Positions 1 through 15,503 of a DNA stretch of 15,503 nucleotides are shown here, piece by piece. The number at the start of each line of letters is the position of its first letter. Positions within the stretch are counted from its first letter, which is position 1. The notes beneath the pieces are model-generated. The model saw nothing but the letters and a program-made list of their open reading frames with translations. It made no database searches and was not told the origin of the DNA. The stretch covers positions 1 to 15,503 of the forward strand of contig JAUHWK010000050.1 in assembly GCA_030424555.1 (NCBI GenBank). Reading direction: 5' to 3'. Source of the stretch: a bacterium. Its GTDB lineage: Bacteria; Myxococcota_A; UBA796; GCA-2862545. The position numbers and the translations under genes are program-made.

Positions 1-1
1 C

Positions 2-832
2 CCGGAGCGGTGGATGTTCCACGGGCCAGCGTTCCAGGGCATCGTCGATCTGGGTCCCACGGGTGCGGACGGGATCGAGGGCGCCGTCGTGTCGCTGCCG
101 ACGCCGGGTGCGACGATGGACAACGTCGGCCAGGTGTTCGGGTTCTGGGGGTTCGAGCGCCTGGATCAGGATGGACTGGGCTTCCCGGCACGCATCGGTC
201 GGATGACGTTCCACGGCCCGATCCCCGAGCCGGGGGCGCGGCTGGAGGTGCGTGCGTGGATCGACGGCGTCACCCCGGCGGCGTACCGCGGCGCGATGGA
301 GGTCCAGCACCGGGGCGTGGTGTGGTGCACCATCGACGGCTGGGAGAACCGGCGGTTCGAGACCGACGACGTCGTGTTCCCCTTCCTGCGAAAGCCGGGC
401 GTCCACGGGCTCGCGGAGCCCCTGGGAGACGGCGTGTTCGGCGTGCGGGAGCGCTGGCGGACGGCCGCGAGCCGCGAGCTGTTGATCCGTCGCTACCTGG
501 ACCGCACCCACCTCGCGCGCTGGGAGCAGGTGGCGCCGTGGGACCGGCGTACCTGGGTGCTGCGCCGGGTGGCGGCGTGCGACGCGGTCCGCGCCTGGCT
601 GTGGGATGACGGCCACGGACCGCTGTTCCCGATCGAGGTCCAGGTGGACGATGCGCCGGATGGCGGCCTCGTGGTCCACACCCCCACCGGCCGGGACCTG
701 CGGGTGGTGGTGCAGGTCGGGGACGGGGTCGCGGTGGCGGCGGTCGCCGAGGGAGAGGTCCCGACGTTGGGACCGGATGCGCTGGCGTTGGCTGGCCGCG
801 ACGACGACGACGACACCCACGCGGTTGCGTGA
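2..832 (+). CDS. Partial CDS (5' end outside window): C-terminal region of a hotdog-fold dehydratase-like protein, possibly the DH region of a PKS/fatty-acid-synthase-like protein
   Basis: Frame 2 is open from the window edge (pos 2) to TGA 830-832. Segment RIGRMTFHGPIPEPGARLEVRAWI fits the hotdog pattern (RFxxPVxPGDxLxxEVE of FabZ/PKS-DH). Strong GC3 bias. Lies immediately upstream of an ACP gene. Family assignment is from motif memory only. Confidence 0.4.
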   Translation, partial: PERWMFHGPAFQGIVDLGPTGADGIEGAVVSLPTPGATMDNVGQVFGFWGFERLDQDGLGFPARIGRMTFHGPIPEPGARLEVRAWIDGVTPAAYRGAMEVQHRGVVWCTIDGWENRRFETDDVVFPFLRKPGVHGLAEPLGDGVFGVRERWRTAASRELLIRRYLDRTHLARWEQVAPWDRRTWVLRRVAACDAVRAWLWDDGHGPLFPIEVQVDDAPDGGLVVHTPTGRDLRVVVQVGDGVAVAAVAEGEVPTLGPDALALAGRDDDDDTHAVA

Positions 833-847
833 GGTCCGGAGGACGGC

Positions 848-1114
848 ATGAGCGAGAGCACCCTGCACGCGATCACCGGCATGATCGGCGAGGTCCTGGG
901 CGACGAGATGGTGGACGAGCCCATCACCATGGAGACCTCGTTCGCCGACGACCTGGAGATCGAGAGCATCGAGCTGGTTCAGCTGGCCGAGCTGGTCGAG
1001 GCACGGTGGGGCGAGAAGGTCGACTTCAACGCCTGGATCGCAGGACAGTCGATCGACGACGTGATCTCGCTCACCGTCGGGGACCTCGTCACGTTCGTCG
1101 ACTCGTGCCTCTGA
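848..1114 (+). CDS. Stand-alone acyl/peptidyl carrier protein (88 aa)
   Basis: ATG 848 is preceded by GGAGG (838-842, 5-nt spacer). An 88-aa acidic four-helix-type protein with FADDLEIESIELVQL, i.e. a candidate phosphopantetheine-attachment Ser in an ExS(I/L) context in place of the classic DSL. Stop TGA 1112-1114. Confidence 0.7.
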   Translation: MSESTLHAITGMIGEVLGDEMVDEPITMETSFADDLEIESIELVQLAELVEARWGEKVDFNAWIAGQSIDDVISLTVGDLVTFVDSCL

Positions 1115-1866
1115 TCGACGGACCGGCAGGGGCGCTGCACGTCGTGGACGTGGGGCCGGGGGGCCCTGGCACGCCGCTGGTGATGCTGCACGGCCTGCTG
1201 CTGGGCAACGTGGCGAGCTGGTACTTCACCGCGGCGCCGACGCTCGCCCGGTCTCGGCCGGTGCGTCTGTACGACCTGCGGGGCCACGGGCGCAGCGCGC
1301 GGCCCGCCAGCGGGTACGATCCAGACACGATGGCGGACGATCTCGACGCGGTCGTGGCCGATCTCCCCGGTCCGATCGACCTCGTGGGCCACAGCTACGG
1401 GGCGCGGGTGGCGCTGGCGTGGGCCGCCCGCAACCCCGGCCGGGTCCGGCGGATCGTGCTGGTGGAGATCCCCGGTCGAACCGGGGCGAACGCGGAGATC
1501 TCGGCGTTCTTCGAGGCGGGGCCCGAGGCGATGGTCGCGGCCCTCCCCGAGGGACTCCGTGCGGCGGTCGCGAATGGCCGGCGTCAGGCGCGGCGCTTGC
1601 TCACAAACCTCGCGGGGCTCGCCACCCAGACCACCCTGCTCGCGGACCTGGGCTCGGGAGGCGACGTCCCCGACGCTGTCGTCTCCGCGTGTACCCACCC
1701 AGTCCTGGTGGTGGTGGGGGCGTCGTCGGCGTGTGCCGACGATGGCCGGGCCTTGGCGTCGCGGCTCGCCGACGCGCGGGTCGAGGTTCTGCCGGGCGGG
1801 CACTACCTGCACCTCGATGCCACCGCCGCCCTCACCGAGACCATCGGAGCGTTCCTCGATGGCTGA
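1105..1866 (+). CDS. Alpha/beta-hydrolase-fold protein, thioesterase-like (paralog 1)
   Basis: HG oxyanion region LVMLHGLL. Nucleophile elbow VGHSYGARVA (G-H-S-x-G). C-terminal catalytic His in LPGGHYLHLD. About 253 aa, typical of type II thioesterase-like hydrolases. Start is uncertain: GTG 1105 overlaps the ACP stop, GTG 1144 is an alternative. The ORF-track start at 829 is an artefact that overlaps the ACP in another frame. Stop TGA 1864-1866. Confidence 0.7.
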   Translation: MPLIDGPAGALHVVDVGPGGPGTPLVMLHGLLLGNVASWYFTAAPTLARSRPVRLYDLRGHGRSARPASGYDPDTMADDLDAVVADLPGPIDLVGHSYGARVALAWAARNPGRVRRIVLVEIPGRTGANAEISAFFEAGPEAMVAALPEGLRAAVANGRRQARRLLTNLAGLATQTTLLADLGSGGDVPDAVVSACTHPVLVVVGASSACADDGRALASRLADARVEVLPGGHYLHLDATAALTETIGAFLDG

Positions 1867-2644
1867 GATCACCCCCCACGACGTCACCCTGCACGTGCAG
1901 ACCACGGGCTCGGGATCCCCGGCGGTCCTGTTCCTGCACGGCCTCGTGATGGACAACCTGTCGAGCTGGTACTTCACCGCCGGGACCCGGGTCGCGCGGG
2001 ATGGCGCCACCGCGGTGTTGATGGACCTGCGGGGGCACGGCCGGAGTGAGCGGCCGGCGACCGGCTACGGCGTGGAGGTCCTGCTGGCCGACATCGTCGG
2101 GGTGCTCGACCACCTCGGCCACGCGCAGGTCGTGGTCGCGGGCAACAGCTTCGGCGGACAGCTCGCCGCGGCCCTCGCGATCGCCCACCCCGAGCGGGTG
2201 CAGGGGGTCGTGCTGGTGGACGCCCACCTGGGCGCGGAGGGCTGGGGGGATGCGATGGCGTCGACCCTTTCCCTCACGGGCGAGGCGCGTGACACCATGA
2301 TCGCGACCCACTTCCAGGACTGGCTGGGGCGCCACAGCACGCGCAAGCGCACGCGGCTCGCCGACACGGCGCGGGCGCTGGTGGAGGGCACCACGTTGGT
2401 CGCCGACCTCCAGGCGTCGCCGGGGCTTGAGGACGACGCGATCGCCCAGTGGACCATGCCGGTCCTCGCCCTGTACGGACAGGACAGCGACCTGCGGGAC
2501 GAGCCCGACCGGCTGCGGCGGCTCGTGCCCCACGCGGACGTGCGGGTGTTCGAGGGCGCGACCCACTCGCTGATGTGGGAGCGAACGGCCGAGGTCGTGG
2601 ACGCGATCGCGGGTTTTGTGGCGGGGTTCCGATGCGAAGGGTGA
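1859..2644 (+). CDS. Alpha/beta-hydrolase-fold protein, thioesterase-like (paralog 2)
   Basis: ATG 1859 overlaps the upstream stop (ATGGCTGA). Clear paralog of the upstream gene: both have LHGL...N..SWYFTA and DLRGHGRSxRPAxGY. Nucleophile elbow here is AGNSFGGQLA (G-N-S-x-G); catalytic His in FEGATHSLMWE. The ORF-track N-terminal extension from 1559 is not supported. Stop TGA 2642-2644. Confidence 0.75.
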   Translation: MAEITPHDVTLHVQTTGSGSPAVLFLHGLVMDNLSSWYFTAGTRVARDGATAVLMDLRGHGRSERPATGYGVEVLLADIVGVLDHLGHAQVVVAGNSFGGQLAAALAIAHPERVQGVVLVDAHLGAEGWGDAMASTLSLTGEARDTMIATHFQDWLGRHSTRKRTRLADTARALVEGTTLVADLQASPGLEDDAIAQWTMPVLALYGQDSDLRDEPDRLRRLVPHADVRVFEGATHSLMWERTAEVVDAIAGFVAGFRCEG

Positions 2645-3813
2645 TGATCGTTGTGCCCCCGCTGGTGGGCCACATCCAGCCCACGGTCGCCCTCGGCCAG
2701 GCCTTGTTGGCCCGCGGACACGACGTGGTGTGGGTGGGCTACCCCACGCGGCTCGAGGGGCGGGTTCCGCCGGGAGGGCGCCTGCATGCGCTCCAGCACG
2801 GGATGGACGATGCCGCGCTCGCGGCCGTCAAGGCGCGGGGCCTGGGGCTTCGTGGGGCGGCAGCGTTCAAGTTCTTGTGGGAGGACCTGTTCTTCCCGCT
2901 GTCCCGCGCGATGCTGGACGGCGTGGCCGAGGCCGTGGCGGCCGAGCAGCCGGACGTGATCGTCCACGATCAGCAGGCGTTCGCGGGCGCCCTCGTCGCA
3001 CGCCGAGCGGGGATCCCGCTGGTGACGAATGCGGCGACGTCGGCCCAACTCTCGGATCCGTTCGACAGCCTTCCTCAGTTTCGAACATGGCTTCAGGACG
3101 GGATGGCGTCCTTGGCCGAGGCGGCAGGATTGCCGGCCGATCCGAGCCAGGTGGCGTCCGACACCGCGATCCTGGCCTGGTCGACCCGTGCGCTGGTCGG
3201 CGACGCGGCGCTTCCACCCCAGACGGTGCTGGTGGGGCCGGCGCGGGGGCCGAGGGCGGACGCCCCGCCGTTCGCGTGGGACCGACTGGACGATCGCCCC
3301 CTGGTGTTCGTCAGCCTGGGCACGGTGTCGATCGACATCGGCGCGCGCTTCTTCGAGGCGGCGGCCACGGTGTTCGCGGAGCGGCCTCACCTCCAGGGCG
3401 TGTTGGTGGCGCCGCCCGAGGCGGTGCAGGCCCCCGACAACCTGCTCGTGGCCTCCTACGTCCCCCAGCTCGACCTGCTCGCGCGGTCGACGGCGGCCGT
3501 GTGCCACGGGGGCCACAACACCGTGGTCGAAGCACTGAGCGAGGGGCTCCCGCTGGTGGTGGCGCCGGTGCGCGACGACCAGCCGGTGGTCGCGGCGCAG
3601 GTCGAGGCGGCGGGCGCAGGGGTGCGGGTTCGGTTTGGACGCATCCGGGCACAGACCCTGGGGGCGGCGCTGGATCGGGTCCTGCAGGACGGGGCGTTCC
3701 GGGCGGCGGCGGGCCGGGTGCGGGACAGCTTCGCGGCCGCGGGGGGCCCGGCGCAGGCGGCGGACGTCGTCGAGCGCGTCATGCGCGAAAGGTCGACGCC
3801 ACCTCGTCCATGA
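2632..3813 (+). CDS. GT1-family UDP-glycosyltransferase (MGT / macrolide-glycosyltransferase-like)
   Basis: N-terminal MRRVMIVVPPLVGHIQPTVALGQALLARGH is the GT-B N-domain GH(I/V)xP motif. C-terminal CHGGHNTVVEALSEGLPLVVAPVRDDQP matches the UDPGT/PSPG-type nucleotide-sugar binding signature. Start is ATG 2632 (overlaps upstream gene by 13 nt) or ATG 2644 (TGATG junction). Stop TGA 3811-3813. Confidence 0.8.
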   Translation: MRRVMIVVPPLVGHIQPTVALGQALLARGHDVVWVGYPTRLEGRVPPGGRLHALQHGMDDAALAAVKARGLGLRGAAAFKFLWEDLFFPLSRAMLDGVAEAVAAEQPDVIVHDQQAFAGALVARRAGIPLVTNAATSAQLSDPFDSLPQFRTWLQDGMASLAEAAGLPADPSQVASDTAILAWSTRALVGDAALPPQTVLVGPARGPRADAPPFAWDRLDDRPLVFVSLGTVSIDIGARFFEAAATVFAERPHLQGVLVAPPEAVQAPDNLLVASYVPQLDLLARSTAAVCHGGHNTVVEALSEGLPLVVAPVRDDQPVVAAQVEAAGAGVRVRFGRIRAQTLGAALDRVLQDGAFRAAAGRVRDSFAAAGGPAQAADVVERVMRERSTPPRP

Positions 3814-4978
3814 GGGCGTCCATCCGGCCGTCGGAGGCGAGGTTGACCGGGATGCTGGCGAGCAGGTCGAACCCGTCGGGCGTGCCGACCAGCGCCATGA
3901 ACAGCGAGGTGACGGGGGTCCCGGGGGGGATGAACACCACCTGTCGCCCGGTGAAGCCGGCGCCGTGCAGGGGGGAGGGGTCCATCCGGCCGAGGTTGGA
4001 GAGCACGCCGGTGCTTCCGTAGCGCCCGGTCTTGCCGTGCTGGCGTCCGCGGTGGCGGGCGACCGCGCGCATCAGCCACAGTGGAACGTGGCGTAGGCCG
4101 TCGGCGGGGAGCAGGCTCGCGGCGGGCTGGTGGGCGGCGATCGCCTGCACGAGGGCGTCGCCGAGGTCGTGGCTGTCCTGCCCGGGCTGGACCTCCAGCG
4201 AGATCATCCCCGTGAGGTTTCCGGTGGAGCGCACACTGGGGTGGTCGCGGCGGAGATCGGCGGGGATGTCGAACCGGATCGGGGCGTCGTCGCCGTGGTG
4301 GGCGCGGGCGTGGGCGGCGACCGCGTGGGCCACGCGGGGCAGGACGGCTTTGTGCTTTCCGGGGATCGATCGGCGCGTCCAGACCACCTCGTGGGACGTG
4401 CCAGTGGGGCGGCCGGTGGGCGCCACGTAGCGGTCTTCGGGGGGCGTCATCGGCTCCAGGCCTTCCGGGCGGGGCAGGTCGCCGTCGAAGGTGGTGTCGG
4501 CGTGGCCCACGCACGGCTCGCCGCGGAGCGCGCGGAACACGTCCTCCGCAAAGAACTGGGTTCCGCGGCCGTCCATCGTGGCGTGGGCGGTGCGGAAGGC
4601 GACCCGGGGGGTGGGGCCGTGCATCAGGACCACCTCGGTGGTGGGCCCGTGGTGGGGATCGAGGGGCCGCTGGAGCCAGGGGGCGCCGTCGCCCGATCGG
4701 CCGTCCCATGGGCTGCCGTCGACCTCGGTGACCGGGGGGACAGGACCCCGGTCGTCCCAGACGGTCCAGCCGACCCAGCCGCGACGGACGACCCGGGCGC
4801 CGGGGTTGGCGCGTGTGGCCTCGGCGACGGCCTCACGCCAGCGCGCGGCGTCGAGCGTGCCCTCGCCCTCGACGATCATCTGGTTGTTGAACGGGGCGAA
4901 CAGCTCGTGGGCGACGACCCAGGCGCGCTCGATGCCGGACATCGGACGACGGTAGGCGGGGACGAGGGTGGTGGTCAT
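3779..4978 (-). CDS. Condensation-domain-like acyltransferase (PapA5 / WS-DGAT-like), 399 aa
   Basis: ATG (rc of 4976-4978) overlaps the stop of the upstream methyltransferase (ATGA). Contains RTAHATMDGRGTQFF, a variant of the HHxxxDG catalytic motif of condensation/PapA/WS-DGAT acyltransferases in which the second (catalytic) His is retained. Length and N-terminal region are similar in layout to PapA5-type enzymes. Stop is rc of 3779-3781. Confidence 0.6.
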   Translation of the reverse strand: MTTTLVPAYRRPMSGIERAWVVAHELFAPFNNQMIVEGEGTLDAARWREAVAEATRANPGARVVRRGWVGWTVWDDRGPVPPVTEVDGSPWDGRSGDGAPWLQRPLDPHHGPTTEVVLMHGPTPRVAFRTAHATMDGRGTQFFAEDVFRALRGEPCVGHADTTFDGDLPRPEGLEPMTPPEDRYVAPTGRPTGTSHEVVWTRRSIPGKHKAVLPRVAHAVAAHARAHHGDDAPIRFDIPADLRRDHPSVRSTGNLTGMISLEVQPGQDSHDLGDALVQAIAAHQPAASLLPADGLRHVPLWLMRAVARHRGRQHGKTGRYGSTGVLSNLGRMDPSPLHGAGFTGRQVVFIPPGTPVTSLFMALVGTPDGFDLLASIPVNLASDGRMDALMDEVASTFRA

Positions 4979-5844
4979 GCGTCCTCAGGCGCCATGCGGG
5001 CGGTGAACACGCGCTGCTCGGTGCGGGTGTCGAGGTGGGGGACGGCCCACGCGTCGGGCGCGTCGGAGGGGGCGAGGGTGCGAACCTCCGAGAACCCGGC
5101 GGACCGCAGGTCGTCGAGCACATCGGCCTGCGATGTGGGATTTTCGGCCAGGCCTTCGCCCCCGGTGAACCGTCGCATCCAGGCGCCGAGCAGGCGGGCG
5201 ACCCAGCCGGGCGGCGGCTTGTCGGCGGGCGGCACGTAGTCGAACGCGACCCAGCCCCCGGCGGGCCGCAGGCGGGCGGCGATCCGGTGCAGGAGGTCGC
5301 GGCGCGCGGCGTCGTCCAGGTACATCAGCAAGCCCTCGGCGAGCACCATCGTGGGGCCGTCGGTCCCGGTGAGGTCGACGAGGTCGGCGCCGCGCAGGTC
5401 GGCGGGGAGCCGGGTGAGGGTGGGACGCGCGGACACGGCCTGTCCCTGAGGATCCCGGGCCAGCAGGGCGGCCTTGTACGAGACGACCTCCGGCAGATCG
5501 ACCTCGGTCCAGGCGACGTCGTGGGTGGCGGTGAACGCGGTGCCGCGGGGGGACAGGCCCGCCGCGAGCTCGAGGACGGTGGTGGCGCCTTGTGCCAGCG
5601 CTTCGTGGACCAAGGCGTCCAGCATCACGTGCCGCTGGACGAGCCCGTGCCGCAGGCTGGGGGCGTTGCGGACGAACCACCCGGCGATGCGCAGCACGCC
5701 CTCGACCGTGCCGAACACCCGGCGGGTGGCGACGGACGCGTAGCGATCGGCACCCGGCCGCTCGGACCAGGCCCACACCCCGGCGGTGTACAGCGCGGTC
5801 ACCGGGAGACCGCCACGGGGGACGGGGGGATCGACGGGGGCCAC
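4975..5844 (-). CDS. Class I SAM-dependent methyltransferase (TIGR00027 / leucine-carboxyl-MT-like putative O-methyltransferase)
   Basis: GTG start (rc of 5842-5844) with GGAGG 4 nt upstream. Motif I VLELAAGLSPRG (cf. VVxLGAGLDTR) and EVDLPEVVSYKAALL (cf. EVDQPxVIxFK) match the actinobacterial TIGR00027 methyltransferase family. 289 aa. Confidence 0.75.
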   Translation of the reverse strand: MAPVDPPVPRGGLPVTALYTAGVWAWSERPGADRYASVATRRVFGTVEGVLRIAGWFVRNAPSLRHGLVQRHVMLDALVHEALAQGATTVLELAAGLSPRGTAFTATHDVAWTEVDLPEVVSYKAALLARDPQGQAVSARPTLTRLPADLRGADLVDLTGTDGPTMVLAEGLLMYLDDAARRDLLHRIAARLRPAGGWVAFDYVPPADKPPPGWVARLLGAWMRRFTGGEGLAENPTSQADVLDDLRSAGFSEVRTLAPSDAPDAWAVPHLDTRTEQRVFTARMAPEDA

Positions 5845-5913
5845 GGCACCTCCGAGGCGACGGCGCGATGACGCCGGCTCGGGGTCCGGCTACCCGCCTC
5901 GCGGGAGGTGTGC
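5845..5913. promoter_or_regulatory. Divergent 69-bp intergenic region, presumably carrying back-to-back promoters for the MT-acyltransferase operon and the PFK-2/FBPase-2 gene
   Basis: This is the only non-coding gap between divergently oriented genes in the left half. It contains RBSs for both genes (GGAGG on each strand). No -10/-35 boxes can be called confidently in this GC-rich sequence. Confidence 0.3.
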
Positions 5914-7161
5914 ATGGCGTGGCGTCCGGTCGACCTCGATCCGCTGGTGTTGGTGATGGTGGGCAAGCCCGCCCGCGGCAAGACGTTCACCGCCCGGCGG
6001 CTGGCCCGCTACCTGACCTGGCTCGGCTACCGGGCCCGGGTGTTCAACGTCGGGACCTACCGGCGGCGGCACCTGGGGGCGGGTCAGCCCGCGTCGTTCT
6101 TCGACCCCGACAACGCCGAGGGGGTGGCCGCCCGGGAGACGATGGCCCGCGAGGCGGTCGATGACCTGATCACCTGGATCGGGGACGGGGGGGAGGTGGG
6201 CCTGCTCGACGCCACCAACGGCCGGCGAGACCGACGGGACTGGGTGCGGCGCGCCTGCGAGGAAGCGGGCCTGCGCGTGCTGTTCATCGAGCTGTCGGTG
6301 GAGGACGACGGGGTCATCGAGTCCAACGTGCGCGGCACGAAGATCCACGGGCTGGACTACGAGGGGTGGGTGGCCGACGACGCCGTCCGCGACTTCATGC
6401 AGCGCATCGCCGCGTACGACCGCGCCTGGCAGCCGCTGGACCCCGCGGAGGGCGACCACATCCGCCTGATCGACGGCGGGCGGCGCATTGAAGCCCAGGG
6501 CCTGCACGGACACCTGGCCGGTCGGCTCGCCACGTTCTTGCTCCACCTGCACCACGGCACCCGCTGCATCGTCCTGTCCCGACACGGGGAGAGCCGGTTC
6601 AACCTGGAGCATCGGATCGGGGGGGACGCGGAGCTGTCGGACCGGGGCGCGGCCTACGCCCGCCGCCTCCGGGACTGGGTCCATCGCCCAGGCCAGACCG
6701 ATCTGGACGGCCTCGCCGTGTGGACCAGCACGTTGCGGCGCACGATCGCCACCGCGGCGGACCTGGGGGCCCCCACCCGTCCCTGGAAGCTGCTGGACGA
6801 GATCGACGCCGGCGTGTGTGACGGCCTGACCTACGACCAGGTCCACACGCGCTTTCCCGACGAGTTCGCCGCCCGGCGCGCCGACAAGTTCAGCTACCGC
6901 TACCCACAGGGCGAGTCCTACCAGGACGTGATCGACCGCCTCGATCCGGTGGTCCTGGAGCTCGAACGCCAACAGCGCCCGCTGATGATCGTCGCCCACC
7001 AGGCGGTGCTGCGCGTGCTGTACGGCTACCTCGCGGGGGTCCACCCCCACCGGATCCCGCACCTCGAGATGCCGCTGCACACGGTGATGCGGGTCACGCC
7101 GGGGGCGTACGGCACCACCGAGACCCGAGAAGTGCTGGGGCCGGAGGCCGTCCAGACCTGA
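5914..7161 (+). CDS. Bifunctional 6-phosphofructo-2-kinase / fructose-2,6-bisphosphatase (PFK-2/FBPase-2)
   Basis: GGGAGG at 5903-5908 then ATG 5914 (GTG 5908 is an alternative). Kinase domain: LVMVGKPARGKTFTARRLARYLTWLGYRARVFNVGTYRR (cf. eukaryotic VMVGLPARGKTYIS..LTRYLNWIG...FNVGEYRR), LLDATNGRRDRR (cf. FDATNTTRERR) and LFIELSVEDDGVIESN. Phosphatase domain: IVLSRHGESRFNLEHRIGGDAELSDRG (RHGE phospho-His motif, cf. [24 protein letters not shown]) and IVAHQAVLRVLYGYL (cf. VICHQAVMRCLLAYF). Confidence 0.8.
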   Translation: MAWRPVDLDPLVLVMVGKPARGKTFTARRLARYLTWLGYRARVFNVGTYRRRHLGAGQPASFFDPDNAEGVAARETMAREAVDDLITWIGDGGEVGLLDATNGRRDRRDWVRRACEEAGLRVLFIELSVEDDGVIESNVRGTKIHGLDYEGWVADDAVRDFMQRIAAYDRAWQPLDPAEGDHIRLIDGGRRIEAQGLHGHLAGRLATFLLHLHHGTRCIVLSRHGESRFNLEHRIGGDAELSDRGAAYARRLRDWVHRPGQTDLDGLAVWTSTLRRTIATAADLGAPTRPWKLLDEIDAGVCDGLTYDQVHTRFPDEFAARRADKFSYRYPQGESYQDVIDRLDPVVLELERQQRPLMIVAHQAVLRVLYGYLAGVHPHRIPHLEMPLHTVMRVTPGAYGTTETREVLGPEAVQT

Positions 7162-7167
7162 TCGGGC

Positions 7168-10100
7168 CTACTCCTCCCGGGCGCGGTCGGCGCGCGCGGC
7201 GAGGTCGGCGATCGCGCTGGCGACCGTGCGGCGGAGGTCCTGGGTCCAGGCCTCGTGGGCGTCCTTGGGCAGGTGGGCCCGGGCGGAGGCGAGCATGTGG
7301 ACCGTGAGCATCTCGATCACGGACAGGGCCGCGGCCAGGTTGGGATCGCCGTCGGACGGGACACGGCGGAGATCGCCGCCCACGGCGCGTCGGGCCTGAT
7401 CCAGGAGCCGCGCCCGGCGGGCGTCGTGGTCGAGGGCGCCGGGGTCGCCTTGGGAGGGCCGGACGGCGTCGCGCAGGGACCGCAGCTCGGCGAGCATGTC
7501 CTGCATCGCGCCGGGGACAGCGGGGGCGGGAGCGGGCGTGGCGGTGGCGAGGTGGGTTGCGATGGCCTGCAAGGGCCCCGCGACGGCCTGGAGATCGGGC
7601 GGCGGGGCCTCGGCCAGCTGACCGTGGACGGCGCGGAGGGCGCGCGCGAGGTCGGCCAGGTGCTGGGTGGTGCCGCGGTCGGACGCCATGGTCTCGCGAA
7701 GCGCCGAGAGCTGCTCGTGGAGGCCGGCGAGGGCGTGCGGCACGGCGGGGTCTCGCAGGCCGGGGCCGAGGGTGCCGACGGCCTCCACCAGCCCGGACAG
7801 CACGCCGACCACGCGGGTGGCTGGGTCGTCGCCGTCGCCGCCCATGAGGCGCTGACGCCGGGTCTCCTGCCGGATGGCGTCCAGGCGCTCGGCACCGACC
7901 TCGTCGAGGCGTCCTCGGAGCTCCGCGAGCCGGAGGAGGTTGAACTCGGCCCCGGTGGTGAGGGTCTGCGACTCGCCACGGTAGTGGTCGTCGATCAGCC
8001 GGTCGACCTCCTCGTCGCGCAGGGCGGGCACGATGCGCTGCGCCAGCTTGGCCATGTTTCGGTAGCTGCCCTGGAGCTGGAACCGGGGCTCGGTCCGGAA
8101 CCGGTCCTCCATCGCAGCGCTGCGCACGTACTCGGCGTTGACCCGGAGCAGGACGTCGCGGCACCGGAACAGGTGCCGCAGCACGGTGAGGATCTCGGAG
8201 CGCTCGACGGCGCTGTAGTCGTGCGACAGCGCGGACGGCGGCAGCTCCTCGCCCTGCGCCATGCGCACCAGGGCATAGACGTCGGCCTGGGCCCGGTCGG
8301 CGAGCGGCTGCAGGACCGGGTTGGACGTGAGCGCGTTCTCGACGAAGGACAGGGCGAACACGTCCTCGCGCCCGTCGAGGACGTCGCCGAGGTTGTAGGT
8401 GTCGGCGCGGTTGGCGAGCATGTCGGGCACCTGGAACCGGTCGCCGGACTCCGTGTACGGGTTGCCGGCCATCACGACCGCGAACTTGCGTCCCCGCAGG
8501 TCGTAGGTGCGGGTGCGCCCGTTCCACACGCCCTCGATGCGGCGGCTGGCGTCGCACAGGGAGATGAACTTCTGGAGCAGCTCGGGGTTCGTGTGCTGGA
8601 TGTCGTCCAGGTACAGCAGGACGTTGTCGCCGAGCTCGAGCGCTAGGTTGATCTTGTCGACCTCCTGCCGGGCGGTGGCGTTGGGGGCCTCTTCGGGGTC
8701 GAGGCTGGTGACGCCGTGGCCGAGGGCCGGGCCGTTGACCTTGACGAACACGAGGCCGAGGCGGTCGGCGACGTACTCCATCAGGGTGGTCTTGCCGTAG
8801 CCGGGGGGGCTGACCAGGAGCAGCAAGCCCATCAGGTCGGTGCGCTTGGCGTCGCCGGCGGCGCCGATCTGCTTGGCGAAGTTGTCGCCGATCAGGGGCA
8901 GGTAGGCGTCCTGGATGAGCTTGTTGCGCACGAACGCGCTCATCACCTTGGGCTCGAGCTCGTCGATGCGCAGGCGGTGTCGCCAGCGCTCGAGGACGTC
9001 GTGACGGGTGGCCCGCCAGGCGCGGAAGCCCGGCACGCGCTCGGTGGCGAAGCGGGTGAGGCGGTCGAGGAAGGGGGCGAGGGACAGGTCCATCGCGCCG
9101 TCGCGGACGCGCGGGTGGCGCCCCAGCAAGCCCTGGACCGTGGTGCGGGCCTCGGTGGCCTCCACCTGGATGTCGACCTGGCGCTCGACCAGCCACCACA
9201 CCGCGGTCTCGAACGCGACGCCGGGATCGGCCGGGGCATCGGCCGTGCTGGCGATCGCCTCGCACCAGGCGTGCAGGACCTGGAGGTGCTCGACGGGACG
9301 GTCGGACAGCGCCCGGAGGCGATCGTCGAACGCGCCGCGGCCGCCATGGTCTTCGATCCAGCGGTCGAGGCGGGCGCGCAGGTCCTGGGCGGCGGACGAC
9401 ACGGCCATGCGGGCGGGCTCGGTGGCGAGGGCGTCGACCAGGGCCGCCCCGGCGGCGGGGAGGTCGGACGCCCACTGGCTGGGGCCGCCCGGGACGTCGA
9501 ACCCGATCTCCTGGAGCCACGCGCGGAGGACACCGGTGAGCTCGGTGGCGAAGGCCTCGGCGGCGCCGCCTGGACCCAGGGTGTCGCGGATCCGCACGAG
9601 CGTGCGGGCCCGGGCCTGCCACGCGCCCCACGGTGCGTCGGTGTGCAGCCCCCGAAACAGCATCGCCAGGGCGCGGGCGCGGGTGCCAAAGCGCTGCCAC
9701 CCGGCGGCCTGGCGGAGCTGGACGAGTGCCTTGAGGATCGCGGCGGCATCGACGTCGTGGACGCCGCGATCGTACCCCTCGTCCCAGGCCTCCGCGGTGT
9801 GCGAGCGCACGATGTCGAGCAGGCCGGCTTCGGTGAGAAGGGCCTGCTCCAGCGTGCTGACGTCGAGGCCGTCGCCGCGCTGGGCGGCATCGAGGACGCG
9901 CCAGGCCAGGTACTCGGCGCGGTAGACCGCCTCGGTCTCGCTGACGAGGGCCTGGTCCCAGTACGCACGGGCCGCGAGGACGTCGGGATCGTCGAGGCGC
10001 TGCCGGAACTGGGTGCCGGTGAGGGTGAGGGCGACGTGCAGGTCGTCGCCCTCGCCGTCGGGGACGAGCGCCAGCTCGAACGGCTGGGTGTTCACGGTGA

Positions 10101-12729
10101 ACTTGTGGCGCCCGAGGCTGATCAGCCGGTCGGCGTCGAACAGCTCGGCGTCGTCGCGCAGCGCGCGGAGGGCATCCTGGCGGGTGCGGCGAAGGCGTCC
10201 CCGGAGATCCTCGGCGCGCACGGTGTCGCCCAGGGAGACGAGCTCGTCGGCGAGGGCGCGCAGGCGGCCCACCATGGGGTCGGCGGCGAAGAAGCTGTTC
10301 AGGGCGTCTTCGTCGGTGTGGGTCCGGGCCCGTCGGGCGAGGCCCTCCAGGATCCGATCGGCGGCCGCGACCCGGGCGGCGACCCGCCGGTTCCGGTCGT
10401 CCAGCAGGCGCTGTCGGCGGGCGGCGAACGCGCTGTGGACGTCCTCGCGCTGGGTGGTGAGGGCTGGGAGGAACGCATCCGACGCGCCGAACCGGGCCTC
10501 GAGCTCCTCGACCTGGAGCAGGAGGCGCGACAGCTGTTCGTCGCACGCCTCGGGGGTGTCGCACCGGGCCAGGGCGGACTGGACGGCCTGGGACAGCAGC
10601 TTGATCTGCGCGGAGAACTCGGCCTCACCCTCCTTGGCCGCCAGGGCTTCTTCGCGTTGCTCGAGCGCGAGCCGGACCCGGTTGGCGGTGCTGAACACCT
10701 CGCCGATGCGATCGAGCAGGGCGGCCTTGCGGGTGGGATCGTCGACCTCGAGGCCCGCCACCACCTCGGCGAGCAGGTCCACGCCCTCGGCGGTCTGGGT
10801 GAGGCGCTCGGCCCAGGGCTCCAGCTCCAGGGTTCGTCGAACCCCTGGCAGGGCGGCCTCGACCTCGGCCAAGCCCTGGATCAACGGTGCGAAGGCGGCC
10901 TCGCCCTCCAAGAACCGGATCGTGGCCTGCCCGACCCGTTCGAACCGCGTCTCGGCCTCGTCGCCCAGCGCCTGCAAGGCGGCGCGATCGGCGAAGCGGA
11001 CGTCCTGCAGCGTGATCAGGTGCCCGCGGTGTCGGCGGAGACGGGTCATCGCGCCGAGCAGGGCGTCGATGCTGGTGAGGCGCTCGGTGCGCACCGCGTC
11101 CATCAGCGAGGCGTGCTCCTCGCGGGCCGCGCGCAGGGTGTCGGCGGCGCGGCGCTGCAGGACCAGGACCTTTTCGAACTCGTCGACGACCTGCTCGGTC
11201 GCTTGCAGGGTGGCCTCGACCGCCTCGGCGAGGCCGTGCATCGAGGCATCGGACGCCCAGTAGTGGGCGTCGAGGAAGCGCTGGCACCCGGCGGCGAGCT
11301 CGTCGAAGGCGGCTCGGGTGGGCTCGGGGTGGGTGGCGAGGCGGGCCAGGGTGAGGGCGTCGGACACCCCGCGCACCAGCTCGGCGTTGCCCACGCGGGC
11401 GATCAGGTCGTCGCCGTGGGCGGCGGGGTCGACGTGCTCCGGGTGGACGAACGGGGTGCGCCAGAGCTGGATCGGGTGGACGCGGGTGGGGTCGGGCTGG
11501 GCGCGGAACACGGCCAGCGTGCCGTCGTCGAACAGGGACCAGCCGTGGGCGTGGATGGGGGTGCGGACGTCCTTGCGGATGAGGTTGTAGCTGTACAGGG
11601 CGTACAGGCCGTCGGACGCGCGGTGGAACACGTACAGGACGTCTTCGCCGTTGGGGGCGTCGAGGCGCCGGACGAACCGCATCCCGTCGTGCTCGGCGTC
11701 GAACACCTTGTGCTGGCCGTCGCGCAGGACGTACCCGCCGGGGAACAGGATGCCGTGGTCCTCGGGCAGGGTGACGCAGCTGGCGCCGAGGGCGTCGATG
11801 CGCAGGACCTGCCGGGTGGTCCGCACGAACACGAGGTGGCGGGTGACGGCCTCGTTGAAGGGCGTGATGCGCAGCAACAGCAGGGAGCCGCGGTCGGCGT
11901 AGGCGATGGCGGCGTCGTCGAGAGACTGGTTGGGGTCGTCGACGGGCTCGGAGTACACGCCCTCCCCGGTCTCCGTGTTGTCCTCGACCTTGACCGTGAG
12001 GTCGCCGCCGACGGTCTCGACGAACACGGTGTCGAGCACGTTGACGTGGGGGTGCCGGCCGCGGACGTGGTCGTCGCGGGTGGTGGCGGTCCAGGTGAAG
12101 TCGTGGGCGGGCGGGAACACGTGGTCGCGCTCGCCGCGGTTGTCGACGTAGGTGGGGGTGTCGTCGGCGGTGAGATCCCACCGGAGGACCTTGACGTCCT
12201 CGGGCCGCTTGCCGATGCGGAACACGGCGAGCAGGCGTCCGTCGACGCGGCGCAGCTGGGTGAGCCGGGCGTCCGCGTAGTACTGGAACAGCTCGTTGAA
12301 CTCACGGTCGAACGCCGGGCCCTCGAGGAAGGACCGGGCGCTCTCGGCCGCGGGGCGGAAGGTGGGGACGTCGCCGCTGCGGTCGATGGTGTACAGGCCG
12401 AACACGTCGCCGGGCGAGGTGGTCTGCTTGAGGCCGAGGAACACCTCGTAGCCGACCAGCAGGTGGTCCCCGATCGGGACCATGTCGTGGGGGGTGTTGG
12501 CGTGCTCGGTGCGCACGCGCTCCTGGCCGAGCACCTCGAACGACACCGAGCCGAACCGATCGACCCGCTGGGCGTTGAGGGTGTCGGCGGCGGCCTTGAC
12601 CGCGGAGGCTCGGTCGGCGAGGCGGCGGCGCAGGACGCCGTAGTTGCCCTGGTCGACCGCGGCGTCGGTGCCCTCGGGGGCGGGATCGGACGGGGCGTCT
12701 TGGGTGGGGTCGTCAGCTCGGTCGGCCAT
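7168..12729 (-). CDS. Giant (1853 aa) protein with an embedded MoxR/AAA_5-type AAA+ ATPase module; function unknown
   Basis: ATG (rc of 12727-12729) with GGGAGG 8 nt upstream. Balanced amino-acid composition, unlike the G/A/V-rich antisense ORF. The AAA module is annotated separately. The N-terminal ~1250 aa and the low-complexity C-terminal ~280 aa match nothing I can recognise. Stop is rc of 7168-7170. Confidence 0.75.
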   Translation of the reverse strand: MADRADDPTQDAPSDPAPEGTDAAVDQGNYGVLRRRLADRASAVKAAADTLNAQRVDRFGSVSFEVLGQERVRTEHANTPHDMVPIGDHLLVGYEVFLGLKQTTSPGDVFGLYTIDRSGDVPTFRPAAESARSFLEGPAFDREFNELFQYYADARLTQLRRVDGRLLAVFRIGKRPEDVKVLRWDLTADDTPTYVDNRGERDHVFPPAHDFTWTATTRDDHVRGRHPHVNVLDTVFVETVGGDLTVKVEDNTETGEGVYSEPVDDPNQSLDDAAIAYADRGSLLLLRITPFNEAVTRHLVFVRTTRQVLRIDALGASCVTLPEDHGILFPGGYVLRDGQHKVFDAEHDGMRFVRRLDAPNGEDVLYVFHRASDGLYALYSYNLIRKDVRTPIHAHGWSLFDDGTLAVFRAQPDPTRVHPIQLWRTPFVHPEHVDPAAHGDDLIARVGNAELVRGVSDALTLARLATHPEPTRAAFDELAAGCQRFLDAHYWASDASMHGLAEAVEATLQATEQVVDEFEKVLVLQRRAADTLRAAREEHASLMDAVRTERLTSIDALLGAMTRLRRHRGHLITLQDVRFADRAALQALGDEAETRFERVGQATIRFLEGEAAFAPLIQGLAEVEAALPGVRRTLELEPWAERLTQTAEGVDLLAEVVAGLEVDDPTRKAALLDRIGEVFSTANRVRLALEQREEALAAKEGEAEFSAQIKLLSQAVQSALARCDTPEACDEQLSRLLLQVEELEARFGASDAFLPALTTQREDVHSAFAARRQRLLDDRNRRVAARVAAADRILEGLARRARTHTDEDALNSFFAADPMVGRLRALADELVSLGDTVRAEDLRGRLRRTRQDALRALRDDAELFDADRLISLGRHKFTVNTQPFELALVPDGEGDDLHVALTLTGTQFRQRLDDPDVLAARAYWDQALVSETEAVYRAEYLAWRVLDAAQRGDGLDVSTLEQALLTEAGLLDIVRSHTAEAWDEGYDRGVHDVDAAAILKALVQLRQAAGWQRFGTRARALAMLFRGLHTDAPWGAWQARARTLVRIRDTLGPGGAAEAFATELTGVLRAWLQEIGFDVPGGPSQWASDLPAAGAALVDALATEPARMAVSSAAQDLRARLDRWIEDHGGRGAFDDRLRALSDRPVEHLQVLHAWCEAIASTADAPADPGVAFETAVWWLVERQVDIQVEATEARTTVQGLLGRHPRVRDGAMDLSLAPFLDRLTRFATERVPGFRAWRATRHDVLERWRHRLRIDELEPKVMSAFVRNKLIQDAYLPLIGDNFAKQIGAAGDAKRTDLMGLLLLVSPPGYGKTTLMEYVADRLGLVFVKVNGPALGHGVTSLDPEEAPNATARQEVDKINLALELGDNVLLYLDDIQHTNPELLQKFISLCDASRRIEGVWNGRTRTYDLRGRKFAVVMAGNPYTESGDRFQVPDMLANRADTYNLGDVLDGREDVFALSFVENALTSNPVLQPLADRAQADVYALVRMAQGEELPPSALSHDYSAVERSEILTVLRHLFRCRDVLLRVNAEYVRSAAMEDRFRTEPRFQLQGSYRNMAKLAQRIVPALRDEEVDRLIDDHYRGESQTLTTGAEFNLLRLAELRGRLDEVGAERLDAIRQETRRQRLMGGDGDDPATRVVGVLSGLVEAVGTLGPGLRDPAVPHALAGLHEQLSALRETMASDRGTTQHLADLARALRAVHGQLAEAPPPDLQAVAGPLQAIATHLATATPAPAPAVPGAMQDMLAELRSLRDAVRPSQGDPGALDHDARRARLLDQARRAVGGDLRRVPSDGDPNLAAALSVIEMLTVHMLASARAHLPKDAHEAWTQDLRRTVASAIADLAARADRAREE
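8000..8900 (-). other. MoxR/AAA_5-like AAA+ ATPase module within the giant protein (approx. residues 1280-1570)
   Basis: Motif positions in plus-strand coordinates: Walker A ~8791-8815 (LLLLVSPPGYGKTTL), Walker B ~8596-8622 (VLLYLDDIQH), sensor-1 region ~8440-8500 (FAVVMAGNPYTESGDRFQVPDMLANRAD, cf. MoxR ATQNPxExEGTYxLPEAQLDRF), lid ~8024-8086 (QLQGSYRNMAKLAQRI, cf. MoxR SPRA...LLRAA). Boundaries are approximate. Confidence 0.6.
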
Positions 12730-12758
12730 CGCGGCGGACCTCCCTCGGGTGCAGGGGG

Positions 12759-12783
12759 GCCGGCCCGAGGGGATCGGGCCGGC
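12759..12783 (-). promoter_or_regulatory. GC-only 9-bp stem / 7-nt loop hairpin in the flotillin-to-ATPase intergenic region, with no U-tract; possible attenuator or RNA-stability element
   Basis: Plus strand gccggcccg-aggggat-cgggccggc (12759-12767 pairs with 12775-12783). Lies 17 nt after the flotillin stop (12801) and ~30 nt before the ATPase start codon. On the mRNA the sequence after the stem is CCCCCCUGC, so this is not a canonical intrinsic terminator. Confidence 0.3.
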
Positions 12784-12800
12784 GGGTCAGCGGCGAAGGC

Positions 12801-14789
12801 TCAGGCGTCGTCGTCGGTGCTGCCGGACAGCGCGTCGAGCACGGTGCCGACCGCGCCCTTGGCCGCGTCGCTGCGGGACAGGAACACGTCGAGGGCCTGA
12901 CCCAGCGAGGCGGCCTTGACGATGCTGTCGAGGAACTGGCCGTCGCCGCCCATGATCTGGATGTCGGCCTTGCCGAACGCCTCGGCGAGGACGGACGCCT
13001 GCTCCTCGGCGATCTTCTCCTGGGCGGCCAGCCGCGCCAGGGCGATCTTCTCGTCGAGGTTGAGCTTCATCCGGAACTCCTCGTGGTCCTTGGCGGGACC
13101 CTCCATCTTCTGCATGGCGAGCAGCTTCTCGGCGAGTCCGGTGGCCTCGGCGGCCATGCGGGCCTTGATCGCGGCGGCCTCGGCGGCCCCCATCTTCTCG
13201 ATCGCGATGGCGTCGGCTTCCTTGCCCTGGGCCTCGGCGACCATCTTCTCGCGCTGGAGCATGGCCTCGAGCTCGATCTCCTTCTCGCGAACGGCCATCG
13301 CGGCCAGGCCCTTGGCCTCGTCGCCCTTGGCCTCGGCGACCTTCTGCTCCGCGGTGACGCGGGCGGTCGCCATGCCCATCTTCTCGGTGGCGACGGCGTC
13401 GGCTTCCTTGACGCGGACCTTGGCGAGCCCTGCGGCGGCCTCCTCGGCTTGCACGCCCTCGGCAATGCGGGCCTTGGCCTTGGCGACGCGCTCGGCTTCC
13501 TCGAGCTTGGCGTTGGCGAGGGTGAGGGTCTCGCGGGCCTGGGCCTCGGCGGCCTTCTCGCGCGCCTCGGCGGCCTTGATCTCCTTGATCAGGAGCTCCT
13601 CGGCCTGGGCCTCGGCCTCGATGACGTGGACGTCCTTGTTGCGGGTGGCCTCCATGGTGGCGCGCAGGTCCTTGATGCGCTCCTCCTCCTCGGCCACGGT
13701 CTTGTCGATCGCGATGCGCGTGCGGACGACCTCGGCGATCTCCTTGCGCTTGACCTCCAGCTCCATCTCCTTGTCGATCTGCTGGCGCTCGACTTCACGC
13801 TCGCGGCCGATCACCTCGACCATGCGGTCGCGCTCGACGTGCTCGGCCTTGATCGCCACGACGCGCTCACGGTCCTTGTCTGCGACCTCGACCTGGCGGC
13901 GCTTGTTGAGGTCGCTGACCTCGATCTGCTCGGCGGCCTGGATGCGGGCGAGCTCGGCGCGCTGGTGCTCCTCGGCTTCGACCTTGGCGGTCTCGGCGGC
14001 CTCGCGGGCCTTGACCGTGGCGATCTCGCGCTGCTGGCGTGCCTCGGCGTCGGCGCGGCGGCGGCGCAGCTCGAGGATCTGCTCCTCGGCTTCGAGGTTC
14101 TGTCGGGTCTCCTCCTTCTTGTAGTCCTGGGCGAGCTGGTTGGTCTGCAGGTTCTGCTTGACCGTGATCTCGGTGATCTTGCGGATGCCCTGGGCGTCGA
14201 GGATGTTGTTTCGATCGAGCTTCTCGAGCGGGGTCTGCTCGAGGTAGTCGATGGCGGCGTCGTCGAGGACGTAGCCGTTGAGGTCGCGGCCGATGACCTC
14301 GATGATCCGGTCCTTGAAGTCGTCTCGCTGGGTGTACAGCTGCTCGAAGTCCAGCTTCTTGCCGACGGTCTTGAGGGCCTCGGAGAACTTGGCGACGAAC
14401 AGCTCCTCGAGGGTGGTCTGGTCGGACGCGCGGGCGCAGCCGATGCTCTGGGCCACCTTGAGCACGTCCTCCTTGGTCTTGTTGACCCGGACGTAGAAGC
14501 TGACCTTGATGTCGGCCCGGATGTTGTCGTGGCAGATCAGGCCTTCGTGGCCCGATCGGGCGATCTCGATGGTCTTGACCGAGATGTCCATGACCTCGGC
14601 CCGGTACACGATCGGGACGACCACGGCGCCGGTGAACGTGACGGCCGGCTCGGCGGTCATCTTGTTGACGATGAGGGCCTTGCCCTGGTCGACCTTGCGG
14701 TAGAACCGCGCGACCATCACGAGCGCGCCGGCGAAGAACACCGCCAGGCCCAACCCGACGAGAAGGGTGAAGATCATGGCTTCGGACAT
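12801..14789 (-). CDS. Flotillin-family SPFH/band-7 membrane protein (YqiK/FloT-like), 662 aa
   Basis: ATG (rc of 14787-14789) with GGAGG 7 nt upstream. N-terminal TM helix (IFTLLVGLGLAVFFAGALVMVA) followed by YRKVDQGKALIV, typical of flotillin SPFH domains. Long central Glu/Ala/Lys/Arg coiled coil with EA repeats. C-terminal flotillin-like tail. Stop is rc of 12801-12803. Confidence 0.9.
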   Translation of the reverse strand: MSEAMIFTLLVGLGLAVFFAGALVMVARFYRKVDQGKALIVNKMTAEPAVTFTGAVVVPIVYRAEVMDISVKTIEIARSGHEGLICHDNIRADIKVSFYVRVNKTKEDVLKVAQSIGCARASDQTTLEELFVAKFSEALKTVGKKLDFEQLYTQRDDFKDRIIEVIGRDLNGYVLDDAAIDYLEQTPLEKLDRNNILDAQGIRKITEITVKQNLQTNQLAQDYKKEETRQNLEAEEQILELRRRRADAEARQQREIATVKAREAAETAKVEAEEHQRAELARIQAAEQIEVSDLNKRRQVEVADKDRERVVAIKAEHVERDRMVEVIGREREVERQQIDKEMELEVKRKEIAEVVRTRIAIDKTVAEEEERIKDLRATMEATRNKDVHVIEAEAQAEELLIKEIKAAEAREKAAEAQARETLTLANAKLEEAERVAKAKARIAEGVQAEEAAAGLAKVRVKEADAVATEKMGMATARVTAEQKVAEAKGDEAKGLAAMAVREKEIELEAMLQREKMVAEAQGKEADAIAIEKMGAAEAAAIKARMAAEATGLAEKLLAMQKMEGPAKDHEEFRMKLNLDEKIALARLAAQEKIAEEQASVLAEAFGKADIQIMGGDGQFLDSIVKAASLGQALDVFLSRSDAAKGAVGTVLDALSGSTDDDA

Positions 14790-14896
14790 GCGGTGGCCTC
14801 CGGGGCGGCGTCACCACGCCACGGGGCGCGGTCGGGTGGTCAGGGACGGGGATGGAGATGGGGCGTGCACCCGGACGCGCCGGCTGCGTGGATCCC

Positions 14897-15503
14897 TCAG
14901 CCGCGGGGCGTGAGGGACTCGACGACGAAGGCCTCTCGGCGCGGATCGAAGGAGACGACGAGCGCCTCGCTGCCTCGCTGCAGGCCGTTGGACTCGGCAT
15001 CGCAGCGGACCTGGACGAGCAGGTGGTCGCCGTCGACCTGGACCTCGGCCTGGCCGAAGCTGCGGTCGACCCGGCCGGTGGTGACGGTGGCGGTGGCCCC
15101 GACCACGGAGTCGCGCGTGCGGCCAGCACGGAACTCGAACACGGGCAGCAAGGGCGTGGTGAGCAAGGACGCGCCCACCCCGCCGGCCACCCAGGCGCCG
15201 ACGAGCACGCCCGCGGATCCGGCGATCCAGGTGGCGCCCTCGGTCCCGCGCAGCATCACCGATCCCAGGTAGGACACCGCCCACCCGACCAGGAGCCACA
15301 CGGACAGGGTGATCGTGAGGGGGATGCGGCCGATGTGCAGTGCCTGCAGGACCGGGCCCAGGGACGAGGGAGCGTGACCGGCCTCTGCGGCCCCGTCGGC
15401 GGCGTCTGCCGCGGCGTCGACACCTTCCATGGCACCGTCGAGCGCGCCGTCGGCACCCTCGATCACCCCGTCGATCCCCTCCAAGGCGCCGTCGACCCCT
15501 TCG
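14897..15503 (-). CDS. NfeD-like (YqiJ/YuaF-type short NfeD) membrane protein with C-terminal OB-fold; partial, 5' end outside window
   Basis: Frame is open to the window edge; the ORF-track start at 15484 is a TTG. Two predicted TM helices (IPLTITLSVWLLVGWAVSYLGSVML; WIAGSAGVLVGAWVAGGVGASLL). C-terminal beta-rich segment GATATVTTGRVDRSFGQAEVQVDGDHLLVQVRCDAES...GSEALVVSFDPRREAFVVE is typical of NfeD OB-fold domains. Lies directly upstream of the flotillin gene, as in yqiJ-yqiK / yuaF-floT. Confidence 0.65.
   Translation of the reverse strand, partial: EGVDGALEGIDGVIEGADGALDGAMEGVDAAADAADGAAEAGHAPSSLGPVLQALHIGRIPLTITLSVWLLVGWAVSYLGSVMLRGTEGATWIAGSAGVLVGAWVAGGVGASLLTTPLLPVFEFRAGRTRDSVVGATATVTTGRVDRSFGQAEVQVDGDHLLVQVRCDAESNGLQRGSEALVVSFDPRREAFVVESLTPRG
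15391..15503 (-). repeat. Imperfect ~21-bp tandem repeat (at least 5 units, continuing beyond the window) encoding heptad repeats EGxDGxx / DAAADAA at the N-terminus of the NfeD-like protein
   Basis: Plus-strand units share ccgtcga(n)cccct...ggcgc with 21-nt periodicity (e.g. 15424-15444, 15445-15465, 15466-15486, 15487-15503). Translation on the minus strand gives EGVDGAL-EGIDGVI-EGADGAL-DGAMEGV-DAAADAA-DGAAEAG. Confidence 0.5.

What the first reader, a model, noticed from the sequence alone, without database searches (positions are those of the whole stretch)
2..5844. Compact lipid-tailoring cassette (hotdog/DH-like, ACP, 2 x thioesterase-like hydrolase, GT1 glycosyltransferase, convergent MT plus PapA5-like acyltransferase): predicted acylated and methylated glycolipid
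The combination of a carrier protein, acyl-chain-processing enzymes, a condensation-type O-acyltransferase, a UDP-glycosyltransferase and an O-methyltransferase parallels the logic of mycobacterial PDIM/PGL-type and related glycolipid pathways. In those pathways a PapA5 family enzyme esterifies, GTs glycosylate and TIGR00027-like MTs methylate. The cassette likely continues upstream of the window, since the first gene is truncated and may belong to a PKS or FAS-like megasynthase. The product is not predictable from this fragment.
Basis: inference. Interest (0 to 1): 0.55.

Follow-up and report, generated by a model that had tools for sequence, protein, structure and literature searches.

The report
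Tail of PUFA-synthase-like glycolipid gene cluster
The seven genes are real and are the downstream end of a lipid/polyketide gene cluster found in hundreds of soil-type bacteria, which probably makes a sugar-decorated long-chain lipid that has not been identified; this is a sound but fairly ordinary find.

Summary
Window 2-5844 carries seven real genes. On the + strand, translationally coupled: the tail of a synthase (DH plus a truncated PPTase), an ACP, two alpha/beta hydrolases and a GT1 glycosyltransferase. On the - strand, converging on these: an LCM/TIGR00027-like methyltransferase and a 399-aa enzyme with a condensation fold.

Related loci show what lies upstream of the contig end. Gene 1 is the C-terminus of a ~1340-aa KS-AT-DH-(PPTase) subunit. 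That subunit follows a ~2290-aa ER-KS-AT-ACP-ACP-KR subunit whose best family match is PfaA.

The order DH-PPT, ACP, hydrolase, GT is intact in 72 of 80 genome loci from Actinomycetota and Myxococcota. Seven of the other eight are cut by contig ends.

The "PapA5-like" gene matches no sequence family. Its model (pLDDT 95) has the condensation/PapA5 fold and an invariant HxxxDG motif. It occurs only in the window's own clade. An LCM-type methyltransferase recurs near the cassette in 12 other loci.

The PDIM/PGL parallel is an analogy only; the real relatives are PUFA-synthase-like "secondary lipid" clusters. The product is unknown, most likely a glycosylated, methylated long-chain hydroxy-acyl lipid. 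I found no paper that characterises it.

The parts
2..832 (+). g1: C-terminal 276 aa of synthase subunit B (KS-AT-DH-PPTase type). It holds the second half of a PS-DH double-hotdog dehydratase, with the DxxxQ motif (MDNVGQ), plus the N-terminal half of a PPTase domain. The catalytic PPTase half is missing.
   Evidence: PS-DH hit. Homologues carry PF14765 plus PF01648. The alignment shows the window protein ending before the GxDxE and WxxKEA motifs; those motifs are intact in at least 47 of 84 homologues, while the window tail is only 63 aa. Relatives 70-75% identical are 1338-1343 aa KS-AT-DH proteins.
848..1114 (+). g2: discrete acyl carrier protein, 88 aa
   Evidence: PP-binding hit above cut-off and weak ACP/AcpM hits. 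The Ser in DLxxESI is at least 90% conserved across 61 homologues. It sits in the same position in 72 of 80 loci.
1105..1866 (+). g3: alpha/beta hydrolase 1 (nucleophile elbow GHSYG). Its start overlaps the end of g2.
   Evidence: Abhydrolase_1/6 hits; Thioesterase PF00975 only sub-threshold. GHSxG and a C-terminal GGH are conserved in 19 homologues. This second hydrolase copy is present in 18 of 72 loci, mostly Myxococcota.
1859..2644 (+). g4: alpha/beta hydrolase 2 (GNSFG). It overlaps the end of g3 by 8 nt.
   Evidence: Abhydrolase_1, E 6e-31. GNSxGG, an Asp and a C-terminal His are at least 90% conserved in 75 homologues. PDB neighbours are generic esterases and epoxide hydrolases, and include the CurM TE 3qit at 1e-10. 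This hydrolase type is present in every complete locus.
2644..3813 (+). g5: GT1-family (MGT/OleD/YjiC-like) nucleotide-sugar glycosyltransferase. Its ATG overlaps the g4 stop codon.
   Evidence: Pfam and NCBIfam hits. The closest solved structures are YjiC, OleD/OleI, CalG2-4 and Kcn28. The N-terminal GH, the H.GHNT..E motif and the DQP motif are conserved in 69 homologues.
3779..4978 (-). g6: stand-alone enzyme of the condensation/CAT superfamily (PapA5-like fold) with an HxxxDG motif (AHATMDG). Its 3' end overlaps the 3' end of g5 by 35 nt.
4975..5844 (-). g7: SAM-dependent methyltransferase of the LCM/TIGR00027 type. Its stop codon overlaps the g6 start (ATGA).
   Evidence: LCM, E 3.5e-16. 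TIGR00027 at 60.6 bits, below cut-off. Closest PDB entries are ML2640 and Rv0731c. Homologues lie 0.1-6 kb downstream of the GT in 12 of 80 loci from two phyla.
5908..7161 (+). g8: 6-phosphofructo-2-kinase / histidine-phosphatase bifunctional protein, divergent from g7.
   Evidence: 6PF2K, E 5e-59, and His_Phos_1, E 1e-37. It is adjacent to the MT in all four close relatives, including L084/L085 where the genes beyond it differ. It is absent from the 80 genome loci.

Best explanation
Window 2-5844 is the 3' end of a PUFA-synthase-like (PfaA-like, 'secondary lipid' or hglE-type) iterative type I FAS/PKS gene cluster.

Shown:
- g1 is the C-terminal dehydratase plus a vestigial PPTase of synthase subunit B (KS-AT-DH-PPT).
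- In relatives, subunit B follows subunit A (FabK/NMO-type ER-KS-AT-ACP-ACP-KR).
- Subunit B is invariably followed by a discrete ACP, one or two alpha/beta hydrolases and a GT1 glycosyltransferase, all translationally coupled.

Inferred:
- A and B together supply KS, AT, KR, DH and ER and iteratively build a long, largely reduced, probably hydroxylated acyl chain.
- The chain is passed to the discrete ACP.
- The alpha/beta hydrolase(s) release it by hydrolysis or by transfer to an acceptor hydroxyl.
- The GT1 attaches a hexose to a chain hydroxyl.
- In this clade the convergent operon adds tailoring. The LCM-type methyltransferase O-methylates the sugar or a carboxyl. The condensation-fold enzyme, through its HxxxDG histidine, most likely transfers an acyl group from a thioester onto a hydroxyl of the glycolipid.
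- The product is therefore a glycosylated, methylated and, in this clade, perhaps additionally acylated long-chain lipid of unknown structure.
For: Gene calls and families.

Upstream synthases in relatives:
- L004 and L065 Pfam architectures are NMO-KS-AT-PPx2-KR and KS-AT-DH(-ACPS).
- L086, L084 and L087, 59-77% identical gene by gene, are collinear from g1 to g8.
- Subunit A's best NCBIfam hit is TIGR02813 PfaA at 901 bits.
- The L086 subunit B has the KS Cys (DAACAS), AT GHSVG and DH His.
- The window g1 keeps the DH DxxxQ motif, which is invariant in the alignment.

Cassette conservation:
- 72 of 80 loci are in order on one strand, 7 are cut by contig ends and 1 is rearranged. The scan confirmed 573 relatives of the DH-PPT gene by tblastn.
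- Catalytic motifs of the ACP, hydrolases and GT are at least 90% conserved.

Methylation as a recurring tailoring step:
- An LCM-type MT lies near the GT in 12 loci.
- A different class-I MT lies directly after the GT in about 21 loci.

g6 fold and motif.
Against: - No product is known and no experiment supports any step after domain assignment.
- The cluster lacks a thioester reductase, so it cannot make heterocyst-type fatty alcohols. The acceptor hydroxyl for the GT is assumed.
- The hydrolases are generic and have no above-threshold thioesterase signature.
- g6 is absent from all 80 other loci, and its homologues elsewhere are not next to PKS genes.
- g6's closest structural neighbour, AzeD, is deposited as a dehydratase, so an acyltransferase role is not assured.
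- The upstream genes of the window's own organism are not in hand, because the contig ends at base 1.
Confidence: 0.72

Rival explanations
1. Only g1-g5 belong to the biosynthetic cluster. g6, g7 and g8 would be unrelated neighbours that happen to sit beside it in this lineage.
For: The g6 family is absent from all 80 genome loci. g6 homologues elsewhere sit in varied contexts without a PKS. g8 is found only in the window clade.
Against: g6, g7 and g8 stay collinear with g1-g5 in four relatives at only 59-77% identity, including L084/L085 where the flank beyond g8 is different. The 3' ends of g5 and g6 overlap. LCM-type MTs recur near the same cassette in 12 loci of two phyla.
Confidence: 0.2
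2. This is a PDIM/PGL-type pathway. A PapA5 enzyme esterifies PKS-made acids onto a diol or phenol core, and a GT and TIGR00027 MTs build a methylated sugar head.
Against: The synthases are PfaA-like with an NMO-type ER, not Mas/Pps-type. No acyl-AMP ligase appears in any examined locus table. g6 itself hits no PapA or Condensation model. g6 is missing from the cassette in the 80 genome loci, and the only mycobacterial-order loci among them are two MAGs, L024 and L076. TIGR00027 scores below its cut-off.
Confidence: 0.07
3. This is an enediyne- or polyene-type PKSE-like system. The DH-PPTase terminus is the PKSE hallmark, and the hydrolase acts as the releasing thioesterase for a polyene.
For: A C-terminal DH-PPTase fusion is otherwise typical of PKSE (my own knowledge). 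One search shows PF14765 plus PF01648 together in the homologues.
Against: The synthase is split in two and carries an ER. The KS scores best or near-best to PfaA. No enediyne-cassette genes appear in the locus tables. The hydrolases are alpha/beta fold, not the hotdog SgcE10 type.
Confidence: 0.05
4. g6 is a dehydratase or another non-acylating condensation-fold enzyme (AzeD- or AmbE-CmodAA-like), acting on an ACP-bound beta-hydroxy intermediate. It would not be an O-acyltransferase.
Against: Identity to AzeD is only 16%. Most neighbours are acyl- or peptidyl-transferases, including glycolipid and wax-ester acyltransferases (8jos, 6chj, 1q9j). The HxxxDG motif is shared by both activities, so it does not discriminate.
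Confidence: 0.2

Closest known systems
PUFA synthase (PfaA-E) and the pfa-like 'secondary lipid synthase' clusters catalogued by Shulse & Allen 2011 (PMC3098273)
   Same: A multi-subunit iterative type I FAS/PKS. The large subunit has KS-AT-tandem ACP-KR and scores best to TIGR02813 PfaA. There is a FabK/NMO-type ER, an associated PPTase and a second KS-containing subunit with a DH.
   Different: - Subunit B is KS-AT-PS-DH-PPTase, not KS-CLF-(FabA-type DH)2.
- The ER is fused to the N-terminus of subunit A.
- The PfaA score is below the curated cut-off, and the ER does not hit a PfaD model.
- A conserved ACP-hydrolase-GT1 cassette follows the synthases.
- The product is unknown.
- I could not establish whether this equals their 'Type M' (Frankia, Actinosynnema, Renibacterium, S. 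avermitilis), because the figure is not held.
Heterocyst glycolipid synthase (hgl island, HglE/HglB/HglT) of Nostocales
   Same: A PfaA-like synthase coupled to a glycosyltransferase makes a long-chain glycolipid. antiSMASH names comparable actinobacterial regions 'hglE-KS' (that name comes from the literature).
   Different: No thioester-reductase (HglB-type) gene appears in the examined loci, so a fatty-alcohol aglycone is unlikely. The GT here is a GT1 MGT/OleD-type enzyme. The hosts are Actinomycetota and Myxococcota.
PapA5 and related stand-alone condensation-fold acyltransferases (PapA2, WS/DGAT, BAHD, AzeD)
   Same: g6 has the two-lobed CAT/condensation fold and an invariant HxxxDG motif. 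It is a stand-alone protein of about 400 aa, like PapA5.
   Different: The window protein has no detectable sequence similarity to these. Its family has no Pfam model of its own. Its best structural neighbour is AzeD, not PapA5. It is not linked to Mas/Pps-type PKSs.
Macrolide/natural-product GT1 glycosyltransferases (OleD/OleI, YjiC, CalG, MGT subfamily TIGR01426)
   Same: The fold and motifs match, with E 1e-20 to 3e-28 to the solved members.
   Different: It scores below the MGT subfamily cut-off (166 versus 260 bits). It is embedded as a fixed member of a lipid-synthase operon, not placed as a resistance gene.

Membership tests
PUFA synthase / pfa-like secondary lipid synthase | PfaA-type subunit (KS-MAT-tandem ACP-KR) | tested here: inconclusive
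   The relatives' subunit A is NMO-KS-AT-PPx2-KR. TIGR02813 is its best hit at 901 bits but falls below the 1010 cut-off. The window's own copy lies beyond the contig end.
PUFA synthase / pfa-like secondary lipid synthase | PfaC-type subunit (KS-CLF followed by two FabA-like DH/isomerase domains) | tested here: not met
   Subunit B is KS-AT-PS-DH-(PPTase). There is one KS, with its Cys, and no CLF or FabA-type DH.
PUFA synthase / pfa-like secondary lipid synthase | PfaD-type FMN enoyl reductase | tested here: inconclusive
   An NMO (PF03060) domain is fused to subunit A. Its only NCBIfam hit is FabK at 84 bits, and no PfaD model reached E 0.001.
PUFA synthase / pfa-like secondary lipid synthase | Dedicated Sfp-type PPTase (PfaE) | tested here: inconclusive
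   In at least 47 of 84 homologues the PPTase is fused to subunit B with intact GxDxE and WxxKEA motifs. In the window it is truncated after the first half. Any PPTase acting in trans is unseen.
Heterocyst glycolipid (hgl) pathway | Thioester reductase (HglB-type ACP-TR) giving a fatty alcohol aglycone | tested here: not met
   No reductase or NAD_binding_4 gene appears in the window or in the precomputed gene tables of L002, L003, L084 and L086.
Heterocyst glycolipid (hgl) pathway | Dedicated glycosyltransferase acting on the lipid | tested here: inconclusive
   A GT1 gene is fixed in the operon in 72 of 80 loci. Its substrate was not tested and I made no comparison with HglT.
PDIM/PGL pathway (PapA5, FadD26/28, Pps/Mas) | PapA5-family acyltransferase (PF00668/PF16911, HHxxxDG) | tested here: inconclusive
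PDIM/PGL pathway (PapA5, FadD26/28, Pps/Mas) | Fatty acyl-AMP ligase plus modular Pps / iterative Mas synthases | tested here: not met
   The upstream genes in relatives are PfaA-like, and no AMP-binding gene is listed.
Enediyne PKSE | Single KS-AT-ACP-KR-DH-PPTase protein with the E3/E4/E5/E10 cassette | tested here: not met
   The domains are split over two proteins, with an extra KS-AT and an ER. The neighbours are ACP, alpha/beta hydrolases and a GT.
Condensation/CAT acyltransferase superfamily (g6) | Two CAT-like lobes with a catalytic His in HHxxxDG at the lobe interface | tested here: met
Acyl carrier protein (g2) | Four-helix PP-binding domain with the phosphopantetheine Ser in a D-S-L-like motif | tested here: met
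   PF00550 scores above cut-off. The Ser in DLEIESI is at least 90% conserved.
Alpha/beta hydrolase (g3, g4) | GxSxG nucleophile elbow plus acid and His | tested here: met
   GHSYG and GNSFG, a conserved Asp and a C-terminal His. Abhydrolase_1, E 3e-22 and 6e-31.
Type I/II thioesterase (PF00975) | Score above the Pfam gathering threshold | tested here: not met
   g3 scores 20.0 bits against a 26.4 cut-off, and g4 has no hit.
TIGR00027 / LCM methyltransferase (g7) | Family model above its cut-off | tested here: inconclusive
   Pfam LCM is met (60.1 bits versus 22.3). NCBIfam TIGR00027 is not (60.6 versus 93.55).

The most novel reading that the evidence does not exclude
The conserved cluster of a PfaA-like two-subunit synthase, a discrete ACP, alpha/beta hydrolase(s), a GT1 and usually a methyltransferase could be the so-far-unassigned pathway to macrocyclic glycolipid dilactones of the glucolipsin, fattiviracin or cycloviracin type, or to a new family of envelope glycolipids shared by Actinomycetota and Myxococcota.

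Those compounds are C19-C33 hydroxy fatty acids glucosylated at a chain hydroxyl. Their carboxyl is esterified to glucose C6', and cycloviracins carry 2-O-methyl-glucose (PMC4365757).

On this reading the GT glucosylates the ACP-bound hydroxyacyl chain. The alpha/beta hydrolase then releases it by esterification onto a sugar hydroxyl rather than by hydrolysis. The window clade adds a further acyl group through g6.
Probability: 0.1. Interest if true: 0.65.

Novelty: new member of a known kind. Interest (0 to 1): 0.35.

Why it matters
The window itself is one more fragment of a biosynthetic cluster. The follow-up shows that this fragment belongs to a cluster type that is very widespread: a scan of one genome per species across 185,579 species confirmed 573 relatives of its DH-PPT gene, in two phyla. 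Its gene order is close to invariant, and I could find no assigned product. A conserved, cross-phylum lipid-glycoside pathway in soil actinomycetes and myxobacteria is a reasonable target for lipidomics or heterologous expression.

Two side results may be useful for annotation:
- A large family of stand-alone condensation-fold enzymes that current Pfam and NCBIfam models miss.
- Repeated loss of the PPTase half-domain from the synthase subunit.

None of this overturns current understanding.

Tried and rejected
- **g6 against solved structures by sequence.** A phmmer search and a 39-sequence profile search of all PDB sequences gave nothing meaningful. Only fold comparison worked.
- **g1 against PDB sequences.** Only noise.
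- **Subunit B against PDB sequences.** Generic PKS KS-AT hits that do not separate PUFA from enediyne from modular types.
- **g6 homologues in the loci.** tblastn and hmmsearch over the 80 genome loci found none, apart from one weak hit in L009 at E 5e-6.
- **Contexts of distant g6 homologues.** The neighbours hint at lipid metabolism (patatin, desaturase, LPG synthase, thiolase, DAG kinase) but the contexts are heterogeneous and decide nothing.
- **Organism name.** The cluster-member look-up returned no names.
- **PADLOC on g8-g11.** Nothing credible.
- **Literature.** Nine searches found no paper that characterises this cluster type. Topics covered were hglE-KS, PUFA-like clusters in actinobacteria, SCO0124-0127, Frankia, domain-string searches and fattiviracin/cycloviracin. 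The S. coelicolor 'EPA' cluster is Shulse & Allen's Type L (KS-CLF-DH2-AT), so its architecture differs. Udwary et al. 2011 on Frankia could not be retrieved.
- **Rejected as primary readings.** An enediyne PKSE and a PDIM/PGL homologue; the reasons are under rival explanations.

Full report
**Observation**

The window is a complete 15,503-bp NCBI contig with 72-75% G+C, so plain ORF lists are unreliable. GC3 frame analysis and start-codon inspection give these genes in 2-5844:
- g1 2-832(+), open at the contig end
- g2 848-1114(+)
- g3 1105-1866(+)
- g4 1859-2644(+)
- g5 2644-3813(+)
- g6 3779-4978(-)
- g7 4975-5844(-)

The products of g2, g5, g6 and g7 exist with exactly these boundaries in the public protein collection. 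A 100% identical Logan contig carries the same calls. On the + strand, g2/g3, g3/g4 and g4/g5 overlap by 1-10 nt, and g2 starts 15 nt after the g1 stop. g7/g6 share ATGA. The 3' ends of g5 and g6 overlap by 35 nt. These are two compact convergent operons.

**Gene identities**

Pfam and NCBIfam give:
- g1: PS-DH
- g2: PP-binding (ACP)
- g3 and g4: Abhydrolase_1/6. Only g3 touches the Thioesterase family, below threshold.
- g5: GT1 (EryCIII-like_C, UDPGT; MGT subfamily below cut-off)
- g7: LCM, with TIGR00027 below cut-off
- g6: nothing

1. Homologues of g1 carry PF14765 plus PF01648. The alignment shows that g1 has the second DH hotdog, with an invariant DxxxQ, and the first half of an Sfp-type PPTase. 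It stops before the GxDxE and WxxKEA motifs. Those motifs are intact in at least 47 of 84 homologues, while the window and its nearest GTDB relative keep only a 56-63-residue stub.
2. "Thioesterase-like" is an inference. The enzymes are generic Ser-Asp-His alpha/beta hydrolases whose catalytic residues are conserved.
3. g6 needed structural evidence:
   - A 39-member alignment has invariant H132 and D136 and near-invariant G137, which is the HxxxDG motif. The consensus is HHAVMDGRG; the window has AHATMDGRG.
   - The AlphaFold model is very confident (pLDDT 95.3, pTM 0.93).
   - By sequence, only 6 of 39 family members weakly touch PapA_C and 6 of 39 touch Condensation. The window protein touches neither, and PDB sequence and profile searches are empty.

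**What lies upstream**

The contig ends inside g1, so I used relatives.
- Metagenomic homologues of g1 sit behind KS, AT, KR and PPTase genes.
- A scan of one genome per species confirmed 573 relatives of g1 by tblastn, and the best 80 loci were kept.
- In well-assembled loci the DH gene is the end of a 1340-1720-aa KS-AT-DH(-PPTase) protein, here called subunit B.
- Subunit B is preceded by a protein of about 2290 aa or more (subunit A) with an NMO/FabK-type ER, KS, AT, two ACPs and a KR.
- Four close relatives of the window, found through g6 homologues, are 59-77% identical gene by gene. They are collinear from subunit A through g8.
- Subunit B of L086 has the KS cysteine, AT GHSVG and DH histidine.
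- Subunit A scores best to TIGR02813 PfaA, at 901 bits against a 1010 cut-off. Its ER region hits only FabK weakly.

Its own refutation test (no KS/AT upstream, genes scattered) fails to refute.

**Conservation**

- Of the 80 genome loci, 72 have DH-PPT, ACP, hydrolase and GT1 in that order on one strand. Seven more are cut by a contig end, and one (L009) has the cassette inverted a few kb away.
- Hosts include Acidimicrobiales, Pseudonocardiales, Streptomyces, Kitasatospora, Nocardioides and Aquihabitans, and among Myxococcota the Kofleriaceae, Polyangiaceae and Haliangiales.
- Eighteen loci, mostly Myxococcota, have two tandem hydrolases like the window.
- The ACP serine, the hydrolase GxSxG and His, and the GT1 N-terminal GH, H.GHNT..E and DQP motifs are at least 90% conserved.
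- Methylation recurs. An LCM-type MT 37-45% identical to g7 lies 0.1-6 kb beyond the GT in 12 loci of both phyla. A different class-I MT directly follows the GT in about 21 loci.
- The g6 family is absent from all 80 loci. It occurs elsewhere in heterogeneous contexts that hint at lipid metabolism, sometimes as tandem paralogues. g6 is therefore an addition specific to the window's clade.

**Mechanism (inferred)**

Subunits A and B together supply KS, AT, KR, DH, ER and ACPs, which is a full reducing set. Like PUFA synthases, they probably build a long acyl chain iteratively.

The invariant discrete ACP, the hydrolase and the GT1 suggest three steps: hand-off to the ACP, release by hydrolysis or transesterification, and glycosylation of a retained hydroxyl. 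No thioester reductase is present, so heterocyst-type fatty alcohols are unlikely.

The LCM-type MT would O-methylate the sugar or a carboxyl. g6 would O-acylate through its HxxxDG histidine, or it would dehydrate if it works like its nearest structural neighbour AzeD. I could not predict chain length, the hydroxylation pattern or the sugar.

**Comparison with known systems**

- The closest known kind is the PUFA-synthase-like "secondary lipid synthase" class (Shulse & Allen 2011, PMC3098273). This includes the heterocyst glycolipid system.
- The cluster differs from canonical Pfa synthases in four ways. Subunit B is KS-AT-PS-DH-PPTase rather than KS-CLF-DH2. The ER is fused to subunit A. It has the ACP-hydrolase-GT1 cassette. 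Its family scores fall below the curated cut-offs.
- The S. coelicolor "EPA" cluster is their Type L and has a different architecture. I could not establish whether this family equals their Type M.
- The PDIM/PGL parallel is functional analogy only. There is no acyl-AMP ligase and no Mas/Pps-type synthase, and g6 resembles PapA5 in fold alone.
- An enediyne PKSE reading is rejected on architecture.
- Nine literature searches found no characterised product.

**Speculative lead**

Actinomycete macrocyclic glycolipid dilactones (glucolipsins, fattiviracins, cycloviracins) are C19-C33 hydroxy fatty acids glucosylated on the chain. Their carboxyl is esterified to glucose C6', and cycloviracins carry 2-O-methyl-glucose (PMC4365757). 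That chemistry matches a long-chain synthase, a GT, an esterifying hydrolase and an MT. I have no genomic evidence from producer strains and give this about 10%.

**Verdict**

This is a new member of a widespread but uncharacterised PfaA-like glycolipid-type cluster family, with tailoring specific to its clade: the condensation-fold enzyme, the LCM-type MT, and possibly a PFK-2/FBPase-2-like protein. Interest is moderate to low for the window itself. The cluster family as a whole is a reasonable discovery target.

Noticed in passing
window 5908-7161 (+): g8 encodes a bifunctional 6-phosphofructo-2-kinase / histidine-phosphatase (PFK-2/FBPase-2-like) protein (6PF2K E 5e-59, His_Phos_1 E 1e-37). 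It is divergent from the methyltransferase by 63 bp. It stays adjacent to the cluster in all four close relatives, even where the next genes differ (L084/L085 versus L086), and it is absent from the 80 other loci. It may be a sugar-phosphate tailoring or supply enzyme of the cluster, or just a conserved neighbour.
   Followed up: partly
window 7168-12729 (-), 12801-14789 (-), 14897-15502 (-): Three co-directional genes. The first is an 1853-aa ATPase (DUF3686 E 3e-183, DUF7902, and an AAA domain near residue 1300). The second is a 662-aa protein with an N-terminal membrane helix and a very long Glu/Ala/Lys-rich coiled coil; it looks flotillin/YqiK-like to my eye but has no Pfam hit. The third is a partial protein with a weak YqiJ_N match. 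The trio is conserved in L086 (64-81% identity). No credible PADLOC match. Function unexplained.
   Followed up: partly
window 13000-14500: A dip in G+C to 0.66 with AT skew down to -0.45. It coincides with the coiled-coil region of the 662-aa gene on the - strand. I read this as a likely effect of amino-acid composition, not a sign of foreign DNA, but did not test it.
   Followed up: partly
window 560-832 (C-terminal third of g1) and loci L002-L083: The PPTase domain fused to the synthase subunit is intact in at least 47 of 84 homologues, including the Streptomyces locus L065 (PF01648 hit). In the window, L004 and several other lineages it has lost its catalytic half. Two such lineages (L002, L003) carry a separate ACPS gene upstream. 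This looks like repeated domain decay with a PPTase supplied in trans.
   Followed up: partly
proteins P0031-P0149 (g6 family); loci L088-L090: g6 belongs to a large family of stand-alone condensation-fold proteins of about 395-420 aa with an invariant HxxxDG. The search returned 181 hits at E<=1e-3 among the 8000 candidates scored. Neither Pfam nor NCBIfam recognises most members. The family is spread over Myxococcota, Deltaproteobacteria, Spirochaetota, Smithella and others, and sometimes occurs as two or three tandem paralogues (for example PKM41_12495/12500/12505).
   Followed up: partly
locus L004 (CAYNFK010000017.1): The closest species-representative genome locus is labelled 'uncultured Enterobacteriaceae bacterium' but has 71% G+C and a Myxococcota-type two-hydrolase cluster. 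The MAG's taxonomic label or its binning is probably wrong.
   Followed up: no
loci L016, L037, L041, L048, L050, L076 (downstream of the GT): In Pseudonocardiales-type loci the cluster is followed by a polytopic membrane protein of about 512-555 aa. In a partly overlapping set of five loci (L016, L037, L048, L053, L057) there is also a secreted protein with a GDSY motif that looks like an SGNH/GDSL hydrolase. This hints that the product is handled at the cell envelope. Neither protein was annotated with family searches.
   Followed up: no

Follow-up and report, generated by a model that had tools for sequence, protein, structure and literature searches.

Control of glycolysis and gluconeogenesis by fructose-2,6-bisphosphate (Fru-2,6-P2) is treated as specific to eukaryotes (PMC12873801, PMC9721465), and the same papers report the metabolite as absent from bacteria, with Desulfovibrio desulfuricans as the sole exception (PMC9721465 citing Rider 2004; PMC12873801 citing Michels & Rigden 2006). 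In the window, by which we mean the whole 15.5-kb (15,503-nucleotide) stretch of bacterial DNA analysed here, an earlier note had recognised a gene for a bifunctional PFK-2/FBPase-2 (6-phosphofructo-2-kinase/fructose-2,6-bisphosphatase). The locus raises the question of whether a bacterium carries a complete enzyme for making and degrading Fru-2,6-P2, and where such a gene came from. The note had called bacterial homologues uncommon and uncharacterised; the second half of this description holds, as searches of the accessible literature turned up no functional or biochemical study of any bacterial PFK-2/FBPase-2 homologue and likewise yielded nothing usable on inhibition of bacterial FBPase by Fru-2,6-P2.

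The reading frame and its expression signals

The open frame spans 5908/5914..7161 on the + strand and, with the ATG at 5914 taken as the start, encodes a protein of 415 aa. Its GC content by codon position (0.75/0.47/0.94) follows the pattern of a real gene on a contig of 72.5% GC, and a Shine-Dalgarno sequence, GGGAGGT (5903..5909, + strand), can be read 4 nt 5' of the ATG. The divergent intergenic region of 69 bp (5845..5913) separates the PFK-2/FBPase-2 gene from a methyltransferase gene on the - strand, as delimited by the reading-frame coordinates. In the two syntenic relatives, metagenomic loci L015 and L017, the corresponding region measures 76 and 37 bp, and an alignment of the three shows GGAGGTG and the start codon to be the sole conserved elements in an otherwise unconserved sequence. 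No match to a sigma-70-like promoter was obtained anywhere in 5700-7400, divergent region included, and no Rfam families or tRNAs were found in the window. The single terminator-like hairpin detected (6079-6092) lies inside the reading frame and was taken as a chance occurrence. We conclude that the frame is a real gene with a strong Shine-Dalgarno site.

A two-domain PFK-2/FBPase-2 fold

As can be seen from the Pfam matches, both of the families named in the earlier note, PF01591 and PF00300, are present with strong scores, kinase domain first and phosphatase domain second in a single polypeptide. The N-terminal 6-phosphofructo-2-kinase domain (residues 10-214; 5941..6555, + strand) matches PF01591 (6PF2K) at E=5.1e-59, with 199.7 bits against a cut-off of 27, over profile positions 13-221 of 223. 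The C-terminal fructose-2,6-bisphosphatase domain, a histidine phosphatase (residues 219-401; 6568..7116, + strand), matches PF00300 (His_Phos_1) at E=9.6e-38, with 130.2 bits against a cut-off of 21.7; it also matches the rat liver FBPase-2 domain 1c7z at E=4.3e-58 and, in Foldseek, 1tip with a target-normalised TM of 0.97. Against the PDB, phmmer matched human PFKFB3 at E=1.5e-108 over residues 2-409, with 43.6% identity across 397 aligned positions. These domain and PFKFB3 matches are far beyond chance.

The AF2 monomer model (pLDDT 94.5, pTM 0.92) reproduces the two-domain fold and packing, and PFKFB1-4 superpose on it in Foldseek at TM 0.86-0.92 over 408-423 columns. The structures concerned (PFKFB3, 2AXN, 4D4J and 6IBZ; PFKFB1, 2 and 4, 1K6M, 5HTK and 1BIF) have the same domain order and fold as the window protein. 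A single-domain phosphatase of the CobC/PhoE/PspA type was considered and rejected: all 13 NCBIfam matches fell below their cut-offs, the best being TIGR03162 with 84.9 vs 162.9 bits. CobC alpha-ribazole phosphatase, PspA phosphoserine phosphatase, GpmB and PhoE share the His_Phos_1 fold and the RHG/His/Glu chemistry but lack the kinase domain and the residues that bind the 6-phosphate of Fru-2,6-P2, and they are only 20-28% identical to the window protein.

Both active sites are retained

The sequence motifs reported previously were borne out at residues 17-24 (GKPARGKT), 44-51 (FNVGTYRR), 99-108 (DATNGRRDRR), 223-227 (RHGES) and 361-365 (AHQAV). In order to define the two active sites residue by residue, the protein was aligned with PFKFB3, and conservation was counted in 123 bacterial homologues and 105 eukaryotic representatives. 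In the kinase domain, the ATP site is kept (G17-T24, N138, K143 and Y399), as is the catalytic Asp, D99. The P-loop GKPARGKT, G17-T24 (5962..5985, + strand), aligns with PFKFB3 G42-T49; among the bacterial sequences its G17, G22 and K23 show no or almost no variation, and the nucleotide site as a whole (GxPxRGK[ST], with D99 and K143 corresponding to PFKFB3 D125 and K169) is found in 122-123 of the 123. The Fru-6-P site is likewise kept (R50, R51, R74, T101, R107, R164 and Y168). All but R51 were also compared with the Fru-6-P-binding set of PFKFB3, which we take from UniProt and the structure papers to be R75, R99, T127, R133, R190 and Y194; the six are identical, and each is conserved in 115-123 of the 123 bacteria.

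In the phosphatase domain, R223, H224, N230, E296, Y307, H362, Q363 and R367 are all kept relative to PFKFB3. The RHG motif (6580..6588, + strand), formed by R223, the phospho-acceptor H224 and G225, aligns with PFKFB3 R253-H254-G255; Glu296, the phosphatase proton donor (6799..6801, + strand), aligns with E323, and His362, the second catalytic histidine within AHQAV (6997..6999, + strand), with H388. These residues, and with them N230 and R367, are each present in 123/123 bacteria. The residues that bind the sugar and 6-phosphate of Fru-2,6-P2, Y307, R321, K325, Y336 and Q363 (PFKFB3 Y334, R348, K352, Y363 and Q389), are conserved in 117-123 of the 123, R321, K325 and Y336 making up the 6-phosphate site. 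At position 276 (6739..6741, + strand), the window protein carries the liver-type Arg where PFKFB3 has Ser; Arg is found here in 122/123 bacterial and 100/105 eukaryotic sequences.

Only one change was detected among the ligand-binding and catalytic positions checked: Val129 replaces the Cys of the animal enzymes, Cys155 in PFKFB3, presumably an active-site residue by similarity. Cys occupies this position in 111/123 bacteria and 91/105 eukaryotic sequences, so that Val is a minority state in bacteria. Across the 123 bacterial homologues, conservation at the mapped positions is complete or no lower than 93%, except at the P-loop Thr, which alternates conservatively between T (88) and S (35). 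These positions are more uniform than in the eukaryotic representatives, which, unlike the bacterial clade, lose catalytic residues sporadically (the kinase Lys169 is kept in 74/105). No key catalytic residue is missing from either domain, in agreement with the earlier claim that both sites are intact. Considering that the Fru-6-P- and Fru-2,6-P2-binding residues of PFKFB3 are retained, the best reading of this protein is synthesis and breakdown of Fru-2,6-P2, as first proposed.

A core-only enzyme

The window protein differs from the animal isozymes in being a bare 415-aa core. Its segment ahead of the first core strand amounts to 9 residues, ∼25–35 fewer than in PFKFB3, and the chain ends ∼6 residues past the PFKFB3-aligned segment (residues 9-409 against PFKFB3 34-435 of 520). 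The animal regulatory extensions are therefore absent, including the C-terminal regulatory tail and the PKA/AMPK/PKB phosphorylation sites, and a 4-residue insertion that follows residue 181 in PFKFB3 is also missing. Short forms do occur in eukaryotes, in the fungus Sodiomyces alkalinus (XP_028466573, a fructose-2,6-bisphosphatase of 444 aa) and in the protists Pygsuia, Dermamoeba and Reticulomyxa (421-432 aa). These are of comparable length, share the two-domain core and are 38-47% identical to the window protein, but unlike it they branch with the eukaryotes in the tree.

A large bacterial family

The description of bacterial homologues as uncommon did not survive the database search. The best 120 of 1206 matches at E<=1e-10, each of them one 90%-identity cluster, are all two-domain proteins of bacterial size, so that the bacterial family comprises more than 120 such clusters. 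Its members are 50-71% identical to the window protein, 394-453 aa long and alike in their invariant residues, and the named ones come mostly from Myxococcota metagenome-assembled genomes. The Desulfovibrio desulfuricans homologue was counted with this family from its mention in reviews. NCBI lists the family as '6-phosphofructo-2-kinase/fructose-2,6-bisphosphatase' or 'histidine phosphatase family protein', and JGI as 'broad specificity phosphatase PhoE/predicted kinase'. A search of a library of representatives at 50% identity brought up hardly any bacterial ones, and its counts are not separable by domain of life; bacterial members had probably been merged into clusters represented by longer eukaryotic proteins.

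Among the matches listed, the closest relatives of the window protein are only 69-71% identical to it, and both lie on metagenomic contigs; by sequence identity, the protein forms a distinct lineage within the family. Its GC and GC3 are indistinguishable from those of its neighbours, and its 69-71% identity to the syntenic relatives falls within the 55-81% observed for neighbouring genes. One of these, an unrelated DUF3686 ATPase gene, also has named homologues in Myxococcota. No plasmid or phage copies of the PFK-2/FBPase-2 gene were found. The conservation pattern indicates that the gene is under family-wide purifying selection. We conclude that within this large bacterial family the gene is an ordinary case, and that the interest lies in the family rather than in this locus.

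Relationship to the eukaryotic enzymes

The clade formed by the bacterial proteins attaches by a short branch close to the middle of the family tree, outside any single modern eukaryotic group and sister to no single sampled eukaryotic lineage. Identity within the clade averages 57.6%, with a minimum of 36%; between bacteria and eukaryotes it averages 45.7%, and among eukaryotes 42.6%. The highest values to eukaryotic proteins are 48-50% for the window protein and 60% for some other bacterial–eukaryotic pairs. A strict bacteria|eukaryote bipartition was recovered in 3/100 and 6/200 NJ bootstrap replicates, and one tolerating up to 3 misplaced taxa in 108/200. The best MAD roots lie among the eukaryotic branches, but the placement is fully ambiguous (index 1.0), and the slower rate of the bacteria confounds it. 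No internal indel separating bacteria from eukaryotes was found; the bacterial proteins correspond to the family's consensus core, free of indels. These results would fit a transfer in either direction.

The consensus core without indels, the higher identity between bacteria and eukaryotes than among eukaryotes, and the attachment of the bacteria as one group are consistent with Fru-2,6-P2 signalling not being a eukaryotic invention. It would then be an ancient functional system of Myxococcota that shares a single early origin with the eukaryotic enzyme, possibly through a myxobacterium-like donor before the last eukaryotic common ancestor. We regard this proposal as unlikely; the opposite route, an ancient transfer from eukaryotes to Myxococcota, fits the data equally well or slightly better.

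Genomic neighbourhood

The earlier note had placed a glycosyltransferase cassette on the other side of a 69-bp divergent promoter region. The length of the gap was correct, but the divergent genes are not glycosyltransferases. They encode a SAM methyltransferase of the LCM/TIGR00027 type (4975-5844, - strand) and, in the same divergent operon, an HHxxxDG acyltransferase with the condensation fold (3779-4978). Both genes lie at the edge of a polyketide cluster. The GT1 gene, identified by Pfam (2641-3813), lies on the opposite strand from this operon and belongs to the PKS operon. A block of PKS, ACP, two alpha/beta-hydrolases, GT1, acyltransferase, methyltransferase and PFK2 is syntenic in the window, L015 and L017, and on a fourth contig, L016, the methyltransferase and PFK2 genes again form a divergent pair. 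In L017, synteny breaks 3' of PFK2, and the gene stays with the upstream block.

This position at the edge of a PKS cluster sets the window lineage apart from other bacterial homologues. Gene calling based on GC3 and all-vs-all clustering of 14 species-representative loci from more distant genomes (0/14) showed none of the window neighbours beside the homologue. Instead, the genes found there bear no relation to those of the window (among them glutaredoxin/rhodanese, epimerase, serpin, M24 peptidase and DAHP synthase), and no metabolic partner gene recurred across these 14 loci. A conserved operon partner is thus absent across the family loci compared. Neither the window nor the surroundings of the homologue in 18 related loci contain a gene for a Fru-2,6-P2-sensitive PFK, PPi-PFK or FBPase.

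Discussion

Taken together, the alignments and comparisons make it probable that the gene encodes a genuine, minimal PFK-2/FBPase-2, reduced to the catalytic core, that would set the level of Fru-2,6-P2 in the cell and has been inherited vertically, being neither a recent import nor a polyketide tailoring enzyme. The names of the homologues suggest that the host, a high-GC bacterium, probably belongs to the Myxococcota. The P-loop kinase domain is predicted to transfer the ATP gamma-phosphate to O2 of fructose-6-phosphate, yielding Fru-2,6-P2. The histidine-phosphatase domain would strip the 2-phosphate through a phospho-His224 intermediate; Glu296 would donate the proton, and the transition state would be stabilised by His362 and Arg223. 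The bifunctional enzyme may thereby determine the cellular level of Fru-2,6-P2, with the latter as a putative regulator. Since the N- and C-terminal regulatory tails are absent, the balance between kinase and phosphatase would have to depend on expression or on the levels of substrates and effectors. Candidate targets of Fru-2,6-P2 are class I FBPase, which binds it at the active site as a substrate analogue, and PPi- or ATP-dependent PFK.

Alternatively, the protein could be effectively monofunctional in vivo, with one activity strongly dominant, like the kinase in PFKFB3 or the phosphatase in fungal FBP26. Tails tune the kinase:phosphatase ratio in the mammalian enzymes, and the window protein has none; it also carries Val129 in place of the prevalent Cys, and its liver-type Arg276 predicts a robust phosphatase. 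However, the Cys is not universally conserved and presumably not directly catalytic, neither domain has lost a catalytic or substrate-binding residue, and the equally strict family-wide conservation of both sites is hard to square with one of them being dispensable, so that we consider this alternative improbable. Very improbable, in our judgement, is the suggestion, made in part by the earlier note, that the enzyme has a different sugar phosphate as its substrate, or that it provides or controls a precursor used by the neighbouring polyketide/glycosyltransferase cluster. Its basis is the syntenic block shared with L015 and L017, together with the methyltransferase/PFK2 pair on L016 and the retention of the upstream side alone in L017, and, given this synteny in both closest relatives, a role linked to the cluster keeps a small probability. 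Yet synteny at ∼70% identity is expected from vertical inheritance alone, the linkage does not extend to any of the 14 more distant genomes, and the intergenic region holds no conserved element beyond the Shine-Dalgarno site. Moreover, the divergent genes do not encode sugar-activating enzymes, GT1 enzymes use NDP-sugars, and the PFKFB3 contacts to Fru-6-P and Fru-2,6-P2 are all retained and conserved family-wide.

A recent horizontal acquisition from a eukaryote, the signs of which the earlier note had proposed to look for, or eukaryotic contamination of the contig, is scarcely credible. The unusually high identity to some eukaryotic proteins and the MAD roots in the eukaryotic part of the tree point in that direction, but the rooting is fully ambiguous, and the bacterial clade is large, diverse and not nested in any sampled eukaryotic lineage. 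The contig itself is densely packed with intron-free genes, among them bacterial PKS, ACP and GT1 genes and the DUF3686 ATPase with its Myxococcota homologues; the PFK-2/FBPase-2 gene has a Shine-Dalgarno site and matches its neighbours both in composition and in divergence from the syntenic relatives.

The stricter conservation of both sites than in eukaryotes argues that the bacteria carrying this family really make and break Fru-2,6-P2. Other gene sharing between Myxococcota and eukaryotes has been proposed, and forms the context for the origin of the circuit. If confirmed, the bacterial enzymes would bring a further regulatory metabolite into the central metabolism of bacteria, offer a minimal enzyme without tails for studies of mechanism and bear on the origin of the eukaryotic Fru-2,6-P2 circuit.

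Identity of the PFK-2/FBPase-2 gene and its product

In the window (15,503 bp, 72.5% GC), a plus-strand open reading frame ending at 7161 could start at GTG 5908 or ATG 5914, and its codon-position GC (0.75/0.47/0.94) has the pattern of real genes in the contig. A Shine-Dalgarno sequence, GGGAGGT (5903–5909, plus strand), precedes ATG 5914. When the intergenic DNA was compared with that of two syntenic relatives, the Shine-Dalgarno sequence and the start codon were the only conserved elements; the start is therefore ATG 5914, and the coordinates 5914–7161 proposed in the earlier note are right. A terminator-like GC hairpin with a T-rich run lies at 6079–6092 (plus strand) within the kinase-domain coding sequence. 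No other such site occurs in 5700–7400, against a chance expectation of 0.1, and the hairpin is most probably a coincidence.

The 415-aa product carries Pfam domains 6PF2K (residues 10–214, E = 5.1e-59) and His_Phos_1 (residues 219–401, E = 9.6e-38), the pair named in the earlier note, and all the motifs quoted there are found in the translation. A phmmer search of PDB sequences aligned residues 2–409 with human PFKFB3 (E = 1.5e-108), and gave PFKFB2, PFKFB1 and rat testis PFKFB4 at 1e-96 to 1e-102. Residues were mapped by alignment to PFKFB3 chain 4d4j_A (native numbering 34–435; 43.6% identity over 397 positions), using the ATP, Fru-6-P, Fru-2,6-P2 and catalytic residues given in UniProt Q16875 and in work on PFKFB3 structures. 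All mapped residues are identical except Cys155, replaced by Val129, consistent with the suggestion that both active sites are apparently intact. Arg276, the liver-type residue, occupies the position of a Ser in PFKFB3, a change held responsible for the weak phosphatase of that isozyme. An AlphaFold2 model built from 49 bacterial homologues (pLDDT 94.5, pTM 0.92) superposes with the animal isozymes PFKFB1–4 at TM 0.86–0.92. The architecture, fold and residues are those of a PFK-2/FBPase-2, and the bifunctional identity is supported at the level of both sequence and structure. NCBIfam returned only single-domain histidine phosphatases, all far under family cut-offs; JGI's label 'broad specificity phosphatase PhoE/predicted kinase' thus under-annotates such proteins.

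The bacterial family and its relation to eukaryotic enzymes

The earlier note considered such proteins uncommon in bacteria. This is not the case: of 5.8 billion proteins searched, 1206 matched at E ≤ 1e-10, and the best 120 of these are all two-domain proteins of 394–453 aa, 51–71% identical to the query. Those named among these 120 are Myxococcota, Myxococcales, Sandaracinaceae, Sorangiineae, Byssovorax or 'Deltaproteobacteria' MAGs; a few carry Alpha- or Proteobacteria labels, one such isolate being tagged 'MYXO'. Fourteen GTDB species-representative loci give the same picture. In both domains, the residues for catalysis and substrate binding vary little or not at all among 123 bacterial sequences, less than they do among 105 eukaryotic representatives; both activities are thus under purifying selection in the bacterial family.

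Among 1.84 billion 50%-identity representatives, searched exhaustively, 1015 matched at E ≤ 1e-30. The best 150 of these are longer proteins, bar three short ones from Myxococcota, and the longer ones checked that had a source name are eukaryotic, across supergroups: Acytostelium, Flabellula and Dermamoeba (Amoebozoa), Rhodelphis and Volvox (Archaeplastida), Sodiomyces (Fungi), Pygsuia and Reticulomyxa. The top match, P0121 (1069 aa, probably eukaryotic), is built from two complete PFK-2/FBPase-2 units in tandem, with a low-complexity linker between them, and ranks first only because the scores of its two copies sum.

In a neighbour-joining tree (229 sequences, 398 columns), one short branch parts bacteria from eukaryotes. 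The strict split was recovered in 3/100 and 6/200 bootstrap replicates, and a split with at most three misplaced taxa in 108/200. Bacterial sequences are on average 57.6% identical to one another and eukaryotic ones 42.6%, with 45.7% between the groups; the bacterial clade is thus slow-evolving and occupies the centre of the tree. The two groups cannot be told apart by any internal indel, and the bacterial protein corresponds to the consensus core of the family. MAD rooting was fully ambiguous, with a lean towards a root inside eukaryotes that is unreliable because rates are unequal. The data exclude that PFK2 came recently from a modern eukaryote; an ancient transfer between bacteria and eukaryotes, in either direction, may have occurred.

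Genomic context of PFK2

Genes were called from GC3 together with Pfam, NCBIfam and fold evidence. On the plus strand, a PKS dehydratase tail (2–832) is followed by an 88-aa ACP (848–1114), tandem alpha/beta-hydrolases (1111–1866 and 1859–2644) and a GT1 EryCIII-like glycosyltransferase (2641–3813); with an LCM/TIGR00027-type SAM methyltransferase on the minus strand (4975–5844), these form the 3' end of a polyketide cluster. Between them lies a 399-aa protein (3779–4978, minus strand) for which no match was found in Pfam, NCBIfam or PDB sequences. It has at least 181 homologues, all with an invariant HHxxxDG motif, in Myxococcota, Spirochaetota, Smithella, Desulfomonilia and others, and its AF2 model (pLDDT 94.5) has the fold of NRPS condensation domains and BAHD-type acyltransferases, with AzeD (8s6l, TM 0.76) as the closest match. 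With PapA_C and Condensation profiles each covering 1/30 members, it appears to represent a stand-alone C-domain-like family barely covered by current profile libraries. Given this motif and fold, the divergent operon (3779–5844, minus strand) consists of an acyltransferase and a methyltransferase for polyketide tailoring, and is not the 'adjacent glycosyltransferase cassette' of the earlier note.

The two closest relatives, metagenomic loci L015 and L017, show the same cluster gene order, with a KS-AT-DH PKS as the upstream gene. The whole block upstream of PFK2 is syntenic in both, as would suit a role of PFK2 tied to the polyketide cluster; downstream of the gene, L017 departs from this arrangement. 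However, in 14 more distant genomes with a homologue, none of the window's neighbours lies beside it and the genes that do are functionally unrelated, so that such a role is very improbable; the linkage is best taken as gene order passed on by descent, with no functional coupling. In two Sandaracinaceae-type MAG loci, a serpin-domain gene lies directly upstream of the homologue (L002, 5311–7719, Pfam Serpin E = 1e-98; L003, 6481–7953), and in a further locus, L013, the homologue is closely followed by the gene of a class II DAHP synthase; serpins and this type of synthase are otherwise characteristic of eukaryotes or plants.

PFK2 is a resident, vertically inherited gene. Its GC and GC3 are those of its neighbours, its identity to the L015 and L017 orthologues is 69–71% (flanking genes, 55–81%), and plasmid and phage searches gave no copy of it. 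Downstream, a three-gene minus-strand block (7168–15502) kept in L015 comprises a 1853-aa DUF3686/DUF7902/AAA 'DNA repair ATPase' (7168–12729), a 662-aa orphan (12801–14789) and a weak YqiJ_N-like fragment (14897–15502; E 5e-4, sub-threshold in Pfam). The ATPase has more than 5000 homologues, the top named ones from Myxococcota and Myxococcales MAGs, Polyangiaceae and Pyxidicoccus (best named match, 55% identical), and the host is probably a poorly sampled myxobacterial lineage. No gene of the locus is better conserved than the orphan (81% identity to L015), yet its only sequence match, SPFH protein QmcA, is non-significant (E 0.66). Possibly, the block couples a membrane-scaffold module to a giant AAA ATPase. 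Around 12500–14500, coinciding with the orphan, plus-strand AT skew is strongly negative (−0.27 to −0.45) and GC is the window's lowest (0.66–0.70); the orphan's second-codon-position GC of just 0.37 suggests a charged, possibly coiled-coil, protein.

Predicted function and standing of the family

The kinase domain would use ATP to phosphorylate Fru-6-P at O2, and the phosphatase domain would hydrolyse Fru-2,6-P2 through phospho-His224 with Glu296 as the acid. Unlike the animal isozymes, whose N- and C-terminal tails bear phosphorylation switches, the window protein is a bare catalytic core; with these tails absent, the balance of the two activities would have to depend on metabolites or expression. 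If its product has a regulatory role, candidate targets are class I FBPase, to which Fru-2,6-P2 binds as an analogue of the substrate, and PPi- or ATP-PFK; no bacterial precedent for such targets was verified in the literature searched.

Published work describes regulation by Fru-2,6-P2 as specific to eukaryotes (PMC12873801, citing Michels & Rigden 2006); among bacteria, Desulfovibrio desulfuricans is given as the one exception (PMC9721465, citing Rider et al. 2004). Some MAG homologues already bear the NCBI name '6-phosphofructo-2-kinase/fructose-2,6-bisphosphatase', and the literature searched yielded no functional study of a bacterial PFK-2/FBPase-2, myxobacterial or Desulfovibrio ones included; the window protein therefore belongs to a known family that is uncharacterised in bacteria. 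The locus itself is ordinary, and the family raises a clear, testable question on Fru-2,6-P2 in bacteria.

Follow-up and report, generated by a model that had tools for sequence, protein, structure and literature searches.

The biofilm-associated cluster (Bac) operon of Pseudomonas aeruginosa, bacABCDEF, corresponds to PA3732-PA3727 and PA14_16140-16200 (Mace 2008, PMC2587700; Wallart 2024, PMC10948618). In strain PA14 the bac genes are co-transcribed and co-regulated, with an RT-PCR product over every junction including that between bacD and PA14_16190, and BacB-F are increased 6-13-fold in a bacA mutant (PMC10948618). PA3731 is induced upon osmotic shock (PMC2587700), and cells infected by phage show raised expression of PA3728-PA3732 (PMC12041424). 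The strong bac phenotypes stem from mutants in bacA/bacB; deletion of paFlo3 in PA14 gives marginal phenotypes, with about 20% less biofilm (PMC13086221). The terms 'ATPase' and 'AAA' do not occur in the Bac operon paper, where the ATPase is not characterised; the PaFlo3 study places its gene in the BAC cluster without mention of PA14_16190 (PMC13086221). The ATPase is likewise unmentioned in Hinderhofer 2009 and in two Psp/ESCRT papers, and we found no published account of its mechanism.

By comparative genomics, Ravi et al. (mSystems 2024; PMC11237479) described a neighbourhood of CesT/Tir-PspA, a YqiJ/YuaF 3TM protein, a Band-7/flotillin protein and a beta-propeller-coiled-coil-AAA+ ATPase, in some cases with a PLD protein, and read it as membrane-dynamics machinery. 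They also reported widely distributed 'abbreviated operons' of flotillin, YqiJ/YuaF and sometimes the AAA+ ATPase. The domain architectures are identical to those of all three proteins considered here. However, that study is purely computational and PspA-centred, and contains neither a quantification of the flotillin-ATPase linkage, nor the link to PA3728 and Bac, nor the intercistronic structure (PMC11237479).

The yqiJ-yqiK pair of Escherichia coli and the yuaF-floT pair of Bacillus subtilis share the two-gene unit and the protein architectures with our locus, but E. coli K-12 has no giant ATPase after yqiK. HflK/C-FtsH is comparable as an SPFH scaffold functionally coupled with an AAA+ enzyme. 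However, FtsH carries both a membrane anchor and a protease domain, whereas the ATPase of our locus is soluble and lacks a protease domain, and HflK/C face the periplasm while the predicted orientation of our flotillin is cytoplasmic; the analogy, drawn in an initial sequence-only reading of the locus, is a loose one only. Vps4-ESCRT-III, like the PspA-associated AAA+ ATPases, couples an AAA+ ATPase genetically with membrane-remodelling polymers. Our ATPase differs in having neither an MIT domain nor the Vps4-type classical AAA signature, in being five times larger and in its predicted beta-propeller, and the three-gene form lacks PspA, a member of the ESCRT-III superfamily.

The locus and its relation to the Bac operon

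The window, by which we mean the whole stretch of 15,503 nucleotides that was analysed, contains the following features.

14897..15503 (-): short NfeD-like membrane protein of the YqiJ/YuaF type, ortholog of BacC/PA3730, cut at its 5' end by the window edge
14790..14896 (-): NfeD-flotillin gap, 107 nt, with GGAGG at 14797-14801; no unusual structure expected
12801..14789 (-): flotillin, 662 aa, BacD/PA3729/PaFlo3 ortholog (Band_7 and identity to PA3729)
12730..12800 (-): flotillin-ATPase gap, 71 nt, with a 10-bp GC stem-loop lacking a U-run
7168..12729 (-): giant soluble ATPase, 1853 aa, ortholog of PA3728/PA14_16190 (BacE) (Pfam, identity)
11260..12594 (-): DUF3686, aa 46-490 of the ATPase (Pfam, 3e-183; AF2 model)
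10648..10896 (-): DUF7902, aa 612-694 (Pfam, 2.7e-19)
7810..8862 (-): AAA+ module, aa ~1290-1640 (invariant motifs, Pfam AAA and AAA_5, model)
7171..7809 (-): C-terminal tail (conservation pattern, model helices)

ORF calling on the window gave three minus-strand ORFs, 14897-15484(-), 12801-14789(-) and 7168-12729(-), all in frames that are coding by codon-position GC, in the order YqiJ-type short NfeD, flotillin, ATPase. The sequence-only reading had described three co-directional genes, each downstream gene with its own ribosome-binding site. Both points were confirmed. The genes are spaced by exactly 107 nt and 71 nt, and the flotillin gene (GGAGG, 7 nt upstream of the ATG) and the giant ATPase gene (GAGGGAGG at 12739-12746, 9 nt upstream of the ATG) each have a good Shine-Dalgarno site. 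The operon ends with the ATPase gene, and the end of a convergent 6PF2K/His_Phos gene lies 6 nt from its stop codon.

The three proteins are orthologous to BacC/PA3730, BacD/PA3729 and PA3728 (28%, 51% and 44% identity, respectively), and the two operons agree in gene order and strand. The window operon is the core of the already described Pseudomonas Bac stress operon, and bacABCDEF is the six-gene proteobacterial form of the module. The suggestion that the system is undescribed thus did not hold, since the same architecture appears in PMC11237479 and in the named P. aeruginosa operon. Co-transcription, for which RT-PCR had been proposed, is borne out in the P. aeruginosa orthologs by the product across the bacD-PA14_16190 junction (PMC10948618). 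Unlike the Bac operon, the window has no downstream PLD gene (bacF), the convergent 6PF2K/His_Phos gene standing in its place. bacA (DUF2170) and bacB (PspA), which together with a sigma-54 promoter mark the upstream end of the Bac operon, occur in none of the myxobacterial and actinobacterial relatives that were examined; the window itself ends inside the NfeD gene.

Domain content of the three proteins

No start bounds the NfeD-like ORF, which runs open to the window end, and when it is aligned to 13 orthologs and E. coli YqiJ it lacks the N-terminal TM helix (TM1) of the orthologs. The gene is therefore cut off at its 5' end, and the TTG at 15484 cannot be taken as its start. The parts present are an acidic Gly/Asp linker, two hydrophobic helices (hydrophobic windows at aa ~60-84 and 96-115) and a putative C-terminal beta domain. 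Identity to P. aeruginosa PA3730 is 28% (E=6e-12), and when the family profile was compared with E. coli YqiJ using hhalign a match of 88.8% probability (E=2.5e-6, 160 columns) was obtained. Pfam YqiJ_N scored 20.7 bits, under its cut-off of 23, and the profile had no significant match in the PDB. The hhalign match upholds the proposal of a short NfeD of the yqiJ type; the truncated 5' end is a correction to the sequence-only reading.

The flotillin has a membrane anchor at aa 1-30 (Kyte-Doolittle peak 2.59) with a cluster of positive residues after it. An SPFH/Band_7 domain comes next, then a long stretch rich in Glu and Ala that is a putative coiled coil, and the C-terminal region is conserved. 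It is predicted to face the cytoplasm. A full-length Pfam scan returned no match, and Pfam Flot did not match the protein; aa 1-199 alone matched Band_7 at 8.8e-10 (39.4 bits, cut-off 23.6). Searches of PDB sequences with the flotillin profile and with the SPFH domain alone gave no significant matches. Identity is 51% to PA3729 across 636 aa and 28% to E. coli YqiK through the putative coiled coil (439 aa, E=7e-37). Giant-adjacent flotillins share ~50% identity between phyla yet only 28% with YqiK, and thus form a separate subfamily.

The giant ATPase is 44% identical to P. aeruginosa P0126 across 1693 aa and has more than 5,400 homologous clusters. It contains no TM-grade hydrophobic segment, a single borderline one lying at aa 1798-1816 (Kyte-Doolittle 1.68). 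Structure models were built from shallow alignments (pLDDT 64 and 79) and their fold matches are weak. In the N-terminal AF2 model (m9450740cadb4, mean pLDDT 79) the DUF3686 region is predicted to be a beta-propeller of about 28 strands (model residues 46-405) preceded by a long N-terminal helix. Foldseek matched this model to propeller and propeller-plus-solenoid proteins, all with TM<0.45; these matches, among them Vps18, clathrin, IFT-A and dynein, were not read as homology. DUF7902 lies inside a stretch of ~420 aa modelled as long helical bundles or coiled coil, after which a small beta domain and a second helical domain reach to about aa 1180.

The AAA+ module carries Walker A (SPPGYGKTT, aa 1307-1315), Walker B (LYLDD, aa 1372-1376, with DD rather than DE), sensor-1 N1423, the candidate Arg finger R1441 and a lid with QGSYRNM (R1557). 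These motifs are invariant among 12 diverse homologs, and the module appears catalytically intact. Beyond it, aa ~1641-1790 form a variable low-complexity Ala/Gly/Leu-rich linker and aa ~1791-1853 a conserved, partly hydrophobic helical hairpin of ~60 aa (helices at model residues 580-605 and 608-638).

The AAA+ class is less sharply defined. Pfam AAA and AAA_5 score 25.6 and 24.7 bits, just above their gathering cut-offs, and profile matches to PDB sequences are confined to the Walker A region. The AAA+/C-terminal model (m8a5c5d1546cc, pLDDT 64) places a beta-hairpin ahead of sensor 1, which would be compatible only with the wider PS1-hairpin superclade, and Foldseek gave weak, mixed matches to MCM, NorQ/CbbQ and RuvB (E~1e-3) that fix no clade. 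There is no VWA gene among the conserved neighbours. Assignment to the MoxR class in the sequence-only reading is thus not established, and its AAA_5 domain is not the only recognisable module, as DUF3686 (3e-183) and DUF7902 (3e-19) also match. Pfam detected no peptidase, DNA-binding or nuclease domain in the protein.

Conservation of the linkage and an intercistronic stem-loop

In genomes, the giant gene is preceded on the same strand by a flotillin ortholog at 79/80 loci from five phyla (Myxococcota, Actinomycetota, Gamma- and Betaproteobacteria, Planctomycetota), with a median gap of 99 nt. Conversely, the giant gene follows the flotillin subfamily at 62 of the 68 metagenome loci with sufficient flanking DNA. 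The remaining six, about 9%, have no adjacent giant gene; at the two of these that were sampled, the genes present are unrelated and comprise a sigma-54 activator, a kinase, an integrase and RF. NfeD was found with the family HMM at 73/80 loci of each set, genome and metagenome. It can be seen that synteny, which the earlier reading had put forward as the deciding test, is strongly positive in both directions, and the adjacency lies far above chance juxtaposition, an outcome that the earlier reading had allowed for. We conclude that the three genes are a real operon, kept across bacterial phyla as a conserved functional unit.

Proteobacterial versions add DUF2170, PspA and a PLD gene. The DUF2170 and PspA pair is directly upstream at 14 genome and 22-23 metagenome loci, PspA is in the same operon at 37/160 related loci, and a PLD (PLDc_2) gene follows the ATPase at 15/160. 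The sole recurrent neighbours are NfeD, flotillin, DUF2170, PspA, a Zn-ribbon protein and PLD; no conserved protease domain or partner protease was found in the neighbourhood.

A terminator and promoter scan of the gaps was empty, and neither holds a canonical terminator, as had been proposed. The 71-nt gap does, however, contain a strong GC stem-loop, which that proposal had missed. Its GC-rich 10-bp arms lie at 12774-12783 and 12759-12768, and further predicted pairing covers the Shine-Dalgarno of the ATPase gene. The fold has an MFE of -39.2 kcal/mol (z=-3.59), with 0/200 shuffles as stable. Across 63 related loci the flotillin-ATPase gap has z<-2 in 27, as against 4 for the control gap (p=1.9e-10); the value for P. 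aeruginosa is z=-2.5, and the NfeD-flotillin gap has a median z of +0.08 against dinucleotide shuffles. This recurrent stem-loop between the flotillin and ATPase cistrons is a new observation. For the operon, gene order, orthology, conserved linkage, domain content and intact ATPase motifs are established here, and for P. aeruginosa co-transcription and co-regulation are established by the literature.

Possible roles of the ATPase

Our preferred explanation, to which we give moderate credence, is that the region is the three-gene 'abbreviated' form of a widespread Psp-like membrane-stress module whose ATPase would act from the cytoplasm to remodel flotillin (and PspA) scaffolds. The three genes would be transcribed as one unit. 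The BacC-like NfeD and BacD-like flotillin would be membrane-anchored and, by analogy with solved SPFH/NfeD assemblies, would assemble into an oligomeric scaffold at the inner membrane, on its cytoplasmic side. The BacE-like ATPase would be soluble, with an N-terminal beta-propeller, helical or coiled-coil spacers, one AAA+ module and a tethered C-terminal hairpin, and the propeller and/or hairpin may dock it on the scaffold. The AAA+ ring would then spend ATP to assemble, disassemble or recycle the flotillin/NfeD scaffold, and PspA/ESCRT-III polymers would be turned over likewise where pspA is linked, so that the ATPase would serve membrane repair and remodelling by turnover in the manner of Vps4. 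The stem-loop probably holds expression of the ATPase under the level of the scaffold. Topology, physical interaction, substrate, the direction in which remodelling runs and what the hairpin does are what we infer in this scheme; the AAA+ core, judged by its sequence, seems as weakly MCM/RuvB/NorQ-like as any protein-remodelling AAA+ and does not set the class of substrate. Points counted against this explanation are the DD of Walker B, the ~9% of loci without the giant gene, the mild paFlo3 phenotype and the weak models.

The same linkage would also fit an arrangement like HflK/C-FtsH, the one favoured in the sequence-only reading, in which the flotillin/NfeD scaffold is not the substrate but confines or regulates an AAA+ machine that extracts or unfolds other damaged membrane or membrane-proximal clients. 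We regard this as unlikely, though it has precedent both in the SPFH cages around FtsH and in S. aureus FloA-NfeD, which is reported to stabilise unfolded proteins (PMC11222466, cited in PMC13086221), and the modelled beta-propeller could bind clients. The absence of a conserved protease domain or partner from the neighbourhood and the lack of a TM anchor on the ATPase argue against it, and the recurrent PspA linkage better suits polymer turnover. Decidedly less probable is an anti-phage or other conflict system, in which abortive infection would be triggered by the large ATPase of a membrane-linked sensor/effector, in some cases with a PLD-family nuclease or lipase. The induction of PA3728-PA3732 in phage-infected P. 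aeruginosa (PMC12041424), a patchy, HGT-like distribution over several phyla (PMC13086221) and the PLDc_2 gene after the ATPase in 15 loci would be in keeping with such a role. However, the best PADLOC match (E=0.004) covers only the Walker A stretch of the giant and there is none for flotillin or NfeD; the flanks hold lineage-specific housekeeping and secondary-metabolism genes rather than a conserved defence island; and the 90%-identity cluster of the giant comprises 3,222 sequences named P. aeruginosa. Moreover, induction by phage is a generic response, classically seen in Psp systems.

NCBI and Pfam label the family 'DNA repair ATPase', which, together with the weak RuvB and MCM similarities and the proximity of recJ in P. 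aeruginosa, would make the giant a repair enzyme that merely shares a transcript with membrane proteins. This is very improbable. The RuvB similarity is limited to about 45 residues at Walker A (19.5 bits against a cut-off of 282; the NCBIfam models for RuvB reach 17-20 bits, where the cut-offs are 282-299), Pfam finds no DNA-binding or nuclease domain, we found no literature on DUF3686, DUF7902 or PF12458, and the strict linkage across phyla is to membrane proteins, not repair genes. The label, which is spread over thousands of genomes, appears unsupported. That a flotillin/NfeD pair lies by chance beside an unrelated large gene is refuted by the order and strand kept in 79/80 genome and 62/68 metagenome loci across phyla.

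Much work has gone into bacterial flotillins, yet what they do at the molecular level is still debated and knock-out phenotypes are mild. Here, a very large and highly conserved AAA+ protein is tied to one flotillin subfamily over at least five phyla, and an ATP-dependent partner offers a concrete biochemical handle on flotillins, one that can be purified, trapped and imaged. The Bac papers, the PaFlo3 study and the PspA comparative genomics each cover part of one module. More tentatively, and with appreciably less confidence than in the scaffold-remodelling explanation as a whole, we propose that the BacE-type giant may be the founder of an SPFH-dedicated AAA+ class, a cytoplasmic disassemblase of flotillin (and PspA) that would attach to flotillin/NfeD cages by its beta-propeller or C-terminal hairpin and power their turnover with ATP, and whose dosage would be set by the conserved stem-loop. 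If true, this would be the first dedicated energy-consuming partner of bacterial flotillins, from Actinomycetota to Pseudomonas.

Anatomy of the operon and its products

The window has a GC content of ~72%, and the features that it carries are as follows:

14-832, + strand, polyketide-synthase dehydratase fragment (secondary-metabolism type)
829-1866, + strand, alpha/beta hydrolase (secondary-metabolism type)
2449-3813, + strand, EryCIII/UDPGT-type glycosyltransferase (secondary-metabolism type)
5908-7161, + strand, 6-phosphofructo-2-kinase/histidine-phosphatase gene, convergent, ending 6 nt from the stop codon of the giant gene
7168-12729, - strand, giant protein, 1853 aa
12801-14789, - strand, flotillin, 662 aa
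14897-15484, - strand, NfeD-like ORF, open up to the window end

The sequence-only reading had described three consecutive co-directional genes on the minus strand, and this arrangement was confirmed by the ORF listing, by translation and by codon-position GC. Intergenic gaps of 107 and 71 nt separate them, and a good Shine-Dalgarno site lies ahead of both the flotillin and the giant genes. Since the convergent gene ends 6 nt from its stop codon, the giant gene is the last of the unit. At the other end, alignment with orthologs shows that the first TM helix is absent from the NfeD-like product, indicating that this gene is truncated by the window edge. The convergent gene encodes a fused 6-phosphofructo-2-kinase/histidine-phosphatase (Pfam 6PF2K, 4.8e-59; His_Phos_1, 9.8e-38), an architecture that is mainly eukaryotic and is therefore notable in a high-GC bacterium. 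The secondary-metabolism-type genes have no relation to the flotillin-giant operon, and the ORFs between 3.8 and 5.9 kb have no Pfam match.

The NfeD-like protein matches Pfam YqiJ_N below threshold, and its family profile matches E. coli YqiJ with an hhalign probability of 88.8%. The full-length flotillin, which shares 28% identity with E. coli YqiK, gives no Pfam matches, Band_7 being absent even at E<=10. Residues 1-199 alone match Band_7 at 8.8e-10, comfortably passing the threshold; the full-length match is suppressed because of the Glu/Ala-rich coiled coil. The same annotation pitfall seems to affect P. aeruginosa PA3729, for which no Pfam match is on record. A single N-terminal hydrophobic anchor is followed by RFYRK, which suggests that the bulk of the flotillin would be cytoplasmic.

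The giant protein had been taken to carry a MoxR-class ATPase as its only recognisable module. This is contradicted by Pfam, which identifies DUF3686 (aa 46-490, 3e-183) and DUF7902 (aa 612-694), in addition to marginal AAA and AAA_5 matches at aa 1303-1426. The MoxR assignment is itself unproven, since PDB fold and sequence searches return weak, mixed AAA+ similarities split among MCM, NorQ/CbbQ and RuvB. In a model of aa 20-1214 (pLDDT 79), a long helix and a beta-propeller are followed by helical bundles spanning ~420 aa, a small beta domain and another helical domain. That of aa 1215-1853 (pLDDT 64) has an AAA+ core with a pre-sensor-1 hairpin, and a lid; beyond these lie a variable linker of low complexity and, at the C-terminus, a conserved helical hairpin. 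Among 12 diverse homologs no substitutions occur in Walker A, Walker B (DD), the sensor-1 Asn or an Arg-finger-like Arg, and no TM segment was found in the protein.

Conservation of the gene pairing

One genome per GTDB species was scanned for relatives of the giant, and the best 80 loci, with identities of 41-52%, span Myxococcota, Actinomycetota, Gamma- and Betaproteobacteria and Planctomycetota. Of these, 79/80 have a flotillin ortholog (~50% identity) upstream in the same orientation, the 80th having no upstream DNA present, and NfeD HMM matches occur in 73/80. The gap between flotillin and giant has a median of 99 nt and is <0.7 kb in every locus measured except one (L016). Reciprocally, when metagenomes were searched from the flotillin alignment, the giant was present downstream in 62 of the 68 loci that had 600 nt or more of sequence on that side. 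The recurrent adjacency that the sequence-only reading had put forward as a check is thus upheld, and the juxtaposition is meaningful.

The other six metagenome loci (L096, L098, L102, L141, L144 and L146) encode the same flotillin subfamily (~51-56% identity) with no giant within up to 8 kb downstream; of two inspected, one has a convergent sigma-54 activator and a Ser/Thr kinase, the other an integrase and a release factor. In contrast to the linkage seen in genomes and metagenomes, the giant gene is absent at yqiJK of E. coli K-12, indicating that linkage is specific to one flotillin subfamily. A 2026 study concluded that PaFlo3, the P. aeruginosa member, is without conserved genomic context (PMC13086221). 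Contrary to this, the context of the PaFlo3 subfamily (NfeD upstream, giant downstream) is, in the loci analysed, among the most conserved of any flotillin, extending over five phyla.

Clustering of all neighbouring ORFs gave only two more recurrent families, DUF2170 (YbjN/CesT-like) and PspA_IM30; both are encoded immediately ahead of NfeD, in 14 of the genome loci and in 22-23 of those from metagenomes. In 15 loci the giant is followed by PLDc_2. In some proteobacterial-type operons, 16 loci in total, a TFIIB-type Zn-ribbon protein of ~180 aa is encoded between flotillin and giant, for example:

L117, 10187-10732, Zn-ribbon (TFIIB-type) gene
L140, 10232-10789, Zn-ribbon (TFIIB-type) gene

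These two loci also share a conserved 128-aa ORF without Pfam match between PspA and NfeD.

The bac operon of P. aeruginosa

A second homology search recovered the P. aeruginosa ortholog of the giant (P0126), whose 90%-identity cluster has 3,222 member sequences. Its gene order (DUF2170 - PspA - 213 aa - 688 aa - giant - PLDc_2 - yaeQ - recJ - M4 peptidase) is that of PA3732 through PA3724, and the locus is the bac operon. The P. aeruginosa and window proteins share 28% identity for NfeD, 51% for flotillin and 44% over 1693 aa for the giant. The sequence-only reading was therefore right in proposing a conserved SPFH-AAA+ module and wrong in calling it undescribed: proteins with these domain architectures had already been described by comparative genomics, with widely distributed abbreviated versions of the operon (Ravi et al., PMC11237479), and the window operon is an abbreviated three-gene form of an already known system.

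In P. aeruginosa, PA3731 is osmotically induced, and when it is deleted biofilm, swarming, rhamnolipid production and virulence are impaired (PMC2587700). All Bac partners are up 6-13-fold in a bacA mutant (PMC10948618), and a paFlo3 (PA14_16180) deletion mutant is affected only marginally (PMC13086221). A gene table in a review on CF-lung adaptation gives PA3728 as 'ATPase' (PMC8190622); the words 'ATPase' and 'AAA' do not occur in the 2024 Bac paper (PMC10948618), and no mechanism for the giant is proposed in the Bac, PspA and PaFlo3 literature examined.

A stem-loop ahead of the ATPase gene and the role of the module

The 71-nt gap between flotillin and giant (12730-12800) contains a GC stem-loop (-39.2 kcal/mol, z=-3.6) with no U-run, and its predicted fold also pairs with the Shine-Dalgarno site of the ATPase gene. 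Among the related loci, flotillin-giant gaps have a median z of -1.79 (z<-2 in 27/63), whereas NfeD-flotillin gaps are unstructured (median z=+0.08; z<-2 in 4/63; Mann-Whitney p=1.9e-10), and the stable stem-loop recurs across phyla. The P. aeruginosa gap (L162, 7852-8000) has a ~30-bp hairpin (z=-2.5), despite which RT-PCR joins bacA through PA14_16200, with read-through at the flotillin-giant junction (PMC10948618). The stem-loop, of which there is no mention in the Bac and Psp literature examined, may be a conserved dosage-setting device through which less ATPase than scaffold would be made.

The product name 'DNA repair ATPase' (Pfam: 'ATPase involved in DNA repair') is widely propagated among homologs of the giant. 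Neither searches of its sequence and fold nor the literature searched gave any support for this name, and a role in DNA repair has little in its favour. Expression of PA3728-PA3732 is up in phage-infected cells (PMC12041424); a reading of the operon as a defence system likewise finds little support. The main alternative is a client-processing role for the ATPase like that of HflK/C-FtsH. Best supported is a reading of the operon as a Psp-like membrane-stress module, for which we infer the physical interaction between ATPase and scaffold, the substrate and the topology. A cytoplasm-facing flotillin/NfeD scaffold would be serviced by a soluble AAA+ machine predicted to be catalytically competent, and we favour a Vps4-like activity that would turn over this scaffold, together with PspA where it is linked.

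Follow-up and report, generated by a model that had tools for sequence, protein, structure and literature searches.

The window analyzed here is a 15,503-nt stretch of DNA from a Myxococcota_A genome (contig JAUHWK010000050.1). On its reverse strand it carries a giant ATPase gene with two further genes directly upstream, at spacings of 71 nt (flotillin to ATPase) and 107 nt (YqiJ-like gene to flotillin) (Table 1). Third-position GC in the frame of the ATPase ORF is 0.92 to 0.99 (about 0.95) over the whole length, and the ORF is a real gene. A sequence scan detected no transmembrane (TM) segment or signal peptide in the ATPase, and therefore a cytoplasmic location is expected.

Table 1. Features of the ATPase locus (coordinates are positions in the window; all features are on the reverse strand)
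Feature	Residues	Position (nt)	Strand	Basis or remark
Giant ATPase gene (DUF3686/"DNA repair ATPase" family)	1,853 aa	7168..12729	-	ORF
DUF3686 domain, predicted beta-propeller	aa 46-490	11260..12594	-	Pfam PF12458
Long helical bundles	aa 491-863	10141..11259	-	DUF7902 inside
DUF7902	aa 612-694	10648..10896	-	Pfam PF25472
Small beta domain between helical regions	aa 869-912	9994..10125	-	AF2 strands
Second helical domain, N-terminal to AAA+ module	aa 937-1250	8980..9921	-	AF2 helices
Single AAA+ module, core and lid	aa 1290-1640	7810..8862	-	Alignments, AF2, Foldseek, Pfam
Variable Ala/Leu/Arg/Pro-rich helical tail with conserved terminal helical pair	aa 1641-1853	7171..7809	-	Composition, pLDDT
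Flotillin (YqiK-type) gene	662 aa	12801..14789	-	Band_7, YqiK BLASTP
YqiJ/NfeD-like membrane protein gene, 5' end beyond window edge		14897..15503	-	Alignment, hhalign

The original prediction had treated about 1,250 residues N-terminal to the AAA+ core as unassigned and had named a known domain family in this region as the outcome that would count against it. The Pfam search returned two such families. PF12458 (DUF3686) matched with an E value of 3e-183 (609.9 bits against a cutoff of 25) over the full length of the profile (positions 4 to 448 of 448), and PF25472 (DUF7902) matched with an E value of 2.7e-19. By these matches, the window ATPase is a member of an already catalogued giant ATPase family. 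More than 5,480 proteins share its architecture, from at least 568 species in six phyla, under the NCBI name "DNA repair ATPase." Among the matches listed, all 120 homologues combined PF12458, PF25472, and PF00004 in chains of 1,649 to 1,968 aa, and the closest relative was 64% identical. In 595 representative proteins, DUF3686 was always N-terminal and was found only in this architecture (chains of about 1,550 to 2,036 aa). A Rosetta-stone search of the representatives gave three candidate fusions with an NfeD- or flotillin-like start (P0202, P0260, and P0269). We rejected them as apparent frameshifts or misassemblies; they contain frameshift-like Arg/Pro-rich stretches or internal deletions.

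We found that the AF2 model agreed with the beta-rich N terminus and the long helical region that had been predicted: aa 65 to 424 are all-beta (pLDDT of about 90), and aa 442 to 863 and 937 to 1181 are helical (pLDDT of about 90 for the latter). The two strings quoted earlier for the beta region were located at aa 235 and 376. Foldseek matches of DUF3686 were beta-propellers only (Elp1, sialidase, Ski8, prolyl oligopeptidase, Kelch, and DDB1; E values of 1e-5 to 1e-3). The small beta domain has strands at 869 to 872, 875 to 878, 886 to 891, 898 to 903, and 909 to 912, and the alignments show a conserved G873-x-H-x-F877-x-V879-N-T motif within it. The second helical domain contains the invariant motif E984-G-Y986-x-R988-G-x-H991-D992. 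The AF2 model and the Foldseek matches give an order of folds that runs from a beta-propeller through spectrin/talin-like helical bundles to one divergent AAA+ module.

Within this module, which has a pLDDT above 90, the motifs lie where they had been placed (GYGKTT at aa 1310, LYLDDIQH at 1372, NPYTESGDRFQVPDMLANRAD at 1423, and QGSYRNMAKLAQR at 1553), and Pfam and the AF2 model both gave the single AAA module per chain that had been claimed. Walker A (G1310-Y-G-K1313-T-T, nt 8785 to 8811), sensor 1 (N1423), the Arg finger (R1441), and sensor 2 (R1557) are invariant in alignments of 25 and 77 sequences; judged by these residues, the AAA+ core is intact at all of these sites. Walker B (L-Y-L-D1375-D1376, nt 8602 to 8619) ends in DD, not the canonical DE, in every aligned member. 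Since an Asp replaces the catalytic Glu throughout the family, ATP may be hydrolyzed slowly or in a switch-like manner. No aromatic pore-loop residue is present in the beta2-alpha2 loop (GPALGHGVTSLDPEEAPN), so Vps4-like threading finds no support in the sequence.

The predicted MoxR type of this core held up in part. Pfam gave 25.6 bits for AAA and 24.7 bits for AAA_5 (cutoff, 22), and the AF2 model has a pre-sensor-1 beta-hairpin between alpha3 and beta4 (aa 1397 to 1410). At the helix-2 position, the alignment and the model show a conserved 14-residue loop with no clear hairpin. Foldseek against the PDB matched NorQ (4.4e-5) and CbbQ, and NorQ had the best TM-scores among PDB structures (0.56 to 0.60, normalized to NorQ). 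However, RuvB (4e-5) and MCM (5.6e-5) scored equally well, ClpB was also matched, and sequence identity to the structural matches was 13 to 20%. In PDB sequence searches with the single sequence or a 25-sequence profile, only about 35 to 45 residues around Walker A matched, and no solved structure of any ATPase relative was found. We concluded that MoxR membership of the module is weakly supported.

The C-terminal tail had been described as Pro/Ala-rich and of low complexity. It consists of 21% Ala, 14% Leu, 10% Arg, 8% Asp, and 8% Pro, and it is variable and modeled with low confidence (pLDDT of 37 to 70); its length also varies, with actinobacterial homologues of about 1,600 to 1,690 aa. However, helices are predicted for the tail, sequence conservation returns over its last ~60 residues, and pLDDT rises to 70 to 82 over the last ~50 aa.

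The upstream neighbors are both membrane proteins. The flotillin has an N-terminal TM segment (aa 5 to 27), an SPFH/Band_7 domain (aa 32 to 174, nt 14268 to 14696), a long Glu/Ala coiled coil, and, at its C terminus, a conserved flotillin end, IMGGDG. The full-length protein gave no Pfam match because of coiled-coil bias; the first 230 aa searched alone recovered Band_7 (PF01145; E value of 5.6e-9, 36.7 bits). By BLASTP, it matched Escherichia coli YqiK with an E value of 7e-37 over 439 aa. It is 67 to 80% identical to the equivalent genes in three other loci (L001 to L003), compared with 53 to 64% for the ATPase across compared relatives, and its subfamily is 47 to 80% identical across phyla. 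The part of the YqiJ-like protein inside the window comprises an acidic D/G-repeat linker, two TM helices, and a C-terminal small beta domain, and it aligns with proteins of about 270 aa encoded upstream of the flotillin in L001 to L003. Its Pfam match to YqiJ_N was weak (E value of 8e-4), matches of single family members were marginal, and a profile search of the PDB gave only spurious TM matches, which we discarded. The assignment was decided by profile-profile comparison of the family alignment with E. coli YqiJ (hhalign probability of 93.7%, E value of 1.9e-7). NCBIfam and PADLOC scans gave nothing meaningful for the ATPase, the flotillin, the YqiJ-like protein, or a 399-aa neighbor.

We surveyed 83 loci from Myxococcota, Actinomycetota, Gamma- and Betaproteobacteria, Planctomycetota, and Acidobacteriota. 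In 81 of them, the gene immediately upstream of the ATPase gene, on the same strand, encodes a YqiK-type flotillin; for the other two, the available upstream DNA is shorter than 400 nt. A gene for a YqiJ/NfeD-like protein with three TM segments precedes the flotillin gene in about 70 of the 83, and 4-nt gene overlaps are frequent in actinobacterial loci. Linkage of the ATPase, the flotillin, and the YqiJ-like protein is therefore near-obligate across six phyla. The original prediction had spoken of no VWA partner and had overlooked the flotillin and YqiJ-like genes, which lie directly upstream on the same strand and are conserved with the ATPase.

Other neighbors are optional. The survey revealed no fourth universally conserved gene, and the largest additional cluster occurred in 17 of 83 loci at variable positions. 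DUF2170 (YjfI, CesT/Tir-like) and PspA genes lie upstream of the module in 14 loci, all gammaproteobacterial; linkage of PspA, Band7/FloT, and NfeD has been reported (PMC9239133). The ATPase gene is followed by a PLD (HKD) hydrolase gene in 8 loci and by a rhomboid gene in 7, and a small TerB-like ORF sits between the flotillin and ATPase genes in some Pseudomonas and Lysobacter loci. The cassette has a patchy phyletic distribution and occurs on megaplasmids (pQBR103 and those of Deinococcus, Streptomyces, and Hymenobacter). On pQBR103 (PQBR_RS00460-00470) it follows yjfKLMC-like genes and is annotated as "SPFH domain-containing protein" and "DNA repair ATPase." The closest syntenic relative of the window locus, L003, has no PspA gene beside the cassette and has a divergent unrelated gene upstream. 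The YqiJ-like gene is cut by the edge of the window, whose locus is probably an abbreviated form without PspA.

Because the ATPase gene is linked to the flotillin and YqiJ-like genes, the protein most likely has its role in membrane scaffolding or in envelope stress and not in DNA repair. We propose, with a probability of about 0.6, that it serves as the ATPase subunit in a conserved membrane module of three genes that remodels a flotillin scaffold, encoded in the order YqiJ/NfeD-like 3-TM protein, YqiK-type flotillin (TM, SPFH, and coiled coil), and DUF3686 AAA+ ATPase. According to this model, the C-terminal bulk of the flotillin would be cytoplasmic, as the positive-inside rule suggests (RFYRK after the TM segment), and the flotillin and YqiJ-like protein would oligomerize to form a scaffold or cage beneath the membrane. 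The ATPase, as a soluble protein, would oligomerize through its single MoxR/RuvB-like AAA+ module, probably into a hexamer of about 1.2 MDa, and its N-terminal beta-propeller and spectrin-like helical arms would dock it on the scaffold or on clients. Through ATP binding and hydrolysis, the flotillin assembly, and possibly that of PspA, would be built up, remodeled, or taken apart during envelope stress, much as Vps4 acts on ESCRT-III or as FtsH is held inside HflK/C. ATP-driven remodeling of the flotillin/YqiJ scaffold is thus the probable function of the ATPase.

The database name implies something else, a genuine DNA repair ATPase that acts on DNA like RuvB, MCM, or SMC-type proteins. The Pfam text for PF12458 likewise reads "ATPase involved in DNA repair," the AAA+ module has RuvB and MCM among its top matches by structure, and weak RuvB_N and RuvB NCBIfam matches cover the Walker A region. 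However, sequence similarity to RuvB extends over only about 40 residues at Walker A (19.5 bits by NCBIfam against a cutoff of 282); Pfam, NCBIfam, PDB sequence, and fold searches detected no DNA-binding or nuclease domain; and the conserved neighbors are genes for membrane proteins, not repair genes. A literature search found no paper naming DUF3686 or PF12458 and thus no experimental basis for the repair name, and searches for "DNA repair ATPase" with flotillin, or for flotillin with MoxR, returned nothing relevant. Long coiled coils commonly attract SMC/SbcC-like labels. We consider a role in repair scarcely credible and the name most likely a legacy misnomer. A dynein/midasin-like tether or motor, in which a helical lever on the AAA+ ring pulls the membrane-anchored flotillin and deforms the membrane, would suit the long helical region directly N-terminal to the AAA+ module, which resembles the dynein linker, and the "dynein-related" description of AAA_5. 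Dynein heavy chains were also the top Foldseek matches of aa 1 to 1200 (E value of 1.7e-6), yet with TM-scores of 0.03 to 0.09. Proteins of this type have six concatenated AAA modules and the window ATPase has one, and we regard such a motor as very unlikely.

MoxR ATPases normally have their VWA partner encoded next to them, as in RavA-ViaA, CbbQ-CbbO, and NorQ-NorD. A VWA partner acting in trans from elsewhere in the genome would accommodate the AAA_5 match above the gathering threshold, the TM-scores of NorQ and CbbQ, the pre-sensor-1 hairpin, and the JGI label "MoxR-like ATPase" on some members. We found, however, no conserved VWA gene within 10 kb on either side of the ATPase in the 83 loci. 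The absence of a VWA partner from the window, which had been predicted, was also borne out: the ATPase and the two upstream proteins have no DxSxS (MIDAS) motif, and no window gene has a VWA Pfam match. The N-terminal region of about 1,250 aa could itself replace a VWA adaptor, and a partner in trans seems quite improbable. A further reading is a membrane-associated conflict or defense system of the abortive-infection kind, in which the flotillin/YqiJ pair would respond to disturbance of the envelope, for instance by an entering phage, and the ATPase would switch on an effector, for instance the PLD-family hydrolase. Conflict systems commonly include large STAND/AAA+ proteins that sense through a propeller, and the PLD and TerB-like genes and the patchy, megaplasmid-borne distribution would be in keeping with one. 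However, these effector-like genes occur in a minority of loci, and the window neighbors are metabolic and biosynthetic, not a defense island. Flotillin conservation of up to 80% is atypical of fast-evolving defense genes. PADLOC-DB 2.0 gave no significant match for the ATPase (best, IetA, E value of 0.0042 over 29 P-loop residues) and nothing for the flotillin or YqiJ-like protein. We therefore think a defense role unlikely.

Remodeling of a flotillin scaffold thus remains our preferred function for the module. A bolder version, which we offer tentatively, is that the DUF3686 ATPase is dedicated to flotillin cages and uses ATP to assemble or disassemble them, as a hexamer of some 1.2 MDa with six propeller-tipped arms gripping the flotillin dome. 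If so, SPFH scaffolds in bacteria would have an equivalent of Vps4 or NSF, flotillin microdomains would have their first known regulator that consumes energy, and work on bacterial flotillin function would gain a direct experimental handle. That function is itself unsettled (PMC13086221). Bacterial flotillins lack an agreed molecular activity, and they have no energy source that is known. Since its gene adjoins that of one flotillin subfamily at every locus with readable upstream DNA (81 of 83), the ATPase is a strong candidate for the active component that is missing. The "DNA repair ATPase" label, for which we found no support, misdirects readers of genomes. Pfam already listed the N-terminal domains, and a computational description of the operon appeared in 2024; what the present analysis adds is the quantified linkage, the structural models of all domains, and the invariant Walker B DD. 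Tractable hosts for the module include Pseudomonas fluorescens SBW25 with pQBR103, Proteus mirabilis, Corallococcus, and Streptomyces.

Several known systems resemble the module. With the MoxR proteins of the NorQ-NorD, CbbQ-CbbO, and RavA-ViaA pairs, the ATPase shares a single AAA+ module, the sensor 2 Arg, the pre-sensor-1 hairpin, and the motif layout NPxxE...P..L.nR. It differs in a chain 5 to 6 times longer with the N-terminal propeller and helical region, in the Walker B DD, in having no VWA/MIDAS partner in cis, and in an identity of 13 to 18%. The E. coli YqiJ-YqiK and Bacillus subtilis YuaF(NfeD2)-FloT operons likewise encode an NfeD-like multi-TM protein and, downstream, a flotillin built of TM, SPFH, and coiled coil, but they have no third, ATPase gene, and the window flotillin is longer (662 versus 553 aa). 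When the Xenorhabdus AAA+ region was searched as DNA against 5,426 complete E. coli genomes, no ATPase homologue was detected. Since flotillin/YqiJK pairs exist without the ATPase, as in E. coli, the ATPase is accessory and not a general requirement.

SPFH cages are paired with AAA+ proteins in HflK/C-FtsH, prohibitin-m-AAA protease, and SLP2-YME1L-PARL. Here, too, an SPFH scaffold is coupled genetically or physically to an AAA+ machine, and the rhomboid gene after the ATPase in some loci is reminiscent of PARL. However, the AAA+ partner in those pairs is a classical-clade protease anchored in the membrane, whereas the window ATPase, from another AAA+ clade, is soluble and carries no protease domain. 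Vps4/CdvC is a small classical-clade AAA protein with an MIT domain and an aromatic pore loop, features that the window ATPase does not have; the likeness is that an AAA+ protein is genetically linked to a membrane-remodeling polymer, ESCRT-III being of the PspA/Vipp1 superfamily and PspA being adjacent in the 14 gammaproteobacterial loci. The same analogy with Vps4/ESCRT-III was drawn by Ravi et al. in 2024, who described this operon and proposed ATP-dependent sub-membrane dynamics (PMC11237479). Their account is a single computational paragraph without linkage counts, the DUF3686 name, or the Walker B DD; a paper on Pseudomonas aeruginosa SPFH proteins does not cover the flotillin/YqiJ/ATPase module. 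The optional CesT/Tir (YjfI/DUF2170)-PspA dyad and the PLD hydrolase in Proteobacteria agree between the two descriptions. The window module, although a divergent copy, probably corresponds to what Ravi et al. call the abbreviated operon, which lacks PspA. It matches their operon in the flotillin, the adjacent YqiJ/YuaF-type protein, and the propeller and helical AAA+ ATPase, with the same gene order, the same domain architecture of each protein, and no structural difference.

We found that the ATPase ORF is genuine coding sequence, unlike the spurious ORFs that abound in high-GC DNA (72% G+C in the window), because its third-position G+C stays at 0.92-0.99, exactly in frame, from end to end. 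The sequence observations of the original prediction were accurate: GYGKTT is located at residue 1310, LYLDDIQH at 1372, NPYTESGDRFQVPDMLANRAD at 1423, and QGSYRNMAKLAQR at 1553, and DxSxS is absent from the ATPase and the two proteins encoded upstream. Its framing as an orphan MoxR protein with an unassigned N terminus, however, fails. We found that the N-terminal region contains known domain families catalogued in Pfam, with residues 46-490 matching PF12458 (DUF3686; E=3e-183, 448/448 profile positions) and residues 612-694 matching PF25472 (DUF7902; E=2.7e-19). A known family at this end was an outcome that the original prediction itself had named as refuting it.

More than 5480 database proteins matched the ATPase at E<=1e-5. 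Among the matches listed, the closest relative is only 64% identical, and 120/120 homologues have an identical architecture, at lengths of 1649-1968 aa. DUF3686 alone as query retrieved 595 proteins from 1.84 billion representative proteins. Since it is always N-terminal in these chains of ~1550-2036 aa (shorter matches being fragments), we concluded that DUF3686 is confined to this architecture.

Coordinates of genes in the window, of genes in comparison loci, and of predicted ATPase segments
Feature	Position	Strand	Remarks
PKS dehydratase fragment	14-832		truncated by window edge
Alpha/beta-hydrolase	829-1866		
Alpha/beta-hydrolase	~1863-2644		
EryCIII-like glycosyltransferase	2449-3813		
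399-aa protein	3779-4978	minus	no family match
LCM-type methyltransferase	4975-5844	minus	
Bifunctional 6-phosphofructo-2-kinase/histidine-phosphatase (PFK-2/FBPase-2-like)	5908-7161	plus	
ATPase	7168..12729	minus	1853 residues
Flotillin	12801-14789	minus	662 aa; directly upstream of ATPase, gap 71 nt
YqiJ-like gene	14897 to window edge		next upstream of flotillin; aligns with ~270-aa proteins of related loci
YqiJ-like genes, linker examples	L003:1651-2460; L004:6752-7573; L012:6885-7667		
pQBR103 locus containing the cassette	L085 = NC_009444.1 87154-106269		P. fluorescens SBW25 megaplasmid
N-terminal helix	aa 28-59		AlphaFold2
All-beta domain	aa 65-424		AlphaFold2
Long helices	aa 442-863		AlphaFold2
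Small beta domain	aa 869-912		AlphaFold2
Second helical domain	aa 937-1181		AlphaFold2

We built two AlphaFold2 models from 77-sequence alignments, one of residues 1-1200 (pLDDT 86) and one of residues 1151-1853 (pLDDT 78; AAA+ core, >90). The second contains a single alpha-beta-alpha AAA+ core plus lid, a beta-hairpin between alpha3 and beta4 at the pre-sensor-1 position, and a helical C-terminal tail of low confidence, which improves over the final ~50 residues. The ATPase has no transmembrane (TM) segment.

Pfam AAA and AAA_5 match residues 1303-1426 weakly (~25 bits, barely over the cut-offs), and PDB sequence and profile searches matched only the Walker A neighborhood. The closest PDB structures to the module were RuvB (4e-5), NorQ (4.4e-5), MCM, CbbQ, and ClpB, at 11-21% identity, with the highest TM score for NorQ (0.56-0.60). 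When 25 and 77 homologues were aligned, Walker A (G1310-Y-G-K1313-T-T), sensor 1 N1423, R1441, and sensor 2 R1557 were invariant, as was D1375-D1376 of Walker B, which places Asp where the catalytic Glu is usual. An aromatic pore loop is absent from the module; this and the Walker B Asp are caveats to the mechanism proposed below. Because the motifs are invariant, Walker B reads DD, and the structural matches are mixed, we consider the module intact but divergent, near the MoxR/RuvB/MCM group. "MoxR-type" is fair as a resemblance (NorQ and CbbQ are among the top structures), but membership is not established, as RuvB and MCM also match.

In the flotillin, an N-terminal TM helix is followed by an SPFH domain, a long Glu/Ala coiled coil, and a conserved C terminus. 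The protein aligns with E. coli YqiK, also a flotillin, over 439 residues (E=7e-37). Its conservation exceeds that of the ATPase. The full-length protein gave zero Pfam matches because the compositional bias of the coiled coil trips HMMER's bias filter; residues 1-230 alone matched Band_7/SPFH above the gathering threshold (E=5.6e-9). The precomputed Pfam column is likewise empty for its homologues, an annotation pitfall. The ~270-aa relatives of the YqiJ-like protein contain TM1, an acidic D/G-rich linker, and two further TM helices, with a small beta domain at the C terminus, and the family profile matched E. coli YqiJ (93.7% probability, E=1.9e-7). In our alignment of these proteins (A6, columns ~85-190), the linker consists of highly variable Asp/Gly-rich repeats (DGALDG or GGKALGGAIEG), expanded in Myxococcota and nearly missing in actinobacteria.

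The ATPase gene occurs in at least 568 species of Myxococcota, Actinomycetota, Gamma- and Betaproteobacteria, Planctomycetota, and Acidobacteriota. We took 80 loci from one-genome-per-species collections and counted linkage over 83 loci. A flotillin gene (47-80% identity) is found directly upstream in the same orientation in 81/83; in the other two, the available upstream sequence is <400 nt. A YqiJ-like gene comes before the flotillin gene in ~70/83. These two are the conserved genomic partners of the ATPase gene. Fourteen loci, all gammaproteobacterial, carry DUF2170 (YjfI) and PspA/IM30 (E=1.3e-57) genes ahead of this cassette on the same strand. A PLD-like gene follows it in 8 loci and a rhomboid gene in 7. 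Flotillin/YqiJ pairs also occur without the DUF3686 ATPase, E. coli being an example, and candidate gene fusions involving the cassette appear artefactual; both points are further caveats to the proposed mechanism.

Several loci depart from this layout. A gap of 410-460 nt between flotillin and ATPase in Pseudomonas and Lysobacter (L054:~9533-9994, L055:~9499-9922, L079:~9587-9997) encodes a conserved ~80-aa ORF (MSEPRDYLEMSFRSIQCFANDGRLD...) with a near-threshold TerB match (23.8 bits; cut-off, 24.4). In two betaproteobacterial loci (Ideonella, Aquabacterium; L081:~9347-9943, L082:~8444-9010), the ORF found there is ~200 aa long and opens with a zinc-ribbon-like Cys-x-Cys...Cys-x2-Cys pattern (LRCDCP...HHCQAC). 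In L001, from a 9.4-Mb genome, the interval holds an extra 290-aa gene (7086-7958) without a family match, whose product aligns poorly with YqiJ-like proteins (28%), and a weak TerB gene lies downstream. The ~6.4 kb between the two genes in Myxococcales bacterium 68-20 (L019:3638-10001) may be an insertion. An Actinoplanes MAG (L041:10019-14818) has the ATPase broken into 294-aa and 1275-aa ORFs, by frameshift or as a pseudogene.

Beside the cassette in the window is a small biosynthetic-looking cluster (14-5844). Its genes are syntenic in L003 (11389-18060), the locus of the 64%-identical relative, which adds a full PKS (KS-AT-DH). The PFK-2/FBPase-2-like gene, of an enzyme type uncommon in bacteria, is convergent with the ATPase gene (6 nt between stop codons) and is conserved in L003. 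PspA is absent upstream of the L003 cassette.

A literature search turned up neither a mention of DUF3686 or PF12458 nor any experiments on the ATPase. Ravi et al. (mSystems 2024, PMC11237479) described exactly this operon within a survey of phage-shock-protein systems, listing CesT/Tir (YjfI)-PspA in combination with flotillin/YqiJ/AAA+, a PLD hydrolase as a sometime member, and "abbreviated operons" without PspA as more widely distributed. The window probably has the abbreviated form, in line with L003. Our analysis independently reproduces their description; it adds the numbers, structural models, Pfam DUF link, misnomer, and Walker B DD. The domain identities, near-obligate synteny, and PspA linkage are shown by our data. 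On pQBR103, the cassette comes right after yjfKLMC-like genes (DUF2491-DUF350-DUF1190-glutathionylspermidine-synthase-family), with MvaT/MvaU and PLD-family genes downstream. This arrangement unites two classes of PspA operon treated separately by Ravi et al. It is annotated there as "SPFH domain-containing protein" and "DNA repair ATPase."

That last name recurs for the homologues at NCBI ("MoxR-like ATPase" sometimes at JGI), and the Pfam description of PF12458 reads "ATPase involved in DNA repair." Nothing beyond such naming supports a true DNA repair ATPase, which we consider scarcely credible; the current database name misleads. A dynein-like motor is very improbable. A MoxR ATPase could have its VWA partner encoded at an unlinked site. 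When all other ORFs of the 83 loci were clustered, no further neighbor was universally conserved and no conserved VWA protein appeared, and we rate a distant partner as improbable. PLD genes near the cassette, TerB-like ORFs, and plasmid carriage support a membrane-linked defense system, but PADLOC returned no significant matches and conservation is high, making this unlikely too.

We concluded that the ATPase adds a divergent member to the flotillin/YqiJ-linked DUF3686 AAA+ family, which is widespread and so far described computationally. The finding itself is not new, and the cassette is a good entry point to flotillin function. We propose that a sub-membrane scaffold would be built from the flotillin, predicted by the positive-inside rule to face the cytoplasm, together with the YqiJ-like protein. 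The ATPase, itself soluble, would oligomerize via its AAA+ module and bind the scaffold or its clients through its predicted N-terminal beta-propeller and helical arms, and its nucleotide cycle could remodel the assembly under envelope stress. Such an action would resemble that of Vps4 with ESCRT-III or of FtsH with HflK/C.
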